Part shown: in pieces, positions 1 through 58,500 of the stretch
Position numbering within the stretch: position 1 is the stretch's first letter
Layout of the letters: each line of letters starts with the position of its first letter
From: Candidatus Colwellbacteria bacterium
GTDB taxonomy: Bacteria; Patescibacteriota; Minisyncoccia; UBA6257; Colwellbacteraceae
NCBI GenBank assembly: GCA_028710275.1
Contig: JAQTUL010000008.1
Coordinates: 1 to 58,500 of the forward strand
Length of the DNA: 58,500 nucleotides
Direction: 5' to 3'
Position numbers and translations under genes: made by a program
The notes under the pieces: generated by a model
Told to the model about the DNA's origin: nothing
The model's database searches: none
Seen by the model: the letters and a program-made list of their open reading frames with translations, nothing else

Positions 1-39
1 AGTGTAAATTTTATCTTGTTCCGACCGGTATTTTCGATT

Positions 40-129
40 GGAGAGGTGCTAGAGCGGTCGAATAGGACACGGTGCTAACGTGTTAGACTCGAAAGGGTCT
101 CCAGGGTTCGAATCCCTGCCTCTCCGCCA
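40..129 (+). tRNA. tRNA-Ser(GCT), CCA encoded
   Basis: Cloverleaf read by eye: acceptor GGAGAGG/CCTCTCC, anticodon stem ACACG/CGTGT with loop GTGCTAA, long variable arm, T-arm CAGGG-TTCGAAT-CCCTG, then GCCA. Confidence 0.9.
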
Positions 130-137
130 AGACAATT
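114..137. repeat. attL-type direct repeat CCCTGCCTCTCCGCCAAGACAATT (tRNA-Ser 3' end plus 8 nt trailer)
   Basis: Exact 24-bp match to 14981-15004. The flanking bases differ on both sides. Confidence 0.85.
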
Positions 138-227
138 TATTATCGGAGATGACCCATTTACCTAAGTAAGTGATATGATCCGAGTATATAAATAGTTTTA
201 AAATACACTTTCATATATAAATTATGT

Positions 228-692
228 ATGAAGAATCAGCATAAAATTATTAGTGAAGGCTTTGTTCAAAAATGTGTAATCAATCACCTAGAAAACCAGG
301 GTTGGAGCAAATCATTAAAAAGCGCGGAACTTTGGGAGCATGGGGTTGATATAAAAGTTAGAAATAATAAATTTTCTAGATATTGGCTAATTGAAGCCAA
401 GGGAGATCCATCTAAGTCTGTAAAAAGTCCTGGTGGTAGTAGGAGCAGTTCTTTAAACTCTGCTTTAGGGCAAATCATTACCAGAATGCACCGCAATGGG
501 AAAAGAGCCTATAAATATGGCTACAAGTATGGCATCGCTTTCCCATACTCATTTAGGTCCATGGTAATTAAAAAAATACCTTTTGATGTGATGGACAAAT
601 TAAACTTGTTTATATTTTTTGTAGATGTAAACGGTGTGGTTGAAGAAATTGATTGGAAAATTATGAGAAAAGTTAGCCCTAATCTTCATTAA
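228..692 (+). CDS. PD-(D/E)XK-type nuclease-fold protein (hypothetical)
   Basis: 154-aa ORF. GVDIKV ... LIEAKGD fits the D...ExK restriction-endonuclease-like motif. No family recognised beyond that. Confidence 0.5.
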   Translation: MKNQHKIISEGFVQKCVINHLENQGWSKSLKSAELWEHGVDIKVRNNKFSRYWLIEAKGDPSKSVKSPGGSRSSSLNSALGQIITRMHRNGKRAYKYGYKYGIAFPYSFRSMVIKKIPFDVMDKLNLFIFFVDVNGVVEEIDWKIMRKVSPNLH

Positions 693-2011
693 TCATTGAG
701 CATTAACTTTTTATCTTTATATATTATTCTCGATCGTAGATTTGCTAATAACTCTCTCTTTTCAGTCACTATGCCTTCCTTAAGTATGTACTTGGCATAG
801 TTTCGTATATCCGTATCTTCTCTATTTTTTACCTTATCCGTACTACCTAACACTGATCTTTGGAATATATTAAATCTCGCGATCTCATCCTCAAGCTTCT
901 GTCTCATGCCAAGCTCGTTGATATCTACCTTATCCAATATCTTTAGAAGCTCCGTTATAAGGTCTTCCTCTCTGATATACATATTCTTGCAATTTCTATC
1001 TCTCGCCCTACTACATGAATAATATATGTATTTCGCGTGCGTCCCGTCTTTAAGTAACTTCCATTTTTCTTCTGCTGATATTCCACTACCGCAATATCCA
1101 CAAGTAAATAGTTTAGTGAATGCGAATTCCTTATTCTCTCGCTGTATATTGTCGCGTTTTAATTGCGCTTGAGCCTTTTCAAATAACTCTTGGGTAATAA
1201 TTGGCTCGTGTTGTCCTTTATACCAATTGCCACTACCTTTTGGGCGTTCAAATACTCCATAGTAAAACTGATTATCAAGTATTCGATATATACCACTAAG
1301 TGTTAAGGGTTTATTACCTCTCGTATAGAAATTCAGTTCAAATTTGAGCCAGTTATATAACTTTCTTCCCGAGTATCGTTCATATGCCACTTTTTCAAAC
1401 ATCTTCTTAATCGCCGGAGCTCTAAGCGGATCAATTATCACTTGGCATTTCTTATCCATTCTATTTTGATTTAAATATCCAAGCGGAGCTGGCCCTGCCC
1501 ATAGCCCCATCTCGCATCTTGTTCTTAATCCACGCTTTACATTTACGCCCCTATTATCATTTTCAAGTTTTGCCTGACTCCCAAGAATCATCAGTAAGAA
1601 CTTCTCATTCGGGTTATTACTGAATTTCTGCCCAAATGTTCGTATCTCTAAAAGAGCGCCAGAGTCCATTAAATCCACTATTTTCCCAAGATCCCCAGCA
1701 TTCCTACTAATACGATCCGGCGCCCATGTCAAAATGCCGTTAAACTTTCCATCTCTTATCTCTTCGATAATCTCATTAAAGATTGGTCGTTGCCCAGTTT
1801 CCTTAGCTGAATGACTTTCTCGCTTCATACAAACCACTTCCAGATTCTCTCGCTCAGCGAGTTGAAGCATCTCTTTTATTTGGGAATCTATGGAAAGCAC
1901 CTGTCTTTCCTCGGATTCTGTCGATTTACGGGCATACAGGCAATACCTGGCCTTTACCGTTTGAGATTGTATTTGGGCCATCTCATAGCCTTTCGGAGCT
2001 GTTATTTTCAT
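689..2011 (-). CDS. Large serine recombinase (integrase)
   Basis: N-terminal resolvase motif CLYARKSTESEERQVLSIDSQ, a recombinase domain, the zinc ribbon CGYCG...YYSCSRARDRNC and a coiled-coil tail. The ORF runs to 2059; ATG codons at 2011 and 1981 have GAGG/GAAAGG upstream and are more likely starts. Confidence 0.85.
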   Translation of the reverse strand: MKITAPKGYEMAQIQSQTVKARYCLYARKSTESEERQVLSIDSQIKEMLQLAERENLEVVCMKRESHSAKETGQRPIFNEIIEEIRDGKFNGILTWAPDRISRNAGDLGKIVDLMDSGALLEIRTFGQKFSNNPNEKFLLMILGSQAKLENDNRGVNVKRGLRTRCEMGLWAGPAPLGYLNQNRMDKKCQVIIDPLRAPAIKKMFEKVAYERYSGRKLYNWLKFELNFYTRGNKPLTLSGIYRILDNQFYYGVFERPKGSGNWYKGQHEPIITQELFEKAQAQLKRDNIQRENKEFAFTKLFTCGYCGSGISAEEKWKLLKDGTHAKYIYYSCSRARDRNCKNMYIREEDLITELLKILDKVDINELGMRQKLEDEIARFNIFQRSVLGSTDKVKNREDTDIRNYAKYILKEGIVTEKRELLANLRSRIIYKDKKLMLND

Positions 2012-2151
2012 ATACCTCATGAATGACGCCGACCGCCGAAGGAGTCCAGAGCGTCCCAAGTAGATAACTAAACAATGGCCAGACCTATGAAGAGTTGCGA
2101 ATTAACGTAAATACTTGACGAGCAAATGGAACTTATGCTAACATAGGAAAA

Positions 2152-3861
2152 ATGACAGAAACATCAAACGATAAGGACCTACTCTCTATCGGCGAAGTTG
2201 CCAAGATTTTTGGCATAAACAGAGATACCCTCCGCAATTGGGAGAAAAAGGGACTCATTACTCCACTTAGGATAGGTCCTCGTAAAGATCGCAAATACAG
2301 ACCGGAAGATATTGAGCGAATTGCTAATGACAAAAGCATTGTTAAAGATCTTGGTGTCCCCTTAACGGATGATCAGGGAAAGATGAACCTAACTCAGCTC
2401 AAGCAATTCCTTTGGAGAAGTGCCGATATTTTGCGGGGAAAGATCGACAGCTCGGATTACAAGAAATACATTTTTGGACTCCTATTCTATAAGCGCATCA
2501 GCGATATGTGGGATGAAGAGTATAAAAAGGTTCTTGAGGAGTATCACAATGAGGATTTAGCTCGCGAAGATCATAATCACCGATTTCAAGTTCCTAAAGA
2601 TTGCCGATGGGAAGTAATTCAAAAACAAGCTGAAGGAATCGGTCACAAACTCAATGAAATTTTTGATAAGCTAACCAACGCAAACAGTCCTAAACTCGAC
2701 AAGATTTTCGACGACCTTGATTTTGCTAATAAGGATAAGTTTCCGAATGAAACACTACAACGTCTTATAAATCACTTTTCACAGCATAATTTTGGAGATA
2801 ATTATATTAATTCCGATCTCCTTGGAGACGCATACGAGTATCTCATTGAGCAATTCGCAGCGGATGCGGGCAAAAAAGGCGGAGAGTTCTACACGCCACG
2901 CGAAGTTGAGCGCGTAATTGTCAATATCTTAAAGCCTCACGAAAAAGACCACATCTACGATATGACCGTAGGCTCCGGAGGATTCCTTTTAGAGGCGTAC
3001 CACTATCTTAAAAACGAGGCTAGTGAGAAGAAAGCTCGCTCACTCTACCTTTACGGGCAAGAAATAAATATCGGGACATATGCGATTGCGAAAATTAACA
3101 TGTTCCTTCATGGGCTTGATAGTGCCGACATACAACGTGGAGATACGCTAGCCGATCCGAAATTTCTAAATCCCGACGGCTCACTGAAGACCTTCGACAT
3201 CTGCGTAGCAAACCCACCCTATTCAATAAGTGAGTGGGAATCGGAAATATTTAAATCTGACAAACACGGACGAGCAGCTGGTTATGAAATGCCTCCGGCT
3301 AAGAAAGCGGACTATGCCTTTGTTCTTCACATGGTGAAGTCGATGAATGAGAACGGTCGTGCAGGCATCGTGCTTCCGCACGGTGTTCTTTTCCGTGGCG
3401 GCGCAGAGGGTCATATCCGTGAGCAGCTTATTAAAAATGATTTAATTGAAGCCATCATTGCCCTTCCCTCAAAGCTGTTCTATGGCACAGGTATCCCGGC
3501 GGCAATAGTAATATTTAACAAAAATAAGCCTGATGGCCATAAAAATAAGATCCTTATCGTCGATGCGGAGCAGGACTATGAAGAAGGCAAAAATCAGAAT
3601 CGCCTGCGGAAAGTGGATATTCAGAAGATAGTTTCGGCATTTGAGAGCTACAGAGACATTGAGAAATATGCCCGCGTCATAGGTATTAAGGAGCTTGAGG
3701 AAAACGAATTCAATCTCAATGTGCGTCGCTACGTTGAAAATGGCGAGGACGAGGAAGTGGTGGATGTAAAGACCGTCTGGGGCTATGTGAAAGAAATTGA
3801 AAATGATCGCGATGTGATTGATAAGAAGGTCGAGGGATATCTAAAGGGATTAAAATACTAA
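2152..3861 (+). CDS. hsdM: Type I R-M methyltransferase subunit HsdM with an N-terminal excisionase/MerR-type HTH extension
   Basis: Motif I TVGSGGFLL and motif IV NPPY; HsdM N-domain FLWRSADILRG. The first 77 aa (LLSIGEVAKIFGINRDTLRNWEKKGLITP) form an HTH. Confidence 0.9.
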   Translation: MTETSNDKDLLSIGEVAKIFGINRDTLRNWEKKGLITPLRIGPRKDRKYRPEDIERIANDKSIVKDLGVPLTDDQGKMNLTQLKQFLWRSADILRGKIDSSDYKKYIFGLLFYKRISDMWDEEYKKVLEEYHNEDLAREDHNHRFQVPKDCRWEVIQKQAEGIGHKLNEIFDKLTNANSPKLDKIFDDLDFANKDKFPNETLQRLINHFSQHNFGDNYINSDLLGDAYEYLIEQFAADAGKKGGEFYTPREVERVIVNILKPHEKDHIYDMTVGSGGFLLEAYHYLKNEASEKKARSLYLYGQEINIGTYAIAKINMFLHGLDSADIQRGDTLADPKFLNPDGSLKTFDICVANPPYSISEWESEIFKSDKHGRAAGYEMPPAKKADYAFVLHMVKSMNENGRAGIVLPHGVLFRGGAEGHIREQLIKNDLIEAIIALPSKLFYGTGIPAAIVIFNKNKPDGHKNKILIVDAEQDYEEGKNQNRLRKVDIQKIVSAFESYRDIEKYARVIGIKELEENEFNLNVRRYVENGEDEEVVDVKTVWGYVKEIENDRDVIDKKVEGYLKGLKY

Positions 3862-3865
3862 ATTT

Positions 3866-4678
3866 ATGTCAGAAGAACTACAAACAGAAGAAGTTAAAAC
3901 AATGAGCAAGCACGATTTCTATTTTGAAACCCCCTTGTATGAAGCAGTCTCAATTAGCGAACTAGAGAAAGATGCTTTCAGATACGATGTTGATGCCTAT
4001 AGCGCACAGAACGAGTCAGAAACTACCTACAGCATTTATACCCAAGAAATTGATACTTGGCTAAAAGATAGTACAACCATTGGTTTCTATCTGATTACTT
4101 TAACCTGTAAGAGAAAGCAGAATGATGTATTAAGATTTACTGTTTACAAGGACAGAGAAATTGTCCTAAAAATTGGTCAATACCCCTCTCTCGCAGATTT
4201 GCAGTTCGCGGAAATTGGTAAAAAGTATAACAAGGTTTTACCTTCTGAAGATCTAAAAAATCTCAAAAAGGCGATTGGGCTCGTATCTCACGGAGCTGGG
4301 GCGGGCTCGTTCGTTTATCTCAGGAGAATTTTTGAGAAATTAATTCTTGAGACATATACCAATAACGCTAGTTCTCTCAAGATAAACGAAAGTGATTTCA
4401 AAATACAGCGAATGATGGATAAAGTTGAAACGTTAAAAGCGTTCCTCCCGAGTCAGCTTGTAGAAATGAAGGGCGTTTACTCGATTTTAGGTAAAGGAGT
4501 CCACGAATTAACGGAGGAAGAGTGTCTCCGATATTTTTCACCGATCAAACTTTCTATTGAGTTGATCCTTGATCAGAAGATCGAGGAAGATAGAAAGCGT
4601 GAGAAAGACGCAGTGGTTAAAAAGCAATTACAACAAATTCAGCAGGAAATTGCCGCTGAAAGAGAAGATGAAAAATAA
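3866..4678 (+). CDS. Hypothetical protein inserted between hsdM and hsdS (possible DUF4145-like helical C-terminal half)
   Basis: 270-aa ORF tightly packed in the operon. The segment GLVSHGAGAGSFVYLRRIFEKLI...GKGVHE resembles helical domains seen in R-M loci, but the similarity is weak. Confidence 0.6.
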   Translation: MSEELQTEEVKTMSKHDFYFETPLYEAVSISELEKDAFRYDVDAYSAQNESETTYSIYTQEIDTWLKDSTTIGFYLITLTCKRKQNDVLRFTVYKDREIVLKIGQYPSLADLQFAEIGKKYNKVLPSEDLKNLKKAIGLVSHGAGAGSFVYLRRIFEKLILETYTNNASSLKINESDFKIQRMMDKVETLKAFLPSQLVEMKGVYSILGKGVHELTEEECLRYFSPIKLSIELILDQKIEEDRKREKDAVVKKQLQQIQQEIAAEREDEK

Positions 4679-5855
4679 TCTAGTACAACAGAATATTCCG
4701 AGCGGTTGGCAAAGCACCTCCGTCGATGATATTTGCTACGTTATGAAAGGACAGGGTCTTTCAAAAAAAGACATAGATCCTTCTGGTAAAAATAAATGCA
4801 TATTGTATGGCGAGTTATTTACAACTTACGACGAGGTTATTAAAGACGTAAAAAGCAGAACTGACTCAACTGTAGGCACTCCATCGGTCAGCGGTGATGT
4901 GCTGATCCCCGGATCGACAACAACGGTCGCACGAGACCTCGCAATTGCGTCAGCTTTAAACGAAGATGGTGTGCTTCTGGGTGGAGATATAAATATATTA
5001 AGAAGAAAAGACAGCTTCTACGACGCTAACTTTCTGGCCTATTACTTAACGCACTATAAGAAAGACGAAATTGGAAAACTCGGCCAAGGGACGACTATTG
5101 TTCACTTGTATGGAAGTAATATCAAAGCTTTAGAAGTCATTCTCCCTAAAAACATCAGAGAGCAGCAAAAAATTGCAGAGGTTTTAGGGACGGTGGATGA
5201 GGATATTGCGAAAACACAGGAAGTGATTGAAGCGACAGAAAAACTCAAGCGTGGATTGATGCAGGATATATTCAGCTTTAAAAATAAAAAAGATGTTAAA
5301 TATCTTGCTCTGGGGAATATTGGCAAGGTGTCCATGTGTAAGAGGGTTTTTAAAGAAGAAACATCAAACACGGGTGAGATACCGTTTTATAAAATTGGTA
5401 CTTTCGGGAAAGAGCCAGATGCTTTTATATCCCAAAAATTATTCGATAGTTACCGAAGAAAGTTTTCTTTTCCTAAAATTGGCGACATACTTTTATCAGC
5501 TTCTGGAACTATAGGTCGAAAAGTTAAATATGATGGCAAACCGGCGTATTTTCAAGATTCAAATATTATTTGGTTAGAACACGATGGAAGTAAAATTTTA
5601 AATGATTTCCTTTTTTATTTATACGACACAATAAAGTGGCAGACCGAAGGAAGCACAATAAAAAGATTGTATAACGATATTCTGTTGAAAAAAGTTGTTC
5701 CTGTGCCTTCTATTGATCAACAGAAGCGAATCGTAGAAGTTTTATCTGTAATTGATGAAAAGATTTCGGTCAATAAAAAATTGAAAGAAAAACTTACGCT
5801 CCTCAAAAGAGGCCTGATGCAGGATTTGTTGAGTGGGAAAAAGAGAATAATATGA
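4668..5855 (+). CDS. hsdS: Type I R-M specificity subunit HsdS
   Basis: Two variable target-recognition halves are each followed by the conserved LKRGLMQD(I/L) repeat. ATG 4668 has AAAGAGAAG upstream. The ORF track extends to 4569. Confidence 0.85.
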   Translation: MKNNLVQQNIPSGWQSTSVDDICYVMKGQGLSKKDIDPSGKNKCILYGELFTTYDEVIKDVKSRTDSTVGTPSVSGDVLIPGSTTTVARDLAIASALNEDGVLLGGDINILRRKDSFYDANFLAYYLTHYKKDEIGKLGQGTTIVHLYGSNIKALEVILPKNIREQQKIAEVLGTVDEDIAKTQEVIEATEKLKRGLMQDIFSFKNKKDVKYLALGNIGKVSMCKRVFKEETSNTGEIPFYKIGTFGKEPDAFISQKLFDSYRRKFSFPKIGDILLSASGTIGRKVKYDGKPAYFQDSNIIWLEHDGSKILNDFLFYLYDTIKWQTEGSTIKRLYNDILLKKVVPVPSIDQQKRIVEVLSVIDEKISVNKKLKEKLTLLKRGLMQDLLSGKKRII

Positions 5856-7132
5856 CTACCGAAACGCTAAAAAATAAAACGAAGACGAAAGAGATATACC
5901 ACGCAGTTAATACCGATCCTATTTTCGATGTTAAATCACGTGAAGTAACTAAGGGAAGTCTTTACGAAATTGTCTTTCCGTTTAACCGTCAAGGTAAGCA
6001 GAAATATTCTCTGATATCTGAGATCCATTTCGATGGGGTTAGTCGTCTAGACCTCAAAGGTATGCGAGGCATATCTCGCGGTTATGGCTTTACGCAGGAT
6101 ACTTCTCCCATCGTATCCACTCTGAATGAAGCTTTCCATGGCGTGACAAAAATTATCATTTCCACTAAGGCAACATCAATCAACCAGCGAAAAAGTGAGC
6201 TCGTGTTGAACATTAATGACTATAAGACTATTTACTCTACGATCAGGCCAAAAAACCAGAAACATTCTAAAGACCAAAAGGTTACAATCTATAATATTTT
6301 GGCACAGGCAGGCGGATTAGGCCTCAAGGCTAAGAAAATTCCTTATATCGCTGGATCAATTAAGGGAATCTTGAGAGAGGTTTCTTCATCGGGAGGAAAG
6401 CTGTCAGACGCCGATTCCGCCGCACTTCTTGATTTTGCACAGAACAAAATTGAAAACTATGACATTGATGCTGCCGCTCTAATCCATACGAAGGAAAAAA
6501 TAGACAAGGTTTATTTTGAGAAAGTCATAGCTAGGTTCGAGAAATTACTTGCTCTTAAAAAGGGTGTCGGTGCAAAGAAGATGGAACAGAGTTGGCACAA
6601 CTTCTTTAAAGATAACTCTTGGATCTTTTCGTACTTGTTTGCTGCACCACACTTCCTTTTTCAGGACGAGTATTATGTTGGTGGGCAAAAAGGCACGGGC
6701 AAAGAAGCGCGATATGCTGATTTTATTTATAAAAATAAACTGACCGACAGTGCAACAATAATTGAGATTAAAACTCACAGGACGAAAATACTACACAACA
6801 CTGCCTATCGTTCTGCTGGGAAGGTATATCCGATCTCGTCAGACATCACTGGAGCAATAAATCAGGTGCTCGATCAGAAGAACACTCTTCTTAAGAATTA
6901 TTCAACTGTAGCTCAAGGTGATTTTGAGATCTTTGACCCTCGCTGCGTCATCGTGGTCGGAAACACCAAAGACATCCCAAGGGAACGGGTAAAGAATTTT
7001 GACATGTTCCGCTCGAACCTGAGGAACATAGAAATCATCTGTTTCGACGAACTACTGGAAAAAGCAAAATTGCTTTTGAGTCACTTCATCAAACCGAGGG
7101 TCCCCAAAAAGAAAAAGAAGAAAAGAAAGTAA
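5852..7132 (+). CDS. Shedu-like (DUF4263-type) PD-(D/E)XK nuclease with an unrecognised N-terminal domain
   Basis: The C-terminal half has WHNFFKDNSWIFSYLF, YADFIY...IIEIKTH (D..ExK), VIVVGNT and IEIICFDELL, which matches the Shedu/SduA layout. Lysine-rich tail. Confidence 0.6.
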   Translation: MTTETLKNKTKTKEIYHAVNTDPIFDVKSREVTKGSLYEIVFPFNRQGKQKYSLISEIHFDGVSRLDLKGMRGISRGYGFTQDTSPIVSTLNEAFHGVTKIIISTKATSINQRKSELVLNINDYKTIYSTIRPKNQKHSKDQKVTIYNILAQAGGLGLKAKKIPYIAGSIKGILREVSSSGGKLSDADSAALLDFAQNKIENYDIDAAALIHTKEKIDKVYFEKVIARFEKLLALKKGVGAKKMEQSWHNFFKDNSWIFSYLFAAPHFLFQDEYYVGGQKGTGKEARYADFIYKNKLTDSATIIEIKTHRTKILHNTAYRSAGKVYPISSDITGAINQVLDQKNTLLKNYSTVAQGDFEIFDPRCVIVVGNTKDIPRERVKNFDMFRSNLRNIEIICFDELLEKAKLLLSHFIKPRVPKKKKKKRK

Positions 7133-7133
7133 C

Positions 7134-10046
7134 ATGAAATTTAACGAACAGGTCACAGTAGAAAGCTACATTATCAAGTTTATTGAAAATAAACTTGGCT
7201 TCGATTACATAAAATCGGAGGAATTTTCAAGACTCCGTGATCTTGAGAGTGAATACATTATCAAATCGCAGTTACTTGATGCGGTGAAAAGAATAAACGA
7301 GGTTGGTGATGCTGTGGCAAAAAGTGTTTTGCGAGAAGTAACTAAAATAGATTCAAATAAGGACTTTTTAGATTCTATTCGCAATGGTATAAATCTGAAA
7401 GATCCAGAAACCGGGCTATTTCGTGATTATAAAATCGTTGATTTTAATAATCCGGAAAATAATCAGTTTGTTGTTACCAACCAATTCTATTTTGAGGGAG
7501 ATACAGAAAATATTCGTCCGGATATATTGATTTTTGTGAACGGACTTCCGCTCGTGGACATTGAAGCAAAGAGTCCAACCGCCTCAGAAGGGGTTAACTT
7601 TGAGAATGGGATTGAGCAAATTAAGAGATATGAAAAAGTCGCCCGCAGGTTGTTTATTCCAAACTGCTTTAATATTGCGAGCGATGGTCTTAAAACAGTT
7701 TATGGAGCGACTGGTTCGCCGAAACAGCTTTTCCTCCAGTGGAGGGATGAGGATATAGAAAAAGAGTTTGGTGGCGAGTTAGAAATGACGCTCTTCTCAC
7801 TTCTCTCCAAAGAAAACTTTCTAGATATTATTCAAAACTTTATTCTCTTTGAAAAAGAGAAAGAGAAGATGGTAAAGAAAATGGCTCGCTATCAGCAAAT
7901 GCGAGCAACTAATAAGATTGTCGAGCGCGTTCTTTCCAAAGAAAAAAGACAAGGCTTAATTTGGCACACACAAGGATCCGGGAAAACACTTACAATGTTT
8001 TTCACTGCGTGGAAACTGCGATTCAATAAAGTCCTTGCCAACCCGAAGGTGTTTATTTTGGTTGATCGCGTGGATTTAGATGACCAGATATTTGAGACCT
8101 TTACCAATGCTGGAGGAAAGAACGTGGAAAGAGTTGTTTCTCGGAAAGATTTAGAAGAAAAGATTCAATCACCGATAAGCGGAATATTTATCACAACAAT
8201 TCAGAAGTTCTCAGAACTCGGAAGCCAAGTAGAAAATCTCGATGAAAATGTGATTATTCTTGCCGATGAAGCTCACCGAGGTAATGAGGGTATTTCTGGT
8301 ATCAATATGCGTAATGCCTTTAAAAAAGCGTTCTTCTTTGGATTTACTGGAACGCCAGTTGATAAAACACACACAAATACTTTCCGGAACTATGAGGGCG
8401 AAGGAAAACGCTACTTGGATTATTACTCCATCCAGCAATCAATTGATGACGGGGCGACAATTCCGGTGACATATGAGGCACGTCTCTCTAAGTTCTCTAT
8501 AGATGAAGAAAAACTTGATCAGAAATTTGAAGAGATAACCGGAGATTTACCTGATAAGCAAAAAACCGAACTTATAAAGAAATATGGTAAGAAGGCTGCG
8601 CTTGTTAAGTTACCAAAACGAATGGAAGCCGTAGCCAGAGATATTGTTGAGCATTATAAGCTATATGTCGAACCAAACGGTTTTAAGGCACAGGTTGTTG
8701 CATACGACCGTGAAGCAGTGGCGAATTATAAAAAGCTATTCGACAAACTCATCCCCGCTGAATGGTCAGCTGTGGTTTATTCGCCTGGAGATCCAAACAG
8801 TGATGCTGATGACTTAAAGATATATAACACGAGTAAACGTGAGCGAGAACAAATCATCGAACGCTTTAAAGATCCAAAATCTTCACTAAGACTCCTTCTG
8901 GTATGTGATATGTTACTAACTGGTTTTGATGCGCCTATTGAGCAAGTCATGTATCTCGATAAGCCGCTCCGTGATCACAACCTCTTGCAAGCAATTGCTC
9001 GTACAAACCGCGTCTACACAAATAAAGACTACGGGAAAATTATTGATTACTACGGAATAACGCGCAATCTCTACGACGCTCTTGATTTTGACGAAGATAT
9101 CATCGATTCAGCAATGATTGATATCGAGCGGGTCAAAGAAAGATTTACCGACATCTTGAGCGACATAATGAAGATGTTTATCGGAATTAATATTGAGGAT
9201 CCATCAATGGATAATCTCCGCCGATGCTTGAAGATTTTCATCGATAATCAAGATAAGCAAAAATATTTTCTTGAAAAATATACAAAACTAAAAAGCTTGT
9301 TTGAATTTCTATCGCCCGACCCATTCCTAAAAGAATATGTCCGTTCTTTTGAATGGGTGACAAGCTTCTATTTGGCATTTTTAAAAGAATTCCGAAATGA
9401 AGATGACAGATATCTGCTCGGAGAATATGGCGAGAAAGTTAAAGAACTCATACAAGAAAGTAACATTATTGACTACGAAGGGATTACTAAGAACTTCCGA
9501 GAGCTTCGTGTAAACGATCTATATACACTTGAGCGCCTAAAAGGAATGGACGACGAAGAAAAAGCGCTCAATCTCGAGAAAATGCTCAAGCAAGAAATCT
9601 CGATCAATCTTGACGAAAATCCTGCGTATCAAAAATTTAGCGAACGATTAACGGCTATTCGTCGCGAATTTGAGCAGAACCAAATTGACCTGGCTGAGCG
9701 TATCCGCCGATATGAGGAATTAATGAGTGATATTAAGTCAAAAGGAGAAGAAGCCAAAGATTTAGGTCTTGATCTCAAAGAATATGCACTCTATGTCATA
9801 TCGCAGGAATTCATTGAGGATGGTAAAGACGATGTTATTAAGAAATTCGTAAAGGAATTGCGGATTCGTATTGAAGATGACCTCGATGTAGGATGGCAAG
9901 AATCGTCAAAGCGGGACGCTTTTGTTAAGGATATTAAGCAAACTCTACAGGAGCTTATTCTGAAAGATTACAGAGAACAATTTAAAGTTACAGATTTCCC
10001 AAAGTTTTTAAATAGATTGGTCGACATAATCACGAAAAAATTCTGA
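7134..10046 (+). CDS. hsdR: Type I restriction enzyme R subunit HsdR
   Basis: 970 aa. N-terminal nuclease PDILIFVNGLPLVDIEAK, Walker A TQGSGKT, DEAH box ADEAHRG, motif VI QAIARTNR. Confidence 0.92.
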   Translation: MKFNEQVTVESYIIKFIENKLGFDYIKSEEFSRLRDLESEYIIKSQLLDAVKRINEVGDAVAKSVLREVTKIDSNKDFLDSIRNGINLKDPETGLFRDYKIVDFNNPENNQFVVTNQFYFEGDTENIRPDILIFVNGLPLVDIEAKSPTASEGVNFENGIEQIKRYEKVARRLFIPNCFNIASDGLKTVYGATGSPKQLFLQWRDEDIEKEFGGELEMTLFSLLSKENFLDIIQNFILFEKEKEKMVKKMARYQQMRATNKIVERVLSKEKRQGLIWHTQGSGKTLTMFFTAWKLRFNKVLANPKVFILVDRVDLDDQIFETFTNAGGKNVERVVSRKDLEEKIQSPISGIFITTIQKFSELGSQVENLDENVIILADEAHRGNEGISGINMRNAFKKAFFFGFTGTPVDKTHTNTFRNYEGEGKRYLDYYSIQQSIDDGATIPVTYEARLSKFSIDEEKLDQKFEEITGDLPDKQKTELIKKYGKKAALVKLPKRMEAVARDIVEHYKLYVEPNGFKAQVVAYDREAVANYKKLFDKLIPAEWSAVVYSPGDPNSDADDLKIYNTSKREREQIIERFKDPKSSLRLLLVCDMLLTGFDAPIEQVMYLDKPLRDHNLLQAIARTNRVYTNKDYGKIIDYYGITRNLYDALDFDEDIIDSAMIDIERVKERFTDILSDIMKMFIGINIEDPSMDNLRRCLKIFIDNQDKQKYFLEKYTKLKSLFEFLSPDPFLKEYVRSFEWVTSFYLAFLKEFRNEDDRYLLGEYGEKVKELIQESNIIDYEGITKNFRELRVNDLYTLERLKGMDDEEKALNLEKMLKQEISINLDENPAYQKFSERLTAIRREFEQNQIDLAERIRRYEELMSDIKSKGEEAKDLGLDLKEYALYVISQEFIEDGKDDVIKKFVKELRIRIEDDLDVGWQESSKRDAFVKDIKQTLQELILKDYREQFKVTDFPKFLNRLVDIITKKF

Positions 10047-10047
10047 T

Positions 10048-10614
10048 ATGAGTAAAATAGAATTACAAAATCAAACTATTACCTACACTCTTCGTAAGAG
10101 TAAGCGTGCTAAAAGAATGAGACTTGCGGTCTATTGTGACGGAACAATAGTGATCACTACTCCGCACAATTTTAAAGAAACAGTCGCAGAGAAGTTTATT
10201 AGGGAAAAGTCTGAATGGTTATTCTCAAAAATTGATTTCTTTAAGCAATTTCAAGGTCGTCCAGTTGCCCGATATAGCCAAGAAGACTATCTGAAATATA
10301 AAGATCAGGCGTTGGCTTTAACTAAAAAACGAATTGAGTATTTCAACAAAGCTCATGGTTTTAAATTCAATAAAATCAATATCAAAAATCAGAAGACTCG
10401 CTGGGGCAGCTGTTCAAGAAAAGGAAACTTGAATTTCAACTACAAAATTATCTTTCTACCGGATCGAGTACAAGACTATATCGTTGCTCACGAACTCTGT
10501 CATCTCAAAGAGTTTAATCACTCTAGAAAATTCTGGACATTAGTTTCTAAATTGATGCCTGACTACGCTACTATCCGGAATGACTTAAAAAAGAGTGGTT
10601 TAGCATTCTATTAG
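10048..10614 (+). CDS. DUF45/YgjP-like zinc metallopeptidase-fold protein
   Basis: HELCHLKEFNHSRKFW (HExxH...H) and TRWGSC. This family is commonly adjacent to hsdR. Confidence 0.8.
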   Translation: MSKIELQNQTITYTLRKSKRAKRMRLAVYCDGTIVITTPHNFKETVAEKFIREKSEWLFSKIDFFKQFQGRPVARYSQEDYLKYKDQALALTKKRIEYFNKAHGFKFNKINIKNQKTRWGSCSRKGNLNFNYKIIFLPDRVQDYIVAHELCHLKEFNHSRKFWTLVSKLMPDYATIRNDLKKSGLAFY

Positions 10615-10615
10615 G

Positions 10616-11353
10616 ATGATTAAAAGATTACCTAATCCAATAAAAAAAGTTGAGACCGGATTAATACAGTTTTTCTTTTACATAGGAACACTGGCCTACT
10701 TACTCTTAAAAGGATATGGATGGTCTTCTGTTCTGATTATTCATCTGATTTTTGTAGTGTTGTACGGAGTCTACTATTTCAGAGAAAATTTTCTCATATT
10801 TTTCTTTTCACCTATTATCGCTGTTTGGTTGCCAATTGAGAACTATAAGCTTCGAAAATATCTCAAAAAATTCAAACAAAACACACCGGCTAAATCAGTA
10901 GTTATTTTGGGACGTTATAATTGGTTTAAGTTTGACGCTTGGCTCAGGCAAAATTTTCTGAAGAGCGAGGTTAAGTCTCTTGTCTCATATTTAGAGGCAA
11001 AGAATCGAGACTTTTCTTTCTATCCTGATGCTACTCTTGCCGATGTGGAAAGTATTATGAGTAATAAGAGTATAAAGGAGGTGTATTTTATGGGCCACGG
11101 CGATTCACACACATTTCAACTTAACACTGATGAATTTCTGTACTATTGCGATTTTAACGATCCACAAAAATACGGCAAAGAATTTGTGCATCAAGTACAC
11201 TGCGGCACTCCTGATGGAAAAAGCTTAATAGATTATGTTGTGCCAGAGAAGAATAGGCCACAGTGCTTTTTCTTCAGGAAGCCAATTAATTCCTTCGATA
11301 TTGATAAGGAATTTAAGCGGAGGATTAAGAACCTCAAAAAATTAGGCGATTAG
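10616..11353 (+). CDS. Membrane-anchored hypothetical protein with a possible caspase/CHAT-like His/Cys dyad
   Basis: About three N-terminal TM helices. The C-terminal domain has VVILG, YFMGHGDSH and HQVHCGTPDG. The fold assignment is tentative. Confidence 0.55.
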   Translation: MIKRLPNPIKKVETGLIQFFFYIGTLAYLLLKGYGWSSVLIIHLIFVVLYGVYYFRENFLIFFFSPIIAVWLPIENYKLRKYLKKFKQNTPAKSVVILGRYNWFKFDAWLRQNFLKSEVKSLVSYLEAKNRDFSFYPDATLADVESIMSNKSIKEVYFMGHGDSHTFQLNTDEFLYYCDFNDPQKYGKEFVHQVHCGTPDGKSLIDYVVPEKNRPQCFFFRKPINSFDIDKEFKRRIKNLKKLGD

Positions 11354-11402
11354 CCTATAGATAGCTCCGACTTCGCGACCCTTATTAACTAAACTACGGA
11401 TC

Positions 11403-11936
11403 TTAAATTTCCTTGATCTTTTTATGTTTCTGCCAATCTCTAATATATCCCTCATAACCCGATAACTCGTAGTCCTCTATAGGACTACCATCCGGCTTAT
11501 TAGGTATTTCTCCACCAAACATTGTCAGTTCTTCTTTTAACCTTAGCGTTTTTTGACGTAAATTTTCTTCGAAGCTGTCTATTACATCTTCAGCCGTTAT
11601 CTGCTCGACAACTGGTGGCAACTCTTTCTTATGGAAGATAACCACATTACTCGTTTGTTTAGACTTATATCTTTGATCATTATGGCCTAGTACATATTTG
11701 ATCGCCGTCATGTCCTTGTCCTTTACCTTGAGCATGAGAGCATGTTCGGCTATGTCGCAATTATTTTCTCTGCCACGCTGTATGGCCTGACCCGCAAGTT
11801 TCCGGAACTCTTTATCCGAGTTGCGCCAACGATAATACGTCGATTTGTCGATTCCGGTTTTCAGGCAAGACAAAAATACATTCCCGCTTTTCTCGAGTTC
11901 TTTAAGAAGTTTCTGTTTTGTCTTGTCGTCGATCAT
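11403..11936 (-). CDS. Phage-type HTH protein (terminase small subunit-like)
   Basis: N-terminus KQKLLKELEKSGNVFLSCLKTGIDKSTYYRWRNSD resembles the HTH of phage small terminase/phBC6A51-type proteins. Confidence 0.55.
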   Translation of the reverse strand: MIDDKTKQKLLKELEKSGNVFLSCLKTGIDKSTYYRWRNSDKEFRKLAGQAIQRGRENNCDIAEHALMLKVKDKDMTAIKYVLGHNDQRYKSKQTSNVVIFHKKELPPVVEQITAEDVIDSFEENLRQKTLRLKEELTMFGGEIPNKPDGSPIEDYELSGYEGYIRDWQKHKKIKEI

Positions 11937-11937
11937 A

Positions 11938-13266
11938 TTAATTCACTTTTACTGGTTTCTTACCTGTTTCTTTTCCCCAGCGACGCAATATCACTTCGGT
12001 ATAGACTGGAGATTTTTCCATAAGATAACACCGACGGCTCATTTTGTTTGCCGCGATGAGTGTCGACCCGCTTCCGCCAAACGGCTCAACAATCAGGTCG
12101 CCACGTCTGGTTAATACCTTGATGTATGGAATAAGGATCTCAACAGGCTTAGTCCCGAAGATAATGCCTTGTCCTGATGATTTCTCGTCAGCCGCAATGT
12201 GCTCGATAAAGTCAGTCGGACATATTTTCTTGCCTTTCTCGTATGTCTCCCAATGCGGTTTACCGTTTATGGCATACAAGGCGGTTTCGTATTCGTTTTC
12301 GAGAAACTCTCCTTCATCTTGGTTTATAAGCTCCACACCTTCGGTTGTGCCGACCATGGCAATATCGTGTTTATTAAAGAATCGGTATTTGGCTGAGAAT
12401 CCCTGCACTCTATTAGGTAAGTGCCAGACGATCATGTTTTTGACCTTCCAGTGTTTTTCCATCTCGTTCCAGATAGTCCTAATATTCTTCCAATTCTCAT
12501 AGACGATAATGGCGAAGTCTTCTTTAGCCACCTTACTGATGTTACTCATCCAGAGTTCAGTGAAGTTATCCGGCAAGACATCGGTTTCAAGGTAGCGCCT
12601 GTTTTTCTTGGCCCCGAAGCCTGTCGTCACGCCATCTTTCTGCTTTGTTTTGCCTTTTAGGTAATCGAGGATGTATGGCGGATCGGTAAGGCACATATCC
12701 GCCTTATTGTTGTCCATAAGTTTGAGCATATCTGCCTCCACGGTTGAATCACCGCACATGAGGCGCGATCCATCCAGTTCATAGATATCGCCCTTTTCTA
12801 CGCTGATTGTTTCAATGCTTAGCTTCTCTAACTCTTTATTGAGATCAAACTGCTCAACATTTGGATCAACGGGGAAGATGTCATCTAAGTCTTCGCTGTT
12901 GAAGCCAATATCGGCGAGAAATGACTCGTCGAATTGAGCTAACAGTTCAAGGTCAAACTCTCCAGTATTTTTGTTGAGCCGGAGGTTTAACTCTTTCTCT
13001 TTAGATAAGTCGGCAATTTGTACATAGACTACTGGCACCGCTGCCATACCCATCTCTTTAGCTACCTCAGCTCTGAAGTGACCGCCAATGATTATGTTCT
13101 TTCGCTCCGGCGCGCTATTGCATATCACCGGATCAACCATACCGAATCGTTTGATGGATTCTCTAAGCTGGTCGCTTTGTTCCTTGGAGTGTCTTCGAGG
13201 GTTATACTCCGATGCCCGAAGTTCGTTAATCGGAACTTCAACGATAGAAAGATTTTGTTTATTCAT
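11938..13266 (-). CDS. ParB-like nuclease domain fused to an N4/N6 DNA methyltransferase
   Basis: ParB/Srx motifs YNPRRH and IIGGHFR; methylase motif IV TDPPY and motif I EPFGGSGST. Confidence 0.85.
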   Translation of the reverse strand: MNKQNLSIVEVPINELRASEYNPRRHSKEQSDQLRESIKRFGMVDPVICNSAPERKNIIIGGHFRAEVAKEMGMAAVPVVYVQIADLSKEKELNLRLNKNTGEFDLELLAQFDESFLADIGFNSEDLDDIFPVDPNVEQFDLNKELEKLSIETISVEKGDIYELDGSRLMCGDSTVEADMLKLMDNNKADMCLTDPPYILDYLKGKTKQKDGVTTGFGAKKNRRYLETDVLPDNFTELWMSNISKVAKEDFAIIVYENWKNIRTIWNEMEKHWKVKNMIVWHLPNRVQGFSAKYRFFNKHDIAMVGTTEGVELINQDEGEFLENEYETALYAINGKPHWETYEKGKKICPTDFIEHIAADEKSSGQGIIFGTKPVEILIPYIKVLTRRGDLIVEPFGGSGSTLIAANKMSRRCYLMEKSPVYTEVILRRWGKETGKKPVKVN

Positions 13267-13544
13267 AGTTTTCTAGGTGAATTATTTTGAGTAAACACAA
13301 ACACCACCCTGTTGGGTGGTGTTTCTATCGACCGAGTTCAAAAACACACCCCTAAGGGTAATATTTTTGATACTCGGCTGTTCGCAATTTTATTCTTCTA
13401 AGAGAATGGTGTATGGACTCTTCCGTCAGCTGAGCTGCGTTCTCCAGAGTTAAGAGTCGCTGCGAGAACGTTTCAAAAAAACTAACTAATATGGCAAAGT
13501 GCTTACATAGCAAGTATACAACATTTTGAAATAATTTAGAACAT

Positions 13545-14192
13545 ATGTCTTTATCCGATAAAGCCATCAAAGAGTTTCAGGAGATTTATAAGAAGAAATA
13601 CGGCAAAGATATTTCTCCTGAAGAAGCACGCGATGCTGGCGAGCGTTTAGTAGGCTTGTTTGAAGTTCTGTTTGATAGCCATGTTGCCGAATTAAGGTTG
13701 AAGGAGAAGCTGAAAGATCACCCAAAGGGGTTTTCTTTAATGGATGACGAGATCTATAACTGCGGTATTTGCCATACTCAGATCAGAGACGAAGAACTTT
13801 GGTATGACAAATGGGGTAAAAAGTGCCTTGCGTGCCAGGATGCAGTAAACAAGAAGATTATTCCCGGGAAGATCTGTTATAACAACAAAGATTGGTACGC
13901 TGTATGGGAGCTAGATAGCTGTTTCAAACTAAAGGCGGCGGCCGCCAGGAAGCTTATCCGACAAGGCGTCCTAAAGGCTCGTATTGTCCCAAAAAGCGGC
14001 TTTGAGGTCATTTTGTTGAAAGAGAATACCGATGTCCTACCTCCTAAGGAAATACTGAAATATGTCTCTGTACCTGTAGAGGGCAAAGAGGGCGCTTTCA
14101 GCATGACCCCGTGGTACGAAATATATGATCCCAAGAAGGTGCTAGGGAGCTATAAAATCTGGCCGTATTTAACAGCTTTTAACCAAAAATAA
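13545..14192 (+). CDS. Hypothetical protein with a CxxC...CxxC zinc-finger-like motif
   Basis: 215-aa ORF. CGICHTQI...KKCLACQ. Island cargo. Confidence 0.6.
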   Translation: MSLSDKAIKEFQEIYKKKYGKDISPEEARDAGERLVGLFEVLFDSHVAELRLKEKLKDHPKGFSLMDDEIYNCGICHTQIRDEELWYDKWGKKCLACQDAVNKKIIPGKICYNNKDWYAVWELDSCFKLKAAAARKLIRQGVLKARIVPKSGFEVILLKENTDVLPPKEILKYVSVPVEGKEGAFSMTPWYEIYDPKKVLGSYKIWPYLTAFNQK

Positions 14193-14194
14193 CT

Positions 14195-14674
14195 ATGTCC
14201 ACAAATCAGACAAGCTTTTCCTCAGAAGAGACGTCACTTATAGAAAAAGTTGAACGTGCGGTGCGGTCTTCGATTAAAACAGATTTTGAGATTCTAAAAA
14301 ATGGTAGGGTAGAAAGAAGTTTTACATCTCATCTCGCAAGAGCAATACAGGATGAGATAAGCGAGCATAACATTTATGGCGATCCCTTCTATAATAAACA
14401 TTTAGGGGCAGCTAAATATCTTAATGGTAAAATAATAGAGCTAGATGTAGCCGTTCACGAAAGAAATGTAGATACAAACAATCTGGTCGCGATAGAACTA
14501 GAAACAAATAATCACCCAGAAGGTAACGATATTTGGAAAATCGAAGGATTGACTCATAATCTCGGCGGTTATGGTTATAAGATTGGCTTGTATTTGGTTG
14601 TTGGGGTTTCAGAAAGAGCTGGGGAAATAATTACGATGGATTGGTATAAAAGTGGTAGTAAAGTGAAAATTTAG
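14195..14674 (+). CDS. Hypothetical protein
   Basis: 159-aa ORF, 3 nt after the previous gene. No motif recognised with confidence. Confidence 0.55.
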   Translation: MSTNQTSFSSEETSLIEKVERAVRSSIKTDFEILKNGRVERSFTSHLARAIQDEISEHNIYGDPFYNKHLGAAKYLNGKIIELDVAVHERNVDTNNLVAIELETNNHPEGNDIWKIEGLTHNLGGYGYKIGLYLVVGVSERAGEIITMDWYKSGSKVKI

Positions 14675-14849
14675 AAAGTCCTGAGTACTGTCTTATTTGT
14701 CGCATTTTGGAATTGGGATAACGACCCACATACCTTAAATTTGATCCTGTTTAGAGGCCTCAAAGAGGCCTTATAATGCTTACATACGGTGAGTACTTAA
14801 CTCACATACACCGCATACTATAACAACCGACTTATGTCGGTTGTTATAG

Positions 14850-14996
14850 TATTTGAAAAGGTTCGCAGGGATTCGAACTGAAAAGGGGTCGGGAAAAACC
14901 GCTCGGCAGTTTTTCCCGTAGCGGAAATACTAAAACCGATGGGTTTTAGGGAGCGAATGAATATGAGCGACGTTCGATTACCCTGCCTCTCCGCCA
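14850..14996 (-). ncRNA. tRNA-3'-end-associated structured module, copy D (right edge of the island)
   Basis: Inverted tRNA-Ser T-arm copy GCAGGGATTCGAAC at 14865-14878. Hairpins GGGAAAAAC/GTTTTTCCC (14891-14917) and AAAACC/GGTTTT (14932-14947). Conserved GAGCGACG, then a partial tRNA-Ser 3' end. Homologous to copies A, B and C. Confidence 0.45.
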
Positions 14997-15004
14997 AGAC
15001 AATT
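14981..15004. repeat. attR-type direct repeat (second copy of the tRNA-Ser 3' end)
   Basis: Exact 24-bp match to 114-137. Confidence 0.85.
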
Positions 15005-15133
15005 CTTTATTGGTACAACCCGAGTGAGTACCTAACTGTATATGGGAAAAAAATGGTTTGAATTAAGGACCAAGGTTCCTAAAACGCAGTCCCGCGAATA
15101 CGCGGACGAGTAGTGAGACTCCCCTGCCTCTCC
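15005..15133 (-). ncRNA. Truncated module copy E plus a third partial tRNA-Ser 3' end (CCCTGCCTCTCC, 15122-15133)
   Basis: 15062-15121 aligns with copy C at 53047-53104 in inverted orientation (TCTCACTAC..GTCC(C)GCGTATT.GCGGGACTGCGTTTTAGGA.CCTT.GGT.CCT). Confidence 0.4.
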
Positions 15134-15225
15134 ACACTGATAAACTCACTCCATAAAGGATGGCTCCTTTTCCGGGTAAATCATTTACTCATCAGTGTTA
15201 TAATTAACCCATCTTGCTTTTCGAT

Positions 15226-15582
15226 ATGAAACGCCTCAGAAAAAGTTTTTACTACGCTTTCTCCGGTTTGAAGCAGACCTGGCAGAAAGAGCAGAATTTC
15301 CGTATCCAACTCCTGATAGGCTCCATAATCATAGCTGCCGGGATGATCATAAGCCTCGATTGGTTCCGAATGTTCGCTCTTATCGTGACGATATGTATGG
15401 TTCTCTCTCTCGAAACGATAAACTCCGCCTTTGAACGTTATATCGATAGAATATCTCCAGAGAGAGACGATACAATAGGGTTAGTTAAGGATATGTTGGC
15501 CGGAGCAGTGCTTTTATCGGTACTAGCCTCCGTCATCATTGCCGGACTGGTCTTTATTAAGCCGCTATCTGTCATATTTTAA
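15226..15582 (+). CDS. dgkA: Diacylglycerol/undecaprenol kinase
   Basis: Small three-TM protein. RLRKSFYYAFSGLKQTWQKEQNFRIQ is a typical DgkA N-terminus. The ORF track starts at 15214. Confidence 0.8.
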   Translation: MKRLRKSFYYAFSGLKQTWQKEQNFRIQLLIGSIIIAAGMIISLDWFRMFALIVTICMVLSLETINSAFERYIDRISPERDDTIGLVKDMLAGAVLLSVLASVIIAGLVFIKPLSVIF

Positions 15583-15680
15583 AAAAACCTCCGGTGCCAG
15601 TATTAGATATTTGTTAAGCCAGTTATAAGCATCCTCATCTATATTAAGAGCCATTCCAACTATACCCACGATTGCCGTTT

Positions 15681-16034
15681 TTATCTTTTTGGTCTTTCTT
15701 CTTTTTTAATGAGTTTTATTATCGAACCACTGATATCGTTCCAATTTTCAGTGAATTCAGAAATAACTTTTCTGCCCATATTGGTCATCCGATAGTATTT
15801 TCGTGGCGGACCACTTTTGGACTCTCTCCATTCATATTCCAAAAAACCGGCCTCCTTCAGGCGGTTTAGAAGTGGATATATCGTGCCTTCAACCACTTTC
15901 ATATCAGCCCCCTTGAGCTCCTCTATTATATCCGGGGCATAGATGGCCCCTCTTGATACTACGAGCATCACGGCGAAATCGAGAACCCCTTTTCTCATCT
16001 GAGCCCTCGCATTCTCCATTCCTGTCGTTTCCAT
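15681..16034 (-). CDS. PadR family transcriptional regulator
   Basis: MRKGVLDFAVM...EGTIYPLLNRLKEAGFLEYEW...RKYYRMT. The internal ATG at 15998 has GAGGG upstream and may be the true start. Confidence 0.85.
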   Translation of the reverse strand: METTGMENARAQMRKGVLDFAVMLVVSRGAIYAPDIIEELKGADMKVVEGTIYPLLNRLKEAGFLEYEWRESKSGPPRKYYRMTNMGRKVISEFTENWNDISGSIIKLIKKEERPKR

Positions 16035-16236
16035 CGGTTAACATATATCACACACTACCTTTTATTACAATATACTGAATACTTCTCCATATAACACAAA
16101 AGACCCTTTCGGGTCTCTCGTGTTGGCGTGATCACCATCTAGAACAGCCTCACACCGTTCCTTCCGACAATCTTGCCCTTCTGGATTGATTATCCCCCAT
16201 ACATCCTCCCTTATCAATACCCCCAAATTCACAGTA

Positions 16237-16265
16237 TTGACTTTTTATAAAATTTGTTGTGTAAT
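16237..16265 (+). promoter_or_regulatory. Candidate sigma-70 promoter (TTGACT, 17 nt spacer, TGTAAT)
   Basis: -35 at 16237-16242 and -10 at 16260-16265. Lies upstream of an AAGGGAG Shine-Dalgarno and ATG 16312. Confidence 0.35.
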
Positions 16266-16311
16266 ATCAGAGTACATTTCAAAAATATATGTATGTGAAG
16301 GGAGTGTTTGT

Positions 16312-16650
16312 ATGTCGAACATGGAATTTCCGCCTAGGAAAAGCATGCTCACGAGAGATGGCATCACCTCAAGACCGCTTCTGCCGAAGGAGAAGGACGA
16401 CTACACGATCATGTGGTTCAGCTCGTTATCTAAGTCCTATATCGGACTGCCGATGAATGGAGCGCTCGTCATGGTCGTATCCGTAGCTGGAGATAAGCTC
16501 TTCACGGAAATGATCGGCTTAGCGAAAGACTTCTATCTTGTTGTCTCTCCGGCGACCGTGAGTGGTGGCCATACCCTTGCCAAGCTGGCCTTCGGTATAG
16601 GAGGTCTCATGCTGATGAAAGGCTTGATGAACATCAAGGACAGAAAATAG
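16312..16650 (+). CDS. Hypothetical protein
   Basis: ATG preceded by AAGGGAG. The ORF track's longer 16186 start would run through the promoter-like sequence. Confidence 0.5.
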   Translation: MSNMEFPPRKSMLTRDGITSRPLLPKEKDDYTIMWFSSLSKSYIGLPMNGALVMVVSVAGDKLFTEMIGLAKDFYLVVSPATVSGGHTLAKLAFGIGGLMLMKGLMNIKDRK

Positions 16651-16697
16651 GAAACTCCCGATAAAATACCCATAGCTGAGCTATGGGTATTATTTTT

Positions 16698-17222
16698 TTA
16701 CACAGCCTGTTTCTTTGGGGCTCTAGACATAATCTCATCAATCAGCTTTTTCAGCCTGTCCCCATAAGAAGGGTCTATGATAGCTCCCTTATCATCAAAG
16801 AGTTTGCCGACATTACTAAACATCACGGCCTCCCTCATCGGTATCATATGCAGCTCGATGGAAACCAATCTCAATTGTTCTATCATCCTTGCTCCTCCTA
16901 ATATGCCTATCGATACGCCGCATATTCCCATTGGCTTCCCAAAATATTCATCATATGCGGAATCAAGCAGCATCTTAAGCTCTCCTGGATAGCCATGGTT
17001 ATATTCCGGAGAAACGACGATAACCCCGTCTGCCTCCTTTATTTTTCTTTTATATTCGACAGTCATCGGTGAAGGTTCCCATGTCGCTCTGGCACCATGA
17101 TCTCTTACATCGATTATCTCGGTTATATTTCCCGATAATGACAGTTGATCACTTACGAACTTTGCCACCTTCTCGGAAGCTCTCCCCTCTCTCCCTGTAC
17201 CTAATATGATAGGTATATACAT
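16698..17222 (-). CDS. NAD(P)H-dependent FMN reductase (flavodoxin-like fold)
   Basis: IILGTGREGRASEKV...VVSPEYNHGYPGELK is the family signature. Confidence 0.8.
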   Translation of the reverse strand: MYIPIILGTGREGRASEKVAKFVSDQLSLSGNITEIIDVRDHGARATWEPSPMTVEYKRKIKEADGVIVVSPEYNHGYPGELKMLLDSAYDEYFGKPMGICGVSIGILGGARMIEQLRLVSIELHMIPMREAVMFSNVGKLFDDKGAIIDPSYGDRLKKLIDEIMSRAPKKQAV

Positions 17223-17313
17223 ATATCAATTATACATATGTTATCCAAAATAAGATTGACACATCTATGTTAAATTGATATCCTGCCGGGATTCCAAGAA
17301 AGGAGTGAGTTCT

Positions 17314-17865
17314 TTGGAAAATTCAAAGAGATACACAAAGATATTCATCGTAACGGACGAGAAGCTCTATGATGATCTCCTGTCGACCTGGAAAGGATAC
17401 CAGACAAGGAGAGTTAATCTCGGACTTCAGGATACTTTCGCTGGAAAGGTTAAGGACGTCCGCTTTGCCTCTATCATTGAAAGAATGTCCGGAAAAAATA
17501 CCGTCATAGGTTTTATATTCTGGCCAAGACTTTCTCTGACCGATAAGAATCTGGTCGAAAAGGCTAAAAAGGATATTTCTAAATCTTTCCCTGGAGGGAT
17601 AGCCCCGTATGAGACAGCTGTCATAGGCGATAGGGAAAAGATCGGAAAATTCCTTAAAAAAGCCCGCTTTGTCCCACGTATCAGTTCTCGTTACCATTGG
17701 ATAGGAGAACCCTTCGGATGGGGCATAGCCGTCGATCTCACAAGTAACAACACGGGACTAATGAGGCAGTTCGTATCCGAACTCGCCACGATGGCCCTCG
17801 ACCTCGAGGAGGAAATGCTTACAGGGAGGCTCATGAGAGCGATGAGAATATCGTCAGAAAAGTAA
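17314..17865 (+). CDS. Hypothetical protein
   Basis: In-frame TTG at 17314 has AAAGGAG 9 nt upstream. The ORF track starts at 17275. Confidence 0.5.
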   Translation: MENSKRYTKIFIVTDEKLYDDLLSTWKGYQTRRVNLGLQDTFAGKVKDVRFASIIERMSGKNTVIGFIFWPRLSLTDKNLVEKAKKDISKSFPGGIAPYETAVIGDREKIGKFLKKARFVPRISSRYHWIGEPFGWGIAVDLTSNNTGLMRQFVSELATMALDLEEEMLTGRLMRAMRISSEK

Positions 17866-17985
17866 AAAGGGACCATTGGTCCAGGCCTCGCAGAACTTGC
17901 GGGGCTTTTATTATAATCTGCCTGCCCAGCAATAATGTTTATTGATTATTCCAGTCTGTTTGAGATACACTGATTTTTGACAAAA

Positions 17986-18057
17986 GCCCTTGTCGTTCAA
18001 TGGATAGGACGCGAGATTGCGGATCTCGTAATAGAGGTTCGAATCCTCTCGAGGGCA
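17986..18057 (+). tRNA. tRNA-Arg(GCG)
   Basis: Acceptor GCCCTTG/CGAGGGC, anticodon stem CGAGA/TCTCG with loop TTGCGGA, T-arm AGAGG-TTCGAAT-CCTCT. No CCA encoded. Confidence 0.85.
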
Positions 18058-18065
18058 CAACATAT

Positions 18066-18093
18066 AAATACCCGCCTAATTGGCGGGTATTTA
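18066..18093 (+). terminator. Intrinsic terminator hairpin after tRNA-Arg
   Basis: ATACCCGCC-TAAT-TGGCGGGTAT followed by TT. Confidence 0.5.
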
Positions 18094-18252
18094 TGTATCA
18101 AGAAAAATTAAGGCGGTAATTATCCCGCCCCGTAATCTCAAGGGACATAAAAAAAGAGGTCGGGGGGCTATTAAAAATCCATATATGGAATTGCTCCTCA
18201 CTCTTTTTTATAGGACAATATAAGCTAAGACAAATAAAAAAAATAAAAATCC

Positions 18253-18648
18253 ATGAAAGGATATGTCGAGAATATAGAGAAGCTTACACTCGAGAATGAT
18301 AATTTTCGAAAGGTCCTCTACACCTCTAGTCATTGCCAGCTAGTCGTAATGAATCTTATCCCCGGAGATGATATAGGAGAAGAAGTGCACACGCTCGATC
18401 AGTTCCTTCGTATTGAGTCTGGAACGGGTAAGGCTGTGCTTAATGATATAGAACATTCATTGGAGGATGGTTCGGCCATAATCGTTCCGGCCGGAGTGAA
18501 GCACAATATCATAAATACTTCGGCCGATAAGCCAATGAAGCTTTATACTCTGTATGCTCCCCCTGAACATATGGATGGTGTTATCCGCTCGACTAAGGCT
18601 GAGGCTATGGCGAACGAGGAACACTTCGATGGGAAGACAACTGAATAG
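18253..18648 (+). CDS. Cupin domain protein
   Basis: 131 aa. GEEVHTLDQFLRIESG...VPAGVKHNIIN is a cupin two-motif pattern. Confidence 0.75.
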   Translation: MKGYVENIEKLTLENDNFRKVLYTSSHCQLVVMNLIPGDDIGEEVHTLDQFLRIESGTGKAVLNDIEHSLEDGSAIIVPAGVKHNIINTSADKPMKLYTLYAPPEHMDGVIRSTKAEAMANEEHFDGKTTE

Positions 18649-18700
18649 GATATAAATAACATTTTAAAAAAACCGCTCTAAAAAGCGGTTTTTTATTATA

Positions 18701-18840
18701 TGAGCGGGAGACGAGAATCTCCTTCGACTAAATCTCTCGCCGTCGCTCAAGATTTGTCTCTGGCTCGCCTCCCTCTATTTTTCTACTGAAAAATCTTCGG
18801 TCCGGCGTTCGACTCCCATCTAAACCCATCCGATATAATA
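18701..18840 (+). ncRNA. tRNA-3'-end-associated structured module, copy A (next to tRNA-Gly-TCC)
   Basis: Starts with a partial antisense tRNA-Gly 3' end, TGAGCGGGAGACGAGAATC. Has conserved CCGTCGCTC, hairpin ATTTTTC/GAAAAAT at 18777-18794 and GTTCGACTCCC at 18807-18817. Confidence 0.4.
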
Positions 18841-18876
18841 AAAGACCGCCCCTTCGGGACGGCCTTTTATTATATG

Positions 18877-18948
18877 AGCGGGAGACGGGAATCGAACCCG
18901 CGTATACTGCTTGGAAGGCAGTCGCACTAGCCACTGTGCTACTCCCGC
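18877..18948 (-). tRNA. tRNA-Gly(TCC)
   Basis: Reverse complement gives GCGGGAG..., anticodon stem ACTGC/GCAGT with loop CTTCCAA, T-arm GCGGG-TTCGATT-CCCGT, discriminator U. Confidence 0.88.
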
Positions 18949-19019
18949 ATCGGCACACCCATAGGGAGTATCGATACCTGGTTAAATCTAATAAACTGTT
19001 CGCTTATTGTAAAGAAACG

Positions 19020-19202
19020 TCATAACTGCGGAGGAGGACCGCTCGGTCCGTTTATATGGGGTACCGTCGTAGGATTATTGAATCTAGGACTCCCGCTTCC
19101 CTGTTCCGGCTTTAAGAAGAAAATATAGCTGAATATGCTCCCAATAATAAAGAAGATAACCGCGATAACAACGTATAATAATGCTCTCTTTTTTCTTTCC
19201 AC
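19020..19202 (-). CDS. Possible small single-TM protein (GTG start, leaderless?)
   Basis: VERKKRALLYVVIAVIFFIIGSIFSYIFF... The minus-strand extended -10 TGATATAAT (-10 hexamer at 19210-19215) ends 7 nt from the GTG. The ORF track extends to 19361. Confidence 0.25.
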   Translation of the reverse strand: MERKKRALLYVVIAVIFFIIGSIFSYIFFLKPEQGSGSPRFNNPTTVPHINGPSGPPPQL

Positions 19203-19273
19203 GAATATGATTATATCATGATGGCGCGCACTTGATGCCAGACGATAAAAATCGGACTGAAGGACCCTCCGTA

Positions 19274-19282
19274 TGGTATAAT
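19274..19282 (+). promoter_or_regulatory. Extended -10 promoter element TGGTATAAT
   Basis: Ends 8 nt before ATG 19291, which implies a leaderless or near-leaderless transcript for the small ORF plus sigma-factor operon. Confidence 0.35.
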
Positions 19283-19290
19283 TACACCTA

Positions 19291-19524
19291 ATGAAGCTCT
19301 GGAGTAAGATATTAATCGTCCTTTTAACCTCACTAGGGGCTGTTTTAGCTCTTATGTACATAAAGGAACCCGGAGAACCTAAAAATGTCGATGGATCAGC
19401 CTCTGTAGGCAGATCCTTTCCTCAGATAACGGAAAAGGCCACCCAAGACAAGCTGGAAGGGCCTGAACTTGACGGATTTTACGGTATCGAGGATGAAATA
19501 GACGCCCTTTCGGGCTCTATGTAA
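19291..19524 (+). CDS. Small membrane/secreted protein upstream of the ECF sigma factor
   Basis: 77 aa with an N-terminal hydrophobic helix, KILIVLLTSLGAVLALMYI. Confidence 0.45.
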   Translation: MKLWSKILIVLLTSLGAVLALMYIKEPGEPKNVDGSASVGRSFPQITEKATQDKLEGPELDGFYGIEDEIDALSGSM

Positions 19525-19550
19525 CCATAAAGCGCTTTTAAACGTTTCCT

Positions 19551-20099
19551 ATGTTAGAGGATGAGCGAAATTTAATAACTCAGGCTATAGGTGGGGAGAC
19601 CGAGGCTTTTGGCCGACTTTATGACCATTATTTGCCGATGATCTATCGCTTTATCCTTCTTAAAGTCGGTCAGCGTGAGGAAGCCGAAGATCTTACCCAC
19701 CAGGTTTTTTTGAAAGCCTGGCAAAACATAGGTTCTAAATATTCAGACGAAGGACTCCCTTTCTCTAGCTGGCTCTATCGGATCGCTAGAAATACGGTCA
19801 TAGACCACTATCGGCGATCTAGGCCAACAATTGAGATAGAAGAGAATGATACCCGCGAGGAGTTAATATCTCACCCTGACATTATAAGCAGGATGGATAT
19901 AGAAAAAGGGGCCAAAGAAGCTCTTGAAGCGATTAAGAAGCTAGGAGAAACAGACAGAAACATCATTATAATGCGCTTCGTCGAGGATTTGAGCGTAAAG
20001 GAAGTAGCTGAAGCGCTAGGAAAGACGGAAGGAGCAGTAAAAGTTGCCCAACATCGAGCCCTGGAGAAGATAAAAAAAATATTGGCATCAAATGGATAA
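19551..20099 (+). CDS. ECF-type RNA polymerase sigma-70 family factor
   Basis: Region 2 YDHYLPMIYRFILLKVGQREEAEDLTHQVFLKAW and region 4 MRFVEDLSVKEVAEALGKTEGAVKVAQHRAL. Confidence 0.88.
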   Translation: MLEDERNLITQAIGGETEAFGRLYDHYLPMIYRFILLKVGQREEAEDLTHQVFLKAWQNIGSKYSDEGLPFSSWLYRIARNTVIDHYRRSRPTIEIEENDTREELISHPDIISRMDIEKGAKEALEAIKKLGETDRNIIIMRFVEDLSVKEVAEALGKTEGAVKVAQHRALEKIKKILASNG

Positions 20100-20565
20100 C
20101 ATCGTCGAAGAAATAAAAAAGATTAAAGGCATCGTCCCCGATGCTGCTTTTTCTTCGCTTTCCCGATCTGTTATCCTATCTTCTCCCAGAATTGAAGCCA
20201 CAAAGAACACTCGTAGGCCGTTTATATTCGAATTCGGGCTGAGCTTTGGAGTTATGGCGGTCGCTGTCATGATAGCGGTTCTTGTCAGGGATACGGGCAC
20301 TCCCGGCACTATGATTACAGTAGCCAGCTTGAACGATATAGAAAACGAAGCTACGACAGCTAATAATGATATAGATATAACCCTCGGCGACATACGCTCG
20401 TTCGACGAGGCAAATGGCAGGATGGCAGTCGCTCTTAATGAAGTTTCAAGCAACTCTCCTGCTCATATAAATGCGTCTGTTCTAAGTGAAGAAATAAATA
20501 ATTTAAACATCGAAGCACAGCCAAGTACTAACGTGGATGTACTTCTTGATCAGGCGATATTTTAA
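20092..20565 (+). CDS. Putative anti-sigma/membrane protein
   Basis: Overlaps the sigma gene stop by 8 nt. Has a single central TM helix, GLSFGVMAVAVMIAVLV. The function is inferred from position. Confidence 0.5.
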   Translation: MDNIVEEIKKIKGIVPDAAFSSLSRSVILSSPRIEATKNTRRPFIFEFGLSFGVMAVAVMIAVLVRDTGTPGTMITVASLNDIENEATTANNDIDITLGDIRSFDEANGRMAVALNEVSSNSPAHINASVLSEEINNLNIEAQPSTNVDVLLDQAIF

Positions 20566-20572
20566 AAAACAC

Positions 20573-21394
20573 ATGAAAAAAAACACACTCCTCATAGTCT
20601 CGTTGATTATCGCCGGATCGATGATGTCGCTCCCTCAGGCATCGGCTTCAACCATAGATTCAGCTGTAAAAAACCTAAATACGAGCCTTAATCAATTTGT
20701 CTCAGCTAAAGATGATGCTTCAATCGATCACTTATCTCCCGAAGAAGATCTCGCCTTCAGAAAGAAGGTTGTCAGCGATGCCCTCACTCTCTCTCTTAAA
20801 GAGATAGAAGACATCAGGAATAAGATTGGCACTCTTAAGCTAGATGATAAGAGCCCTGAAGGTATAGTAAGCAAACAAATTCTAGGCGACCTTGGGGAAT
20901 TCGAGGCCCACTATCGCGATGTAAGATCCTCCCTCGACGAGGAGAATGATGTCGAAAAGATAAAAGATGTAGCAAGATCAACAAAAGAGTATAGGGACGA
21001 TGCCTATTCTCCCGTCATGTTAAAGGCTTTAAATCTTATCCTTACTTTCCAGACGGATAAACTCGTTAAAAGCGCGGATATAAGATACACCAAGATAGGA
21101 TCGGACATTTCTAAATTAGAAAAGGCTAATCTCATAAAGGACGGTGCCTTTGATAAACAAATGGGAGAAGCAGATAAGCTTATCTCTGGAGCGGGAAGCA
21201 TGGTTGAAGAATCTAAGGATATCGTCTTAGATCGCAATAAGGATAAGAACATCGATAATATCTACGACGCCCCTAAGGATGAAAAGATAGTTTCACCCAG
21301 AGAGCTATGCGAGGCCGCTCTCGTCAATCTGAAATCTAGTTACGGTATATTCATTGATATCAGTTCCGCAATCAAAAAGGCATTAAAGCTATAA
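20573..21394 (+). CDS. Secreted hypothetical protein
   Basis: Signal peptide MKKNTLLIVSLIIAGSMMSLPQASA at the internal ATG. The ORF track starts at 20537. Confidence 0.6.
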   Translation: MKKNTLLIVSLIIAGSMMSLPQASASTIDSAVKNLNTSLNQFVSAKDDASIDHLSPEEDLAFRKKVVSDALTLSLKEIEDIRNKIGTLKLDDKSPEGIVSKQILGDLGEFEAHYRDVRSSLDEENDVEKIKDVARSTKEYRDDAYSPVMLKALNLILTFQTDKLVKSADIRYTKIGSDISKLEKANLIKDGAFDKQMGEADKLISGAGSMVEESKDIVLDRNKDKNIDNIYDAPKDEKIVSPRELCEAALVNLKSSYGIFIDISSAIKKALKL

Positions 21395-21420
21395 GTCTTC
21401 TTTAAAGACAAATCAAAAAT

Positions 21421-21447
21421 ACCCCCGCAAATTTGCGGGGGTATTTT
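21421..21447. terminator. Bidirectional intrinsic terminator
   Basis: AAAAATACCCCCGCAAATTTGCGGGGGTATTTTT lies between convergent genes. Confidence 0.6.
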
Positions 21448-21469
21448 TAAACTCAAAGCATCTATTGTC

Positions 21470-21745
21470 CTAAAGGACAGCCTCTTTAAGAAGCTTTCCG
21501 GCTCTGAATTTAGGCTTAACCGAAGCCGGAATATTTATCTTCTCCTGTGTCTTAGGGTTGATGCCGACTCTCGCGGCTCTCTTCGCAACCCTAAAGGTCC
21601 CGAAGCCGGTTATAGCAACGTCCTCGCCACGGCTCATCGCCTTGACGATAGCGTCGAAAAGACCCTCAACGGCCTTTTCAGCCTGCTTCTTCGTATCCAT
21701 TTCTGCCGCCGTCATTACGGCTTCAACAAGATCTTGTTTCTTCAT
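21470..21745 (-). CDS. hup: DNA-binding protein HU
   Basis: 91 aa. GFGTFRVAKRAARVGINPKTQEKINIPASVKPKFRAGK is the HU/IHF signature. Confidence 0.92.
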   Translation of the reverse strand: MKKQDLVEAVMTAAEMDTKKQAEKAVEGLFDAIVKAMSRGEDVAITGFGTFRVAKRAARVGINPKTQEKINIPASVKPKFRAGKLLKEAVL

Positions 21746-22046
21746 TTATGGTGCTTTTTCTTTACGCTCGACCTTTGAGCTTACGAAAATCATAGCAAAT
21801 TCAGGGTTTTGCAACAACCTTTCAGCCAATCACTCCTAGACCAGGGTATTTAACCGATAGCCAGGATAGGCATAAAGGATATTTAATTACTATTTGTCTT
21901 TCTCTCTATTAGGAAAATATCTTCACATCAGATACGCACCAGAGCAAAAGAAGGCCTGTAGGCCTTCTTTTGCTAACTTCACCCTCCTTTTGTCGGGCAA
22001 TCTTTTCCTTTACGAGAACAAAGTCACTAACCCTGAAAAAGACGGG

Positions 22047-23567
22047 CTATCTGGCATACTCCACCGCCCGAACCTCCCTTATTACCGTCACTTTTATATC
22101 TCCTGGATATTTCATCTCAGCTTCAATCTTTCCTGCTATATCTTTGGCTAACTGGAGAGCGCCGAAATCATCTATCTTTTCCGGGACAACGAAGATTCTT
22201 AATTCTCTGCCAGCAGAAACGGCATATGACATCTTTACGCCTGAAAAAGCTGAAGCAACTTTCTCGAGGTCCTGAAGCCTCTTCACATATTGCTCCATAG
22301 TTCCCCTTCTGGCTCCCGGTCTGGCAGCCGATATAATATCAGCTGTAGCCACGACAAAGGCTTCTGGAGAAGCAAATGGATAATCCTCATGATGGGATTG
22401 CATGGCCTGGATAACCTTGTCATCCACTCCATACTTTTTCAATATCTTCATTCCCAATTCAACGTGATTGCCAGAAACCTCGTGGTCTATGGCCTTCCCT
22501 ATGTCATGCAGGAGAGCTCCCTTCTTAGCCACTTCGACGTTTATCCCTAATTCCTCGGCAATCATACCGGCAATGTGGGAAACCTCTATCGAATGAGTGA
22601 GCACACTCTGGCCATAGCTTGTTCGAAAATACAACCTTCCGAGAAGATGGACTATCTCTCTTGGCAGATTAAGTACCCCCACCTCATATACAGCCTCCTC
22701 TCCTATCTGCTGAGTACGCTTATCTATCTCCTCCTGTGACTCTATAACTTTCTCCTCTATCTTGGCCGGTTGTATTCTGCCGTCCTTAATGAGCTTCTCA
22801 AGGGTTAACCGCGCTACCTCCCGACGCACCGGATCGAAGGATGAAATCAATATTGTATCTGGGGTTTCATCGATGATGAACTCGGCACCGGTTAACCTTT
22901 CAAGAGTTCTGATATTTCTGCCTTCCCTGCCGATTATCTTACCCTTAAGGTCCTCAGAAGGAAGAGTTAGAGAAGTCGTGGTTATATCGGATATATGGGA
23001 TCTCGAATATCTCTGTATTGCGGTCGTTATTATTTCAAGGCTCTTTTTCTCGACTTCATCTCTCTTTTCCCTCTCAAGCTTCTGCATAAGGTCGACTATC
23101 TCGATCTTATTCTGGTCCTTAACTTCATCGATAAGCCTTTGCTTAGCCTCAGCGGGGGTCAGCTTCCCTATTCTAGCGAGCTCATCTGAGACGGAGGCCT
23201 TCAAGGCCTGCGTCTCGGCCTTTTCCTTTTCGTTTCTTTCGACGGCATTTTTTAGGTCTTCTGACCGACTTCTTATATCGGTCATTTCCCTCTCAAGAAG
23301 CTCCTCTTTTTTAAGCAGTCTGTCCTCCGTCCTTTCGATTGTCCCCTTCCTCTCCTTCTCCTCCTTACGGACGTCCTCTAAGACGGCTCCCGCCTTATCA
23401 TCCGCCTTCTTTAATATTTCCCTTGCTTGGGCCTCGGACTCATCAAGCCTTTGCTTTATTTTTTGCTCGATAGAGTTCGCTGACCTTATTCCCGCCTGCT
23501 GTCTCATCCAATAGCCAACGACAGCGCCCGCAAGTAGGCCTGCCGCCAGTGCAATTCCGTAGAACAT
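22047..23567 (-). CDS. rny: Ribonuclease Y
   Basis: N-terminal TM helix, charged coiled coil, KH domain GKIIGREGRNIRTLE, HD domain LLHDIGKA. Confidence 0.92.
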   Translation of the reverse strand: MFYGIALAAGLLAGAVVGYWMRQQAGIRSANSIEQKIKQRLDESEAQAREILKKADDKAGAVLEDVRKEEKERKGTIERTEDRLLKKEELLEREMTDIRSRSEDLKNAVERNEKEKAETQALKASVSDELARIGKLTPAEAKQRLIDEVKDQNKIEIVDLMQKLEREKRDEVEKKSLEIITTAIQRYSRSHISDITTTSLTLPSEDLKGKIIGREGRNIRTLERLTGAEFIIDETPDTILISSFDPVRREVARLTLEKLIKDGRIQPAKIEEKVIESQEEIDKRTQQIGEEAVYEVGVLNLPREIVHLLGRLYFRTSYGQSVLTHSIEVSHIAGMIAEELGINVEVAKKGALLHDIGKAIDHEVSGNHVELGMKILKKYGVDDKVIQAMQSHHEDYPFASPEAFVVATADIISAARPGARRGTMEQYVKRLQDLEKVASAFSGVKMSYAVSAGRELRIFVVPEKIDDFGALQLAKDIAGKIEAEMKYPGDIKVTVIREVRAVEYAR

Positions 23568-23628
23568 AAGATAGAATTTGGGTGTTGGTTATCATGACCT
23601 TCACTGCTTTAATAGTAATATACGGACT

Positions 23629-25149
23629 ATGGCGAACACAAATAGGAAAAAGGTTGTTCTTGTTATTCTCGATGGGTGGGGCATAGGTCCCCATGATAGT
23701 TCAAACCCCATTTATACTGCTGAACTCCCAAATATCGCCTATATCAAAAAGAATTTTCCGACAACATCCCTTCAGGCTTCCGGTATTGCCGTAGGCCTCC
23801 CTTGGGCCGAAGAAGGTAATAGCGAGATAGGACACCTTACGATAGGGGCCGGACGCACAGTCTATCAGAGTGCCGCAAGGATAAGCTTAGCCATCGAAGA
23901 CGGGTCCTTTTTTAAAAACCCTGTCCTTGTTTGGGCTATCGATGAAGCTAAGAAAGCGGGAAAAGCCGTCAATATTGCGGGACTCCTCGGAACCGGCATC
24001 ACCCACTCGTCTTTTAAACACCTTATTGCCCTTACTAAAATGGTCGGGGAAGCCGGAATCCCCTATAAGCTTCATCTCTTCACCGACGGCCGAGATAGCT
24101 CGGTAAAAGCCTGTCTAGACCTTGTTCGCAAACTTCCAGAGAATAGGATAGGCAGTATCGGGGGCCGCTTTTCAGGGATGGACCGTGATGGTCATATAGA
24201 TCGTACAGAAAGAGCTTTTAATTGTATGACTGGACGCTCTCGGTCAGAGAGCGTTAGTCCTTCCGAATATATATCATCAAGCTATGCCTCCGGAGTTACC
24301 GATGAGTTCATTCGGCCAGCTGCCTTTGGTGACGGGTCCCTTGCTGTATCCCCTGGAGATTCCCTTATATTCTTCAATTTCAGAGGTGACAGAGTAAGAC
24401 AGATATCAAGAATGTTCTCGGAAAGGATGCCGGATGTCCGAACTGTGGGCTTCACAAGATATGACGAAAGATCAGATCTTCCCTACGCTTTTTCCTTCGA
24501 AGAAATAAAAAAACCTCTTCCTGCGGTAATAGCCGATGCCGGTCTTTCTCAGCTTCATATCGCTGAAAGCGAGAAGCAGGCCCATGTGACCTACTTTTTT
24601 AATGCAGAGAGTGAGGAAACATTTCCGAGGGAGTTTAGGGTAATCATCCCATCAAGAAACACCGCTAGTCATGATAAATTTCCGGAAATGATGGCTCCGG
24701 AGATAACAACGCGTATAGTGACAGCCGTCGAAGAGGGGCTATATGATTTTATCATCGCCAATTATGCGAACGCTGATATAGTGGCTCATACTGGAAATTT
24801 CGATGCCACGATAGAAGCTGTCCGCTGTCTTGATACACAGATAGGAATGATTGCTGAAGCGACTGTCCGGACAGGAGCAGCCCTTATAATAACCGCCGAT
24901 CACGGAAACGCCGAAAAACTTATTGACACAAGGACTGGCGAGAAGGATACTCGTCATAATCCCAACCCCGTCCCGTTCTTCCTTATAGATAGGGATATGC
25001 AACGACTAAGGACTGATGCGGAAATAGCTGAATCCGAAGTTCTTAACTCTGGAACCCTTTGCGATATAGCTCCTACCGTTCTAGAATTGATGGGAATAGA
25101 GAAACCAGTCGAAATGACCGGCCAAAGCCTTATACCATTTCTTAAATGA
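23629..25149 (+). CDS. gpmI: 2,3-bisphosphoglycerate-independent phosphoglycerate mutase
   Basis: VVLVILDGWG, ADHGNAE and NPVPFFL. ATG 23629 gives the canonical N-terminus. The ORF track starts at 23578. Confidence 0.9.
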   Translation: MANTNRKKVVLVILDGWGIGPHDSSNPIYTAELPNIAYIKKNFPTTSLQASGIAVGLPWAEEGNSEIGHLTIGAGRTVYQSAARISLAIEDGSFFKNPVLVWAIDEAKKAGKAVNIAGLLGTGITHSSFKHLIALTKMVGEAGIPYKLHLFTDGRDSSVKACLDLVRKLPENRIGSIGGRFSGMDRDGHIDRTERAFNCMTGRSRSESVSPSEYISSSYASGVTDEFIRPAAFGDGSLAVSPGDSLIFFNFRGDRVRQISRMFSERMPDVRTVGFTRYDERSDLPYAFSFEEIKKPLPAVIADAGLSQLHIAESEKQAHVTYFFNAESEETFPREFRVIIPSRNTASHDKFPEMMAPEITTRIVTAVEEGLYDFIIANYANADIVAHTGNFDATIEAVRCLDTQIGMIAEATVRTGAALIITADHGNAEKLIDTRTGEKDTRHNPNPVPFFLIDRDMQRLRTDAEIAESEVLNSGTLCDIAPTVLELMGIEKPVEMTGQSLIPFLK

Positions 25150-25505
25150 CCCTCATCTGGCGCCTTTCCATCCTTTTCTTAATAAATGGACTCTCCCTAT
25201 ATATAGCCGGTAAATCGGTCCCAGGCTTTATTGTCCCCCTAACGATAGCGGAACTTGCTGCTCCAGCCCTTCTTTTTACCCTCTTAAACTCCGTTATTAA
25301 GCCTATTTTAAGGCTCGTTCTAGCCCCCGTTATCTGGATAACCCTCGGTTTGGCAGGGCTTTTATTGAACGCTCTTATGCTCTTTATCCTTGATAAACTC
25401 TCCGAAAAGGTTATTATTAGCGGAGCGGTTCCCCTAATCGTGGGAACCCTCATCATCACTATAGTTAACGCCATATGTCAGCGCTTACTGTTGCACAAAT
25501 CGTAA
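25146..25505 (+). CDS. Four-TM membrane protein (YvlD / holin superfamily IV-like)
   Basis: LLNSVIKPILRLVLAPVIWITLGLAGLLLNALMLFILDKL matches that family's pattern. Confidence 0.65.
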   Translation: MTLIWRLSILFLINGLSLYIAGKSVPGFIVPLTIAELAAPALLFTLLNSVIKPILRLVLAPVIWITLGLAGLLLNALMLFILDKLSEKVIISGAVPLIVGTLIITIVNAICQRLLLHKS

Positions 25506-25693
25506 TATCGGTCGTTGTCATCGTCCTTATACTCCTACAGGACCGGTCTTCCGGCGGTGGTAGTCTTTTTGGCGGTGGTAATAGCGGCTCTTTCTATCAA
25601 AAGAGAAGAGGTATGGAGAAAATAATCTTCGTCTTGACGATTATCTCCGTTCTTCTTTTCGTAACAGTTTCGATCCTTAAGCTTGTTCTATAA
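25475..25693 (+). CDS. secG: Preprotein translocase subunit SecG
   Basis: 72 aa with two TM helices and the glycine-rich loop LLQDRSSGGGSLFGGG. Confidence 0.8.
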   Translation: MSALTVAQIVISVVVIVLILLQDRSSGGGSLFGGGNSGSFYQKRRGMEKIIFVLTIISVLLFVTVSILKLVL

Positions 25694-27230
25694 ACTCTTC
25701 CAATTAATAAGGTCTCTCGAGAAGAGAGAACTCATGGTCCTCTGGATAAGCGCTGCCGTTCTTGTCGTTACGGGAACGCTGTTTGTTGTTTTCACGATGA
25801 CCGAAAGGACCGAAGATGTCCCTGTCACCGGCGGAACCTGGAGAGAGGGATCTATAGGACAACCTGTATTCATTAACCCCGTCATCTCAGGCAATGACGC
25901 CGATCAGGATATTTCAAGACTTGTGTTCGCAAGCCTTGCTGATATGTCGGACGATATACGCTCCGACGAGACCGGAAGAGAATGGACAGTCAGGCTTAAA
26001 GAGGGCATCAGGTGGCATGATGGTGAAAAGATCACTTCAGACGACGTAATATTCACATTTGATACGATAGTTAACCCAGAATCCCGGTCCCCTATCGCTG
26101 GCAACTTCGATGGAGCGAGTGTAAGCAGGGTCAGTGAGCTTGAATTCAAGTTCAGTCTTCCGTCTTCTTACGTCTTCTTTGGAAACACCCTTCGCAATAT
26201 GCGTATTATACCGAAGCACATCTTCGGTAATATACCCCCAGCAAATTTCAGCCTATCTTCATTTATCCGGGAACCAATTGGTTCTGGTCCTTATAAATTT
26301 GCCTCATACGAGAAAGAAAAGAATGGCTTTGTCAGTGAATACCGTTTGACAGTTAATAAGGATTATTTTGGAGATAAACCGTTTATAAAGGAAATCATCT
26401 TTAAATACTATTCCGACAAGAACAGCCTAGCTGAAGCTTACATGAACGGCGAGATAGACGGGTTTCTAGCTTCCGACCCTGGTCTAGTTTCTGGTATTAC
26501 CATAAGAAGAGAAATAAAAACCCTTCACGCCACCAGGTATTATGCAGCCTTTTTGAATCCAAGCATCGTCTCCGCTTTTAAGGACGCCTCTGTGAGAAGG
26601 TCTCTCTCCAACGACGTTTCGAGAGATAGGATAGTAAATGAGGTTTTCGGCGGCTTCGCCGTTCCCCTCCTTGGCCCCGTATCCGGTAGCGGTGTTTCCG
26701 GTCCAAGCGCAAGACTTGATGGACTTTCTTTCACGATTACCGTTCCTGACCTTGAGCCTCTGGTAAAGACTGCCGATATTCTTAAGTCCGACTGGGAATC
26801 CCAGGGAGCAATGATAACAGTTAAAGCTCTCCGTCCTGCCGATATTCAACAGGTAATCAAGGACAGAAGTTATGAGGTGCTCATTTTTGGAAACATCCTC
26901 AATGAGCCTCAGGACCTCTACTCATTCTGGCATTCATCAAAGAGATTCTATCCTGGTTTAAACTTATCAATGTGGAACGACCGCACTGGAGACTCCCTCA
27001 TGGAAGAGATAAGGACCGAAGTATACCCGGCTGTTCGGGCTGAGTTAGCCTCTAAATTAACTTCTCTTATAGCTGACTCAACAAGCGCCGTTTTCCTCGC
27101 CTCTCCGGACTATATCTACATCGTTTCTCCTAGATTGAAAGGCTTTGAAACTACCGAAGTTATAACCCCAGTAGATCGTCTAGCCGACATTTCAAAGTGG
27201 TATCTCGTCACCGAAAGGAAAGTAAAATAA
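25683..27230 (+). CDS. ABC transporter substrate-binding protein, family 5 (peptide/nickel type)
   Basis: N-terminal anchor helix. The arrangement WHDGEKITSDDVIFTF...GSGPYKF is typical of SBP_bac_5. Apparent TTG start. Confidence 0.8.
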   Translation: MFYKLFQLIRSLEKRELMVLWISAAVLVVTGTLFVVFTMTERTEDVPVTGGTWREGSIGQPVFINPVISGNDADQDISRLVFASLADMSDDIRSDETGREWTVRLKEGIRWHDGEKITSDDVIFTFDTIVNPESRSPIAGNFDGASVSRVSELEFKFSLPSSYVFFGNTLRNMRIIPKHIFGNIPPANFSLSSFIREPIGSGPYKFASYEKEKNGFVSEYRLTVNKDYFGDKPFIKEIIFKYYSDKNSLAEAYMNGEIDGFLASDPGLVSGITIRREIKTLHATRYYAAFLNPSIVSAFKDASVRRSLSNDVSRDRIVNEVFGGFAVPLLGPVSGSGVSGPSARLDGLSFTITVPDLEPLVKTADILKSDWESQGAMITVKALRPADIQQVIKDRSYEVLIFGNILNEPQDLYSFWHSSKRFYPGLNLSMWNDRTGDSLMEEIRTEVYPAVRAELASKLTSLIADSTSAVFLASPDYIYIVSPRLKGFETTEVITPVDRLADISKWYLVTERKVK

Positions 27231-27325
27231 TAGAAAAGCTCAGCCAGAGCTTATTTACACATCGATTTAAAACGTTTAAAATCCAAGATGATGTGAGGAT
27301 CAATAAGATCTTCACCTATCGCTTG

Positions 27326-27407
27326 GCCGAGATGGCGAAATTGGTATACGCACTAGCTTCAGGTGCTAGCGCCGCAAGGCTTGGGAGTTCGAGTCTCCCT
27401 CTCGGCA
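27326..27407 (+). tRNA. tRNA-Leu(CAG)
   Basis: Acceptor GCCGAGA/TCTCGGC, anticodon stem CTAGC/GCTAG with loop TTCAGGT, long variable arm, T-arm GGGAG-TTCGAGT-CTCCC. Confidence 0.88.
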
Positions 27408-27583
27408 CAAATACGTTTAGAACGTCATTTCCTGCACGAGCTCAGGAACACATCCCGAGTGACAGGTTCCGATATTTCATTCCGCTAGATCTGTAACAGG
27501 AGTCTCCTGCGATTAGATGTAAAGGAATCAATCGGCCATTATCTGACGTATTAAAAATAAAAACAAATAAATAAAAAAATAAA

Positions 27584-29374
27584 ATGAATCAAGAAAAAAA
27601 ACCAGAGAGAAGGCCCCGCTCTGCCCAAAGAGGCGGAGAAAAACGCCCCCTCCATACCGCCAATCGGATAGTGCGTCCAACGAGACACAAGGAAGTCGCC
27701 CCTGAAGATGGAGAACCCATCCTTCATTTTGCAGCCCTCGGCGGCCTTGAGGAGATAGGAAGAAATATGTCCTTCTTCGAATATGAAAATGAGATAGTAG
27801 TCATTGATGCCGGAATACAATTTCCAGAAGAGGAGACTCCGGGCATAGATTACATTATCCCTAATGTCTCCTATCTTGAACCTAAAAAGGGCAACATTAA
27901 GGCCCTTATAATAACCCACGGTCACTTCGACCACGTCGGAGCTATCCCCTACATCATAGGAAAGCTTGGTAACCCCCCGATATACACAACCGCCCTTGCT
28001 AGAGAGATGATTGTGAAGCGTCAGAGCGAATTTGTTAACGCTCCAAAGCTTGATGTCCGCGTCATAAAGGATGGGGACAAAGTCAGACTCTCAGAAAACT
28101 TCGAAGCTGAATTCTTCGGCGTCTCTCATAGTATTCCCGATACGACTGGCTTCATCCTTAAGACCCCCGTCGGTAATATGGCTAGCTTTGCCGACTTCAA
28201 GGTAGAGGCAGATTCGGATGGAAAACCGATAAACATCGAAGAACTAAAGAAGATAGCAGATAAGAATATTCACACTCTCTTTATTGACAGCACTAACGCA
28301 GAAACGGCCGGCTGGTCTCTCTCCGAAAGAGTTGTTGAAAAAAACCTGGAGGATCTCTTTGCAAAGATAGAAGGTCGCATTATTGTAGGCATTTTCTCAA
28401 GCCTTTTATCAAGAATAGCCGAAATAATAAAGATAGCTGAAAAACAGAACCGTAAGGTCGCTTTTTCCGGACGCTCCATAAAGGAAAATGCCGAGATAGC
28501 CAGACGCCTAGGTTATATCAAAATAAAGAGCGGCACGATTATCTCTCCTGAAGAGGTGTCGAAGTATGATGATAATAAGGTCCTTATTCTTTCGACCGGC
28601 GCTCAAGGAGAATCTAACGCTTCTCTCATGAAGATAGTAACCGGAGAACACAAATCTCTCCGTATCAAGCCCGGCGATTCCATTGTCTTCTCCTCATCAG
28701 TCATCCCCGGCAATGAAAGAAGCGTCCAATCCCTTAAAGACAATCTCGTCCGTCAGGGAGCCATGGTCTATCACACTAAGGTTATAGACATCCACTCTTC
28801 AGGACACGCCTCTCAGGAAGAGATAAAAGCGATACTCTCAATCGTTAAACCGAAGTTCTTTATTCCCGTCCATGGATATCTCTTTATGAGGACGGTTAAC
28901 GCTAGGAACGGCGTAGAGTCAGGTATTAAAAAGGAAAATATCTTTCTTCCAGATAACGGTCAAATCGTCGCCATAAAAAAAGATGCGATGAAGATTACCG
29001 ACGTGGAGATACCCTCAAACTACATAATGGTCGATGGCCTCGGTGTCGGTGATGTTGGGGAAGTTGTTCTTCGCGACCGGAGATTACTTGCCCAAGAAGG
29101 AATGATCGTCATAATAGCGACTATTTCCAGAAAGGACGGTAAGCTCGTCAAAAACCCAGATATCATCTCGAGAGGGTTCATCTATCTTAAAGAAAATCAG
29201 AAGATATTAGAGGATATCCGCACCAAGATAAAAGGTATAGTCACGAGACTTCCTCACGATCGATCGGTAGACGCCGATTATCTGAAAACCCTTTTCCGGG
29301 ATCAGGTCGGCCAGTTCGTTTATAGCAAAACATACCGTCGCCCGATGGTCCTGCCAGTCATCATAGAAGTCTAA
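27584..29374 (+). CDS. rnj: Ribonuclease J
   Basis: Metallo-beta-lactamase motif ITHGHFDHVG, a beta-CASP region, the HSSGHASQEE motif and a basic N-terminal extension. Confidence 0.9.
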   Translation: MNQEKKPERRPRSAQRGGEKRPLHTANRIVRPTRHKEVAPEDGEPILHFAALGGLEEIGRNMSFFEYENEIVVIDAGIQFPEEETPGIDYIIPNVSYLEPKKGNIKALIITHGHFDHVGAIPYIIGKLGNPPIYTTALAREMIVKRQSEFVNAPKLDVRVIKDGDKVRLSENFEAEFFGVSHSIPDTTGFILKTPVGNMASFADFKVEADSDGKPINIEELKKIADKNIHTLFIDSTNAETAGWSLSERVVEKNLEDLFAKIEGRIIVGIFSSLLSRIAEIIKIAEKQNRKVAFSGRSIKENAEIARRLGYIKIKSGTIISPEEVSKYDDNKVLILSTGAQGESNASLMKIVTGEHKSLRIKPGDSIVFSSSVIPGNERSVQSLKDNLVRQGAMVYHTKVIDIHSSGHASQEEIKAILSIVKPKFFIPVHGYLFMRTVNARNGVESGIKKENIFLPDNGQIVAIKKDAMKITDVEIPSNYIMVDGLGVGDVGEVVLRDRRLLAQEGMIVIIATISRKDGKLVKNPDIISRGFIYLKENQKILEDIRTKIKGIVTRLPHDRSVDADYLKTLFRDQVGQFVYSKTYRRPMVLPVIIEV

Positions 29375-29375
29375 A

Positions 29376-29413
29376 AGAAGAAACGCCCCGCAAGCCTGCG
29401 GGGCGTTTCTTCT
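29376..29413 (+). terminator. Intrinsic terminator after rnj
   Basis: AGAAGAAACGCCCCGCA-AGCC-TGCGGGGCGTTTCTTCT followed by TT. Confidence 0.6.
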
Positions 29414-29481
29414 TTCCGTCACCGACTCCCCGATATCTCAGTTCTTTGCCTGTCCTCTTTTTCCTCGCTATTATTAGTTCC

Positions 29482-30462
29482 ATGAAACCGATAATTGTAA
29501 GCGGCATAAAGCCTAGCGGTAAATTGCACCTGGGTAATTATCTAGGTATGGTGAAAAAATCTATAGAGCTTCAATCGTCCGGGAAATATGATTGTCACTA
29601 CTTCATAGCCGATTATCACGCCCTTACCCAGAAATATAAGCCCGAAGAGAAAGCTGCCGATATATTCGAACTCGCGGTCGATCTCCTCGCTCTGGGAATA
29701 GATCCGGAGAGGTCTGTATTTTTTATGCAGTCCGATATCTTAGAACACGCCAACCTCGCTTGGCTCTTTGATTGCATCACTACCGCCGGACAACTCCAGG
29801 GAATGATCGAATTCAAAGAAAAGGTTCAGGAAGGCCAACCCGCAAGTGTCGGCCTCTTAAACTATCCCGTACTGATGGCTGCGGACATTTTGGCCTATAA
29901 AGCCGCTTTCGTCCCAGTAGGAGAAGACCAAAGACAACACTTAGAACTTACCCGCGATGTCGCAAGAACCTTTAATAAGAGGTTCGGAGAAACGTTCCTT
30001 GAGCCTAAAGGTATATTCGTCGAAGGATTAAGGATAAAAAGCCTCGATATTCCGGAGAAGAAGATGTCAAAGTCTCTCCCTAAAGGATGCCTCTATCTAA
30101 CCGACTCAGCCGAAGCAATGAAAAAGAAGGTTCGTTCTGCCGTCACCGACTCCGGAACCGAGGTTGTCTATGATCCAGTAAATAAGCCTGCTCTGGCAAA
30201 CCTTATTCTCATCTATTCCGAGATGACCGGCAGAACCGCAAATGATATTGTGGCTGAGCATAAGGATTCTGGATATGCCAAATTCAAAGATGCGATGGCC
30301 GTAGCCGTTTCATCTTCACTTATCGAGTTTAGGGAGAAAAGGGCCGATATCGCCGCTCACCCAAAGAAGGTGCGCGATGTAGTGAATATTGGCGCCGAGA
30401 AAGCAAGGATTATAGCGGCGAAGACCCTTAAAGAAGTAAAGGAAAAAATGGGATTAATATAA
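29482..30462 (+). CDS. trpS: Tryptophanyl-tRNA synthetase
   Basis: SGIKPSGKLHLGNYLG (HIGH-type motif), KMSKS and GEDQRQHLELTRD. ATG 29482 gives the canonical start. The ORF track starts at 29446. Confidence 0.9.
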   Translation: MKPIIVSGIKPSGKLHLGNYLGMVKKSIELQSSGKYDCHYFIADYHALTQKYKPEEKAADIFELAVDLLALGIDPERSVFFMQSDILEHANLAWLFDCITTAGQLQGMIEFKEKVQEGQPASVGLLNYPVLMAADILAYKAAFVPVGEDQRQHLELTRDVARTFNKRFGETFLEPKGIFVEGLRIKSLDIPEKKMSKSLPKGCLYLTDSAEAMKKKVRSAVTDSGTEVVYDPVNKPALANLILIYSEMTGRTANDIVAEHKDSGYAKFKDAMAVAVSSSLIEFREKRADIAAHPKKVRDVVNIGAEKARIIAAKTLKEVKEKMGLI

Positions 30463-30474
30463 TCTTTCTAATTA

Positions 30475-30510
30475 AAAACCCGCTTCCATAATTTTATGAA
30501 GCGGGTTTTT
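30475..30510. terminator. Bidirectional terminator between trpS and ileS
   Basis: AAAAACCCGCTTC...GAAGCGGGTTTTT. Confidence 0.6.
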
Positions 30511-30535
30511 AATTAATGATTATTTTCCGGTCTGC

Positions 30536-33500
30536 TCACGCTTTTCTTACTCCGAGTCGGATATCCCTACCGTCTATTTTTGTCTCAAGACTTGCGCGGT
30601 CATCATCCGACACTCTCTCCTCTATCTTCTGAAGAGATAATATAGACATCGCCTCTTTCTCAAATGACATAATCGAGCGGATGATTCCTTCATCTCCAGA
30701 AATAGAAAGTATCGCCTGTTCTCCGGGATTAAGTCCGGCCTTCTGTCTGAGGTCTTGTACAGAACGGACCGCTTCTCTGAACAAGCCTTCTGCCTTTAGT
30801 TCTGTTGTTATCTCATTATCTATCCACCCGCCTAATGGAACAGCCTCATCATAGATTACCTTCTTCACGTTCACTTCATCGGCTAAAAGACCCAAAAGCT
30901 CCTTCTTCCCCTTTAGGGATTTAACGGAGAACTTGTAGGTCATAAGAGGCTGCTTCACCTTAATGCCTGTTTCCGACCTCCTCGCCAACGCCTCAGTCGT
31001 CAAAACCCTAAGTTCTGCCATATCCCTTATAAGTGTCTTGTCCTTTTGAGAAAGATTCATTGCTTTAGGCCAATCTTCTAAATGAACTGACTTCTTACCG
31101 CTCTTTCCCGTAAGAGAAAGATATACAGCCTCAGAGATGAACGGCGAAAAGGGCGCAAGCAGCTTCGAAACGGTGATAAGTACGTCATACATCGTCTTCC
31201 CGGCAGCATAAGAATCATCTCGGTCATCCGGTCTCTGTAGTCTAGTTCTTGACCGCCTTATATACCAATTAGAAAAATCATCCAGGAAATTGATTATCGG
31301 CCTCGTGGCATCAGTAAGCTCATAGAGCTCCATCTCCTTAGTTATGGCAATAATCGTCTCGTCTAGCCTCGCTTTTATCCACCTGTCGGCTATCGATTCC
31401 TTCTTTACCGGGGCAGCGAATTTCTTTTCAAGATCCCCGTTGGCGTACATCCGGAGAAAATTGTATGAGTTAAGAAATCTGTCGACAATCTTATTCTTTG
31501 TCTCAAGTACCCCTTTGTCGGCGAATCTATAATCCTCTCCTATCGAAGTAGATGACAGAAGGAAAAATCTAACAGCATCGGCGCCGTATTTATCGAATAC
31601 TATCTCAGGCTCTGTATAATTTCTGAGCTTCTTAGAAAGTTTTCTTCCAAACTCATCAAGGACTAGACCGTTCACAATCACATTCTTAAACGCGGGCTTA
31701 GTCTTTCCGAGTCCAATATCTTTTTTAGTCAGAGCCGAAGCAAGAACATGTAAGGTATAGAACCACCCCCTCGTCTGATCGAGACCTTCGGCTATGAAAT
31801 CGGCCGGGAACATTTCTTCCACTTTTTTCTTATTCTCGAACGGATAATGCCAAGAGGCATAAGGCATCGATCCTGATTCGAACCAGCAGTCGAAGACCTG
31901 ATTTATTCTCTTTGCCTTTCCGTTGCACTTTGGGCACTTCACTTCAGTCTCGTCTATGTAGGGACGATGAAGGTCAAGTTCTCCCGTTCTTGAGAATGGC
32001 AGCTTCGAGAACTTTATTTTCCTCCACTCTCCGGGCTGTATCAAATTTTTTCTCGAATCGTCTATCTGCTTTTCGTTATATCCCTTTATCGCCCCTTCCA
32101 TAACCCAAAGCGGATCACCATGGCTTATGATAAGGATATTCTTATCTTTGACCGATGAATCTATGTCCGTCATAAAAGAGATCATCCTAGCCCTTACCGA
32201 ACGCAGGTTCTCTCCTCCTTCTGGGGTCTTCTCAAACTTGTTGATATGCGGACCCATATATTCCTCGAATTGTTCTACGGGCTTTCCGTTCCACTCCCCG
32301 ACAGAATATTCTGCAAGCCTTTCATCGACGATTATCTCTACCTTCAGTTTATCCGCTAATATTTGGGCGGTCTCCATCGTTCTTCTGAGAGGCGAGGTGT
32401 ATATGACGTCTATTTTCGATTGTTTAAGCTCTTTTGCCGCCTTTTCAGCCTCTCTTATTCCCTTCTTTGTTATATTTATTTCCGTTTTCTCTGGTAATGA
32501 CGAAAAGATATTAAGAACATTTGAATCGGATTCCCCATGACGCATTATGAAATATTTATTTCCCGAAGAAGCGGAAAGTCGGTTAAGCTCCTTTAACGAG
32601 CCGACAGCCGTCATCTCACCGCAATCATCACATTTCCATACTGGTATTGGAGCTCCCCAGAATCGGTTTCTTGATATAGCCCAATCCCTTACATCGGCCA
32701 ACCATTTTCCAAATCTGCCATTTTTCAGATGCGAAGGAACCCAATGAGTCTTGGTGTTGTTCTTAAGCAGGTCTTCTTTTATCTTCGTAACGGATACATA
32801 CCAGCCCTCTATTGGATAATAGAGAAGCGGCGTATCACATCTCCAACAGAAGGGATATGAATGTCTTATGGTTCCCTCCTTAAAAAGGATTCCTTTCAGC
32901 TTTAGGTGTTCTATTATCTCCTTATCCGCCTTCTTAACAAACATCCCAGCCCAAGGAGTGACTTCGGGCTTAAATTTCCCTTCCTCGTTAACAGTGAGTA
33001 TCATCGGAAGACCGTTTTTCTTACCGGTCTCCATATCATCAACTCCAAAGGCCGGAGCTGTATGGACTATACCGCTGCCATCCTCGGCCAAAACATAGTC
33101 GGCAGTGACGACAAAATGAGCCTTTTCATCCGTCTCTGCGAAATCGAATATCGGTCTATATTTCTTGCCTTTTAAATCTTTTCCTTTGTACTCGGCGACG
33201 ATATCGTGACGGACACCTTCCATCACCGAAGAAACTCTATCTTTGGCCATGATAAGAAACTCTTTTCCGTTCGCTCCGTCATAGGCAACCTTAGCGTACT
33301 TAATGTCGGGACCAACAGCGAGTGCGGCGTTCGCGGTCAGCGTCCAAGGAGTAGTCGTCCAGGCAAGGAAATAGGTAGGAATATTATCATCTGGCTCGGC
33401 TGCCTCGAATTTGACGTATATCGCCGGATCATCGGTATCTTTATAACCCTGATTAACCTCGAAATTAGCCAACGGAGTTCCGCACCTCGGACAGTATGGA

Positions 33501-34033
33501 GCGACCCTGTAATCGGAATAAACTAATCCTTGATCCCACAATTGCTTGAATACCCACCAGACGGACTCCATATAATCGTTATCGAGCGTTGCATATGAAT
33601 TTTCATAATCAGCCCAACGACCCACTCTCTGTAAGGTTTTCTGAAAATCACCAACAGACCTAAAAACGGCCGCGCGGCAGGCATTGTTGAAATTTTCCAT
33701 TCCCATCTCAAGAACAGCCTTTTTATCCCTAAGTCCTAGCTCCTTCTCTATAAGATTCTCTACTGGAAGCCCATGGCAATCCCAACCCACCCGTCGTTCC
33801 ACCTTAAAGCCCCGCATCGTCCAGAAGCGGGTTACTGAGTCCTTTATCGTGGTCGCGAGGATATGGCCATAATGAGGCAGTCCGGTCGCGAACGGAGGAC
33901 CGTCATAGAAGGAGAACGTCCTACTCTTCTTTCTCTGGGCAATAGTCTTCTCAAATATCTGGTTCTCGGCCCAGAATTTCAAAACATCCTCTTCTATCTT
34001 GGAAAGATCCGTTTTTTCACCTGGCTTAAGCAT
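30536..34033 (-). CDS. ileS: Isoleucyl-tRNA synthetase (type 2) with an inserted histidine-phosphatase domain
   Basis: HYGH, the CP1 editing domain WTTTPWTL, KLSKK (KMSKS variant) and an anticodon-binding domain. Residues about 488-684 contain RHGESD...SHGD, the phosphoglycerate-mutase-like family signature. Confidence 0.92.
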   Translation of the reverse strand: MLKPGEKTDLSKIEEDVLKFWAENQIFEKTIAQRKKSRTFSFYDGPPFATGLPHYGHILATTIKDSVTRFWTMRGFKVERRVGWDCHGLPVENLIEKELGLRDKKAVLEMGMENFNNACRAAVFRSVGDFQKTLQRVGRWADYENSYATLDNDYMESVWWVFKQLWDQGLVYSDYRVAPYCPRCGTPLANFEVNQGYKDTDDPAIYVKFEAAEPDDNIPTYFLAWTTTPWTLTANAALAVGPDIKYAKVAYDGANGKEFLIMAKDRVSSVMEGVRHDIVAEYKGKDLKGKKYRPIFDFAETDEKAHFVVTADYVLAEDGSGIVHTAPAFGVDDMETGKKNGLPMILTVNEEGKFKPEVTPWAGMFVKKADKEIIEHLKLKGILFKEGTIRHSYPFCWRCDTPLLYYPIEGWYVSVTKIKEDLLKNNTKTHWVPSHLKNGRFGKWLADVRDWAISRNRFWGAPIPVWKCDDCGEMTAVGSLKELNRLSASSGNKYFIMRHGESDSNVLNIFSSLPEKTEINITKKGIREAEKAAKELKQSKIDVIYTSPLRRTMETAQILADKLKVEIIVDERLAEYSVGEWNGKPVEQFEEYMGPHINKFEKTPEGGENLRSVRARMISFMTDIDSSVKDKNILIISHGDPLWVMEGAIKGYNEKQIDDSRKNLIQPGEWRKIKFSKLPFSRTGELDLHRPYIDETEVKCPKCNGKAKRINQVFDCWFESGSMPYASWHYPFENKKKVEEMFPADFIAEGLDQTRGWFYTLHVLASALTKKDIGLGKTKPAFKNVIVNGLVLDEFGRKLSKKLRNYTEPEIVFDKYGADAVRFFLLSSTSIGEDYRFADKGVLETKNKIVDRFLNSYNFLRMYANGDLEKKFAAPVKKESIADRWIKARLDETIIAITKEMELYELTDATRPIINFLDDFSNWYIRRSRTRLQRPDDRDDSYAAGKTMYDVLITVSKLLAPFSPFISEAVYLSLTGKSGKKSVHLEDWPKAMNLSQKDKTLIRDMAELRVLTTEALARRSETGIKVKQPLMTYKFSVKSLKGKKELLGLLADEVNVKKVIYDEAVPLGGWIDNEITTELKAEGLFREAVRSVQDLRQKAGLNPGEQAILSISGDEGIIRSIMSFEKEAMSILSLQKIEERVSDDDRASLETKIDGRDIRLGVRKA

Positions 34034-34090
34034 TGGTACTTATCCCGCATTAAACCACAAAAAAAAGCTCTTTGAAACTCTTTTTCTAAT

Positions 34091-35302
34091 TTACGAGAGG
34101 GCTCTTTTAAGCCTTTTTACCCCTTCCCTCGCCTCAGCAATAGTGTTCTCCGGGCCGAAACTTATTCTTATACTCTCCTTTATCCGTTTTTCGGCCAACC
34201 CCATAGCTGAAAGAACATGGCTTGGCTTAAAACTTTTTGCTCCGCAGGCTGATCCGTATGATATCGCCACTCCTGCCATATCCGCCTTCATAAGGATATC
34301 AGCAGAATAATTCCCCGGAATCCATATATTGAGAATATGAGGAGATAATCTCTTCTCGCCCCCCTTTCCTATCGGGCCGTTCAGTAAGGCTCTCGGAAAC
34401 GCTTTTTTAAAACCATCCCAAAATATTTCTTTTACCTCTTTTACTTTTCTGAAATTCTTTTCCCTTCCTTTTTCCGCGATAGAAAGGGCTAGGCCGAAAC
34501 CGACAATCGCTTCGGTATTCTCCGTTCCAGCTCTCATTCCATACTCCTGGCCGCCCCCGGTCACGATAGGATATATCGTCTTTCTGATATCGTATTTACC
34601 TATATTACGGGCAACAAGAGCACCAATCCCTTTCGGACCGCCTATCTTATGCGCAGACAAAGTCAGCATGTCGGCCTGAAGCGTATCTAGTGAGGTTGGA
34701 AAATATCTCAGATATTGAACGGCATCTGTATGGAATATCGGGTAAGGAAACTCCCTATTCATATCTGCATTCCTCTTCTCCCTTATTTCCCTTACGGCAT
34801 TGCCTATCCTGGCAACCTCCTGTATCGCTCCAGTCTCATTATTGGCAGCCATTACTGAAACAAATATAGTCCTGTCGTCTATCTTAGATATCACATCTTC
34901 CGCGCAAACCAGACCATCACGTCCCGCTGGGACGACAATGACTTCCGCCCCTTCCTCGCTTAGGTCAGCGACCGTATGTATCAAGGAATCATGTTCTATG
35001 CCTGATATGATAATCCGCGGAGGAATCATCGCCTCCGATCTAAACGAGCGATAGAACGCCTTAAACGCTCCCCTTACAGCCATATTATTGGCTTCTGTCG
35101 CCGATCCGGTAAATATGACGGAACGAATGTCCGTTCCAATGACAGATGCCAATATCTCCCTTGATGTGTCCGCCGCCGCGGCAGCATCTCTGCCTAAAGA
35201 ATGGATAGAAGACATATTCCCCTGCGGGACATCAGCCATCGCCTTTCTTACCCGATTATCTACGGGCGTCGTCGATGCATGGTCAAAATAGAGTGTTCTC
35301 AT
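34091..35302 (-). CDS. Cysteine desulfurase (NifS/IscS class V aminotransferase)
   Basis: PLP-lysine motif LSAHKIGGPKG and active-site cysteine SYGSACGA. Confidence 0.85.
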   Translation of the reverse strand: MRTLYFDHASTTPVDNRVRKAMADVPQGNMSSIHSLGRDAAAAADTSREILASVIGTDIRSVIFTGSATEANNMAVRGAFKAFYRSFRSEAMIPPRIIISGIEHDSLIHTVADLSEEGAEVIVVPAGRDGLVCAEDVISKIDDRTIFVSVMAANNETGAIQEVARIGNAVREIREKRNADMNREFPYPIFHTDAVQYLRYFPTSLDTLQADMLTLSAHKIGGPKGIGALVARNIGKYDIRKTIYPIVTGGGQEYGMRAGTENTEAIVGFGLALSIAEKGREKNFRKVKEVKEIFWDGFKKAFPRALLNGPIGKGGEKRLSPHILNIWIPGNYSADILMKADMAGVAISYGSACGAKSFKPSHVLSAMGLAEKRIKESIRISFGPENTIAEAREGVKRLKRALS

Positions 35303-35867
35303 TTAAGGCTTCTCTTATTTTAGGACCAAGATCAAAGGATACCTTTACCGCCTCATCCGTTCCTCTTTGAGGAACCATGAGAAAACCCTGAGTTTTAACG
35401 AGATCATATAAATCCTTCGTCACTTTCACGTCATTGCGGCAATAATCCTCAAGCTCCTTTAGATTTCCTTCGTTCCAGAATTTGACCGCTTCCAGCCCAT
35501 TATGAGTCTTTCCTACTCCGAGATTCTGTACGGCTAGAAGATCAAGGCCTATCCTTCTTCCATATACAACCTCTATCTCTTCAAGGAGGTCTATTCTCTT
35601 TAGGGCTTTGGTATTGAAATCAAAATACTTATCAAGCACCGGCAAATCGAACCTATTTATACTGAAGCCAATAATGAGAGCGGCTTCTTGCATCATCTTT
35701 CCGAGCTCCGCCATATCCTTTTCCCAAAAGCTCATATATTCGTTCCTGTTATAGGAATAGAGACAGGTCAGGGACATATTAAGATCCTTTATATTATCCT
35801 GTCCTCCTACGTCAAAAAAAGTGTTTTTTGTCTCTATGTCTATTACAAGTATGTCCTTGGAGTTCAT
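35283..35867 (-). CDS. RNase H-fold 3'-5' exonuclease-like protein (PolB-exonuclease related)
   Basis: ILVIDIETKN (Exo I), GFSINRFDLPVL (Exo II) and YCRNDVKVTKDLY (Exo III). Confidence 0.7.
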   Translation of the reverse strand: MNSKDILVIDIETKNTFFDVGGQDNIKDLNMSLTCLYSYNRNEYMSFWEKDMAELGKMMQEAALIIGFSINRFDLPVLDKYFDFNTKALKRIDLLEEIEVVYGRRIGLDLLAVQNLGVGKTHNGLEAVKFWNEGNLKELEDYCRNDVKVTKDLYDLVKTQGFLMVPQRGTDEAVKVSFDLGPKIREALNENTLF

Positions 35868-35919
35868 CCTGGTTGTAACTTATATGTTCGGGTGAAGCGA
35901 TTAAACGCTTCGGATATCG

Positions 35920-36810
35920 CTATCTTTTGCCCTGAATGAGCGATTCTAACACTCGGAGCTCTTTTTGCAAAACATCTTCCGACCTGGCCTCGAGATTAAG
36001 CCTAATGACTGGATCATTAGACGAAGCTCTTATATTGAACCAAAAATCCTTAAACTCCATTGAGAGTCCGTCGAGTTCGGATATCTTTGGCTTCTTTCTT
36101 GAATAATTGCGTCGGATATCCGATATCACCTTATCCTTGTCGCCTACCGAAAAATTCGTCTCGGGTATCCGGTGCTGTTCTTGGCTGTCTATCCAAGCCG
36201 ATATGGAACCCATTGAAGATATGGCCGAAGCCATCGAAAGTGCCATTAGGATTGCGCCATCCATATAGGCGCCCTTTATTTTAAAATAATAATGGCCAGC
36301 CCTTTCGGCTCCGAAGTCTATCTTATTCGCGATCATCTCCTTCTTTATGAAGTAATGACCGACTTTTGATATCACGAGTCTAATCTTAGTTCTCTCCCTT
36401 ATCGCCCACCCCGTCCTGACGTCGGCCACCATCGCCGCGATTTTTTTCTTCTCCGCATAAAACTTAAAAATCATGTCCGGATCGATTTCTCTGCCTTTAT
36501 CGTCTACAAATATAGCCCTATCAGCATCGCCATCGAAAGCAACACCCATATCAGCGTTATTCTTTATCACTTCGTCACTAAGGGTTGCCATAGCCTCCGG
36601 TATCATAGGATTTGGACCATGGCCCGGAAAATCTCCATCCGGTTTTGCATTAAGATATATGGGCTTAATATTAAGAACACCTTTAAGAGTCGCTTTGATA
36701 ACATCTCCGGCGTAGCCATTAGAACAATCGAAGACTATCCTAACTGACCTTTTAAAAAGAGCTTTACTTCTCAGGAAGCTTGCGTATTCGTCTATATATT
36801 TACCCTTCAT
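35920..36810 (-). CDS. Phosphomannomutase/phosphoglucomutase, domains II-IV (downstream piece of a split gene)
   Basis: Metal-binding loop FDGDADR, RASSNDP (similar to the family's serine loop) and a C-terminal domain. The first 11 nt overlap the domain I ORF in another frame. Confidence 0.75.
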   Translation of the reverse strand: MKGKYIDEYASFLRSKALFKRSVRIVFDCSNGYAGDVIKATLKGVLNIKPIYLNAKPDGDFPGHGPNPMIPEAMATLSDEVIKNNADMGVAFDGDADRAIFVDDKGREIDPDMIFKFYAEKKKIAAMVADVRTGWAIRERTKIRLVISKVGHYFIKKEMIANKIDFGAERAGHYYFKIKGAYMDGAILMALSMASAISSMGSISAWIDSQEQHRIPETNFSVGDKDKVISDIRRNYSRKKPKISELDGLSMEFKDFWFNIRASSNDPVIRLNLEARSEDVLQKELRVLESLIQGKR

Positions 36811-37192
36811 TTTCCTCGATTATCTTTTTAGTATCGAAGCCGTTCAAGGGAACGGCTTTAGGACCGACTATTTTTAACCCATTCCATTCGGAGGGACTAT
36901 GGGATGCCGTTACCATCACTCCTCCAGCCGCCTTATTGGCTGCCACGGAAAAATAGAACATCGGACTCGTCGAAGGCCCGACCTTCATTATCTCTCTACC
37001 CCTTAAGGCTTCGATCACAGCCTTATAAAGCGCCGGTGAGCTGTTTCGGGCATCATGAGCGATAACTATCGGACCTTTTTTGAAGAATCTGACGTTCAAA
37101 GAAGACACGATGTGGCGGACGACATCTTCATCAATCTCCGCCGGATATTTACCTCTTATATCGTAGGCTCTGTATATCGAAGGATTGATCAC
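36800..37192 (-). CDS. Phosphomannomutase/phosphoglucomutase, domain I (upstream piece of a split gene)
   Basis: RAYDIRGKYP and the active-site loop VTASHSPSEWNGLK. Confidence 0.75.
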   Translation of the reverse strand: MINPSIYRAYDIRGKYPAEIDEDVVRHIVSSLNVRFFKKGPIVIAHDARNSSPALYKAVIEALRGREIMKVGPSTSPMFYFSVAANKAAGGVMVTASHSPSEWNGLKIVGPKAVPLNGFDTKKIIEENEG

Positions 37193-37264
37193 AGTACTGA
37201 TAATAGCAGAATATCGGATTTCTTTTGAGTTTTCGGCCGTCGGTACATATAATTGATATTGTCT

Positions 37265-39349
37265 ATGGGAAAGAAAAAGATTACACAGGAAGAGAAAAAG
37301 AGGATGGTAGAGGTTAATGTCCGTCCGGAAGTGATAAAGAGCATATGGGGGGTCATCCTGCTCAGTATTGGCGCTATATTATGGCTCGCCGCTTTTAATG
37401 CAGCAGGTCCAGTCGGAAGAGTATCTTTTTCCGTATTTAGCTTCCTTTTGGGTATAGGCTATTATTTGCTTCCCGCCGCTCTCACTTTTGCCGGCATATC
37501 CCTCCTTCTTCCCGAGCGAAGACAGCTTATGGGACACACCCTGGTTGGGGTGGGAACGTTCATCGCGTCCAGCTTAAGCGTCCTTGATATTCTCTACCCA
37601 GGCAAAGGAGGGTTTCTGGGAAATATATTTGGAGCCATTGAAACTCCCTTCGGTCGTATAGCAAGTCTCATCATCGCTTCGGCCGTTATTATTATAAGCA
37701 TCATTTTTGCCCTTGATGTTCCTCTTAACATAAAGATCGCAAAACGTCCGGTCTCTCCTAAATCAGAGAAAGAGCCTGAAATGGTTGTGAACGGCGAAGG
37801 CGTTCGGGAAGACCCCAAGAAAGAGGAAGTAAAAAAGGATACTAGACCGGCTGATAAAGATATTCTCATCAATGAGCCTTCCCAGGAGCCACAAGCTGCA
37901 AAGAAAGTAGAGAGAAAGATATCATTTAAGAACTATGTCCCTCCTCCATTAAGCCTTCTTAAGTCCACCATCGAAAAGCCGACTGTCGGCGACCTCCGCG
38001 CCAATGCAAACATCATTAAGCGTACCCTTGAAGGATTCGGCATACCTGTCGAGATGGGAGAGATAACTATCGGCCCTAAGGTTACGCGCTACACACTGAA
38101 ACCAGCAGAAGGAGTGAAACTTTCCCGCATCACGTCTCTTAATCAGGACCTCGCTCTCTCTTTGGCAGCTCACCCTCTCCGTATAGAAGCGCCTATCCCG
38201 GGTAAATCCCTGGTAGGTATCGAGGTTCCTAATAAGACAGCGGCCGTCGTAAGACTCGGCAGCATAATAAATTATCCCGACTTCGCATCTGGCGGACTTT
38301 TAAGCTTCGGCTTAGGAAGGGATATAGCCGGTGAGCCGGTCTTTCCTAATATAGCTAAAATGCCTCATCTGCTCGTCGCCGGAGCGACCGGAAGCGGAAA
38401 AAGCGTCTCTATACATTCCATAATCATTTCCCTTCTGTATAAGAATTCACCTGAAACTCTTAAATTCATTTTCGTCGATCCTAAGCGTGTTGAGCTTTCG
38501 GTATATGGAGGAATTCCCCATCTTATCGCCCCAGTCATAACAGACGGCAAGAAAGCCGTTTCAGCCCTTCGCTGGGCCATCGCTGAAATGGACCGCCGCT
38601 ATGAACTCTTGCTTCAAGACGGCTTCCGCGAGATAAAGAGCTACAACGAAAAGCATAAGGAGGACTTGATGCCCTACATAGTCATCGTCATCGATGAACT
38701 TGCCGATCTTATGTCCGTCTATGGTCGGGAGGTTGAAGGGTCAATAGTCCGCCTTGCTCAGATGGCTCGCGCCGTCGGCATCCACCTTATCGTCTCAACT
38801 CAGAGGCCATCAGTAGAAGTAATCACTGGTCTAATTAAGGCGAATATCACAACAAGGATTGCCCTTCAGGTGGCCAGCCAGATAGATTCAAGAACCATCC
38901 TCGATCAATCCGGAGCTGAAAAACTTCTTGGAGGAGGAGATATGCTCCTCGTGTCTGCTGAATTATCCAAGCCAAAGCGTATCCAGGGATCCTACATCAC
39001 TGATGAAGAGATAAAATCCGTCGTCCAATTCATCATAGATAATAATGAAGGCGAGATATCTGATCTCTCTGTTACTCAGCCTACTGAACTTGAGGGTATT
39101 TTAAGCTCCCCTACCGGAGATGACGATGACGACGAGATGTTCCCGGAGGCTCTGGAAGTCATAAAAGACGCAGGAAAAGCCTCCGCTTCGCTCTTGCAGA
39201 GACGGCTCAAAATCGGTTATGCTCGGGCTGCTAGGCTTCTCGACATAATGGAGTCCAAGGGAATAATCGGCCCTGGAGATGGAGCCAAACCTCGCGAGGT
39301 CTACCTCTCGAGAAATGAGAACGGATCAACGGAAAATGACGAGCGATAG
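37265..39349 (+). CDS. ftsK: DNA translocase FtsK/SpoIIIE
   Basis: Four N-terminal TM helices, a linker, Walker A GATGSGKS, Walker B VIVIDELADL and the gamma winged-helix LLQRRLKIGYARAARL. The ORF track starts at 37253 (TTG). Confidence 0.9.
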   Translation: MGKKKITQEEKKRMVEVNVRPEVIKSIWGVILLSIGAILWLAAFNAAGPVGRVSFSVFSFLLGIGYYLLPAALTFAGISLLLPERRQLMGHTLVGVGTFIASSLSVLDILYPGKGGFLGNIFGAIETPFGRIASLIIASAVIIISIIFALDVPLNIKIAKRPVSPKSEKEPEMVVNGEGVREDPKKEEVKKDTRPADKDILINEPSQEPQAAKKVERKISFKNYVPPPLSLLKSTIEKPTVGDLRANANIIKRTLEGFGIPVEMGEITIGPKVTRYTLKPAEGVKLSRITSLNQDLALSLAAHPLRIEAPIPGKSLVGIEVPNKTAAVVRLGSIINYPDFASGGLLSFGLGRDIAGEPVFPNIAKMPHLLVAGATGSGKSVSIHSIIISLLYKNSPETLKFIFVDPKRVELSVYGGIPHLIAPVITDGKKAVSALRWAIAEMDRRYELLLQDGFREIKSYNEKHKEDLMPYIVIVIDELADLMSVYGREVEGSIVRLAQMARAVGIHLIVSTQRPSVEVITGLIKANITTRIALQVASQIDSRTILDQSGAEKLLGGGDMLLVSAELSKPKRIQGSYITDEEIKSVVQFIIDNNEGEISDLSVTQPTELEGILSSPTGDDDDDEMFPEALEVIKDAGKASASLLQRRLKIGYARAARLLDIMESKGIIGPGDGAKPREVYLSRNENGSTENDER

Positions 39350-40070
39350 AAATCTAGGAGAAACGATCACCGAACTTACCGGCTCTCGCGGAGTCTCGGC
39401 AGAGAAGCTTTCCGAGCTTACTAATATCCCTAAAAGATATATCACTGCCCTCTTTGAGAACGATATCAAAAACATGCCGGCGGCACCCTATGTCCGGGGC
39501 TACCTCAATAAGATAGCTTCTGTAATCGGAATCGACCCTGAGCCCCTGCAGGAATCCTACCGCCGCCTCAATTTAAAGACCTCCGGGCGAGAGGACTACC
39601 TTCCCAAGAACCGTTTTGCGATAGCTAAGAGCAAGAAAGGGTGGATCGCGGCTGTCATTATCCTCCTTATAGTCGGCTACTTTGTGAGTGTTCGTCTGAA
39701 CGCACTTTTAGGCATACCATCTATATCTATCAACCTGCCTGAAAAGGTAGCAGATAACAGTTTTATTGAAACCAGAGATCCGATTTTCATCGCCGAAGGA
39801 GATATATTACCTAAGGATTCATTATTTATAAATAATGAGGCCATACCTGTCGACGGTAACGGTCATTTCTCGAAAGAGATGGCGCTGGACGGCGGATTAA
39901 ACACTTTTGAGATACGCGTCAAGAGGTTTTTAGGCCGGGAAAAGACTATAATAAGAAAGGTCTTCTATATAGTCGATGAGACCGGAGAAAATACTATTCA
40001 AGAACCCATAAGTGAAAAGCAAGCAGAAAGCAAAACCGGAGAAACCAGTGAGCCGGTCGTCGTCGAATAA
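39336..40070 (+). CDS. RodZ-like HTH membrane protein
   Basis: HTH VSAEKLSELTNIPKRYITALFEND and a single TM helix. ATG 39336 overlaps the ftsK stop. The ORF track starts at 39279. Confidence 0.7.
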   Translation: MTSDRNLGETITELTGSRGVSAEKLSELTNIPKRYITALFENDIKNMPAAPYVRGYLNKIASVIGIDPEPLQESYRRLNLKTSGREDYLPKNRFAIAKSKKGWIAAVIILLIVGYFVSVRLNALLGIPSISINLPEKVADNSFIETRDPIFIAEGDILPKDSLFINNEAIPVDGNGHFSKEMALDGGLNTFEIRVKRFLGREKTIIRKVFYIVDETGENTIQEPISEKQAESKTGETSEPVVVE

Positions 40071-41088
40071 TATCGACACGCTATTAGCCTCTATTAGAGA
40101 AAAGTTCGGGGATGAATCAGTCATGAAGCTTGGTGAGATAAGACACACCAACATCAAGGTTGTCCCTACGGGATCTTTCAGCCTTGACCTTGCACTGGGG
40201 GTCGGCGGCCTTCCCCGTGGCCGCATAGTGGAGATTTTCGGACCAGAAATGTCCGGGAAAAGCACTCTTGGACTCCAGGTGGTAGCGGAAGCTCAGAAAC
40301 GCGGAGGCAAAGCTGCCTTCATAGATGCCGAGCACTCTCTTGATCCGGAACGCGCTAAGCGTATCGGCGTTAACATCAATGATCTCATCATCTCACAGCC
40401 AGACAGCGGCGAGGACGCTTTGAATATAATGGAAAGCCTCGTTAAGTCTGGAATCATCGATGTAATCATCATAGACTCTGTCGCCGCCCTTACTCCTAGA
40501 GCCGAGATAGATGGAGAAATGGGCGCTCAGTTTATAGGCCTGCAAGCGAGGATGCTCTCTCAAGCCATGAGAAAAATAACCGCCGTAGCCAATAAGACGG
40601 AAACCCTTCTCATATTCATCAATCAGCTTCGTGAGAAGATAGGTATGATGGGATATGGAGAGCCAACGACGACTCCTGGAGGTCGCGCCCTAAAATTTTA
40701 CTCTTCCGTCCGCATAGATCTTCGCCGTATAGCTCAGATAAAGAAAGGCGAAGAGGTTGTTGGCAACAGAGTTAAGGCCAAGGTGGTGAAGAACAAGGTG
40801 GCCGCCCCATTCCGTTCTTGTGAGTTTGATATCATGTTTACTGAAGGTATTTCCTACGAAGGAGATATATTAGCCCAAGCAGTCAAACACTCCATCGTTA
40901 AAAAAACCGGTAATACCTACTACTTTAACGAAGAAAAACTGGGGGTAGGACAAGAATCTACCAAAGAAAAACTGCGATCAGATAAGAAGATGTTAGAAGA
41001 AATAAAGAAACTGACTCTAACAGCTGTTGAAGCTGAAATGACCGGGACATCGGCCGTCGAAGCATCATCTTCTTCATCTGAAGACTAA
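40012..41088 (+). CDS. recA: Recombinase RecA
   Basis: GPEMSGKSTL (Walker A), IIIDSVAAL, FINQLREKIGMMGYGEPTTTPGGRALKFY. Confidence 0.93.
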   Translation: MKSKQKAKPEKPVSRSSSNNIDTLLASIREKFGDESVMKLGEIRHTNIKVVPTGSFSLDLALGVGGLPRGRIVEIFGPEMSGKSTLGLQVVAEAQKRGGKAAFIDAEHSLDPERAKRIGVNINDLIISQPDSGEDALNIMESLVKSGIIDVIIIDSVAALTPRAEIDGEMGAQFIGLQARMLSQAMRKITAVANKTETLLIFINQLREKIGMMGYGEPTTTPGGRALKFYSSVRIDLRRIAQIKKGEEVVGNRVKAKVVKNKVAAPFRSCEFDIMFTEGISYEGDILAQAVKHSIVKKTGNTYYFNEEKLGVGQESTKEKLRSDKKMLEEIKKLTLTAVEAEMTGTSAVEASSSSSED

Positions 41089-41102
41089 ATGAACCATTAG
41101 AT

Positions 41103-41128
41103 AAAAAACCGCCCTAGGGCGGTTTTTT
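41103..41128. terminator. Bidirectional terminator between recA and folD
   Basis: AAAAAACCGCCC-TA-GGGCGGTTTTTT. Confidence 0.6.
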
Positions 41129-41130
41129 AT

Positions 41131-41925
41131 CTATCTTCCGTTTATCCTGTAAAAATTATCGAAAAGCTCGGCTATCAGTATTGGTCCTGTTCCTCCCGGA
41201 GTGGGTGTATATCTTATGTCTTTTTGTGTCTCTTTCTGATCGAAATCTCCGCATATCTTCCCTTCCTCGTCGAACGCGCATCCAAAGTCTATTACTATCG
41301 CCCCATCCTTTAATATATCTGATGAAATAAGCCTGGGCTGTCCAGTACCTAGGACTACCACGTCCGCTTCACTGATAGGTGTGACATCATCCCCTTTGTC
41401 TATTTTCCACAAAGCAGCGCACTTTCCAGAAAAGAAATCGGCAACCGGTCTTCCTACAAGTGAGCCCATTCCTATGACCGCCATCTTCACATTCAAGATA
41501 TCTGCATGTTCGCTTTCTAATATCTTAGAGACGACTGCTGCGGCCGGAGGTATAACTAAATCATTCGGGTCATCATTGAATATCAGGGCGTCCGCATCCT
41601 TTTCTTTTGGTATAGCCGCAAGCACAATGTTTTTCTCGACTTTCATAGGTAATGGCAATTGGACCATCACTCCTCCACAGGCACTGTCATCAGACAATAC
41701 ACCTATCTTTAACGCGATATCCTCGGTAGAACTATCATCTTCCATCTTGAATACATTGAAGTCGACCCCTATCTTCTCTGCAAACATCCTTTTTCTTTCA
41801 ACAAATTTTAGGGAAGCTGGATCATTTCCGACAATAATGGCCGCGAAATATTTTTCAGGTGCCCCCCTAATAATCAACTCATCCGCGATCTTGTCGGCTA
41901 TTTTTCTGCCGTCTATCTTCCTCAT
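41131..41925 (-). CDS. folD: Methylenetetrahydrofolate dehydrogenase/cyclohydrolase FolD (short form)
   Basis: IVGNDPASLKFV, VQLPLP, VIGMGSLVGRPV and TPTPGGTGP. Confidence 0.85.
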   Translation of the reverse strand: MRKIDGRKIADKIADELIIRGAPEKYFAAIIVGNDPASLKFVERKRMFAEKIGVDFNVFKMEDDSSTEDIALKIGVLSDDSACGGVMVQLPLPMKVEKNIVLAAIPKEKDADALIFNDDPNDLVIPPAAAVVSKILESEHADILNVKMAVIGMGSLVGRPVADFFSGKCAALWKIDKGDDVTPISEADVVVLGTGQPRLISSDILKDGAIVIDFGCAFDEEGKICGDFDQKETQKDIRYTPTPGGTGPILIAELFDNFYRINGR

Positions 41926-43172
41926 TTTGTCTTGGTTAGAAATTTCTTTGCTGAAAAACTAGTCGTAAGCTTAGTAACGCTCTTTGATACGTCTTTCCCG
42001 TCTTTAAGCGCCAAAGCTATGATTCTACCCAACTCATCCATCTGCTTCTCTTTCATTCCTCTTGTCGTCACGGAAGGAGTTCCCATTCTTATACCAGTTG
42101 GCTTAAAGGGAGACTTATCTCCGGGAACGGTATTCCTATTGGCAATGATGCCGTTTCTCTCTAATATCTCCTGAGCCTCCATACCTAGAAGGCCGATGTT
42201 CTTAAGATCAATAAGTATGAGGTGGTTGTCCGTTCCTCCGGTAACAAGATCAAATCCAGACCCAATAAGACTCTTTGCTAAAGCTCTCGCATTTGCCGTT
42301 ATCTGATTACCGTATTTCTTGAAAGATGGTTTTGATATCTCATAGAAAGCTTGGGCTATAGCCGCTGTCTGATTATTATGAGGACCGCCCTGAAGGCCGG
42401 GAAAAACCGCCTTATCTATAGCATCCGCTATAATGCCATCTCCTTCTTTTAATGGCTCTATGCGCGACCATATTACGGCCCCCCTCGGTCCGCGTAAAGT
42501 CTTATGGGTAGTAGAGGTTACGACATGAGCATATTTGAAAGGAGGTAGATGGGCCCCAGCAGCTATAAGCCCCGATATATGAGAAATATCGGCCAGGTGA
42601 TATGCCCCGACCTCATCAGCTATCTCTCCAAACTTTTTAAAATCTATCTTTCGAGGATAAGCGGTCGTACCCGAGACTATCACTTTCGGCCTGTACTCAA
42701 GAGCAAGTTTTCTTACTTCTTCGTAGTCAATAAACCCTTTCTCATTAGTTCCGTATTGAACGGACTTAAAGAATTTCCCCGTCGCCGAGACAGAGTGGCC
42801 GTGCGTCAAATGTCCTCCATGTGCGAGCTTCATACCCATCATCACTTCTCCAGGTTTTAGAAGTCCTAGGTAAACAGCTAAGTTCGCAGGAGAGCCGGAA
42901 TAAGGCTGAACATTAGCCCTCCATTTTTTATCAGATAGTCCGAACACAGTAAGAGCATACTCCTTGGCAATCTCCTCTATTTCATCACAATTCTTATTTC
43001 CTGGATAATATCTCTTTCCTGGATATCCTTCTGAATATTTATTCACCAGCGGAGACCCGAGTATTTCAAGTATCTCCGGAGAGACTAGGTTTTCGGACGG
43101 TATAAGGTCTATCGTCCCTTCTTGTCTTTCGGACTCCGTTTTTATCAATTTTTTTAGCTTCGAATCTATCAT
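41922..43172 (-). CDS. glyA: Serine hydroxymethyltransferase
   Basis: LIPSENLVSP, the PLP site TSTTHKTLRGPRG and VTGGTDNHL. Confidence 0.93.
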   Translation of the reverse strand: MIDSKLKKLIKTESERQEGTIDLIPSENLVSPEILEILGSPLVNKYSEGYPGKRYYPGNKNCDEIEEIAKEYALTVFGLSDKKWRANVQPYSGSPANLAVYLGLLKPGEVMMGMKLAHGGHLTHGHSVSATGKFFKSVQYGTNEKGFIDYEEVRKLALEYRPKVIVSGTTAYPRKIDFKKFGEIADEVGAYHLADISHISGLIAAGAHLPPFKYAHVVTSTTHKTLRGPRGAVIWSRIEPLKEGDGIIADAIDKAVFPGLQGGPHNNQTAAIAQAFYEISKPSFKKYGNQITANARALAKSLIGSGFDLVTGGTDNHLILIDLKNIGLLGMEAQEILERNGIIANRNTVPGDKSPFKPTGIRMGTPSVTTRGMKEKQMDELGRIIALALKDGKDVSKSVTKLTTSFSAKKFLTKTK

Positions 43173-43223
43173 CGTTTATAGGATAAAAATACCTCTTTCA
43201 TATCATTAATGGAAGGCGTATAT

Positions 43224-43257
43224 ATAAAAAATAAAAAGCCTCGCATTTCTGCAAGGC
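43224..43257 (-). terminator. Intrinsic terminator about 50 nt upstream of the glyA start
   Basis: On the minus strand, AGCCTTGCA-GAAA-TGCGAGGCT is followed by TTTTTATTTTTT. Confidence 0.6.
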
Positions 43258-43800
43258 TTCGTGGATGTGTGCCATAATGGCCACACTTTGCGGTTCACGA
43301 CCGTATTCCCTACCTGGACCCATGGGTCCGACGCAATCCCTCATTGCGCGCTGCCCTGTCTTGGGCGGCGATACGAGAACGCGATCGATCGCTTATTGGA
43401 ACGGGTATTGGTGCTGATACCGAGCATATGTATATCTCGGTCGGAAATATCTTTGCCAGACAATATACTATCATCTGTTTCCTCCCAGCGATCGAATTTA
43501 AGCCAATAACTGCTTACAGGGTCCATCTCCCTGTGCCGATAGTGTCTTATTCGACCTAAAGAGAGGGCTCGGAGTTCCGAATTGTTCTGGCTCTATCGTT
43601 TCCCGTGTCATACTGGGCATCGGGAACTCCATCGCCGGGACAAGACCTCTTAGGTCATTTCCTAAAAACAATCTATCTCCCCCTTTACGTTCACTGCGTA
43701 TTACCCTGTTAACGTACGTAAGTAAGAGCATATACCAGCAATAAGGCCCCGGTCAATAGACACCCCCGCAAGTCGGGATATGCCTTACTAAAAGAAAAAT
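43258..43800 (-). ncRNA. Unassigned large hairpin-dense non-coding region (candidate structured RNA or leader)
   Basis: 638-bp gap with no credible ORF in a gene-dense genome. It holds many perfect hairpins (GGACCCATGGGTCC, ACCGAG..CTCGGT, ACAGGG..CCCTGT, GTGTG..CACAC) and ends in a terminator. Confidence 0.35.
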
Positions 43801-43810
43801 ACCCTTTAAA

Positions 43811-45076
43811 TCAAATAAATCCAGCAAGTGAAGATATGTAGCCTATGACGGCGGCACTTGTCGCGACTAGTGCCGCACCGCCGAATATATTGGCTAATGG
43901 CCCGTTCTTCTTATTACCCATAAGACCCTTGTCGTTCGCTATCCTCATTATCATTAATATAAGAGGTGGAGTTATTATCGAATATAATATCGCCGTATAG
44001 ATAAGCATCTTAATCGGGTCCCCGCCGCTTAAGGCTATTATACTGCCGATAAATGTAGCTGCAGCTATAGCGATATAAAATCCCTTAGCTTCAGTGAACT
44101 TCTTGTTTATACCCTCTTTCCAATGGCAGGCTTCGGCAATAATATACCCCACACTGCCGGCAAGTACTGGTATCGCGAGCATACCCGTTCCTATGACGCC
44201 GATGGCAAATATGAGATATGCATTATTGCCAAGCAAAGGCCTTAGAACCATCGCTGCCTGATCGAAGGATGTTATCTCTCCTACTCCGTATAGGGAGTTT
44301 AATTGGCTTGCGCCGAGGATGATAAACCACATTACTATGTTCGAAAAAGCCATACCGATGAAAGTATCCGCCTTTATAGCTGACATCTCCTTTCTCCTTA
44401 CCATGAATCTTCTTAATGGATGCTTAGCAGTCAATTCATCCCTTTCTTCCGCTTCTTCTTTTGCCTCCCAAAAAAAGAGATACGGTGATATCGTTGTCCC
44501 TATTATGGCTGAAACAATCATTATCCATTCTTTAGAAAAAGATATTGAAGGCGTTATTGTCGCAACAAGTGCCGCTACCCAGTCTATCTTTATAAAAAAT
44601 ACCGTAGCTATATAACAGAAGAGCGAGAGAGAAAGCCACTTCAGAACGCTGGCAAACCTCTTATATGAGAAGAAGATAGTAGCAAGGGCTATTATCGTCG
44701 AAAGAACGGGTATCCAGAAGACCTTAGACACTCCAGAGAGGCCCTCAGAAACCGTGCCTATAGCCAGAAGATCGGCCCCAATATTTATGATTATAACGAT
44801 AGCGGACACCGAAACAACAAGAAGAGTGACCCATTTAGGATATTTATTCTTTACTATCTCTATTATTCCCTTGTCTGTTTTAAAACCTATCCTTCCGCAC
44901 ATCTCTTGGACGGCATACATCAAAGGCAAAGTGAAAAAGGCTATCCAGAGCCCTGCGGTCTTAAGGATCACTCCGGCCTGCAGATAGGTTAATATTCCAG
45001 ACGGATCATCGTCTGAAGCTCCAGTTATCACGCCCGGACCGAGCTTTTTAAGAAAAGCCCCTATTTTTATCTTCAT
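43811..45076 (-). CDS. NRAMP-family divalent metal transporter
   Basis: GPGVITGASDDDPSGILTYLQAG and about 11 TM helices. Confidence 0.85.
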   Translation of the reverse strand: MKIKIGAFLKKLGPGVITGASDDDPSGILTYLQAGVILKTAGLWIAFFTLPLMYAVQEMCGRIGFKTDKGIIEIVKNKYPKWVTLLVVSVSAIVIIINIGADLLAIGTVSEGLSGVSKVFWIPVLSTIIALATIFFSYKRFASVLKWLSLSLFCYIATVFFIKIDWVAALVATITPSISFSKEWIMIVSAIIGTTISPYLFFWEAKEEAEERDELTAKHPLRRFMVRRKEMSAIKADTFIGMAFSNIVMWFIILGASQLNSLYGVGEITSFDQAAMVLRPLLGNNAYLIFAIGVIGTGMLAIPVLAGSVGYIIAEACHWKEGINKKFTEAKGFYIAIAAATFIGSIIALSGGDPIKMLIYTAILYSIITPPLILMIMRIANDKGLMGNKKNGPLANIFGGAALVATSAAVIGYISSLAGFI

Positions 45077-45822
45077 ATTTTCTGGTCTCCGGCCCTTATC
45101 TCTTTTTGCGTCTTAGAATAAACTTTCCCTTTCTTTGTCACGAGATAACACCTTGTAAGTTGAACGCAAAGTTCTTTGACGGCATGAGCCATCGCCATAG
45201 GCTTCGCCTCATATCCGCCGCTATATCTCCTAAAGGACGTAATGACGGTTACCTCTCTGTCAAACTTTACCTTGCCGTGATTATTAAGCCTCTTTGAAAG
45301 ATCGATATCCTGACCCCAATTTATATCCGGATTAAACCCGCCCGCCCGATCATATATTTCTCTTCTGACGGCCATATTAACGCAAGGGAGGATATGGCTG
45401 GCCACTTTCTCATATATTCTAAAAACAAACTTTCTGACAAAAAAATTAACGGCGACATCCACGTCGTAAAAAAGATAGGGTCCGCCTATAGCAGAGAGGT
45501 CTGGGTCATCGGTGAATTTTCTGTTTATCTCCGATATCCATTCTGGCGGAAGAAAAGTATCGGCATCAGTGAAGACGAAAATATCTCCCCGAGCCTCTTT
45601 GCAACCCCTTATCAGGGCGTATGATATTCCCTTTTTAGTCTCGTCTATAACCCTTACCCCATAGCCTTCGGCTATTTCATGAGTCTTGTCAGTAGAGGCA
45701 TTATTGACCACTATTACCTCCATAAAACCCTTATAATCCTGCTTATTAAGGGAGTCTAGACATCGGCCTATGTAGTGTTCCTCGTTATAGGCGGGAACAA
45801 TAATAGAAAACCTGTGATCCAT
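45073..45822 (-). CDS. Glycosyltransferase family 2
   Basis: FSIIVPAYNEE, VVNNASTDKT and FTDADT (DxD). Confidence 0.85.
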   Translation of the reverse strand: MDHRFSIIVPAYNEEHYIGRCLDSLNKQDYKGFMEVIVVNNASTDKTHEIAEGYGVRVIDETKKGISYALIRGCKEARGDIFVFTDADTFLPPEWISEINRKFTDDPDLSAIGGPYLFYDVDVAVNFFVRKFVFRIYEKVASHILPCVNMAVRREIYDRAGGFNPDINWGQDIDLSKRLNNHGKVKFDREVTVITSFRRYSGGYEAKPMAMAHAVKELCVQLTRCYLVTKKGKVYSKTQKEIRAGDQKI

Positions 45823-45936
45823 ATTGGCAAGCTTATTATATCTGGTCCCGAAGTTTAAATCACGCCGCCCGCTAGTTATTGGTTTAACGCGGTCTCGTTC
45901 GCTTACTTTTTAACCAGACTTCCTTATGCCATAATC

Positions 45937-47187
45937 ATGCCTGAAATGAGAATGATATCGAGGCTTCTGCGGTCCCCTTTTCTGATCCTTCTTCCTTTCT
46001 GGCTTTTTATATCCTTCTTCAAGTTCGGAGGTAACATCCAATACACCCTTCTCTCCCCCCTCGGAGATAGGATGTTTGATACTTGGATGGTCGGTCTCCT
46101 TATAGGTCTCGCTTCAATGATTCAATTATTCCTTGATGTCCCGGCTGGAATGCTTCTCGACCGATTCGGTTATATCCGAATGCTCCGCATCGGTGTACTT
46201 ACATTCATCCTCGCCTGCCTCGCCTTAGTCATCATTCCTGGACCCATGGGCTTTATGGCCACTCTTTTTATAGGATCGTTCGGGTGGCTTTTCTTTGGTC
46301 CAGGAATAAACGCCTATCTCCTTTCATCAGCACCGAAGGAAGGGGCTGATAACTTCATGGCTACAAGAGATGTCTTCGATGCAACCGGGGTTTTTTTGAG
46401 CGCCATCATGATTCCCTTCCTTGTTCTGGCCCCTCCTCAAAAGATAGGCTTTACGTCGGCCGCCCTCCTTCTCGTCGCTCTTCTGTTTTTATTTGCTTCT
46501 CCAAAAGACAAGGTTTCGGTCCATGAGGAAAAAAAGACTCCGCATCACCACTTCTACATAAGAAGACACGCTTTCAGGAACCTCTTCCGATCGCTCGATC
46601 GACTAAATCCGGCAAGCTGGCTTCTTATCGGACACGGTCTCAGCGCTAGTATCTTCTACTCGACTATCTGGTTTGTTCTGCCTCTTATGATGATTGATCC
46701 ATCGAAGCAGATATTCGGAATAAGTCTTGGTATCTTTGATCTCGCAATCGTTGCCATCGGGTCCATCCTTGGAAAAATTACCCTTCACACCAAGAAAAGG
46801 ACCGCGGTCACCGCGGGTCTTTTCATCTTCGCCATCATGGCCGCATTCCTTGGAAGCCAGACCGGATGGATATTCCTGGTGATTGGGTTTATAGCCACCT
46901 CCGGAGACGAACTTTCGAACATCTCCCTCTGGTCATGGCTTTCCAGGCTGGATAAGGACCACGCGAGCGACGGAGCGGTTTCAGGAACCATATCCTTATT
47001 CCAGGACTTCGGATGGATGATAGGGCCTATGGCCGCCGGATTCCTATATGAAGCATTCGGTCCGGAAACCACGATAAGTCTCGCCTCAATTCCTATATTT
47101 GCCATATTCATCATTTCGCTCTTTATAAGTTCAACGGAGAAGAATAACCATCCGCACCCCCACCCAAGAAGATTGAGGGGTAGATAA
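45937..47187 (+). CDS. MFS transporter
   Basis: About 12 TM helices and the loop motif GMLLDRFGYIRM. Confidence 0.8.
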   Translation: MPEMRMISRLLRSPFLILLPFWLFISFFKFGGNIQYTLLSPLGDRMFDTWMVGLLIGLASMIQLFLDVPAGMLLDRFGYIRMLRIGVLTFILACLALVIIPGPMGFMATLFIGSFGWLFFGPGINAYLLSSAPKEGADNFMATRDVFDATGVFLSAIMIPFLVLAPPQKIGFTSAALLLVALLFLFASPKDKVSVHEEKKTPHHHFYIRRHAFRNLFRSLDRLNPASWLLIGHGLSASIFYSTIWFVLPLMMIDPSKQIFGISLGIFDLAIVAIGSILGKITLHTKKRTAVTAGLFIFAIMAAFLGSQTGWIFLVIGFIATSGDELSNISLWSWLSRLDKDHASDGAVSGTISLFQDFGWMIGPMAAGFLYEAFGPETTISLASIPIFAIFIISLFISSTEKNNHPHPHPRRLRGR

Positions 47188-47259
47188 AAGACCGCCTTCA
47201 AGTGATCTTTTGTGTTTTCCCAATAATCCAAAAGATAGAAATGGTAGAATTAACCCTAT

Positions 47260-47910
47260 ATGAAAAAGATAGGAATATTAGCCATAGTGATAGCAATAGC
47301 CGCCCTCGGCTTCACTTCGGCCTTGGCTGAAGTGACTACGGAAACAAACACTGCTTCCGGAACAATATCAGCACCAACCGTATCGTCAGCCGAAATTGAA
47401 AAGACTAAAGAAAATACCGAGATCATTACCGGTTATGGTAAAGATTATTTCGTCTGTATGGGTAAAGCGATATCAGTAAGGGAGGATGCTTTTATAAGTG
47501 GACTCTCCGCTTTTAATTCTTCTACACAAAACGCCTACGCGATAAGGAAAACATCCCTTATTTCCGCATGGAACTCTTCCGATGACAGGAATGTAATACA
47601 AAAAGCAGTAAATGATGCCGAGAAGACCTTTAAGGATACTAGATCAGCGGCAGAAAAAAATTGGAGCAGCGTTCAGAAGAAGACTTCAGAAGATTTCAAC
47701 GTTTCAAAGACAGCCTGCATTAAATTAAGCACAGCTATAAAGCCAACGACGTCCGCAAGCACGCAACAGTCTCTTTTAGAGATGATAAAACAGCTCCAGG
47801 CTCAGATAAAAGAGCTTCAGGCTAAACTTACGGCTCCTAAGCCCGCTACCACCATCGCTCCGGCCTCTACGACAACTCAGACGACGGTCGGAACAACTGA
47901 AACGCGATAA
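47260..47910 (+). CDS. Secreted hypothetical protein
   Basis: Signal peptide MKKIGILAIVIAIAALGFTSALA, a helical middle region and a T/A/P-rich tail. Confidence 0.6.
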   Translation: MKKIGILAIVIAIAALGFTSALAEVTTETNTASGTISAPTVSSAEIEKTKENTEIITGYGKDYFVCMGKAISVREDAFISGLSAFNSSTQNAYAIRKTSLISAWNSSDDRNVIQKAVNDAEKTFKDTRSAAEKNWSSVQKKTSEDFNVSKTACIKLSTAIKPTTSASTQQSLLEMIKQLQAQIKELQAKLTAPKPATTIAPASTTTQTTVGTTETR

Positions 47911-47930
47911 GTTATCAAAGTATCAAAAAA

Positions 47931-47957
47931 ACACCGCTATAATGGCGGTGTTTTTAT
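47931..47957. terminator. Terminator hairpin between the CDS and tRNA-Gly
   Basis: ACACCGC-TATAAT-GGCGGTGT followed by TTTT. Confidence 0.55.
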
Positions 47958-47962
47958 ATCTG

Positions 47963-48033
47963 AGCGGGATACCGGAATCGAACCGGCGCCATCACCTTGG
48001 CAAGGTGGCGTACTGCCACTATACTAATCCCGC
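47963..48033 (-). tRNA. tRNA-Gly(GCC)
   Basis: Reverse complement gives GCGGGAT..., anticodon loop TTGCCAA, T-arm GCCGG-TTCGATT-CCGGT, discriminator U. Confidence 0.88.
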
Positions 48034-48115
48034 TTTTACTCCCCTTTGAAAGAATACGATATTAAATCTAGCCGAAGATTTGCACGTTGTAAAGAAAACC
48101 GATAATATAGAGCTC

Positions 48116-48724
48116 ATGTTCCGGAAATGTCTGATTTTCGGGGGTATATCGGCCGCTTTTATAGCGGTCGCAACGCTTTCCGTATACCTATACACTAGGC
48201 CTATTGAGATACCGAAAAGCTTCACTGAAGCCAGAGGAAGAGGAGCTGATATAGCTTCTGCTATAAACGATTTTTCCGACCAAGCGAGGATAAGTCTAGA
48301 CGAGATAGTTAAAAGCGATAGGGAGGGAGATTATACCAAAGCACTCGATCTTACTATTATCGAGATAAAGAGGACTCGCGAAGCGAAGGATAAGGCAATC
48401 GAACTTCTGGGAGAGCTTCAGGAGATGGCTTCCGCTCTGGGAGAAATAAAGGCGGAAGGCCCTCAAAGCATAGGCATGCAGGCCGTATCAACCGAAGTAG
48501 GCTTAGTAAGCAAGCTAATCGAATATAATACCGATCTTGATAACCTTCTTAATAATATGAGAATGAAATTTGCTAGCTATCAGCCTGAAACATTCGATAA
48601 GGAAACAGAAGCTATCACAAAAAGAATGAATGATATCGCCCTCGATATAAATGGATCTAGTAGGAAATATCAGTCATTGATGAAGGAGTTCGATGAGCGG
48701 ACTGAAGCAAAAAAAATATTCTAG
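48116..48724 (+). CDS. Membrane-anchored hypothetical protein
   Basis: ATG followed by the TM helix CLIFGGISAAFIAVATLSVYLY. The ORF track starts at TTG 48080. Confidence 0.55.
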   Translation: MFRKCLIFGGISAAFIAVATLSVYLYTRPIEIPKSFTEARGRGADIASAINDFSDQARISLDEIVKSDREGDYTKALDLTIIEIKRTREAKDKAIELLGELQEMASALGEIKAEGPQSIGMQAVSTEVGLVSKLIEYNTDLDNLLNNMRMKFASYQPETFDKETEAITKRMNDIALDINGSSRKYQSLMKEFDERTEAKKIF

Positions 48725-48745
48725 GATACAAAAACACCCCGATAT

Positions 48746-48767
48746 GGGGTGTTTTTATTTATGGGTG
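48746..48767. repeat. Direct repeat GGGGTGTTTTTATTTATGGGTG (copy of the tRNA-His 3' tip plus trailer/terminator arm)
   Basis: Exact 22-bp match to 49712-49733. Confidence 0.8.
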
Positions 48768-48915
48768 CCGTCGTAGAGGAAGTTAGAACCGCATTAAAAG
48801 GCTATTGATTTATCATACCAGCCATGTAATACTCCAAATGTCTTTCGGTCCAACCATGGACTGGAAGGGTATCACATCCAAGAGCTGCCCTCCGCAAGGA
48901 GGGCAGTTTTAAATA

Positions 48916-49464
48916 CTATTCAGGTCTACGCTTTATATCCCTCCCCCAAACGTCATCCTCTAACTCGAGAATATCTGAATAACCATCTCCTCCGGTTCTT
49001 AATTCTCTTGAAATGTTATTTTTTGAAGAAAAGATAAAAACTTTCTTGCCTTTCCTTTTTAGATAAGTAACTAGAGCCAAAAAATCAGCATCTCCCGAAA
49101 AGAAAACAGCCGTATCATATTCATAAGAAAAATGGATTGCATCGATTGTTAACTCAACATCCATATTCCCCTTTTCTTCAATAATTTCACCTTCTTCGGT
49201 ATTTATACTTATGCGTTTTAATTCTTTCTTTCTAACAATAAAACCAAGACCCTTCTTTAAAAAAGTGAAAAACTTATGTTTTCCTTCTAAATTATAACTC
49301 CTAGTACCATCAGCCGGATAAGCAGTATAGTAAAAAACTTGAACATTTTGATCCTTAAATTTTTCCTTAATAAAGGCTAGTAACTTCTCATAATTAAGAA
49401 ATTTACCTTTTGCCTTTTGTGCCTCCCATAGATTAGACGCATCTATAAAAACGCTAATAGCCAC
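48916..49464 (-). CDS. NYN-domain (LabA/DUF88-like) putative RNase
   Basis: VFIDASNL...MDVELTIDAI...AVFFSGDADFLALVTYLKRKGKKV is the NYN/PIN-like acidic motif pattern. Confidence 0.7.
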   Translation of the reverse strand: MAISVFIDASNLWEAQKAKGKFLNYEKLLAFIKEKFKDQNVQVFYYTAYPADGTRSYNLEGKHKFFTFLKKGLGFIVRKKELKRISINTEEGEIIEEKGNMDVELTIDAIHFSYEYDTAVFFSGDADFLALVTYLKRKGKKVFIFSSKNNISRELRTGGDGYSDILELEDDVWGRDIKRRPE

Positions 49465-49535
49465 ATAGGAAGATTATCAGACTTTAACCCAAAAATCCCC
49501 TTCATTAGAAAATTATTTATCCTTTATAAACGATA

Positions 49536-49698
49536 GGTGTCTAACGGGAATCTCACGTCGTCGCTCCGTCTCCGCTTACGTTCCGCATCGCTCCTCTATG
49601 AAACCTCTCGGTTTCATTACTTCCTCCACGGGGCGCTCCCGGCGTGCCCCGACCCCCTGACTTGTTCGAATCCCTCCCAACCACTGCATAAATAAAAT
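49536..49698 (+). ncRNA. tRNA-3'-end-associated structured module, copy B (next to tRNA-His)
   Basis: Starts with GGTGTCTAACGGGA, the same 14 nt as 49730-49743. Has conserved GTCGTCGCTCC, hairpins AAACC/GGTTT and GGGGCGC/GCGTGCCCC (with a G.U pair only on this strand) and GTTCGAATCCC at 49664-49674. A terminator follows. Confidence 0.45.
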
Positions 49699-49729
49699 AC
49701 CCCTCCTAAGAGGGGTGTTTTTATTTATG

Positions 49730-49802
49730 GGTGTCTAACGGGATTCGAACCCGTGCCGGAGGCTCCACAAACCTCAGTGCTAACCACTACACCATAGACA
49801 CC
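49730..49802 (-). tRNA. tRNA-His(GTG) with encoded G-1
   Basis: Reverse complement gives G-GTGTCTA..., anticodon stem GAGGT/GCCTC with loop TTGTGGA, T-arm ACGGG-TTCGAAT-CCCGT, and an 8-bp acceptor including G-1:C73. Confidence 0.88.
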
Positions 49803-49979
49803 ATACATTTATGAAAGCGCAGGCTCATTGTAGCCGAAATCCGGCTTAAATCAAACCATGCCTGCAGAAGAGTAAATAAGGTCACCTGCGCGCCTTTTAA
49901 ACCGATTTCCCGTCTCTTTTCAAGCACTCAGATAACTGCTATCTTCTCTGAAGAGATCTTTTAAAAGGAGTGGTCGATA

Positions 49980-50423
49980 ATGGGTTCAAGACCGATTTCA
50001 GAGAAGAAGTTCCAGTCTCTTTTTTATCGTCCTAAGTTCACGGCTGATGATTTTTTCAGGTTAATGATATCCGTCATGACAATCAATGGAAAGAACGTAT
50101 TCTACTCAAACGACCTCGATAGGATATTCCAGTATCTCTATAAAAAAGCCTCAGCAAAAAAATATTCCTTTATATTAAGAGAGGTGGGATTCAGAGACAT
50201 TGGAGGCGGAGAGGTTACCTGCCCCGATCTATTAGACGCTCAAAGCAGAGCCTTAATCTGTCAGCTTATAGAGTATGGTTTTCTAGGTTTAGATCCTGTC
50301 CCCCGCAGGATACTGATAAGTTTGGACTATGCGCATTCCTGGTATATCAAGAATACCTGGACCTCCAGTCAGATGAAGAAGATTCTGAAAGACACAGGAA
50401 TAATACCAAAAAAGACCGGCTAA
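49980..50423 (+). CDS. Hypothetical protein
   Basis: 147-aa ORF with AAGGAG 8 nt upstream and a terminator downstream. Confidence 0.6.
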   Translation: MGSRPISEKKFQSLFYRPKFTADDFFRLMISVMTINGKNVFYSNDLDRIFQYLYKKASAKKYSFILREVGFRDIGGGEVTCPDLLDAQSRALICQLIEYGFLGLDPVPRRILISLDYAHSWYIKNTWTSSQMKKILKDTGIIPKKTG

Positions 50424-50443
50424 CCGGTCTTTTATTTTCTTTA

Positions 50444-50518
50444 TGGTGCCGCGGGAGGGAATTGAACCCCCGACACGACGCTCTTCAGGCGTCTGCTCTA
50501 CCACTGAGCTACCACGGC
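50444..50518 (-). tRNA. tRNA-Phe(GAA), CCA encoded
   Basis: Reverse complement gives GCCGTGGTAGCTCAGTGGTAGAGC, anticodon stem GACGC/GCGTC with loop CTGAAGA, then ...GCGGCACCA. Confidence 0.9.
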
Positions 50519-50597
50519 TTCTAACAAGGAAAAATATAACCAAAAGGCGGGTAAATTGCAATCGGATGAGAATATGTTTATATTTTATTGGTCTTTT

Positions 50598-50669
50598 CCC
50601 CTTGTAGCTCAATGGATAGAGCAATCCCGTCCTAAGGGAGAGATGAGGGTCCGATTCCTTCCAAGGGGA
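50598..50669 (+). tRNA. tRNA-Arg(CCT)
   Basis: Acceptor CCCCTTG/CAAGGGG, anticodon loop GTCCTAA, T-arm GAGGG-TCCGATT-CCTTC (C at loop position 55). Confidence 0.8.
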
Positions 50670-50676
50670 CAAAAAC

Positions 50677-50748
50677 GCTCCTGTAGTTCAACGGATAGAA
50701 CAGCTCCCTTCTAAGGAGCGGATGAGGGTTCGATTCCCCCCGGGAGTA
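50677..50748 (+). tRNA. tRNA-Arg(TCT)
   Basis: Acceptor GCTCCTG/CGGGAGT, anticodon stem GCTCC/GGAGC with loop CTTCTAA, T-arm normal (GGTTCGATTCC). Confidence 0.85.
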
Positions 50749-50749
50749 C

Positions 50750-51349
50750 ATGAATTTACAAGAAGAAAAGCTCTGCGAAACCGGTTCGAGGGCTTTTATT
50801 TTAGAACAAAGACTGCTTAAAAATCCGATCATCAGGACGATATTTGAGAAAGCTCCCTCTATCGGAATGCCAAATTGGCATCTCGGTGCTGGCTGTATAG
50901 CGCAAACTTTCTGGAACATTGAATACGGCCTTAATCCGACTTATGGCATAAAGGATTACGACCTCGTCTATTTTGATGAAAATATCTCTCATGAAAAAGA
51001 AGACGAATTCATCCGTCGTGGCAGAGAGCTGTTCTTTGATATTGGAGATATTATAGAAATAAGAAACGAAGCGCGCGTACACTTATGGTATGAAGAGCAT
51101 TTCGGCTACCCTATTAATCCATATCAATCGATGGAAGAAGCCGTCGGAAGCTGGCCGACCATAGCGGCCGCTGTCGCCGTCAGGTATGACCACGATGATG
51201 GTTTTATCATATGCGCTCCCTTCGGATTAGATGACCTCTTCAGCCTTGTCGTTAGGCCAAATAAGAAACAGATCACTAAAGAAATATACGATAGAAGAGT
51301 TGAAAGATGGGCCGCATGTTGGCCAAAACTTGATATAGTCGATTGGTAA
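50750..51349 (+). CDS. Nucleotidyltransferase-family protein (DUF925/NTP_transf_6-like)
   Basis: MPNWHLGAGCIAQTFWN...IKDYDLVYFD...EIRNEARVHLWYEEHFG. The start codon is 2 nt after the tRNA-Arg end. Confidence 0.65.
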   Translation: MNLQEEKLCETGSRAFILEQRLLKNPIIRTIFEKAPSIGMPNWHLGAGCIAQTFWNIEYGLNPTYGIKDYDLVYFDENISHEKEDEFIRRGRELFFDIGDIIEIRNEARVHLWYEEHFGYPINPYQSMEEAVGSWPTIAAAVAVRYDHDDGFIICAPFGLDDLFSLVVRPNKKQITKEIYDRRVERWAACWPKLDIVDW

Positions 51350-51399
51350 GAAATTGAAACTTGTCCCTTAGAGAAGAAATCTGGTAGGTTTATTGGTAT

Positions 51400-51470
51400 C
51401 GGAGTGTAGTATAATGGCAGTATACATGCTTTGGGAGCATGAGGTCCGGGTCCGATTCCCGGCTCTCCGA
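51400..51470 (+). tRNA. tRNA-Pro(TGG)
   Basis: Acceptor CGGAGTG/CTCTCCG (one mismatch), anticodon stem CATGC/GCATG with loop TTTGGGA, T-arm CCGGG-TCCGATT-CCCGG (C at position 55). Confidence 0.8.
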
Positions 51471-51475
51471 CAAAA

Positions 51476-51499
51476 AACCCCGCAATGCGGGGTTTTGTT
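51476..51499. terminator. Terminator after tRNA-Pro
   Basis: AACCCCGC-AAT-GCGGGGTT followed by TTGTTTT. Confidence 0.6.
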
Positions 51500-51503
51500 T
51501 TAG

Positions 51504-52073
51504 TTATTCTATGCAACAGTCCACTATCCTCTTCACTATCTCTCCCAATTTTCCAAAACCCTTCTTTTCCTCGACGACCTCAGTCCCATTTTCTTTCTTA
51601 GGATCTTTTTTATTTATCTCCGATACGGAAAGACTGTCATCCGCTATCTCTTTAACGCCTTCAACATTAATAAGCTTAAGATTAATGCCCCAGAAAAGCG
51701 AATATAAATCATAGGCTTTTTTAAACAGGTCCTCCGCCTCAGCCTTATTCCCTTGGCCTAGTTGTTTAGTTCCTACCTCCATAAGCCTCATCGATGCAGC
51801 TAATAAGTGCTTCGATATACACCACACTTCCCCCTCATATTCTTTAATCAGTTTTTTAAGAAGGTCTTTCCTTATCTCCCTCGTCGCGGCCAAAAGGTCG
51901 TAATAATCAGACCTTCCCGTTTTGGCCCCTGTAAAGAAAAGATGTTCCTCTATCGAGATAAGATTCATCACGGCAACCGATAAGTCCTCGTCTGAGGAAA
52001 GATCAAGCTTTCCTTTTTTCCCTTGCATCGCCTTTTCTATAAGACGTTCTATCTCTTGTTCTTTATTGTCCAT
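51504..52073 (-). CDS. Hypothetical protein
   Basis: 189-aa helical ORF. No family recognised. Confidence 0.6.
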   Translation of the reverse strand: MDNKEQEIERLIEKAMQGKKGKLDLSSDEDLSVAVMNLISIEEHLFFTGAKTGRSDYYDLLAATREIRKDLLKKLIKEYEGEVWCISKHLLAASMRLMEVGTKQLGQGNKAEAEDLFKKAYDLYSLFWGINLKLINVEGVKEIADDSLSVSEINKKDPKKENGTEVVEEKKGFGKLGEIVKRIVDCCIE

Positions 52074-52074
52074 T

Positions 52075-52593
52075 TTATTTTTCTATGATGGCCATAATAA
52101 GGCTCGCTATTAACACCGAGACGACCGGCATTGCGACTTTCTGAAAAGGAAACCACGCCTTTCCGCCATTCCTCTTTTTCAATTCCTCATAGCCGGAAGA
52201 CCCGATCATGAAAAAAATGCTTCCGACCACTACTCCAAAAATAAGTTTATCTATCCCGAGGAATGTATTATAAGGATGCCCTATCACTCCTGAAAAATAT
52301 AGCGGTATCAAAGTTAATCCGTAATATCCGATAAACGAGAGTGGAAGCACCCACTTATTAGATATTTTTTTCTTATCTCTCAGCCAATTGACCGTCCACA
52401 TCGATACGGAGAAAAGCAGGGATCCAGCCCATACCCCAGTTACAAGATCGCTTATACCAAACCACCTTGAAAGACCAAGGCCAGCCCCAACTGCTACCGT
52501 GCATACCGGACATATCGCCTGAGCTGGCAAAACAGAGAGCAAAAGCCCTAATAAGGAAAGCGATATGGATATCTTTATTTTACCCGGTTTCAT
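52075..52593 (-). CDS. Integral membrane protein (hypothetical)
   Basis: 172 aa, about five TM helices, with a CPVC motif in the first helix region. Confidence 0.6.
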   Translation of the reverse strand: MKPGKIKISISLSLLGLLLSVLPAQAICPVCTVAVGAGLGLSRWFGISDLVTGVWAGSLLFSVSMWTVNWLRDKKKISNKWVLPLSFIGYYGLTLIPLYFSGVIGHPYNTFLGIDKLIFGVVVGSIFFMIGSSGYEELKKRNGGKAWFPFQKVAMPVVSVLIASLIMAIIEK

Positions 52594-52958
52594 TTTTTAT
52601 TTTCCTTAAGATAATCGATTATATCCTTATCGCCCATAAAGCATTTTCCATTATGGAAAAGAAGAGGCACTCCCGCTTCCTCAAGCTTATAGCCGCACTG
52701 AGATGCTTTTGTCAGAAAATCGGCTGCGTTATCTCTAGATTGAGAAACCTCTTTTTTGACCATATTTATCTTAGCCTCCGTATTATCCTCGACCATGAAC
52801 TCCTCAACAATCATGCAATGAGGGCAGGTTAACGAATAATAAAATGTATATTCATCACTGCTCCTGTTAAAAACAAAAAAGAGACAAGCCGCTATCACGA
52901 TAATAAGCCCAGCCGCCGCGGCCACGGCGATATAAAGTACTTTTTTCTCAAGATTCAC
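52590..52958 (-). CDS. Membrane-anchored thioredoxin/glutaredoxin-fold protein
   Basis: N-terminal TM helix, then a CPHC redox motif (YYSLTCPHCMIVEEF) and GVPLLFHNGK. Confidence 0.7.
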   Translation of the reverse strand: MNLEKKVLYIAVAAAAGLIIVIAACLFFVFNRSSDEYTFYYSLTCPHCMIVEEFMVEDNTEAKINMVKKEVSQSRDNAADFLTKASQCGYKLEEAGVPLLFHNGKCFMGDKDIIDYLKENKK

Positions 52959-53031
52959 GGGATAATTAAATCACACCTCCGGATTTTACGGAACCATAGG
53001 GGGAGGTGTAACGTGATTCTCTATTATTCTA

Positions 53032-53207
53032 GCAGGGCCACAAGGCAATCTCACTACTTGTCCCGCGTATTAGCGGGACTGCGTTTTAGGAGCCTTCGGT
53101 TCCTAACGACCCTCGATATTCTCGGGTCTATCCTCCTCCACAGAGGGGATACCTGCGTCTCCCCTCCGACCCACCCCTTGTTCGAATCCTTGTGGTAATC
53201 CCGAAAA
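53032..53207 (+). ncRNA. tRNA-3'-end-associated structured module, copy C (next to tRNA-Trp)
   Basis: Starts with GCAGGGCCACAAGG, which matches 53242-53255 at 13 of 14 positions. Hairpins GTCCCGC/GCGGGAC, AGGAGCC/GGTTCCT (G.U only on this strand), GACCC/GGGTC and AGGGGA/TCCCCT. GTTCGAATCCTTGTGG at 53180-53195 is a 16-nt sense copy of the tRNA-Trp T-arm. Confidence 0.45.
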
Positions 53208-53242
53208 TAAAAAACCCGTCCGATGGCGGGTTTTTTATTTTG

Positions 53243-53313
53243 CGGGGCCACAAGGATTCGAACCCTGGTTAACGGTTTTGGAGACCGTCGTTCTACCACT
53301 GAACTATAGCCCC
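53243..53313 (-). tRNA. tRNA-Trp(CCA)
   Basis: Reverse complement gives GGGGCTATAGTTCAGTGGTAGAAC, anticodon stem ACGGT/ACCGT with loop CTCCAAA, T-arm CAGGG-TTCGAAT-CCTTG, discriminator G. Confidence 0.88.
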
Positions 53314-53364
53314 TAGCTTGTCTGAAAAATAACAGAAAAAGAGGTTGTTGCCAATCTCCCAGGA

Positions 53365-54321
53365 TTAAATCGTTATTCCTTCTCCCTCCGCTATAGCCAC
53401 CGCGTCAGCGGCGTTTTTTATGCCCATGAATCTAACCCTTAGTTCTTTTGCTTCGGGAAAACCCGAAAAATATCCAGCAAAATGATTTTTCATCAGATCA
53501 AAGCTCTCACTCTCACCGAAAAACTTTTCAAACAAAAGGGCGTGTTCCGCGGCCGCCCTTATCCGCTCATCCTTCAGTGCCTCCTTTCCTATAAAAAACC
53601 ATGGGTTCCCTACAAGCGCTCTCCCGACCATATACCCATCTATCTCAGCTTCCCTAGCCTGTTGTTCTCCCTTTTCTTTCATGGATATATCTCCATTACC
53701 TAAAACGATAATATCTTTATCTAATCCCTTTATTACTTCCCCAGCTTTCGCAATCGCCGCCCAATCAGCGTCTCCCTTTCTTTTCTCCGATCTTGTTCTT
53801 CCATGTATTGTTATCGCCGCCGGCTTCTCTCCCGCAATAATCGTTAGCCACTTCTCCATCTCTGATGTCGCTGAATATCCCAGACGAGTCTTGATTGATA
53901 CCGGTAATCCTTGGGAGCCCTCGATAGCAGCCGATAATATTTCAACAGCCAGCGATGGGGATTTCATAAGACACGCTCCCGCTCCTTGTTTTTCCACCCC
54001 ATCATCAGGACATCCCATATTTATATCTATTCCACTAAACCCTCTTCTCCTCGCTATCTCTCCGCACATCAGAAAATCATCAGGAATAGAGCCGAAAAAT
54101 TGGACGACGACCGGATTTTCCTTGAAAGAGAATTTCATCTCGTTCTCAAAGTTTTCTTCACCCCTTACTCTTATTCCAGCCAAAGACACCATTTCCGTCC
54201 ATATGACATCCGGCTTGCCGTATTTAGCAAGCATTTCCCTGAAAGATGCATCCGTCACTCCAGCCATCGGCGCGGACGCTGTTATCATTCCTTTAAGTTC
54301 TGCCCAAAATCCTCGGTTCAT
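53365..54321 (-). CDS. dus: tRNA-dihydrouridine synthase
   Basis: APMAGVTDASFR, DINMGCP and ITIHGRT. Confidence 0.88.
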   Translation of the reverse strand: MNRGFWAELKGMITASAPMAGVTDASFREMLAKYGKPDVIWTEMVSLAGIRVRGEENFENEMKFSFKENPVVVQFFGSIPDDFLMCGEIARRRGFSGIDINMGCPDDGVEKQGAGACLMKSPSLAVEILSAAIEGSQGLPVSIKTRLGYSATSEMEKWLTIIAGEKPAAITIHGRTRSEKRKGDADWAAIAKAGEVIKGLDKDIIVLGNGDISMKEKGEQQAREAEIDGYMVGRALVGNPWFFIGKEALKDERIRAAAEHALLFEKFFGESESFDLMKNHFAGYFSGFPEAKELRVRFMGIKNAADAVAIAEGEGITI

Positions 54322-54395
54322 ATTCTCTAAGTCTAACCGGAACAGCTCATCCTGATAAGATAATACTTGTTCTGTCGGTGGCTACAATCTAAAAA

Positions 54396-54418
54396 ACCGC
54401 CTTTCGGCGGTTTTTCTA
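54396..54418 (-). terminator. Terminator after argS
   Basis: On the minus strand, ACCGCC-GAAA-GGCGGT is followed by TTTTT. Confidence 0.6.
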
Positions 54419-54420
54419 TC

Positions 54421-56079
54421 TTACATTCTCTCTACGGTCTCTATTCCCAATATAGTAAGTCCGCTCTTTATAACCTCAACTCCCGCCATCGCGACAGCCA
54501 GTCTCGCCTCGGCCACATTCTTCTCCGCAGATATTATCGGTGAGTTCTCATAGAAAGAATTTAAAACGTTTGCCGTCCTGAATAGATAATCGGCTAGGTG
54601 GTTCGGCTCGTATTTTTCCGCCGCATATCTCGCCGCGTCCGGAAAATGAACAAGCGCGTCTACTGCCCTTATCTCCGACTCTCCTCCTAGAAGGCCTATA
54701 TCTATCTTCGGCTTCAATCCCTTAGCCTTCTTCCTGATATTCTTAAGCCTCGAATAAGTATACTGAAGATAAGGAGCAGAATTCCCCTTAAGATTAAGCA
54801 TAAGGTCCCAATCGAAGGTGATATCGCTCAGCCTATAGTGGGAGAGGTCATAGTATTTAACTGAACCAATACCCACCCTTTCAGCCGAATCCGGATTTAT
54901 CTCCGAAGCCGCCTCTTTCGCTCTTTCGAGAAGGTCGTCTAATTTTATAAATTCCCCCTTGCGGGTGGAAAACTTCTTGCCTGATTCACCGAGCATCATT
55001 CCGAATTTCACATGGGTAAGCTCCGTGTCAGGAGCATAATCAAGCATCCTCGCCGCTTCAAAAACCTGAGCCAGATGGAGCGCCTGCTCATTAGCTACCG
55101 CGTATAAGATCTTCACTGGCTTCCATTTTGCCATCCTATATTTAATGGTCGCCAGGTCCGTCGTCGCATAAAGATGTGATCCATCCGATTTCTCTATAAC
55201 AGTCGGCGGAAACTTCTCGTTCTCAAAGAATATCTTAACCGCTCCCTCATCATGTCTGGCTATCCCTTTTGATATGGCATCTTGCACGACACCTTCGAGC
55301 ATCGGCTGATAAAAACTCTCCCCGAGTTCGACGTCAAAATCGACCCCAAGCCTCCTGTATATCTTCTTGAATTCCCGAAGGCTCTCTTTTACGAATATCT
55401 TCCAAAGCCTCGTATTTTCCTTATCCCCTCTCTGGAGTTTTGCTGTCTCCTCTCTCGCCGCGACCATAAGTTCCTCGTTATCATGAGATTCCTTATGAAA
55501 CCTTATGTATAAGGATACGAGATGGTCTATCGGTTTCCTTTTGAATTCTTCCTGATCAGCCCAGTGTTTATATGCATAAAGGAGGGACCCAAACTGAGTA
55601 CCCCAATCACCGAGATGATTATCTCCTATCACCTTATACCCCTGAAATTTCAAAAGATTCATTACCGCCGCTCCGATGACGGTAGAGCGAAGATGCCCAA
55701 CAGACATTGGCTTCGCGATATTTGGGGCCGAATAATCCACGATGACCGTTTTACCCTTACCTTCTTTAGAGGAGCCGTATTTTGGTCCAAGCTTCAATAT
55801 AGAGGAAAGCTCTTTCGCAAGCGTCTCTTTAGAAAGATACATATTTAAAAACCCGGGGCCGGCGATATCGATATGGTCGAAAAAGCCCTTCGGAGCAGTT
55901 GTAATAATGTCTTCTCTTATATCCTTGGCGGCTTCCTGTGGTGTTATTTCACGATTCTTCGCAAAAACAAAAGCCAGATTAGTTGTATAATGGCCCAGCT
56001 TAGGATCTTCAGGTATCGTAACCTTAGGGTCGGCCTCATGGGTCGCCTGGGTCAGAATATTAGCAATTACCTCGATCAT
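54421..56079 (-). CDS. argS: Arginyl-tRNA synthetase
   Basis: SAPNIAKPMSVGHLRS (HIGH region), the STRKGEF region and the DALR anticodon-binding C-terminus ending in M. Confidence 0.92.
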   Translation of the reverse strand: MIEVIANILTQATHEADPKVTIPEDPKLGHYTTNLAFVFAKNREITPQEAAKDIREDIITTAPKGFFDHIDIAGPGFLNMYLSKETLAKELSSILKLGPKYGSSKEGKGKTVIVDYSAPNIAKPMSVGHLRSTVIGAAVMNLLKFQGYKVIGDNHLGDWGTQFGSLLYAYKHWADQEEFKRKPIDHLVSLYIRFHKESHDNEELMVAAREETAKLQRGDKENTRLWKIFVKESLREFKKIYRRLGVDFDVELGESFYQPMLEGVVQDAISKGIARHDEGAVKIFFENEKFPPTVIEKSDGSHLYATTDLATIKYRMAKWKPVKILYAVANEQALHLAQVFEAARMLDYAPDTELTHVKFGMMLGESGKKFSTRKGEFIKLDDLLERAKEAASEINPDSAERVGIGSVKYYDLSHYRLSDITFDWDLMLNLKGNSAPYLQYTYSRLKNIRKKAKGLKPKIDIGLLGGESEIRAVDALVHFPDAARYAAEKYEPNHLADYLFRTANVLNSFYENSPIISAEKNVAEARLAVAMAGVEVIKSGLTILGIETVERM

Positions 56080-56101
56080 TATCTAAGATTATACGCATAA
56101 T

Positions 56102-56539
56102 ATGCCGGTTTTCGCCACAAACAGAAAAGCTCGTTTCGATTACGATATAAAAGACACTCTTGAAGCGGGAGTGGTCCTTACTGGCGCCGAGACGAAATCC
56201 GTCCGAGATGGAAAAGTCCGTCTCACCGGCTCATATGCCGTGATACGCGGCGGCGAAGCCTATCTATTGAACACCGATATTTCAGCCTATCAGCCTCAAA
56301 ACCTCGTAGAAAAGACAGAATCCGCCAGAACTAGAAAGCTTCTTCTTAATAGGAGGGAAATCGAGCTTTTAGCCAAAGCTATCGATGATAAGCTATCAAT
56401 CGTCCCTTTAAGCTTCTATTCGAAAGGACGAGTATTGAAGCTGGAGCTTGGAATAGGCCGTTCAAGACATGATTACGACAAGCGGGAGGCTATAAAGAAA
56501 AAAGACATTGGTAGAGAAGTAGGCCGAAGGATAAAATAG
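56102..56539 (+). CDS. smpB: SsrA-binding protein SmpB
   Basis: NRKARFDYDIKDTLEAGVVLTGAETKSVR...LLLNRREI. Confidence 0.92.
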   Translation: MPVFATNRKARFDYDIKDTLEAGVVLTGAETKSVRDGKVRLTGSYAVIRGGEAYLLNTDISAYQPQNLVEKTESARTRKLLLNRREIELLAKAIDDKLSIVPLSFYSKGRVLKLELGIGRSRHDYDKREAIKKKDIGREVGRRIK

Positions 56540-56615
56540 ACTTTTTAAGGCCAAAAAACACCAGTTTTTTGACCCCTTGTCAAATATCCTTATATTATGC
56601 TATAAATCCACTCAC

Positions 56616-56963
56616 GGGGATGACAGGCCTCGACGGTTTAATAAAGGAATAATTGCAGGCAGAGCTCGGATATCTCTTTAAAATTTCCGAAAAACAACAA
56701 ACGCCAACATTTTCAACAGGCGCCCTGCTTTCGCTTTCGCTTAAGTCAGGTGCTTTACACGGGATGCGTTCGACGCCCGAGTAAGGTATAAAACATTCGA
56801 ATTGCTCCCCTCGCCCGCCCGGACGATGGGTTAAGACAAAAAGGCAAGGAATATCATCTCGTCGCCAGATCATTGGATGAAATTCCTAAATATCGGTCTG
56901 GATAAGCCTGTAGATATTGTTCTGGAATTACTTCGGACGCGGGTTCAATTCCCGCCATCTCCA
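56616..56963 (+). ncRNA. ssrA: tmRNA (ssrA), tag peptide ANIFNRRPAFAFA
   Basis: 5' GGGGATG pairs with 3' CATCTCC, including G3:U70. T-arm GCGGG-TTCAATT-CCCGC. Tag reading frame GCC...GCT TAA at 56703-56744. Lies directly downstream of smpB. Confidence 0.88.
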
Positions 56964-56969
56964 CATATT

Positions 56970-56993
56970 ACCCCTCTTGAGAGAGGGGTTATG
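56970..56993 (+). terminator. Terminator after tmRNA
   Basis: ACCCCTCT-TGAG-AGAGGGGT followed by TATGGTTTT. Confidence 0.5.
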
Positions 56994-57119
56994 GTTTTAA
57001 AAATTACTGGTGATAGTTGGTGGGGCATTCTTAGTGCCTAAATTACATTAAATAGATTTTGCCACTCGTTCACTTTCTTGTAGACGTGTCGATCGTCTAA
57101 ATACAAAATATCGTTTCCT

Positions 57120-58283
57120 ATGAAAATCGCATTTATCCATAACGAGAAGAAGATACAAACGGGAGCTCATTACATCAATGATCTCATGTTTAAAAAACTA
57201 GAAGAACAGGGAGTAAAAGTTAAGAACTTTTATCCCCGTTCCAGACTTTTAGACGTACCAGTGGAGATGAAAGGACTTCAAAATATCCTTTTCTTTCATA
57301 GTCTTCTCGAGCATAAGAACGAAATATTGAAATGCGATCTCATTCAAGGAACCACCTATACCACCCTCGCCCTACTTCCTTTTAATATACCGACTGTTTC
57401 CCATTTTGGATCCACTTCCGCGGGATTCATAAAAGCCACTCCAAAAATCAAACTGATCGAGCCTAAGCTTCGCAGCATCTGGACAATGTTAAAGAAGGCT
57501 GGTGTTATAGACGAACTCGATATAAAAACCAGGCGCCCCCTACAGGATATTGCGGAAATAGAAAACTTTGTCGCCCGTAAGTCAGATAAAGTTATCGCGA
57601 CCTCGGAAATAGTAAAACAGAATCTAGTCGATGCGAATGTTCCGCCTGAAAATATCTCAGTCGTTTGGAATAGTATTGAAGATTTTTGGTTCGAAGGAAA
57701 CCCGAGCGAAAAGATGGCTCCCCCAGGATTAATCTACCTCGGCAGATTGGGAAGTGATGTCTTTACGATGAAGCTAAAAGGATTAGACCGTATGATCTAT
57801 ATCTGGAACCATTTTAAATCTTTACCGAAGACAAGTATCGCACTCACAAATAGTAAGAACTTGGCAAATTGGATAAGAAACGTTTTTGAGAATCACTACA
57901 CTTTCACAAACCTTTCGAAGGAAAGGATAAAAGAAAGACTTTCGGAAAAACGCGGTCAGATATTCATTAACCCCGCCCGATACGAAGGCTTCTGCCTTAG
58001 TATGATTGAAAGCATGTCTCAAGGACTGATACCCGTCAGCTTTCCTGTAGGAGTTGCCCCCGAGATCATCGTAAACGGCGTTAATGGCTATATCGTTAAT
58101 TCCGCAGAAGAGATGGAGAAGGTCATTAAGACAATCATCTCGAACGAGGATCTCCGTGATCAGCTATCTAAAAGCGCTATTAAAACCTCAAAAATGTTCC
58201 GCGCGGATAATATGGCGAAGAAGCTTGTGAAGACTTACGAGAAGACTATCGTTGAGTATAAGAAGAAAAAGAAGACGAAATAA
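57120..58283 (+). CDS. Glycosyltransferase family 4 (GT-B, Glycos_transf_1)
   Basis: C-terminal motif INPARYEGFCLSMIESMSQGLIPVSFPVG...NGVNGYIV (E-x7-E type). Confidence 0.8.
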   Translation: MKIAFIHNEKKIQTGAHYINDLMFKKLEEQGVKVKNFYPRSRLLDVPVEMKGLQNILFFHSLLEHKNEILKCDLIQGTTYTTLALLPFNIPTVSHFGSTSAGFIKATPKIKLIEPKLRSIWTMLKKAGVIDELDIKTRRPLQDIAEIENFVARKSDKVIATSEIVKQNLVDANVPPENISVVWNSIEDFWFEGNPSEKMAPPGLIYLGRLGSDVFTMKLKGLDRMIYIWNHFKSLPKTSIALTNSKNLANWIRNVFENHYTFTNLSKERIKERLSEKRGQIFINPARYEGFCLSMIESMSQGLIPVSFPVGVAPEIIVNGVNGYIVNSAEEMEKVIKTIISNEDLRDQLSKSAIKTSKMFRADNMAKKLVKTYEKTIVEYKKKKKTK

Positions 58284-58326
58284 CTTACAAAGATTATTAT
58301 CTGGGGCTAGCTTCGAAGGCGGGTCA

Positions 58327-58344
58327 AATTCCCGCCATCTCCAC
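58327..58344. repeat. Second copy of the tmRNA 3' end (AATTCCCGCCATCTCCAC)
   Basis: Exact 18-bp match to 56947-56964. Imperfect similarity extends about 25 bp upstream (CTTCGAAGGCGGGTCAAATT versus CTTCGGACGCGGGTTCAATT). Confidence 0.8.
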
Positions 58345-58500
58345 CTCGTAAAATACACGAAAGACCATCAATGTGATGGTCTTTCGTGTATTTTAGACTA
58401 ATCTATAACATTTATTTTTCCTCCCCTCCCTTGTCTAAGATATGAACATCGATGGCAGCCTCTCCACCCTTGATAAAGTCTTGAGACCCATCCTCTCTCA

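Follow-up and report, generated by a model that had tools for sequence, protein, structure and literature searches.

The seven closely packed genes near the start of the window (the whole 58,500-nucleotide stretch of DNA that was analysed) probably represent a type I restriction-modification (R-M) operon with swappable guest defence genes in slots, carried on a mobile element. This operon family would be marked by an HsdM that carries a fused MerR-type HTH and by a gene for a YgjP-like zinc peptidase placed right after hsdR. Three cassette slots, between hsdM and hsdS (M-S slot), between hsdS and hsdR (S-R slot) and after the peptidase gene, would take self-sufficient, horizontally exchanged defence genes, and would here hold a 270-aa protein (X), a Shedu nuclease and a putative membrane-anchored caspase-like protein. 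The seven genes are probably transcribed from a single conserved promoter upstream of hsdM with their translation coupled, so that the guests would be co-expressed with the R-M system and could provide layered protection, in which sequence-specific restriction is joined by independent effectors. The features of the region are as follows.

689-2059, minus strand: large serine recombinase gene, divergent from hsdM and marking one end of the element, with Resolvase, Recombinase and Zn_ribbon_recom domains
2084-2149, plus strand: predicted promoter/operator region of the operon, from a consensus scan and an upstream alignment
2152-3861, plus strand: hsdM, type I methyltransferase subunit with an N-terminal MerR-type HTH
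3866-4678, plus strand: X, 270 aa, guest in the M-S slot, 4-nt gap after hsdM
4668-5855, plus strand: hsdS, specificity subunit, ATG at 4668, 11-nt overlap with X
5852-7132, plus strand: sduA, Shedu PD-(D/E)xK nuclease, guest in the S-R slot, 4-nt ATGA overlap with hsdS
7134-10046, plus strand: hsdR, restriction and translocase subunit, 1-nt gap after sduA
10048-10614, plus strand: ygjP-like (DUF45) HExxH zinc peptidase gene, 1-nt gap after hsdR
10616-11353, plus strand: gene for the 245-aa protein, guest at the 3' end, 1-nt gap after the ygjP-like gene
11403-11936, minus strand: HTH protein, from Pfam
11938-13266, minus strand: ParB-N6_N4 DNA methyltransferase, from Pfam

The listing of open reading frames and the read-out of their junctions placed the seven operon genes (2152-11353) on the same strand in the order MerR-HTH-HsdM, X, HsdS, SduA (Shedu), HsdR, YgjP-like/DUF45 HExxH peptidase and 245-aa protein, with intergenic distances of -11 to +4 nt. 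This confirmed to the nucleotide the packing described in an earlier, sequence-only reading of this DNA. The mechanical start of the hsdS reading frame is a TTG at 4569, as opposed to the ATG at 4668 listed above. Searches with Pfam, NCBIfam and PADLOC profiles also bore out the domain labels that had been given to HsdM, HsdS, the Shedu protein, HsdR and the DUF45 protein.

Judged from its domains and motifs, the type I R-M operon is intact and looks to be in working order. HsdM matched N6_Mtase (6e-108), HsdM_N (1e-26) and MerR_1 (2e-12) in Pfam as well as TIGR00497 (283 bits, cutoff 243), and carries GSGGF at residue 274 and NPPY at residue 354; a gamma-class N6-adenine methyltransferase with HsdM_N, an AdoMet motif and NPPY is what defines a type I methyltransferase subunit. 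Its MerR-type HTH occupies residues about 10-71, and the fusion is kept in relatives. HsdS matched Methylase_S in two stretches (3e-39) and the PADLOC model Specificity_I, and contains two target-recognition domains together with conserved central (5131-5263) and C-terminal (5754-5855) regions, the only parts of hsdS in which DNA homology to relatives is retained. HsdR matched TIGR00348 (569 bits, cutoff 285), and its HSDR_N, SWI2_SNF2, T1R_D3-like and T1RH-like_C domains, with D..EAK at residue 142 and DEAH at residue 378, combine the N-terminal PD-(D/E)xK nuclease and the SF2 translocase of a type I restriction subunit.

Upstream of hsdM, a CCTATGAAG box (2084-2092) and a degenerate second box (2094-2102) are followed by a -35-like TTGACG (2115-2120), a -10-like TATGCT (2134-2139) and ACATAGGAA (2141-2149), the last immediately before the hsdM ATG. 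The promoter consensus scan returned TTGACG-18-TAACAT with an extended TG in the same upstream region. Across 37 aligned upstream regions of related hsdM genes, tandem CCTATGAA boxes were conserved and were followed by TTGACA, a spacer of 17-18 nt, CCTATGATA and ACATATGAA. We infer that the MerR HTH fused to HsdM may bind the CCTATGAA boxes and autoregulate the operon. Given this one conserved promoter region and the tight or overlapping junctions found again in relatives, co-transcription of the genes, and probably translational coupling, are reasonable to assume. The earlier view that additional genes are packed into a type I R-M transcription unit is upheld.

The operon was compared with 79 metagenome loci and 12 others, comprising about 70 non-redundant relatives with HsdR proteins 62-95% identical, in which genes were called by a simple longest-ORF procedure. 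The same layout and junction geometry recurred at 62-93% identity in several independent assemblies, the 4-nt sduA-hsdS overlap and the 1-nt spacing before hsdR among them. Breakpoints in the homology to relatives coincide exactly with 3861 (hsdM stop), 5855 (hsdS stop) and 7134 (hsdR start). The S-R slot was filled in 41 of 45 related loci and empty in the other 4, its occupants falling into at least 22 unrelated families as clustered by BLASTP, some 'singleton' families of which may be split or spurious. These occupants include two Shedu families, an OLD-like ATPase, a PrrC/RloC-like ATPase and DUF4145/PD-T7-4. The M-S slot was occupied in all 37 related loci by many families; X fills it in about 11, and a ThsB-like TIR, DUF4145, NYN, AntA-like and further genes without annotation are found in others. 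Slot genes of defence type comprise the second Shedu family, OLD/AriA-like AAA_15, AAA_13/PDC-S06 with a PrrC match, DUF4145/PD-T7-4, Bro-N/PDC-S13, PDC-S32, the ThsB-like TIR and NYN. The same families appear in different slots, and all three guests (X, SduA and the 245-aa protein) are also known without type I R-M. We infer that guests may be exchanged by homologous recombination in the conserved flanks, namely the 3' end of hsdM, the conserved regions of hsdS and the 5' end of hsdR.

The sequence-only reading had interpreted the seven genes as one composite defence system. Its view of extra genes packed into an R-M unit, with a linked peptidase, was upheld, but the idea that the other three extras are wired to restriction was not, as these are absent or shuffled in homologous operons, an outcome that the reading itself had named as refuting its proposal. 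X gives way to other genes in the M-S slot, the Shedu gene to at least 22 other families or to nothing, and the 245-aa gene follows ygjP in only 2 non-redundant loci and in others adjoins a CBASS or runs on the opposite strand. The ygjP-like gene lies directly 3' of hsdR in 65 of 67 non-redundant related loci. Among the four extra genes, the peptidase gene is, by this comparison, the only one fixed to the R-M system.

The peptidase matched PF01863 (YgjP-like, formerly DUF45; 7e-45, 154 bits, cutoff 26), with weak WLM and SprT-like matches as well, and its HExxH motif is HELCH at residue 148. A ygjP-like gene also directly follows hsdR in Salinibacter pSR56. We suggest that the peptidase may control or clear HsdR; its role could resemble ClpXP-dependent restriction alleviation, or that of a SprT/WLM-type protease removing DNA-bound protein. 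In NCBI annotation, YgjP-like genes are labelled 'SprT family' or 'M48 family'.

SduA matched SduA_C (PF14082; 3e-23, 83 bits, cutoff 27) and the PADLOC SduA model (8e-67, 224 bits), while its N-terminal domain of about 210 aa is without a Pfam match. It aligned to Bacillus cereus SduA (8TI8) at 1e-30 with D289 and E305-x-K307 conserved; the catalytic D..EIK is intact, with the D of 'ADF' and the 'IEIK' both aligning, and the inactive construct 8TI9 has A at that E. Relatives of 40-93% identity were found in the same S-R slot (L087, L088/89, L090/91, L177). Because every placeable relative of at least 40% identity sits in the S-R slot of the same scaffold, this SduA clade may be functionally tied to the R-M complex in a lineage-specific way. 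Full-length relatives of 32-34% identity stand alone in one Parcubacteria genome and one Elizabethkingia genome, and these argue against an obligate dependence on R-M.

X had been described as an orphan, but 1,323 homologues were found in 90% clusters and 2,326 in 50% clusters. Neither X nor the 245-aa protein had a match in Pfam, NCBIfam or PADLOC, and a Pfam search of 27 members of the X family returned nothing even at an E of 5. The X model (AF2, pLDDT 86) has a beta-rich domain at the N-terminus, then a helical one, and ends in a coiled coil; searched against PDB and BFVD, it gave nothing significant, just weak local HEPN-like matches (2q00, 1jog; E about 0.5). Assignment of X to HEPN/DUF4145 was rejected, as no DUF4145 profile matched and alignment by hhalign to two DUF4145 proteins from the slots yielded E values of 0.14 and 0.73. 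Assignment to HEPN by the Rx4-6H motif was likewise rejected, the invariant 'GxHEL' being without an upstream Arg at the right spacing. X is 55-88% identical across many CPR lineages, and the majority of its homologues do not adjoin type I genes; outside type I they occur beside DpnII/MboI-like or MmeI/Eco57I methylases, Mrr or TIR, or alone. The M-S slot was never empty where hsdM and hsdS are separate, and some product encoded there could be needed.

The 245-aa protein has 172 homologues, mainly in Patescibacteria, and has three hydrophobic helices at its N-terminus and a putative caspase-like (clan CD) domain at its C-terminus. In 25 homologues, GHG (H161) and HCG (C196) are invariant, and both follow predicted strands. 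The top 19 Foldseek matches of its AF2 model (pLDDT 88) were caspases or SAVED-CHAT (E about 1e-2, TM 0.3-0.4), with caspase-7/-3/-8, SAVED-CHAT and legumain at the top (probability 0.9-0.98, E about 1e-2); Pfam gave no match to Peptidase_C14 or CHAT. On this modelled fold the protein looks like a membrane-anchored caspase-like peptidase. Genomic context suggests a defence role for X, the 245-aa protein and many of the slot families.

To judge from its flanking genes, the operon belongs to a mobile element with a serine recombinase in a Patescibacteria (CPR) genome. The same recombinase gene adjoins hsdM in five other loci (L004, L087, L088, L090, L092) and in many metagenome loci. Relatives also carry the HTH and ParB-methyltransferase genes downstream of the operon, in many cases together with a terminase-like gene that the present element lacks. 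A search of viral contigs gave no match.

We considered whether SduA, perhaps with X, is held silent by the type I complex and, once R-M has been disabled by a phage anti-restriction protein, set free to act as a second nuclease or an abortive effector, with the peptidase possibly joining the release step. Such a backup branch firing on failed restriction, as the sequence-only reading had proposed, is by analogy the known PrrC/EcoprrI paradigm. SduA sits exactly at the hsdS-hsdR position of prrC in EcoprrI (type IC), where an effector gene likewise lies inside a type I operon, and in relatives the slot can instead hold a PrrC/RloC-like AAA_13 ATPase; the recurring 4-nt overlap and 1-nt gap, and the confinement of relatives of at least 40% identity to the S-R slot, point the same way. 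The R-M complex keeps PrrC latent until an anti-restriction peptide triggers it, and the likeness of SduA to PrrC is one of gene position. PrrC is also almost exclusively embedded, whereas this Shedu subfamily occurs alone as well, so that the PrrC-type pattern of an effector family confined to type I operons fails for SduA, given its stand-alone relatives (32-34% identity, Parcubacteria and Elizabethkingia) and the at least 22 other families in its slot. That slot is moreover empty in 4 of 45 loci with otherwise near-identical Hsd proteins, Shedu is described in the literature as a single-gene system, and the movement of families between slots fits parking places better than specific docking. 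We regard silencing and release as unlikely.

It is quite improbable that the extras are accessory or regulatory parts of the R-M system itself, with X aiding methyltransferase assembly or control and the peptidase and membrane protein setting HsdR levels during establishment in a new host. The constant linkage of the peptidase to hsdR (65 of 67, and also in Salinibacter pSR56 and the EPEC island described below), the always occupied M-S slot of this operon family and the unusually high conservation of X speak for it; against this, the M-S occupants (TIR, DUF4145, NYN, AntA-like, X) are mutually unrelated, most X homologues lie away from type I genes, the 245-aa gene also occurs with a CBASS and in the opposite orientation, and SduA is recognised as a nuclease that stands alone. 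For the peptidase by itself, such an accessory role belongs to the favoured explanation of guests in slots. A decaying or accidental juxtaposition in a prophage remnant, without joint expression, would fit the missing terminase-like gene and the lack of a match in viral contigs. It is nevertheless highly improbable, since all seven reading frames and the catalytic motifs are intact, the layout and junctions recur at 62-93% identity in several independent assemblies, and a scan of the window found no prominent terminator-like site within the operon.

The embedding arrangement is real but has already been described in other bacteria. The EPEC RRDM island encodes RptR-HsdM-HsdS-DarT-DarG-HsdR-M48 metallopeptidase, with an RptR-family repressor and TAGCTA operators, and its authors describe the hsdS-hsdR site as a probable recombination hotspot for defence systems (Nucleic Acids Res 2025, PMC12255303). 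Shared with it are a seven-ORF, single-promoter type I operon (the promoter being predicted here) with a 5' regulator, a defence system, stand-alone in EPEC and probably so here, inserted between hsdS and hsdR, and a predicted zinc metallopeptidase encoded immediately 3' of hsdR. The peptidases are likened by position, the EPEC one being M48 by description and the present one PF01863, and the regulators are set apart by description, with CCTATGAA boxes and an HsdM-fused HTH of the MerR type here as opposed to a separate small repressor (RptR) and TAGCTA. The S-R guest is Shedu here and DarTG2 in EPEC; the present operon also has its M-S and 3' slots filled, a CPR host and a serine-recombinase carrier.

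In the hsd loci of Campylobacter jejuni (RloC/rlo genes), intervening ORFs between hsd genes vary from strain to strain. A 'guilt-by-embedding' survey counted 17,432 embedded genes from 3,231 families, and its general rule is that defence genes acting independently are often embedded in Hma, BREX, DISARM and type I R-M operons (Payne et al., bioRxiv 10.1101/2024.01.29.577857). Our operon shares with that rule, and with TgvAB of Vibrio cholerae VPI-2, which works without HsdR activity, defence genes embedded in a type I R-M operon. X and the 245-aa protein are without a PADLOC 2.0.0 model and so fall outside the candidates that were compared, and the survey drew on RefSeq genomes, in which CPR bacteria such as the present host are scarce. 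Of 5,499 Shedu genes, 602 were encoded within R-M systems, type I included, and Shedu was proposed to complement R-M (Gu et al., bioRxiv 10.1101/2023.08.10.552793; Mol Cell 2025). No specific HsdS/HsdR link was claimed in that census, to which the window adds one Patescibacteria instance with a Shedu N-terminal domain outside Pfam.

The seven consecutive + strand genes at 2152-11353 are tightly packed, as the sequence-only reading had described and as the ORF listing and direct reading of the junctions bore out. The junctions were as follows.

Junctions between the operon genes, from direct reading
hsdM stop to start of the gene for X (270-aa protein): + strand, 4 nt gap
X gene to hsdS (ATG at 4668): + strand, 11-nt overlap
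hsdS to sduA (Shedu): + strand, 4-nt ATGA overlap
sduA to hsdR: + strand, 1 nt gap
hsdR to the YgjP-like peptidase gene: + strand, 1 nt gap
YgjP-like gene to the 245-aa gene: + strand, 1 nt gap

The gene labels of that reading were likewise upheld when Pfam, NCBIfam and PADLOC were run on the proteins. HsdM combines MerR-HTH, HsdM_N and N6_Mtase domains, and Methylase_S matched HsdS in two stretches. SduA scored 83 bits against SduA_C (cutoff 27) and 8e-67 against the PADLOC SduA model, HsdR matched TIGR00348 at 569 bits, and the peptidase matched the YgjP-like family PF01863 (formerly DUF45) at 7e-45. Neither X nor the 245-aa protein had a match in Pfam, NCBIfam or PADLOC.

We consider it probable that the operon is built on a type I R-M scaffold that has a YgjP-like gene as its constant partner and three positions that serve as cassette slots: between hsdM and hsdS (M|S), between hsdS and hsdR (S|R) and after ygjP (the 3' end). 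The guests in these slots would be autonomous defence genes expressed together with the R-M system. To survey the slots, 79 metagenome loci whose HsdR is 62-95% identical to that of the window were collected, their ORFs called and all proteins clustered; L numbers denote related loci, f numbers slot protein families, and census counts are for non-redundant loci. The YgjP-like gene directly followed hsdR in 65 of 67 loci. The S|R interval was filled in 41 of 45 loci, with 22 or more families or singletons represented, and empty in four. All 37 M|S intervals were filled, by many families, with X in about 11. In a minority of loci ygjP was followed within 60 nt by a further gene on the same strand, and these genes were of many different kinds. 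We tried these tail genes as homologues of the 245-aa protein and rejected them as not homologous. The 177-aa gene after ygjP in L090 (15047-15580) has a D...EVK pattern ('DILVSDPD...LKLEVKT') that by eye resembles a PD-(D/E)xK motif.

Individual loci illustrate how the slots vary. In L087, L088/89 and L090/91, close SduA relatives (62-93% identity) likewise lie between hsdS and hsdR, with unchanged junction geometry, as does a 40% identical relative in L177. Within these loci, the place of X was taken by an unrelated 214-aa gene in L088 and by an OLD-like ATPase in L177, and L090 has an HsdM-HsdS fusion and no M|S gene. In the closest X-bearing operon (L004/L005) hsdS overlaps hsdR directly, without a guest, and L092/93 have the 245-aa gene in common (86% identity) with other genes in both inner slots. 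Several families were also observed in more than one slot: X in the S|R slot of L121, f11, f18 and f44 each in both inner slots, and f20+f21 and f61 in the S|R slot of some loci and behind ygjP in others. Among the slot representatives examined, defence-type genes included a second Shedu family, OLD/AriA/GajA-like AAA_15, an AAA_13/PDC-S06 ATPase with a PrrC match, DUF4145/PD-T7-4, Bro-N/PDC-S13, PDC-S32, a ThsB-like TIR, NYN and AntA-like proteins; several others had no recognised identity. A recurrent two- or three-gene cassette was present in the M|S slot of about ten relatives (L106, L115, L142, L154 and others), made up of a ThsB-like TIR (~160 aa) and an unknown protein of 135-150 aa, to which another TIR-like protein, of 229 aa, is sometimes added; it may be a small TIR-based system.

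The cassette boundaries were mapped by BLASTN of the window against relatives carrying different guests. DNA homology stops exactly at the hsdM stop (3861), returns only in two conserved hsdS regions (5131-5263 and 5754-5855), stops again at the hsdS stop and restarts at the hsdR ATG (7134). Of 41 loci, 20 have the ATGA overlap of hsdS and guest, and in 15 the guest and hsdR overlap by 4 nt. The hsdS start ATGAAAAATAA (window 4668-4678) includes a TAA, such that the upstream gene stops 11 nt into hsdS, and the same -11 overlap is used by unrelated M|S genes in L100, L110, L118, L122, L130, L141 and L143, as if the hsdS start were a built-in landing pad for coupled translation. Because exact breakpoints and recurrent junction overlaps fit exchange with retained coupling, we infer that guests were exchanged by recombination in conserved flanks and selected for tight coupling.

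Other readings of the extra genes were weighed against autonomous guests. A PrrC-like guardian link between SduA and the R-M system has a model in EcoprrI, where an embedded PrrC guards the R-M system; full-length relatives of SduA (32-34% identity) occur as solitary genes in one Parcubacteria and one Elizabethkingia genome, and we regard such a link as unlikely. Also unlikely is that HsdM2S/HsdR forms a shared sensor platform for docking slot effectors, with the YgjP-like peptidase as a switch when restriction is blocked. The dockable effectors would be Shedu, X, OLD-like and PrrC-like ATPases and TIR proteins, and the peptidase would free or activate them or remove HsdR; if true, guarding of the PrrC kind would apply to many classes of effector. 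Likelier than the platform is a weaker version, in which X would be a new protein that acts against phages on its own, the 245-aa protein a new membrane-anchored mini-caspase, and the peptidase a genuine fourth member of many type I systems.

That the extra genes are accessory parts of the R-M system is less probable than a guardian link. Among them the peptidase alone accompanies hsdR as a fixed partner. The other three were absent or shuffled in relatives, the outcome that the sequence-only reading had named as refuting it, and belong to families (SduA, X and the 245-aa protein) that occur outside the type I setting. We rate an accidental or decaying juxtaposition lowest, as very improbable; the catalytic motifs of HsdM, HsdR, SduA and the peptidase are all intact.

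The scaffold with exchangeable guests is a further instance of an already described arrangement, because precedents for Shedu within R-M systems, guilt-by-embedding, PrrC and the RRDM island are published. Shedu genes lie inside R-M systems, type I included, in 602 of 5,499 cases (Gu et al., bioRxiv 10.1101/2023.08.10.552793), and embedded defence genes are frequent in type I R-M, BREX, DISARM and Hma operons, which has been turned into a discovery method (Payne et al., bioRxiv 10.1101/2024.01.29.577857). RloF and TgvAB are also found embedded in type I loci. In the EPEC RRDM island the gene order is regulator-HsdM-HsdS-DarTG-HsdR-M48 peptidase, and the authors who described it already named hsdS|hsdR a probable recombination hotspot (PMC12255303); like the window, the island has a guest between hsdS and hsdR and a metallopeptidase gene after hsdR. 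At the DNA level, E. coli relatives matched only over a 150-nt hsdR stretch, and the loci with that match have the order M-S-DUF4268-R without a peptidase gene. The window thus mostly confirms the published rule that type I R-M operons host exchangeable embedded defence genes with hsdS|hsdR as a hotspot. It adds, from candidate phyla radiation (CPR) bacteria, an unusually clear case of a scaffold with three slots whose cassettes are exactly delimited, and reveals dozens of unannotated candidate defence families in lineages barely covered by RefSeq-based surveys. Guests of note are the very large unannotated X family and the small caspase-like membrane protein, also found beside a CBASS; these are worth pursuing, as are the role of the peptidase linked to hsdR and the many unknown slot families of CPR genomes.

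The link of hsdR to the peptidase extends beyond the census. Salinibacter pSR56 has the order M-S-ATPase-R-SprT/YgjP-like, and on a Priestia plasmid a YgjP-like gene adjoins hsdR but is convergent. The link is frequent rather than universal for PF01863, since a homologue on a Lachnospira eligens plasmid has no R-M neighbour. Searching the literature for DUF45, COG1451 or YgjP together with R-M gave nothing useful, and it was the term 'M48' in the RRDM paper that revealed the connection. With hsdR and ygjP linked almost without exception, the question of what role DUF45/'M48' peptidases have for type I enzymes becomes sharper.

X had been labelled an orphan, a description that 1,323 homologues in 90% clusters overturn; a profile search gave 2,326 clusters at 50% identity. 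Identity was 55-88% in CPR bacteria and 31-47% in Proteobacteria, Bacteroidota and Bacillota. About ten of the loci inspected have X between hsdM and hsdS; it is mostly found outside type I operons, where it adjoins a DpnII/MboI-like gene, MmeI/Eco57I-type methylases, Mrr or TIR genes, or lies in unrelated contexts. In its AF2 model (pLDDT 86) an N-terminal domain rich in beta strands is followed by a helical domain and an extended coiled coil. All attempts to name the fold were negative, and DUF4145/HEPN, an initial guess from sequence, was rejected: none of 27 members had a match in a Pfam scan, hhalign against two slot DUF4145 proteins was not significant, a profile search of PDB sequences returned nothing, and Foldseek against PDB and BFVD gave no match below 1e-3. 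Longer homologues with N-terminal extensions likewise had no Pfam domain. X is a candidate new family, defence or R-M-associated.

The 245-aa protein (10616-11353) looks like a small membrane-anchored clan-CD (caspase)-like putative peptidase. In its AF2 model (pLDDT 88) GHG (H161) and HCG (C196), invariant in 25 homologues, each follow a beta strand. The best Foldseek matches were caspase-7/-3/-8, SAVED-CHAT and legumain, with probabilities of 0.9-0.98 and E-values of only ~1e-2. Three hydrophobic helices precede the putative peptidase domain in the sequence. A 56%-identical 245-aa homologue (L094, 8001-8738) immediately follows, on its downstream side, a CBASS (SAVED protein, SMODS cyclase, i.e. 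CD-NTase, and a 196-aa gene), carried by the same kind of mobile element as the window operon, and in L095 a homologue adjoins a recombinase on the opposite strand.

Upstream of 37 related hsdM genes, alignment showed a shared layout of tandem CCTATGAA boxes, TTGACA, 17-18 nt and a CCTATGATA -10-like element, with ACATATGAA directly before the hsdM ATG. Related boxes also lie over the -10 and before the ATG (loci include L007, L096, L099, L102, L121, L156 and L167), and the window copy, at 2084-2149, has a degenerate second box. A consensus scan found no comparable promoter signal within the operon. A single promoter appears to serve the operon, possibly autoregulated by the MerR-type HTH fused to HsdM, with the boxes as putative operators.

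The operon is carried on a mobile element, because it is preceded by a tRNA-Ser and a serine recombinase and followed by opposite-strand HTH and methyltransferase genes, flanks that recur in relatives.

Features flanking the operon
40-129: tRNA-Ser, upstream of the operon
689-2059: large serine recombinase, divergent, upstream of the operon
Downstream of the operon, opposite strand: HTH protein and ParB-N6_N4 methyltransferase

The operons of relatives are flanked by the same genes, often with an added terminase-like gene, which is missing at that place in the window. The element is integrative and adjoins tRNA-Ser; its genes on either side of the operon lie within 1-2059 and 11403-14192 and include a conserved 215-aa gene at 13545-14192. 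The reading of the element as a known virus was rejected after an HsdR scan of IMG/VR found no relative. Nearly all homologues came from Patescibacteria (CPR) assemblies, e.g. Nomurabacteria, Paceibacterota and Magasanikbacteria. The window also contains a tmRNA at 56616-56964 (tag ANIFNRRPAFAFA) and, spread along it, eleven tRNA genes, as would fit a CPR chromosome that is small and densely packed with genes.

Follow-up and report, generated by a model that had tools for sequence, protein, structure and literature searches.

In the studied window, i.e. the whole stretch of 58,500 nucleotides from contig JAQTUL010000008.1 of a Candidatus Colwellbacteria bacterium, the interval separating the cargo of a tRNA-Ser-associated serine recombinase island from a diacylglycerol kinase gene is, with a probability which we put at roughly 65%, a composite of the right end of this island, a resident structured module (module D), what is left of a second recombinase element and an older module E in truncated form (Table 1). 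[quoted passage not shown] A second recombinase element would have left a left-arm stump which is fused to the tRNA-end copy of module D, and the host flank would be adjoined by module E, whose tRNA-end copy would be the oldest. The hairpin, the inverted T-arm copy, the 24-nt repeat and the third tRNA end which a preliminary description of this DNA had listed are all present where it had placed them. Its suggestion of at least two successive insertions at the same tRNA is likewise borne out by the intact recombinase island, the remnant of a second element and modules D and truncated E.

Table 1. Features of the window, with coordinates, strand and basis of the assignment.
Feature	Position	Strand	Basis
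tRNA-Ser(GCU)	40-129	+	ARAGORN
Island left arm P'1, CAAGACAATTTATTATCGGAGATGACCC...	128-175	+	Motif conserved right after ...CCGC in >30 loci
Large serine recombinase gene, 440 aa	689-2011	-	Pfam domains
Cargo: type I restriction-modification HsdM, HsdS, HsdR; YgjP peptidase; ParB-methyltransferase; unknown ORFs	2152-14674	.	Pfam
Island right arm P1, GAGTACTTAACTCACATACACCGC	14783-14814	+	Homologous to P arms of L222, L227, L176, L168, L232
Putative trailer of the native tRNA-Ser, containing hairpin 14818-14849; B' (host) side of attR	14815-14850	+	Spacing after removal of 128-14814
Module D	14859-14994	+	Covariance model R1, 69.7 bits, E = 9e-18
P'2, left-arm remnant of second recombinase element, fused to T' of module D	14995-15045	+	P' alignment
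Module E, 3' half only, ending in third tRNA-Ser end copy CCCTGCCTCTCC at 15122-15133	15060-15133	+	Identity to tRNA-Trp module
Diacylglycerol kinase gene, after module E and host flank	15226-15582		
Degenerate module behind tRNA-Gly(UCC)	about 18690-18832	-	
Module behind tRNA-His	49536-49683	-	
Module behind tRNA-Trp, reference for the usual cargo-free layout	53033-53199	-	

Arms and extent of the recombinase island

Pfam analysis of the open reading frame 689-2059 (minus strand) reveals the domains Resolvase (PF00239), Recombinase (PF07508) and Zn_ribbon_recom (PF13408), that is, the catalytic resolvase N-terminus, the recombinase domain and the zinc ribbon of a large serine recombinase. 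The protein has more than 8000 homologues, the best 120 of which are 84-94% identical to it and, where their source is named, are all labelled CPR (candidate phyla radiation) or unclassified bacterium. Within a comparison set of 80 related recombinase loci a tRNA-Ser gene adjoins the recombinase in 31 of the 32 loci with a neighbouring tRNA, the remaining one featuring tRNA-Asp. These tRNA-Ser genes represent five anticodons (GCU, CGA, GGA, UGA and "ACU"). The conserved motif CAAGACAATTTATTATCGGAGTCAACCC, which constitutes the left arm P' of the element, always follows directly upon ...CTCCGC at the recombinase loci, while tRNA-Ser genes without an island continue from ...CTCCGC with A(T/A)... 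and then a hairpin. As judged from these alignments, the site used by the recombinase family is a conserved site of the protein-recognised type at the acceptor end which tRNA-Ser genes have in common. The anticodon ACT was assigned by ARAGORN to tRNA-Ser genes of L122 (13377-13464) and, beside the recombinase, of L154 and L161; these putative tRNAs would be unusual for bacteria.

In the window, the tRNA-Ser 3' end at 106-127 (...GTTCGAATCCCTGCCTCTCCGC) represents the B half-site of the recombinase target and, together with the island left arm starting at 128, forms attL. Native tRNA-Ser genes of CPR bacteria read ...CCGC followed by A, whereas island-bearing ones read ...CCGC followed by CA (124-129 in the window), from which it follows that the encoded CCA is supplied by the island to a tRNA gene otherwise lacking one.

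The preliminary description had taken module D to form the right edge of the island. However, a homologue of the right arm P is located about 50 nt upstream of module D, at 14783-14814. It matches the arms of L222 at 19 of 34 positions, while random positions in the window match at 10.9 ± 2.1 and a fraction of 0.001 of them reaches 19; its segment TACACCGC occurs a single time in the window. Downstream of the arm come ATACTATAAC and a hairpin with arms of 14 bp and a 4-nt loop (15 bp if the pair 14817/14850 is counted), in agreement with the A-T start of the trailer seen behind native tRNA-Ser genes. We infer that the true attR consists of the right arm and the host trailer following it.

Junctions at other loci permit a placement of the crossover. 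Native B-B' junctions, in which tRNA-Ser is succeeded by A-T and the hairpin, occur in L004, L005, L095 and L048; B-P' junctions are present in more than 30 loci; P-P' junctions are found in L222, L227, L176 and L232, and a P-B' junction is represented by 14807-14814 of the window. In the tandem small elements of L222 and L227, the right arm P ending ...GGCACTGAACGCGTGTACACCGC is joined directly to the left arm P' beginning CAGGACAATTTCTTATCGG..., and one of the L222 elements, 2.9 kb in length, contains the recombinase alone. Junctions of this attachment type recur every 2-3 kb in tandem 3' of two tRNA-Ser genes (L222, 3810-11700; L227, 2600-5650; flipped coordinates). All four junction types of the P, P', B and B' arms are arranged around one CCGC, the attR of the window being assigned by homology alone, so that the crossover would be situated within this tetranucleotide, at 124-127 and 14811-14814. 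A crossover at AA/AT in GACAATT, considered on account of a symmetry argument, was rejected since the attR of the window and native trailers diverge immediately after CCGC.

Drawing on the moderate homology of the arms (19/34) and on the logic of the junctions, we place the boundary at 14814, whereby the island probably spans about 128-14814 (14.7 kb) and module D probably lies just outside of it. Removal of 128-14814 in silico leaves the tRNA, the hairpin and module D in succession, with 58 nt between the tRNA end and TCGAAC, the median within the module family amounting to about 55. The predicted empty site would accordingly read ...CCTCTCCGC followed by ATACTATAACAACCGAC..., and would still contain the hairpin and module D. 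In the excised circle, 14814 would be connected to 128 (...CTCACATACACCGC followed by CAAGACAATTTATT...) rather than 14980 to 138. The preliminary description had further envisaged that, upon circularisation, the AT-rich stretch 138-227 provides the module with a junction promoter; 138-175, however, is part of the conserved left arm, and the predicted circle junction would not bring it next to the module.

Further routes towards the island ends were followed. Among homologues of the downstream kinase, the nearest are 55-61% identical and have kept the synteny with tRNA-Ser, yet they are too distant to represent the state prior to insertion. Within the 10-kb flanks of the 80 recombinase loci, no tRNA-end copy is present to the right of the recombinase, which means that the islands are long or that their right arms are not identical to the tRNA. 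Homologues of the last cargo ORF (14195-14674) were dismissed as guides to island right ends, as they are located in unrelated defence islands with other recombinases, devoid of tRNAs and modules. Within the cargo itself, a Shedu gene (SduA C-terminal domain; 5852-7132) is nested between HsdS and HsdR of the type I restriction-modification operon.

The right arm is itself laid out like a tRNA 3' end: 14786-14814 read GGTGAG-TACTTAA-CTCAC-ATACACC-GC, i.e. a 5-bp stem with a 7-nt loop, followed by segments of five and seven nucleotides, G and C. The corresponding arm of L232 (about 85-110, flipped coordinates) retains GTTCGAAT in exact tRNA register. By their sequence, the arms of the recombinase look like decayed copies of tRNA ends. 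Furthermore, a 13-nt direct repeat, GTGAGTAC(T/C)TAAC, occurs both in the right arm (14789-14801) and in what remains of the left arm of the second element (15024-15036). It may represent a common binding motif of the recombinase because its copy within the right arm is itself palindromic.

The direct repeat and the segment behind module D

The 24-nt repeat CCCTGCCTCTCCGCCAAGACAATT is present at 114-137 and 14981-15004 and brackets the recombinase, the cargo and module D without a mismatch. If module D formed the right edge of the island, the two copies would be its attL/attR pair, and this arrangement is an observation in favour of module D being the right terminal part of the island, where it could act together with the recombinase, e.g. 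as a guide or accessory RNA produced from the circle junction. Module E likewise adjoins a copy of the tRNA end, and in L016 a recombinase fragment is followed by 6.3 kb of DNA and then a module, a layout which equals that of the window and is compatible with a module inside as well as outside an island. The identity of the two repeat copies, however, runs on into a homologue of the left arm in both cases. Aligned with P' arms of other loci, 14995-15045 (CAAGACAATTCTTTATTGGTACAACCCGAGTGAGTACC) attains a score of 21, the maximum for shuffled sequences being 14 (mean 7.2, sd 1.7). As both copies are succeeded by P' homologues, both are junctions of the attL (B-P') type, and the similarity to the right of the repeat accordingly fades gradually instead of stopping abruptly. 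Module D is preceded by a right-arm homologue, and its tRNA-end copy is followed by a P'-like sequence. The latter arrangement is also encountered in L048, whose recombinase is 64% identical, and at position 6099 of L222.

Further observations render a location of the module inside the recombinase element, and any dependence of the two on each other, improbable. No module was found by the covariance model R1 in L222, L227, L176, L168 or L232, and the module-free P-P' junctions of L222, L227, L176 and L232, which include the 2.9-kb element, exhibit, at least in part, what the preliminary description had named as an outcome contradicting its proposal, namely elements with a recombinase of the same family but without a module. 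In addition, the recombinase family is specific for tRNA-Ser (31/32) and has a conserved protein-type site, whereas modules reside behind tRNAs of at least 13 species and tmRNA with no recombinase nearby. Finally, the inverted and the direct copy within the module do not constitute two adjacent half-guides; both correspond to one tRNA segment and form base pairs with one another. A role of the module as guide RNA for the recombinase is therefore not supported; as far as sequence comparison goes, the module is independent of the recombinase, the sole link between them being that both involve tRNA 3' ends.

On the composite reading, two histories could have produced the segment behind module D. 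Either a second recombinase element integrated into the tRNA-end copy of module D, which would have served as a second attachment site, or module D inserted between the tRNA and an older island; both would require the later deletion of most of the second element and of the 5' half of module E. That module E is truncated, as had been proposed, was confirmed: its segment at about 15060-15121 is a genuine 3' fragment which, across 56 nt, is 89% identical to the tRNA-Trp module in the 3' half of the latter.

A kinase gene adjoins tRNA-Ser also in L240 and L245. In L240 (4907-4976), where tRNA-Ser(GGA) is positioned directly upstream of diacylglycerol kinase, a 70-nt insert contains a hairpin like that of the E/Trp-type module and ends in the 3' end of a different tRNA-Ser (CCCTGCCCTCTCCGCCA). 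In L245 (4982-5000) tRNA-Ser(GGA) is likewise positioned directly upstream of diacylglycerol kinase, with no insert. Elsewhere in the window, the 3' end of tmRNA (T-arm and acceptor, 34 nt; 56931-56964) is repeated with 88% identity 1.35 kb downstream, at 58311-58344. One gene is situated between both copies and a perfect 22-bp hairpin (58349-58395) follows the second one; neither a module nor a recombinase is present. From its layout, this pair of repeats looks like a one-gene insertion, or the remnant of one, at tmRNA.

A structured module family behind tRNA genes

Module D contains an inverted copy, GCAGGGATTCGAAC at 14865-14878, which is the exact reverse complement of tRNA-Ser 106-119 (tRNA positions 53-66), a core with the helices P2 and P3 at 14873-14952 and the tRNA-end copy T' at 14972-14994 (GTTCGATTACCCTGCCTCTCCGC). 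In the fold, the closing stem pairs the inverted with the direct copy. The window modules at tRNA-His, tRNA-Trp and tRNA-Gly(UCC) are oriented on the strand of their tRNA, from which they are separated by a hairpin only. A pattern scan over one genome per species yielded 120 loci. The matches in high-GC genomes are chance hits inside coding DNA, and the low-GC loci with a real module belong to genomes of CPR bacteria (Patescibacteria) or to MAGs for which "bacterium" is the sole label.

The layout of the module is constant. The tRNA and a spacer or hairpin are followed by 8-22 nt of inverted tRNA sequence, copied from G53 outward, by the core, consisting of GGGGTC, helix P2, GTGGAGGA, helix P3 with a CCGNGGG loop and a variable hairpin, and by GTGAGAT or GTTCGAT leading into a direct copy of the T-stem 3' strand and the acceptor 3' strand. 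Written as RNA, the conserved core reads GGGGUC, P2, GUGGAGGA and P3 with its CCGNGGG loop. In most loci the direct copy is identical to the neighbouring tRNA at 13 of 13 positions. Partners are tRNAs for Ser, Lys, Gly, Leu, Arg, Gln, Glu, Pro, Ala, Cys, Tyr, Trp and His (at least 13 species) as well as tmRNA, and about 26 of the 32 modules with an identifiable tRNA are located within about 70 nt of it, without cargo. To go by these sequences, the family comprises widespread, undescribed elements behind tRNA genes of CPR bacteria.

An alignment of whole modules by MAFFT aligned the 3' halves poorly and was replaced by an alignment of the cores and the covariance model R1, built on 28 cores, which returned 53 matches. 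Over these matches, P2 is paired to 98.8% with compensatory changes at five of its eight pairs, and all eight pairs of P3 covary, so that double changes affect 13 of the 16 pairs of both helices, as expected for a structured RNA. The covariation score of 0.384 compares with 0.171 ± 0.011 for shuffled alignments, none of 500 shuffles reaching it, and with at most 0.18 for slid controls, although the alignment, being fitted to the model, favours the structure. The G-U pairs fall on the strand with the sense of the tRNA; as the structure forms on this strand, the module is probably a small RNA. The outer closing helix shows no significant excess of G-U over A-C combinations (39 against 29, p = 0.27). 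Pairing in this helix is strong only beside the T-loop, amounting to about 87% at positions 61-63 and to about 40% at positions 68-73, and this drop led us to reject the idea that the module RNA requires a mimic of the full acceptor stem.

Searches for known relatives and partners gave the following results. With Rfam 15, only tRNA and tmRNA exceeded the gathering thresholds in the window, L036, L066 and L084, and nothing credible was obtained at E ≤ 10 for module D, module E and the tRNA-Trp module. No protein family or neighbour gene recurs beside the modules in 45 module loci, and at the modules no promoter stands out in a promoter scan. Terminator-like hairpins are placed between tRNA and module in 15 of 30 cases and after the tRNA-end copy in 7 of 30. 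A scan of viral contigs for the module pattern produced 21 matches, none of which fits the module profile or has a tRNA, and gave no sign of a phage or circular form. Within the open-access literature we found no description of the module family or of an RNA-guided serine recombinase.

The strong conservation of the core and the covariation of its helices across distant CPR classes might be explained if the module were a stable host gene for a non-coding RNA, co-inherited with its tRNA and mimicking a tRNA acceptor/T-arm helix into whose T-loop a large domain is inserted, its link to the island being limited to that of a decoy target. Such a gene would fit the 13/13 identity of the direct copy combined with a variable outer inverted copy, and the lack of any mobility gene nearby. 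It would also agree with the subtypes, defined by the sequences of P3 and the 3' hairpin, partly following the partner tRNA across CPR classes, as in L033, L063 and L010 (tRNA-Lys) or in module D and L048 (tRNA-Ser GCU). This match suggests either co-inheritance with the tRNA or tRNA-specific spread. We nonetheless regard the host gene as unlikely. Degenerate or truncated copies exist (the tRNA-Gly(UCC) module, module E, L110 and L033), two different modules stand in tandem at one tRNA-Pro in L068, and module E and the tRNA-Trp module combine a common scaffold with different tRNA ends within one genome. Moreover, a module remnant is present at the syntenic tRNA-Ser of L240 while none is present in L245, and only some tRNAs of a genome carry a module.

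A further alternative regards the module not as an RNA but as the surviving attachment-site arm of other degraded integrative elements at tRNA 3' ends, e.g. those of tyrosine integrases, resembling a cis-mobilizable element. Direct repeats of the tRNA end do flank the module, tandem or nested remnants are seen in L095, L068 and at D/E of the window, and tandem islands with tRNA or tmRNA end repeats have a precedent (PMC3146451). Nevertheless, this origin has little probability: the compensatory changes in P2 and P3 indicate a base-paired structure rather than arm sites for protein binding, about 26 of 32 units stand within about 70 nt of a tRNA without cargo, no integrase family recurs nearby, and known attachment-site arms do not contain an inverted copy of the tRNA end.

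With moderate confidence, we infer that the module is a non-autonomous small RNA element which spreads or duplicates at tRNA 3' ends. It would be a self-contained structured unit of about 130-170 nt in which the inverted copy of T-loop and T-stem pairs with the direct copy of the tRNA 3' strand to form a closing helix around the conserved core. Its end sequences would be taken from the local tRNA, and its spread would not depend on the recombinase. In L059 (minus strand, 2400-6300), two near-identical modules are arranged in direct orientation 3.7 kb apart. Inverted repeats of about 65 nt bound the DNA which separates the two, and the second module harbours a 45-nt insertion in the P3 loop and a different tRNA-end copy.

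Relation to known systems and implications

The island shares with large serine recombinase (phage-integrase type) islands, which recombine attP with attB, the domain composition, conserved arms, junctions with few bases in common and a defence cargo. It differs from them in that its target is the extreme 3' end of tRNA-Ser of any anticodon, that its right arm is laid out as a decayed tRNA 3' end and that a tRNA-end copy within an unrelated module may be used as a target as well.

Among structured RNAs, the bridge RNA or seekRNA of the IS110 family measures about 150-180 nt, contains target-derived sequence and has its gene at a mobile-element edge. Its internal loops, which contain guides for both strands of target and donor, read two adjacent half-sites, and it further comprises a donor-binding loop and acts with a DEDD transposase. 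The module resembles it in being structured, in its position at a mobile-element edge and in its target-derived sequence. In contrast to the bridge RNA, however, the tRNA-derived segments of the module are terminal and pair mutually, both covering the same tRNA positions from 53 to about 73, instead of forming two internal guide loops; a donor-binding loop is absent and the module occurs without a recombinase. No DEDD (RuvC-like) IS110 transposase is present among the 20 ORFs scanned at 228-17865, and none recurs in the 45 module loci. As to the omega-RNAs of TnpB and IscB, in which a scaffold precedes a 3' guide and which overlap or abut the tnpB or iscB gene at one end of a transposon, no ORF recurs as a neighbour in these 45 loci, a factor provided in trans from elsewhere in the genome being possible.

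The module also bears a likeness to tRNA-like domains and minihelix mimics such as the tRNA-like domain of tmRNA or YrlA: its 5' and 3' ends pair as a helix of T-stem sequence, in some copies extended by the acceptor stem, and its 3' strand has exactly the sequence found in a genuine tRNA. Unlike the tmRNA domain and YrlA, it copies whichever tRNA adjoins it and bears a large domain at the position of the T-loop. Only about 40% of the copies include the whole acceptor part, and neither aminoacylation nor a coding tag is indicated.

The nearest published parallel for tandem serine recombinase islands marked by repeats of a small-RNA 3' end is offered by the ssrA islands of Dehalococcoides, in which the serine recombinase DsiB is encoded beside attL in a tandem array 3' of one small-RNA gene (PMC3146451). 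Their boundaries are repeated gene 3' ends, recombinase-less units are located between repeats, and accretion with cis-mobilizable elements occurs (PMC3146451). In these islands, a 20-bp repeat results from insertion into the T-loop and no structured module has been reported (PMC3146451), whereas in the window the crossover falls after the acceptor stem and at least one copy of the repeat is supplied by an independent structured element.

For the analysis of integrative elements, our results imply that an extended direct repeat beside a tRNA need not represent the two ends of one element, as two left ends are concerned here. The boundary of the island is thereby shifted by about 190 nt, and tools which call boundaries from tRNA-end repeats would err likewise. 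The recombinases constitute a very abundant CPR family with the acceptor end common to all tRNA-Ser as target, whose core site is testable.

We tentatively propose, at odds somewhat below even, that the modules form an undescribed, CPR-specific class of small structured RNAs which copy the 3' end of the adjoining tRNA or tmRNA in inverted and direct form and whose tRNA-like helix serves for propagation towards, or action upon, tRNA genes or tRNAs. Incidentally, they would multiply the integration sites for islands that target tRNAs and thereby seed the growth of defence islands. A strongly conserved and covarying family of units of about 150 nt, with both ends tailored to the adjacent tRNA and several copies per genome, exists without an Rfam entry or an associated protein in a major, poorly understood bacterial radiation. 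If transcribed, the module would add a class to the known RNAs, with an unusual tRNA mimic specific to each locus; if mobile, its mechanism of insertion would have no described parallel.

Follow-up and report, generated by a model that had tools for sequence, protein, structure and literature searches.

The window analyzed here, a stretch of 58,500 nucleotides from a Candidatus Colwellbacteria bacterium, encodes an isoleucyl-tRNA synthetase (IleRS) that carries a histidine phosphatase domain inserted in its core. An IleRS of this kind is apparently undescribed. The first-pass annotation knew of no aminoacyl-tRNA synthetase (aaRS) with a histidine phosphatase, a statement that held up in our literature search, in which no paper describing such a domain inserted in IleRS was found. 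Nor does the insert stand alone: His_Phos domains have been captured repeatedly by IleRS and valyl-tRNA synthetase (ValRS), and it forms part of this wider pattern. The aaRSs are among the most studied of all enzymes, and the accessory domains they carry mostly serve RNA binding, editing, or protein interaction. What is found here is a conserved, apparently active phosphatase of the metabolic type within the IleRS core.

Host synthetase and limits of the insert

The ileS gene is a single continuous ORF on the minus strand (30536..34033, stop codon at 30536-30538; all ileS features below lie on the same strand) encoding a complete protein of 1165 aa. The whole protein scores 898.9 bits against the TIGR00392 ileS model (cutoff, 621.4), the match falling in two stretches that flank the insert, and Pfam likewise detects tRNA-synt_1 in two stretches with His_Phos_1 (PF00300) between them. 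The type 2 structures 1ILE, 8C8U, and 8WND match at E values of 2e-230 (1ILE) to 1e-214, while matches to the type 1 structures 8C9E and 1FFY are weaker (E = 2e-98). In agreement with a type 2 assignment, Foldseek searches with the full-length AlphaFold2 model (mean pLDDT, 92.4) gave 1ILE, 8C8U, and the yeast and human cytosolic IleRS as best matches, with target-normalized TM scores of 0.86 to 0.94. Judged by its sequence, the host is a full type 2 IleRS with all synthetic and editing motifs.

The first half of the Rossmann fold catalytic domain (~aa 1-197; 33443..34033), its limits set by homology to the published maps of Candida albicans and Saccharomyces cerevisiae IleRS (PMC7191050, PMC7955072), contains the HIGH motif as HYGH (aa 54-57), with H54, G56, and H57 nearly invariant. 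It is followed by the CP core and CP1 editing domain (~aa 198-400; 32834..33442), identified from invariant columns and editing-domain structures: WTTTPWT (aa 225-231), H324, and D333 are invariant in 118 sequences, and aa 196-394 are matched by 1WK8 and 1UE0, structures of the editing domain on its own. The first zinc motif pairs C181/C184 with C396/C399, again invariant columns in the 118 sequences. CP2 and the CP2-CP3 linker (~aa 401-460, including VRDWAISRNRFWG; 32654..32833) were recognized by the residues D450, W451, R455, R457, W459, and G460, all invariant in the same set; the equivalent yeast segment, ScIleRS 453-ARDWNVSRNRYWG-465, lines the tRNA 3′-end/reveromycin pocket (PMC7955072).

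The N-terminal part of CP3 (aa 461-487; 32573..32653), with the block PIPVWKCDDCGEM at aa 462, lies directly upstream of the insert and contributes the first CxxC of the CP3 zinc knuckle, of which C468 is invariant and C471 nearly so (118 sequences); a zinc motif in CP3 is known from Thermus thermophilus IleRS (PMC7191050). The C-terminal part (aa 685-714; 31892..31981) opens with ELDLHRPYIDE at aa 685 and supplies, beside DLHRPYID, the second CxxC (C700/C703); H689, P691, D694, C700, and C703 are invariant in the 118 sequences. The next segment (~aa 715-860; 31454..31891), with the block DCWFESGSMPYA at aa 715, takes in the Rossmann fold's second half together with the stem-contact fold. It was positioned by its motifs, DCWFESG and KLSKK (aa 798-802), the latter being the KMSKS motif of this protein (K798 and K801 invariant in 118 sequences). 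The anticodon-binding domain (aa 883-1030; 30944..31387; Pfam Anticodon_1, E = 6.7e-29) and a C-terminal DUF5915 domain (aa 1071-1164; 30542..30823; PF19302, E = 5.7e-09), the latter also present in nearly all of the IleRS relatives listed, complete the protein. The frame is thus continuous and the synthetase motifs on either side of the insert are intact, as the first-pass annotation had stated.

Alignment with type 2 IleRS delimits the insert to the CP3 zinc knuckle. It comprises 197 residues (aa 488-684; 31982..32572), i.e., a complete branch 1 histidine phosphatase domain plus short linkers, with limits taken from the comparison with insert-less relatives and identical to those originally proposed. 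The conserved elements GS.KEL and DLHRPYID, between which an interruption of some 200 aa had been claimed, are separated by only 2 to 14 residues in 13 close insert-less IleRS (939 to 998 aa), compared to ~200 here. The insert splits the peripheral CP3 zinc-knuckle subdomain at a surface loop of the catalytic core. The type 2 enzymes of T. thermophilus (1ILE) and Priestia megaterium (IleRS2, 8C8U) share with the window protein the domain order, the HIGH and KMSKS motifs, CP1, both zinc motifs, and the C-terminal domain; in contrast, the CP3 loop is empty in all solved IleRS (in 1ILE the equivalent gap corresponds to residues 479-487). That this loop tolerates a 200-aa enzyme domain is useful for engineering. 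A curated precedent for an IleRS with an extra enzymatic domain exists in NF040702 (ileS_w_GNAT), but there the additional domain is a GNAT rather than a His_Phos, and the window protein, which matches the IleRS portion of the model, is not a member (320 bits; cutoff, 1999); no acetyltransferase domain was detected by Pfam in the window IleRS.

Family placement and catalytic residues

The Pfam His_Phos_1 envelope covers aa 495-658 (32060..32551; E = 2.4e-37, 128.9 bits with a cutoff of 21.7), and together with the fold matches described below it bears out the first-pass assignment of the segment as a histidine phosphatase. Within it lie the RHG motif (R498, H499, and G500; 32534..32542) and an SHGDP motif with the second catalytic histidine, H638 (32111..32125). 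The RHG, the second arginine, and the distal histidine had been described as intact, and they are also conserved: R498, H499, S547, G579, E608, R616, and H638 are invariant in all 104 homologues compared (46 to 100% identity), R551 is kept in 103 of them, and position 575 is Glu or Asp throughout. This conservation indicates that the catalytic residues are under purifying selection. The region, a complete and independently folding domain, is modeled with a pLDDT of 90 to 97 in the full-length AlphaFold2 prediction and 90.6 when folded alone. By these sequence criteria, the inserted domain is very probably an active phosphatase. H499 would be the phosphoryl acceptor (predicted nucleophile), with R498, R551, and H638 holding the phosphoryl group and E575 acting as the general acid.

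Among solved structures, the insert comes nearest in sequence to PspA from Hydrogenobacter thermophilus (4IJ5, E = 3e-18), followed by PhoE from Bacillus stearothermophilus (1H2E). With the insert-only model, Foldseek returned a probability of 1.00 for dPGMs, PspA, GpgP, and CobC (TM scores, 0.6 to 0.79) and also matched the riboflavin-pathway HFP; the top E values belonged to dPGMs and the tightest superpositions to short phosphatases. The insert shares with PspA, PhoE, mycobacterial GpgP (4PZ9), CobC, and HFP (9MMH) the fold, a length of ~190 to 210 aa, and the Arg-His...Arg...Glu...His constellation. These enzymes are, however, free-standing and have defined metabolic substrates, whereas the insert is embedded in a synthetase and scores below the cutoff of each of their models tried, with 91.9 bits for PspA (NF045917; cutoff, 350) and 92.2 bits for the alpha-ribazole phosphatase CobC (TIGR03162; cutoff, 162.9). 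The match to SixA (TIGR00249) reached 39.8 bits, with a cutoff of 74.5, and covered the N-terminal 80 residues only. A phage library search gave as sole match a PHROG of unknown function.

A glycolytic dPGM hidden in IleRS, filling a missing glycolytic step, might be suspected from the Foldseek E values and from the best NCBIfam match, dPGM_arch. That match nevertheless attains only 113.1 bits with a cutoff of 225, pgm_1 gives 58.6 bits (cutoff, 81.7), and the scores for every PRK dPGM model are far under their cutoffs. The domain is also short (~190 aa compared to ~250 aa for dPGMs) and superposes most tightly on short phosphatases, and a cofactor-independent PGM (iPGM) is encoded in the window at 23578-25149. 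Read by eye against the E. coli GpmA sequence, the insert presumably has neither the longer dPGM segment nor the dPGM residues beside the catalytic Glu. We consequently rejected the dPGM as very unlikely, since the equivalog cutoffs are failed and an iPGM is at hand. By sequence, the insert is best classified as a short-form PhoE/PspA/CobC/GpgP-like phosphatase and not a phosphoglycerate mutase; the description “phosphoglycerate-mutase-like” given in the first-pass annotation holds for its fold only.

Distribution of the insert and of related domains

The same in-frame architecture at the same site was found in more than 100 independent protein clusters defined at 90% identity. A relative of the domain is encoded by 346 GTDB species representatives. 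In the 80 best of these the match extends into IleRS on both sides at this position (site A), so that at least 80 species-representative Patescibacteria genomes have the insertion, among them the complete genomes CP011209.1 and AP024682.1. The recurrence supports the original view of an internal domain insertion as opposed to a fusion artifact, and it excludes an assembly chimera or gene-calling error, an explanation to which we assign next to no probability: the clusters derive from many studies and assemblers, two of the genomes are closed, the GC content does not shift at either junction of the insert (0.41 to 0.46), and AlphaFold2 models the whole chain with confidence.

Insert-bearing lineages include Colwell-, Jorgensen-, Wolfe-, Lipton-, Harrison-, Nealson-, and Niyogibacteria, and the host of the window sequence is itself an ultrasmall Patescibacteria/CPR bacterium. 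Divergence of the insert correlates with that of the IleRS body (r = 0.68). The insertion is old, is common to many Patescibacteria lineages, and codiverges with the synthetase. In the tree of IleRS bodies, insert-less enzymes are scattered among insert-bearing ones, and one of them (P0110) shares 75% identity with an insert-bearing sequence and just 60% with its nearest insert-less relative. Because such enzymes are nearer to insert-bearing IleRS than to each other, we read the pattern as repeated precise loss, and the scatter itself marks the module as accessory. Its repeated loss demonstrates that the synthetase can function in its absence. At two insert-less loci (L003 and L004), no free-standing His_Phos gene, the signature of a fission, was found within ±10 kb of ileS, nor was a second His_Phos copy seen in the window or in 86 ileS neighborhood loci (760 kb). 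Upstream of ileS, Rfam gave no match, whether to a T-box or to any other leader.

Three further IleRS sites (B, C, and D) and two sites in ValRS also hold related His_Phos domains, as mapped by excising the domain and then aligning the remainder. The positions range from CP3 through the beginning of the second Rossmann half to that of the anticodon-binding domain, and some proteins carry two to four copies. In domain trees (neighbor joining, ~180 columns, low resolution) the copies at sites B, C, and D and those of ValRS fall into separate clades, from which we infer independent capture at four IleRS and two ValRS surface sites. Free-standing homologues of ~190 aa, at least one of them a genuine separate gene, are intermixed with the inserts in these trees. 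The best 150 representatives include ~96 non-free domains, nearly all of them in IleRS. Recurrent capture at several IleRS and ValRS sites argues for a selective advantage of coupling the phosphatase to these two editing synthetases.

Rare fusions to ArgRS (3 clusters), TsaC (~5 clusters), and ATP sulfurylase (Sat) were also found; each partner passes its own model cutoff, and the genes are real and located on long contigs. The Arg and His of the RHG, like the catalytic constellation as a whole, are kept in the other host contexts as well; the Sat-fused copies have an RHA motif and a Gln at the proton donor position. The sat fusion gene adjoins a sulfotransferase, and for these copies a role as a PAP-type 3′-phosphatase would fit at least as well. 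Patescibacteria TsaC is in addition fused to MGMT, TruB, LigT-like, Nudix, and GNAT domains; as such a promiscuous partner, its fusion to His_Phos says little. The ArgRS fusion may be the product of a deletion between adjacent argS and ileS genes. As evidence for a link to adenylation, which they might be expected to support strongly, the ArgRS and TsaC fusions are weakened by their rarity, the promiscuity of TsaC, and the possible argS-ileS deletion.

Possible functions of the inserted phosphatase

The best explanation overall, which we hold tentatively, is that of an active phosphatase tethered to IleRS and ValRS and acting on a diffusible by-product of adenylation. The domain would be an accessory third catalytic module, dispensable for aminoacylation and beneficial when tethered to these synthetases; that it is functionally coupled to the synthetase reaction is a proposition we consider evenly balanced. 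With so many insertion sites and copies, precise geometry relative to the synthetic site cannot matter, which favors a diffusible small molecule over a fixed macromolecule such as the tRNA end; the first-pass annotation had suggested substrates of both kinds, a phosphorylated nucleotide or metabolite and a tRNA 3′/2′ phosphate. What unites the hosts (IleRS and ValRS, more rarely ArgRS, TsaC, and ATP sulfurylase) is the conversion of ATP to X-AMP plus pyrophosphate (PPi), which makes an adenylation by-product the most parsimonious choice. The substrate would then be a phosphorylated by-product of adenylation and editing. PPi heads the list of candidates, and taking it away would pull the adenylation step forward.

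The analogy behind this proposal is provided by the ATP sulfurylase-inorganic pyrophosphatase fusions of stramenopiles and haptophytes, which their authors read as pulling an unfavorable equilibrium (PMC2275785). There too, a PPi-releasing adenylate-forming enzyme is joined to a phosphohydrolase, but the latter is a bona fide family I pyrophosphatase with a fold unrelated to His_Phos. In sequence, the insert is unrelated to pyrophosphatases of family I or II. To our knowledge, no branch 1 histidine phosphatase hydrolyzes PPi, and PPi as the specific substrate, suggested by analogy, is doubtful. No family I pyrophosphatase was detected in the window and the 86 ileS neighborhood loci (760 kb) with an approximate E. 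coli Ppa sequence as probe. The RHG domain of MutT1 was dropped as a precedent for phosphoanhydride cleavage, as its role, earlier called unknown, has been described as that of a SixA-like phosphohistidine protein phosphatase (PMC12407098).

It is possible, though on the unlikely side, that the insert is an ordinary phosphatase for small molecules (phosphoserine, a sugar phosphate, or a cofactor intermediate) with a job apart from aminoacylation. It would have landed in a surface loop able to accommodate it, the host gene being essential and constitutively expressed and the lineage fusion-prone, and would be retained for the usefulness of its own activity. Such hitchhiking would be in keeping with the intermixed free-standing homologues, with the metabolic roles of the nearest characterized relatives (PspA, PhoE, GpgP, CobC, and the riboflavin-pathway HFP), with the ease with which Patescibacteria fuse unrelated housekeeping domains (TsaC with MGMT, TruB, Nudix, or GNAT), and with a location in a peripheral, variable subdomain of an enzyme that, to go by repeated loss, can dispense with it. 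The hosts are, however, far from random, given the predominance of IleRS among non-free domains of the best 150 representatives, and the use of at least six distinct internal IleRS/ValRS sites, often with multiple copies, would be unlikely under neutral hitchhiking. Terminal fusions are, moreover, much commoner than insertions within a conserved enzyme core. The tRNA end offers a substrate closer to the synthetase: the domain might strip a 3′- or 2′-phosphate or a 3′-pyrophosphate, left by ribotoxins, cyclic phosphate ends, or toxSAS-type pyrophosphorylation, from the acceptor end of the tRNA, which the same enzyme then charges. The insert does start ~25 residues past the CP2-CP3 linker that in yeast IleRS lines the tRNA 3′-end pocket, the main hosts IleRS, ValRS, and ArgRS all bind the tRNA 3′ end, and TsaC is otherwise fused in the same phylum to tRNA/RNA-end enzymes (TruB and a LigT-like cyclic phosphodiesterase). 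We nonetheless consider this improbable, as sites in CP3, the second Rossmann half, and the anticodon-binding domain are spread too widely for each to have access to the acceptor end, ATP sulfurylase binds no tRNA, and the PADLOC-DB defense models matched neither the insert, the whole protein, nor a free-standing homologue. We know of no branch 1 histidine phosphatase that acts on RNA ends.

Somewhat less probable again is a role on proteins, either as a phosphatase of the SixA, MutT1 C-terminal domain, Sts, or PGAM5 type acting on the synthetase or a partner, or as a dimerizing or scaffold module comparable to the appended domains by which multisynthetase complexes are put together in eukaryotes. 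Histidine phosphatases commonly dimerize, tandem multicopy inserts would suit self-association, and the CP3 of human IARS1 is the docking surface for LARS1. A purely structural role, on the other hand, needs no strict conservation of catalytic residues. MutT1 (Nudix plus RHG) and the mycobacterial RNase H/acid phosphatase NF005567 resemble the window protein in placing an RHG domain on a nucleotide or RNA enzyme, and the MutT1 C-terminal domain is precisely a phosphohistidine protein phosphatase (PMC12407098). Both are, unlike the insert, end-to-end fusions; the insert scores 89 bits against NF005567 (cutoff, 326), SixA, which the MutT1 domain resembles, is its weakest family match, and its closest relatives are small-molecule phosphatases. 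Nor do we know of a kinase partner or phosphosite.

As for the tethered phosphatase acting on an adenylation by-product, it would represent a new way to drive aminoacylation in minimal genomes, whereas a tRNA end as the substrate would amount to a built-in tRNA repair step. More generally, class Ia synthetases of ultrasmall bacteria may have repeatedly gained, beside their synthetic and editing sites, a third catalytic center, a histidine phosphatase acting in cis on their own product (PPi, another by-product, or a blocked tRNA 3′ end), a generalization that is conceivable but rather unlikely; were it true, an aaRS would itself push its reaction forward, or mend it, with no need of a separate housekeeping enzyme. 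Ready-made controls exist in nature, in the form of IleRS with and without the insert and of the insertions at multiple sites described above.

Insertion of a histidine phosphatase domain into the CP3 zinc knuckle of IleRS

The first-pass annotation, which had proposed that a histidine phosphatase domain interrupts isoleucyl-tRNA synthetase (IleRS), was supported overall. The ileS gene of the window is one unbroken open reading frame (ORF) encoding 1165 aa (30536-34033, reverse strand), and the proposed insert coordinates, 31982-32572, correspond exactly to aa 488-684. A Pfam search found the tRNA-synt_1 class I core (E = 6e-134) divided into two stretches with a His_Phos_1 domain (PF00300) between them (aa 495-658; E = 2.4e-37; 128.9 bits, gathering score 21.7), together with Anticodon_1 and a C-terminal DUF5915. 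The single ORF, the flanking tRNA-synt_1 halves, and a GC content that is level over both junctions confirm that the insert is real.

Judged by its sequence, the host enzyme is an intact member of the type-2 IleRS. It scores 898.9 bits against the NCBIfam ileS equivalog cut-off of 621.4, and the synthetase motifs are preserved, as had been claimed: HIGH as HYGH (aa 54-57), KMSKS as KLSKK (aa 798-802), the WTTTPWT editing-domain motif, H324, D333, and both zinc motifs. All motifs quoted in the annotation were found in the translation. A full-length AlphaFold2 model built on a 118-sequence alignment (mean pLDDT 92.4, pTM 0.86; insert region 90-97) superposes on the type-2 IleRS structures 8C8V, 8WND, and 1ILE with target-normalised TM scores of 0.86-0.94. 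The insert is absent from every solved IleRS structure.

In a joint alignment, the segment from "GS.KEL" to "DLHRPYID" spans about 200 residues in the window protein versus 2-14 in proteins without the insert, delimiting the insert as the first reading had suggested; the equivalent gap in Thermus thermophilus IleRS is residues 479-487. Two CxxC pairs, C468/C471 and C700/C703, invariant or nearly so in 118 relatives, flank the segment, placing the phosphatase, on this alignment, within the zinc knuckle of CP3, a peripheral and variable subdomain.

No substitution occurs at R498, H499, S547, G579, E608, R616, or H638 among 104 insert-bearing sequences; 103 of them have R551, and only Glu or Asp occurs at position 575. 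The RHG motif, second-arginine region, and distal His noted initially are thus intact, and by sequence the conserved set represents the complete catalytic constellation of branch-1 histidine phosphatases. With a mean pairwise identity of 0.42 versus 0.70-0.72, the insert evolves faster than the catalytic core, at a level comparable to the C-terminal (0.38), editing (0.52), and anticodon (0.51) domains. Insert and IleRS body diverge in parallel (r = 0.68), the pattern expected under vertical co-inheritance.

Short-form enzymes are the nearest solved sequence relatives of the insert, among them phosphoserine phosphatase PspA (4IJ5) and PhoE (1H2E). When the insert is modelled alone (pLDDT 90.6), its best superpositions are on PspA, GpgP, and the riboflavin-pathway HFP (rmsd 2.6-3.0). 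No curated NCBIfam equivalog cut-off was reached by the insert (dPGM, PspA, CobC, SixA, and GpmB all scored below), which precludes assigning a specific substrate; the insert classifies as a Pfam His_Phos_1 member of no curated functional subfamily. It looks like a working phosphatase rather than a mutase and is very probably active. A role in supplying glycolytic phosphoglycerate mutase (PGM) activity was ruled out by a cofactor-independent PGM gene (iPGM_N plus Metalloenzyme; 23578-25149, forward strand) lying roughly 5 kb away from ileS, which gives the organism a conventional PGM. Both the insert and one free-standing homologue also match phrog_12933 (PHROG 12933, E = 9e-31), a phage family without known function, indicating that phages too encode related histidine phosphatases.

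Distribution across Patescibacteria

The insertion is widely shared among candidate phyla radiation (CPR) genomes, for which a search had been suggested. A whole-protein search retrieved more than 100 distinct 90%-identity clusters with both PF00133 and PF00300 (46-72% identity), along with close relatives of 939-998 aa lacking PF00300. One degenerate pattern scan of GTDB species representatives (one genome per species) found a relative of the domain encoded in 346 genomes; in all of the best 80 of these, the match spans both IleRS flanks. The best 80 include Colwell-, Jorgensen-, Wolfe-, Lipton-, Harrison-, Nealson-, Niyogi-, Azam-, and Campbellbacteria, Paceibacterota, and other Patescibacteria, with two closed genomes (CP011209.1 and AP024682.1) among them. 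Public records label these sequences only "class I tRNA ligase family protein" or "isoleucine--tRNA ligase."

In a neighbor-joining tree of the IleRS body minus the insert, insert-less sequences are dispersed among insert-bearing ones. The insert-less P0110, for example, shares 75% identity with the insert-bearing P0055 but just 60% with the closest protein lacking the insert, and P0104 and P0114 show the same pattern. The simplest reading of these comparisons is one ancient insertion followed by several precise losses, and on the same grounds the His_Phos module is accessory and dispensable for aminoacylation.

Other insertion sites and other hosts

An insert-alone phmmer scan of 1.84 billion representatives gave 21,868 matches at E < 1e-3. 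The best 150 comprise about 85 IleRS (full or fragmentary), about 50 free-standing proteins of about 190 aa, and a few other architectures, including tandem 2×His_Phos proteins. Of 283 domain matches placed on the window-protein numbering, about 186 fall at the position of the window insert (site A). Three further IleRS sites were recognized, namely, B (~700-707, after the second CxxC), C (~727-737, after HYPF), and D (~865-868, start of the anticodon-binding domain). Some IleRS carry two or three copies (P0142, P0178, P0209 and its cluster, and P0246); proteins with two or three domains off site A are P0142, P0178, P0209/P0273, P0246/P0276, P0194, P0245, and P0263. The P0209/P0273 gene lies at 10001-14260 of locus L086; P0273 is on a 1.06-Mb contig, near genes for an SLH-domain protein, DAHP synthase, and adenylosuccinate synthase.

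ValRS carries inserts at two positions. P0121, a ValRS N-half with four His_Phos domains (1161 aa, running off the end of a 3.9-kb ENA metagenome contig), has one between the editing/CP-core region and CP2 and three in tandem after "RIPVWY," a position homologous to the IleRS site. Other hosts are ArgRS with a C-terminal His_Phos (P0179, passing the argS cut-off), TsaC/Sua5 with a C-terminal His_Phos (P0135, passing the TsaC cut-off, and P0204), and a His_Phos-PUA-ATP sulfurylase (Sat) protein (P0196). The ArgRS, TsaC, and Sat fusions are real genes on long contigs. Catalytic residues are kept in all copies except the Sat-fused ones, which have RHA and a Gln at the proton-donor position.

In a low-resolution domain tree, one large clade mixes site A inserts, free-standing proteins, and ArgRS-, TsaC-, and Sat-fused copies, while most B, C, and D copies, the ValRS copies, and the 2×His_Phos copies form separate clades, which indicates that the latter were acquired independently.

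Insert-less relatives have the conserved gene order SmpB-ArgRS-IleRS-RecO (L003, 8239-12910; L004, 1948-12871, with other genes between ArgRS and IleRS). At L001 (10001-12070), ArgRS with its C-terminal His_Phos is directly followed by RecO with no ileS in view, suggesting that this fusion may have arisen when a deletion brought argS together with the phosphatase portion of an adjacent ileS. Among relatives of P0135, patescibacterial TsaC (Sua5/YrdC) is fused to many unrelated partners, most commonly MGMT-type PF01035, and also TruB, a LigT-like cyclic phosphodiesterase (PF07823/PF13563), methylpurine glycosylase, Nudix, GNAT, and His_Phos. P0196 (L002, 10001-12536) directly precedes a sulfotransferase gene within a glycosyltransferase-rich cluster, with no APS kinase domain in view; a PAP-phosphatase role would fit a Sat-fused domain in this position.

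Possible roles and genomic context

The IleRS-tethered phosphatase domain is intact and conserved, has been captured repeatedly and independently by IleRS and ValRS, and is dispensable. Whether its activity is functionally coupled to the synthetase is, in our estimate, evenly balanced. Because the insertion sites lie on different enzyme faces and copy number varies, exact geometry seems not to be essential, a point in favor of a diffusible substrate, or of simple co-localisation, and against a fixed macromolecular one, for example the tRNA 3' end. A tRNA-end phosphatase is accordingly quite unlikely, even with the CP2-CP3 linker, which lines the tRNA 3'-end pocket in yeast IleRS (PMC7955072), lying just upstream of the insert in the window protein (VRDWAISRNRFWG). 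CP3 is also the surface of human IARS1 where LARS1 docks (PMC13439101); a protein-phosphatase or scaffold role appears highly unlikely.

All host enzymes convert ATP to an adenylate and pyrophosphate (PPi), and IleRS and ValRS spend additional ATP in editing cycles. ATP sulfurylase fused to a genuine inorganic pyrophosphatase occurs in some eukaryotes, an arrangement interpreted as drawing an unfavourable equilibrium forward (PMC2275785). By analogy, the insert might clear a phosphorylated by-product of adenylation, PPi being the first candidate, and we infer this to be the most parsimonious unifying idea. PPi specifically is an unlikely substrate; we know of no precedent for its hydrolysis in this phosphatase branch, which counts against it. 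The caveats on by-product removal are substantial, as the ArgRS and TsaC fusions are rare, TsaC is promiscuous, and the ArgRS fusion is possibly a deletion product. The main rival, a hitch-hiking metabolic phosphatase, seems somewhat unlikely.

The finding belongs with synthetases carrying appended or inserted accessory domains, for which IleRS with GNAT (NF040702) is a curated precedent bearing an additional enzymatic domain. The RNase H/acid phosphatase protein and MutT1 are known RHG phosphatase fusions to nucleotide enzymes; the published account of MutT1 does not bear out its domain as a precedent for phosphoanhydride cleavage. Like the first-pass annotation, a full-text literature search, with most subscription journals outside its coverage, yielded no description of a histidine phosphatase domain in IleRS or any other aminoacyl-tRNA synthetase. 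Three features are unusual here: the accessory domain is an enzyme of metabolic type, it lies within the catalytic core, and it was acquired repeatedly. Because IleRS and ValRS have captured such domains at multiple sites and in multiple copies across Patescibacteria, the case holds more interest than a lone odd gene would.

In the window, ileS is flanked by genes for RNase J (27584-29374, forward) and a convergent TrpRS (29446-30462, forward) on one side and, on the other, by a class-V aminotransferase/cysteine-desulfurase-like gene (34091-35302, reverse) that overlaps by 20 nt a gene for a small RNase_H_2-superfamily protein (35283-35867, reverse). An Rfam search detected neither a T-box nor any other leader RNA upstream of ileS. 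A phosphoglucomutase/phosphomannomutase-like gene (35920-37192, reverse) is split: domain I (36800-37192), which contains the active-site motif TASHSP, and domains II-IV (35920-36810) lie in two ORFs of different frame that share 11 nt. A frameshift, a sequencing error, or a pseudogene could explain this. Seven tRNA genes form a loose cluster on both strands (47963-53313), and a tmRNA gene lies at 56616-56966.

Follow-up and report, generated by a model that had tools for sequence, protein, structure and literature searches.

What places short structured segments of one kind behind tRNA genes of different specificity? The question is raised by a 58,500-nt stretch of Candidatus Colwellbacteria DNA (referred to here, at its full length, as the window), in which an earlier reading of the bare sequence, the original prediction, had described five homologous segments, A to E, directly past the 3' ends of tRNA genes. 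The CPR (Patescibacteria) have tiny genomes with few recognised mobile elements, and their acquisition of defence and accessory genes is poorly understood. We propose, with a probability of about 0.45, that the segments are small non-autonomous integrative units of Patescibacteria, which would be targeted to the tRNA T-loop and moved in trans. The proposal starts from what the sequences display, namely a common anatomy, a precise junction, tandem and cargo-bearing copies, and an inverted copy matched to the neighbouring tRNA.

All five segments were found in about the predicted places. A, B and C do lie directly past their tRNA genes; D and E do not, since their tRNA-Ser is at 40-129, some 14.7-14.9 kb away. 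The parts of unit C and its host gene are as follows:
53242..53313, minus strand: tRNA-Trp (cca), host gene of unit C (ARAGORN; Rfam tRNA, 70.7 bits); its positions ~60-76 are the tRNA-proximal copy of the segment duplicated in unit C
53196..53241: spacer with a bidirectional hairpin terminator, from the tRNA 3' end to the inverted copy (sequence, terminator scan)
53180..53195, plus strand: inverted copy, GTTCGAATCCTTGTGG (sequence)
53046..53179, plus strand: core (covariance model, sequence)
53168-53179: GACCC and pyrimidine tract of the core
53144-53165: hairpin 1 of the core, AGGGGA/TCCCCT
53134-53141: TCCTCCAC of the core
53108-53128: hairpin 2 of the core, GACCC/GGGTC
53060-53079 and ~53085-53106: two extra hairpins of the core, common to unit E
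53046-53054: junction block of the core, CAATCTCAC
53032..53045, plus strand: displaced direct copy of the tRNA-Trp 3' end, antisense reading (sequence)

The other four units and their hosts are arranged thus:
49729..49801, minus strand: tRNA-His (gtg), host gene of unit B (ARAGORN, Rfam)
49535..49728, plus strand: unit B, whole (covariance model and sequence)
49535-49549: displaced copy of unit B, AGGTGTCTAACGGGA
49549-49566: AATCTCAC-GTCGTCGCTC of unit B
49598-49617: hairpin 2 of unit B, ATGAAACC/GGTTTCAT
49622-49629: TCCTCCAC of unit B
49630-49650: hairpin 1 of unit B, GGGGCGC/GCGTGCCCC
49651-49663: GACCCC tract of unit B
49664-49674: inverted T-loop copy of unit B, GTTCGAATCCC
49694-49721: bidirectional terminator of unit B
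40..129, plus strand: tRNA-Ser (gct), host tRNA of units D and E
14865..15004 (plus-strand coordinates), minus strand: unit D (covariance model, BLAST of the repeat, fold z=-3.4)
14865-14878: inverted copy of unit D, GCAGGGATTCGAAC
14879-14890: purine tract and GGGGTC of unit D
14891-14917: hairpin 1 of unit D, GGGAAAAAC/GTTTTTCCC
14930-14949: hairpin 2 of unit D, CTAAAACC/GGTTTTAG
Within unit D: junction, TTCGATTA
14981-15004: displaced copy of unit D, CCCTGCCTCTCCGCCAAGACAATT, identical to 114-137
15005..15133, minus strand: unit E, an older truncated unit, tRNA-distal half only
15113-15120: GTGAGACT of unit E
15121-15133: diverged displaced copy of unit E, CCCCTGCCTCTCC
18876..18948, minus strand: tRNA-Gly (tcc), host gene of unit A (ARAGORN, Rfam)
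18691..18875, plus strand: unit A, decayed
18691-18713: displaced copy of unit A, TTTTATTATATGAGCGGGAGACG, then AATCTCC and CGTCGCTC
~18778-18795: hairpin of unit A, ATTTTTC/GAAAAAT
18807-18821: inverted copy of unit A, GTTCGACTCCCATCT, 13/15
~18840-18870: terminator of unit A

A covariance model built for the window test from copies in other genomes only recovered unit B (49574-49683, 52.8 bits, E=1.1e-13), unit D (14859-14971, minus strand, 51.5 bits, E=2.6e-13) and unit C (53087-53199, 32.0 bits, E=1.8e-7), with no further convincing match in the window. The claim that all five belong to one family thus stands for B, C and D. Unit A scores 6.4 bits and is a decayed copy; a better kept one (58.8 bits) is present at the same tRNA in relative L001. 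Unit E (~9 bits) is half a copy, which lacks the side with the inverted copy, as had been noted; its hairpins are homologous to 53049-53096 of C (91.7% over 48 nt), and it resembles an insert inside C. The terminators reported after B and C do exist as hairpins with T-runs, but they are bidirectional and shared with the tRNA. Throughout the family, terminators are confined to the unit spacer, and in the antisense direction one often follows the unit.

Conservation extends well beyond this genome. Scanning of reference genomes with a sequence pattern returned at least 119 stretches, nearly all from Patescibacteria; 103 of the listed outside stretches match the covariance model at E<=1e-3, and the four non-CPR ones gave no match to it. 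About 100 of the 121 matches listed have a convergent tRNA whose 3' end is 21-100 nt away, in keeping with the original prediction, and the hosts among these listed matches comprise at least 30 anticodons and one tmRNA, so that one module is indeed matched to many tRNAs outside the window. The tmRNA-sited copy carries a tmRNA-type T-loop in its inverted copy. The units are structured, ~110-180 bases long and without a gene of their own. As 915 kb of other CPR DNA (80 recombinase loci, described below, and a few others) yielded just three distinct model matches, the family is patchy, and most tRNAs in this DNA have no unit. Units at the same tRNA persist in relatives with only 71-75% Dus protein identity, and decayed or truncated copies occur both in relatives (L204) and in the window (A). 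The suspicion that no named RNA family is involved was borne out: over the whole window only tRNA and tmRNA pass the gathering score of Rfam 15, and at E<=10 units C and B gave only chance matches driven by terminators or tRNA. Our literature search found no description of these units.

Under the integrative reading, a unit would insert into a tRNA or tmRNA gene on the T-loop's 3' side, around position 59/60. In the tRNA direction it consists of (i) a copy of tRNA positions ~60-76, completing the interrupted gene, (ii) a spacer (terminator or short hairpin; in certain copies, kilobases of cargo), (iii) the T-loop and 3' T-stem strand of the target, copied in inverted orientation, and (iv) a conserved core of ~100 nt, in which a purine tract is followed by hairpin 1, GTGGAGGA, hairpin 2 and finally an end that is T-loop-like. 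The 3' end that the tRNA had originally would be displaced beyond the unit, where it forms a direct repeat. The T-loop-like end of the core reads GTGAGAT or GTTCGAT.

The direct repeat is the most regular of these parts. In all window units (A-E) the tRNA gene is regenerated and its displaced 3' fragment forms a far-end repeat of 12-24 nt, as had been predicted: 13/14 positions in C (GCAGGGCCACAAGG against GCGGGGCCACAAGG), 13-15 nt in B, 23 nt plus GAATC in A, 24 nt in D and 12-13 nt in E. In the 69 outside units with a repeat of >=12 nt, repeat and tRNA agree at 956 of 966 positions. Counted from C61, its length falls sharply within 13-18 nt, after which identity is random. These sharp ends make it look like an ordinary att or target duplication. 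The repeat also stops exactly at the gene end, as an att identity block would. An origin as cDNA of the mature tRNA (compare the retroviral primer-binding site) was considered and rejected; positions 74-76 of the distal copies look like ordinary genomic trailers, with no enrichment of CCA. Since we found no excised form, no empty site in a close relative and no candidate enzyme, the case for mobility is argued from anatomy. Comparison of the Dus-tRNA-Trp locus for empty and filled sites gave no clean empty site; the closest relatives have only 75% protein identity, the units of two of them are diverged or truncated, and another shows a rearrangement.

Tandem and cargo-bearing copies add to this picture. 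L014 and L034 have tandem units, as does the window with D/E, and at L094 a unit with 2.9 kb of cargo has been re-inserted exactly at 59/60. The cargo includes restriction-modification and Fic genes. Clustering of open reading frames near units revealed no protein family common to more than 14 of 115 loci, and the recurrent clusters are housekeeping by look. A search of open reading frames found a recombinase homologue within 8 kb at only 3 of the 121 module loci; at L007 the module is followed by cargo and then by a serine recombinase N-terminus, where the locus ends and cuts off the rest. The units thus have no linked recombinase gene. With tandems and cargo, this fits the miniature non-autonomous integrative element that had been suggested.

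The inverted copy is the less regular part. The original prediction had four of the five segments carry one. It is exact in C (16/16, equal to tRNA-Trp from G53 to acceptor position 68 on the opposite strand) and in D (14/14), but imperfect in A, and in B it has only 11 nt, 10 of them generic T-loop. At the variable T-loop base, inverted copies agree with the neighbouring tRNA in 98% of cases (other tRNAs: 35%), and identity continues for at least 4 nt past the forced 10 nt in 55 of 97 copies, against 1.3% of controls. To this extent the target matching that had been proposed is borne out; against a guide function, identity falls from 100% to ~25% outward from the T-loop, and in ~40% of copies with a still perfect direct repeat the inverted copy is absent or unmatched past the T-loop. 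In two of the loci (L031 and L034) it is unlike the resident tRNA, again beside a perfect direct repeat. Compensatory changes that keep the closing helix independently of the tRNA were seen at only 3 of 966 positions. Because of the ~40% of copies without a match past the T-loop, a strict role of the inverted copy in a recombination site is doubtful.

The same repeats could arise from a transposon-like insertion with target-site duplication. Staggered cuts made by an integrase at T-loop position 59/60 and just past the tRNA 3' end would be repaired with duplication of ~15-17 bp, in the manner of casposases and CRISPR Cas1, and the tRNA gene would never be broken; nothing but spacer, inverted copy and core would come with the unit, and any tRNA could be used. 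The sharp repeat ends and their narrow length range suit such a process, as do the near identity of proximal and distal copies, the tandem arrays, and the inverted copies of L031 and L034 that depart from the resident tRNA. A near-constant core at 30 tRNA species and tmRNA would also be easy to understand if the target were the universal T-arm. Casposons make duplications of 14-15 bp and can have tRNA 3' ends as targets; they and their miniature derivatives share with the units the position, the sharp ~15 bp duplication and the tandem arrays. However, no Cas1-like, polymerase or other transposase gene was seen near the units (open reading frame clusters, judged by look), and the implied ends bear no clear terminal inverted repeats, only a 7-nt T-loop-like ATCGAAC...GTTCGAT in a subset. 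The units further differ from casposons in their conserved folded core and in belonging to another host group. An inverted copy carried along by the element would not match its neighbour unless made or corrected in place, and selection on an element-borne tRNA copy would equally give a duplication that ends at the gene end. We regard target duplication as unlikely.

The core itself is under strong structural constraint. The two predicted hairpins are real, lie at fixed positions and covary strongly: in 103 homologues, 95.4% of hairpin cells are paired (78.9% in shuffles), double changes occur in 248 cells against 68.9 +/- 6.1 expected from shuffles, and 13 of the 16 pairs have undergone compensatory change. 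Moreover, the pyrimidine tract covaries as a mirror image of hairpin 1, with agreement at 254 of 364 variable positions compared with 187.6 +/- 6.2 in shuffles, a value reached by none of 5000 shuffles. Such mirror covariation is the pattern that a triple helix would need. The wobble pairs that had been taken to point weakly to an RNA antisense to the tRNA do not support one; they are rare (40 of 1514 cells, 2.6%), and of the 28:12 split the larger share is G.T on the tRNA-sense strand. Of 67 cores, 65 have the more stable fold on the sense strand, though the G-rich strand always folds better in silico. GCGAAGC was counted 29 times on the sense strand and not once on the antisense strand, which may hint at single-stranded DNA, given what we take to be its link to DNA mini-hairpins.

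Could the core act as RNA? It might be a structured small RNA with two target-derived arms that programs a recombinase to a given tRNA gene, a scheme comparable in spirit to the bridge or seek RNAs of IS110/IS1111. The likeness lies in a scaffold of ~150 nt with target-matching segments that change with the target. A conserved scaffold between tRNA-dependent segments, strongly covarying helices and the terminator that often follows in the antisense direction would all suit an RNA, and copies with short spacers could share a sense transcript with the tRNA. Yet the units, in contrast to IS110/IS1111, have no linked recombinase and no adjacent DEDD/serine transposase gene, and their fold is a closing helix with two plain hairpins and no donor-binding loop. 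Their arms are complementary to each other and represent two strands of one site, not two half-sites or guides in two internal loops; one arm is merely a displaced tRNA end, while the other decays in identity and is missing in ~40% of copies. The near lack of G.U pairs would be unusual for an old RNA family, the hairpin loops gave no GNRA or UNCG preference, and no conserved promoter was seen at the units. A guide RNA seems quite unlikely to us.

Unit D borders an island, which raises another possibility, that the units are decaying attR arms of tRNA-integrating islands with large serine recombinases. The island is a separate element:
130..14864: genomic island, from tRNA-Ser to unit D (Pfam)
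689-2059, minus strand: large serine recombinase of the island
2152-10046: type I restriction-modification system of the island
5852-7132: Shedu-like gene of the island
11938-13266, minus strand: ParB-methylase of the island

In favour of attR relics, unit D sits at the far end of this island, both the window and L007 have a module beyond island cargo (at L007 in the order module, cargo, recombinase N-terminus), and the recombinase family targets tRNA 3' regions: relatives adjoin tRNA-Ser at ~45 other loci, and distant members are found at Arg, Asp, Trp and His. However, the 80 loci of this family, inspected with up to 10 kb of upstream DNA each (many islands are longer), had no module, and none of the three distinct matches in the 915 kb lies at an island end; L144, the sole apparent match at recombinase loci, lies in coding sequence and was discarded. 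The islands have a conserved attL junction motif of their own in the tRNA trailer, GACAATTTTTTATCGGCATGACCCGAGTG, which was not seen on reading the 45 shortest non-terminator unit spacers and the listed trailers. We set aside the serine recombinase as the enzyme of the unit, given its own trailer motif and the lack of modules in the 80 loci (<=10 kb upstream). In relics of this kind, compensatory changes would not maintain two helices, nor would a mirror tract covary, and only few module loci have a recombinase homologue nearby (3 of 121, and the L007 fragment). The predicted co-occurrence with serine-recombinase islands appears incidental, and an origin as attR arms is very unlikely. The least probable account, a non-mobile appendage of benefit to the host (a terminator, a processing signal or a locally duplicated 3'-trailer structure), draws on the persistence at the same tRNA in relatives, on the long palindrome formed by inverted copy, terminator and tRNA end, and on a direct-inverted-direct layout like that of tandem-inversion duplications, but it fails to explain a near-identical 100-nt core at unrelated tRNAs of many lineages, for which a local origin each time is impossible, as well as the tandem and cargo-bearing copies, the many tRNAs without a unit, and the decayed or truncated copies in A and L204.

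To return to the non-autonomous integrative units, an enzyme encoded elsewhere would recognise the conserved core together with universal T-arm features. The tRNA-sense strand may fold, probably as single-stranded DNA, with the inverted copy pairing to the unit's own tRNA-end copy; the result would be a double-stranded image of the target, comparable to integron attC sites and to the attP of phage CTX in its folded form. Retargeting to 30 tRNAs is difficult to account for by a conservative, Campbell-type mechanism, which would require joint changes in the inverted copy and in the tRNA-end copy that the unit carries. Circles of 150-200 bp are also awkward as double-stranded intermediates. A bolder form of the idea is that the core is a self-folding scaffold (two hairpins and an intramolecular triplex) which, with its target-derived arm, makes up a programmable attachment site in ssDNA or RNA, and that an enzyme encoded elsewhere inserts gene-less units and defence cassettes into practically any tRNA or tmRNA gene without destroying it; this CPR-specific system would place target choice in the fold of the DNA and not in the recombinase. 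We hold this form doubtful.

The units have several features in common with known systems. With islands and prophages integrated in tRNA and tmRNA genes (as in Islander) they share a target in the 3' part of the gene with a T-loop sublocation, restoration of the gene, a displaced 3' fragment as the far-end repeat, tandem build-up at one tRNA and defence-gene cargo. They differ in having no integrase gene, in the size of the whole element, which can be as little as ~125-200 bp and then leaves no room for a gene, in a single conserved core that serves at least 30 tRNA species, in a crossover-side arm that is a covarying fold instead of an array of protein-binding sites, and in the inverted target copy inside. 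CIMEs and MITE-like derivatives likewise lack recombination genes, occur in many copies with cargo carried or lost, and presumably depend on an enzyme in trans. CIMEs, however, are deletion derivatives of identifiable parents with the same att site, whereas the unit family spans many different target genes and no autonomous parent of it turned up. Integron attC sites and the CTX attP resemble the units in keeping their structure while stem sequences vary, in nearly pure Watson-Crick helices with a conserved bulged base, and in cassettes with promoterless or defence cargo but no recombinase gene; the closing helix of the units could similarly rebuild a double-stranded copy of the target. In contrast to attC, the units have no GTTRRRY/RYYYAAC boxes but end in ATCTCAC or ATCGAAC and GTTCGAWT, with C and not a purine after GTT. 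No integron integrase or attI is near them, and none of the window open reading frames scanned encodes such an integrase. Their target is the tRNA T-loop, not attI or dif, and they possess an additional triplex-type tract. Intrinsic terminators and REP-like repeats, finally, differ from the units, which have a multi-helix core of ~100 nt and tRNA-specific copies.

Through this family, tRNA gene ends are marked out as places where gene-less units and small cassettes insert. It also explains the tRNA-like fragments and unusual intergenic repeats of CPR assemblies, for whose annotation the covariance model is ready. If a scaffold with a target-matched arm does set the insertion site, the design would be new, site-specific yet retargetable, and of interest for genome engineering. 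As comparative sequence evidence, the mirror covariation points to a bacterial element with an intramolecular triple helix; to our knowledge this is unusual.

Three further candidates were examined and set aside. A scan of viral contigs with the core pattern gave one match, inside a coding region, which we attribute to chance. A small open reading frame on the tRNA-sense strand after the GGAGGA block has 9 codons, ends in the TGA of GTGAGAT and is limited to one subfamily; it was rejected, as the GTTCGAT subfamily (judged by eye) has no such stop. The 159-aa open reading frame beside unit D, tried as a marker of the island end, is a cargo defence gene that is present in unrelated bacteria too.

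Eleven tRNAs and one tmRNA are encoded in the window (ARAGORN, Rfam). Outward from the 3' ends of its Gly, His and Trp tRNAs, the same order is found: a hairpin terminator, a segment of 130-180 nt and a partial direct self-copy of the tRNA 3' end. The segments named A, B and C in the original prediction are present past these genes in one common layout. Segments D and E, which had been placed directly past tRNA-Ser, are built in the same way, yet no tRNA adjoins them, and tRNA-Ser-gct lies 14.7 kb away.

18876-18948, minus strand: tRNA-Gly-tcc, host of segment A
49729-49801, minus strand: tRNA-His, host of segment B
53242-53313, minus strand: tRNA-Trp, host of segment C
14850-15133: segments D and E, laid out as A-C without an adjoining tRNA
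14981-15004: repeat of D, CCCTGCCTCTCCGCCAAGACAATT, matching tRNA-Ser-gct (40-129) and its trailer at 114-137

A pattern derived from B and C (TCCTCCAC, a gap of 14-34 nt, GACCC, a gap of 5-10 nt, GTTCGANTCC) identified at least 119 stretches in one-genome-per-species reference genomes, nearly all of them in Patescibacteria MAGs, and a single chance match in viral contigs. A covariance model (R1) was built on 28 of the shortest copies from outside the window, and not on the five segments as the original prediction had proposed. Among the matches listed, 103 fit R1 at E<=1e-3, and the four non-CPR pattern matches are rejected. Applied to the window with filters off, R1 detects B (52.8 bits), D (51.5 bits) and C (32.0 bits), with no further credible matches. 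Segment A scores just 6.4 bits, which marks it as a decayed copy; a better preserved one accompanies the same tRNA-Gly in a relative (L001). No R1 match was obtained for E, which is a half copy with homology to an insert within C. At C, the GTGAGA block of the unit and the distal trailer (TAGAAT, preceded by TG) constitute a promoter-like match (53026-53054, minus strand) facing the downstream thioredoxin-like gene at 52590-52958, which may be due to chance.

The proposed comparison with Rfam yielded no matching family, even at E<=10. Whether matches always abut tRNA 3' ends had been posed as a test, and this holds for most but not all of them: about 100 of the 121 pattern matches listed have a convergent tRNA 3' end 21-100 nt away, with 30 anticodon classes represented among the matches listed. 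One copy adjoins the 3' end of a tmRNA gene (L205, 1283-1465; also L206); its direct repeat, TTTGTGGAGATGGTGGGA, is 18 nt long, and the tmRNA-type T-loop GTTCAAC is present in its inverted copy. Read antisense to the tRNA, the unit (approximately 100 copies) comprises the following parts.

Part 1: displaced copy of the tRNA 3' end, terminating in ...GGA, the T-stem/T-loop border (about position 59/60)
Part 2: block CGCTTCGCT, optional
Part 3: T-loop-like 7-mer, ATCTCAC or ATCGAAC
Part 4: extra hairpins, variable
Part 5: hairpin 2, typically GGGAAACC-CAC-GGTTTTCCC, with one conserved bulged base
Part 6: AATCCT-TCCTCCAC
Part 7: hairpin 1, following hairpin 2, typically GGGGAAAC-NNNN-GTTTCCCC
Part 8: GA and a pyrimidine tract
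Part 9: GTTCGAWTCC onward, in which G53, the T-loop, the T-stem 3' strand and a portion of the acceptor of the neighbour are copied in inverted orientation
Part 10: spacer, then the tRNA

Some units carry nested insertions in or beside hairpin 2 (L043 has about 60 nt more than L042, at oriented positions ~800-900), and a long hairpin of about 100 nt is common to L014 and L058. Fixed points in the units seem to accommodate or attract such secondary insertions.

The central observation of the original prediction, two covarying hairpins, was confirmed on independent data. In an alignment of 103 sequences, 95.4% of the cells of both hairpins are paired (78.9 +/- 0.6% in shuffles), 248 cells show double changes (68.9 +/- 6.1 in shuffles) and 13 of 16 pairs exhibit compensatory changes, while sliding the partner by one column reduces pairing to at most 76%. 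The helices are real. The tract that follows hairpin 1 also covaries with the 5' (purine) strand of this hairpin, as its mirror image and not as its complement. Examples are GGGAGGAG with CCCCTCCTC, GGGAGGAACC with CCCCTCCTTC, GGGGAAC with CCCCCTCC, GGGAAAAC with CCCCTTTCC and, in L203, GGGAGAGG with CCCCTCTCC; within the window, the rule is seen in D (GGGAAAAAC with CCCCTTTT), C (GGGGA with CCCCT) and B (GGGG with CCCC). A parallel G-to-C and A-to-T correspondence is obeyed at 254 of 364 variable positions, compared with 187.6 +/- 6.2 when tracts are shuffled among copies (none of 5000 shuffles reached 254), and no antiparallel partner for the tract exists. An intramolecular triple helix requires such an order, in which the purine strand is followed by a loop and the pyrimidine strand and, after a short linker, by another pyrimidine strand that runs parallel to the purine one; on the opposite strand, the purine-motif equivalent would result. 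We infer that the tract and hairpin 1 form a triplex.

Concerning the folding strand, G.U pairs had been taken as a weak pointer to an RNA antisense to the tRNA, but the larger sample points the other way. Only 40 of 1514 cells hold wobble pairs. On the antisense strand 28 of these read A.C, equivalent to G.T on the tRNA-sense strand, and 12 are of the opposite kind (naive binomial p=0.017); hairpin 1 shows the same bias, at 15 against 2. In 65 of 67 cores it is the tRNA-sense strand that gives the more stable fold, which is weak evidence because this is general for G-rich strands. All 29 occurrences of the motif GCGAAGC are on the sense strand (CGAAG: 51 there versus 2 on the antisense strand, with 15 +/- 4 expected from shuffles); the motif is located at the junction, in an optional third hairpin and in short spacers, in stems closed by C-GAA-G. 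As a DNA mini-hairpin, d(GCGAAGC) is a classic case of unusual stability, and the formation of purine-motif triplexes is characteristic of DNA. Given the near-pure Watson-Crick helices, the GCGAAGC motif and the mirror tract, folded single-stranded DNA of the tRNA-sense strand would be the most economical reading.

The direct copy agrees with the neighbouring tRNA at 956 of 966 positions. Its limits are sharp: identity extends for 13-18 nt from C61 (mode 14-16), covering the T-stem and acceptor 3' strands, the discriminator and 1-3 further bases, and is random beyond. Positions 74-76 of the distal copy are CAA in 36% and CCA in 17% of cases (against 33% and 20% in those tRNA genes of these loci that lack a unit). 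They resemble ordinary genomic trailers, and an origin of the direct copy as cDNA of a mature tRNA was therefore ruled out. Most tRNA genes at L004-L122, in CPR genomes, lack an encoded CCA (positions 74-76: CAA 33%, CCA 20%, CAG 15% or CAC), so C74 is encoded in nearly all.

The inverted copy begins at G53 in every case. Its variable T-loop base is that of the neighbour in 98% of copies (35% for other tRNAs), and it runs at least 4 nt past the 10 nt fixed by the search pattern in 55 of 97 copies (1.3% in controls). From 100% at C61-C62, identity declines steadily through about 75% along the T-stem, and by the end of the acceptor it is about 25%; the direct and inverted copies agree against the tRNA at only 3 positions. 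The closing helix described in the original prediction does exist in C, D and many outside copies, but it is not maintained by compensatory changes, and about 40% of copies have at most a generic T-loop as the inverted copy.

Several loci bear signs of insertion. Tandem units occur at one tRNA in L014 (repeat, unit, 20 nt, repeat, unit, 16 nt, tRNA-Pro), and L034 and D/E are arranged similarly. In L094, a block consisting of a unit, its repeat, 22 nt of trailer and 2.9 kb of cargo has been re-inserted exactly at 59/60. Cargo is found in the stretch that separates the inverted copy from the tRNA; examples are a LexA-fused methylase and its partner (L012, L007), Fic genes (L016, L037) and further genes. 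No protein family recurs near units: of 115 loci, 14 share the largest cluster, and housekeeping genes make up the top clusters. Two relatives, with 75% and 71% Dus identity, have a longer and a truncated unit, respectively, in the same place at the tRNA-Trp locus, and one with 61% has none, but there the locus is rearranged; no clean empty site was found among them. L012 (2445-5032) and L007 (4387-6854), from two different CPR lineages, share one cassette beside their units, with 69-74% nucleotide identity. It encodes a fusion of an N6/N4 DNA methylase with a LexA-like repressor, and its partner gene, with no domain match, may encode a nuclease. In L077 (oriented 3290-3997), a LAGLIDADG-type homing endonuclease gene separates the unit from a tRNA-Met pair.

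The units resemble miniature, non-autonomous integrative elements or cassettes that target the T-loop in genes for tRNA and tmRNA. They would be moved by an enzyme encoded elsewhere, for which the conserved folded core would serve as a recognition scaffold. The junctions fit both conservative site-specific recombination of a unit carrying its own copy of positions 60-76, with which the exact coincidence of the repeat with the gene end agrees, and an insertion that duplicates about 15-17 bp of the target, which more easily explains one core at 30 tRNAs. With the inverted copy, one strand may reproduce the target as a double-stranded image, as attC and CTX do, or the copy may have been made or corrected in place; its graded identity fits both. 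A guide RNA, as originally suggested, is a less likely possibility that gains no positive support from the data.

As to transcription, the evidence is mixed. No conserved promoter was seen at the units. Terminator-like hairpins, often bidirectional, are present in 29 of 100 spacers; given the shortness of the remaining spacers, co-transcription with the tRNA would be possible for those units.

Islands targeted to tRNA genes, att-flanked elements without an integrase and folded single-strand recombination sites are already known. The combination of a gene-less unit of about 125 nt, a single covarying scaffold with a triplex-type tract, dozens of tRNA targets and restriction to CPR bacteria was found neither in Rfam 15 nor in the literature searched. 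There is a minority chance that the family is more original than the known kinds.

The DNA between tRNA-Ser and D is a genomic island.

130-14864: genomic island
689-2059, minus strand: large serine recombinase
2152-10046: type I restriction-modification system
5852-7132: Shedu-like gene (SduA_C domain), inside the type I operon
Within the island: ParB-methylase

The type I operon comprises hsdM with an N-terminal MerR-type HTH domain, hsdS and hsdR. Relatives of the recombinase number more than 8000, of which the best 120, spread over CPR lineages, show 82-94% identity; no relative of the neighbouring housekeeping protein Dus exceeds 77%. The enzyme is extremely widespread and conserved in CPR bacteria (L001, L002, L123-L202). 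In 80 metagenome loci, nearly all relatives with at least 65% identity have a convergent tRNA-Ser, of whatever anticodon, at a distance of 0.1-7 kb (a few are beside Ala, Gln or Asp), and most of those with 59-65% identity are beside Arg, Trp, Asp or His. The tRNA-side junction of these islands conserves the motif GACAATTTTTTATCGGCATGACCCGAGTG, starting directly after the tRNA, and similar sequences follow tRNA-Ser (130-175) and the repeat of D (15005-15045); it is probably an attachment-site arm of the recombinase. The motif was seen in the tRNA-to-recombinase spacers of L128, L130, L162, L165 and L170, and follows even a tRNA-Asp.

Co-occurrence of units with large serine recombinase islands, which the original prediction had proposed to test, was not seen over the range covered: R1 finds no unit in the up to 10 kb upstream of the recombinases at the 80 loci. 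Most islands are longer, so a functional link may exist, although the island appears to be separate from the units. In the simplest history of the tRNA-Ser locus, E would have inserted and later been truncated, D would have inserted next, and the island would then have entered the trailer site between the tRNA and D. The order of unit, cargo and recombinase in L007 is as at this locus. A 159-aa ORF beside D (14195-14674; L207-L213) has homologues in defence-type neighbourhoods of unrelated bacteria, next to SMC/AAA ATPase, TIR, SMODS and OLD-family genes, and may belong to an undescribed defence gene pair.
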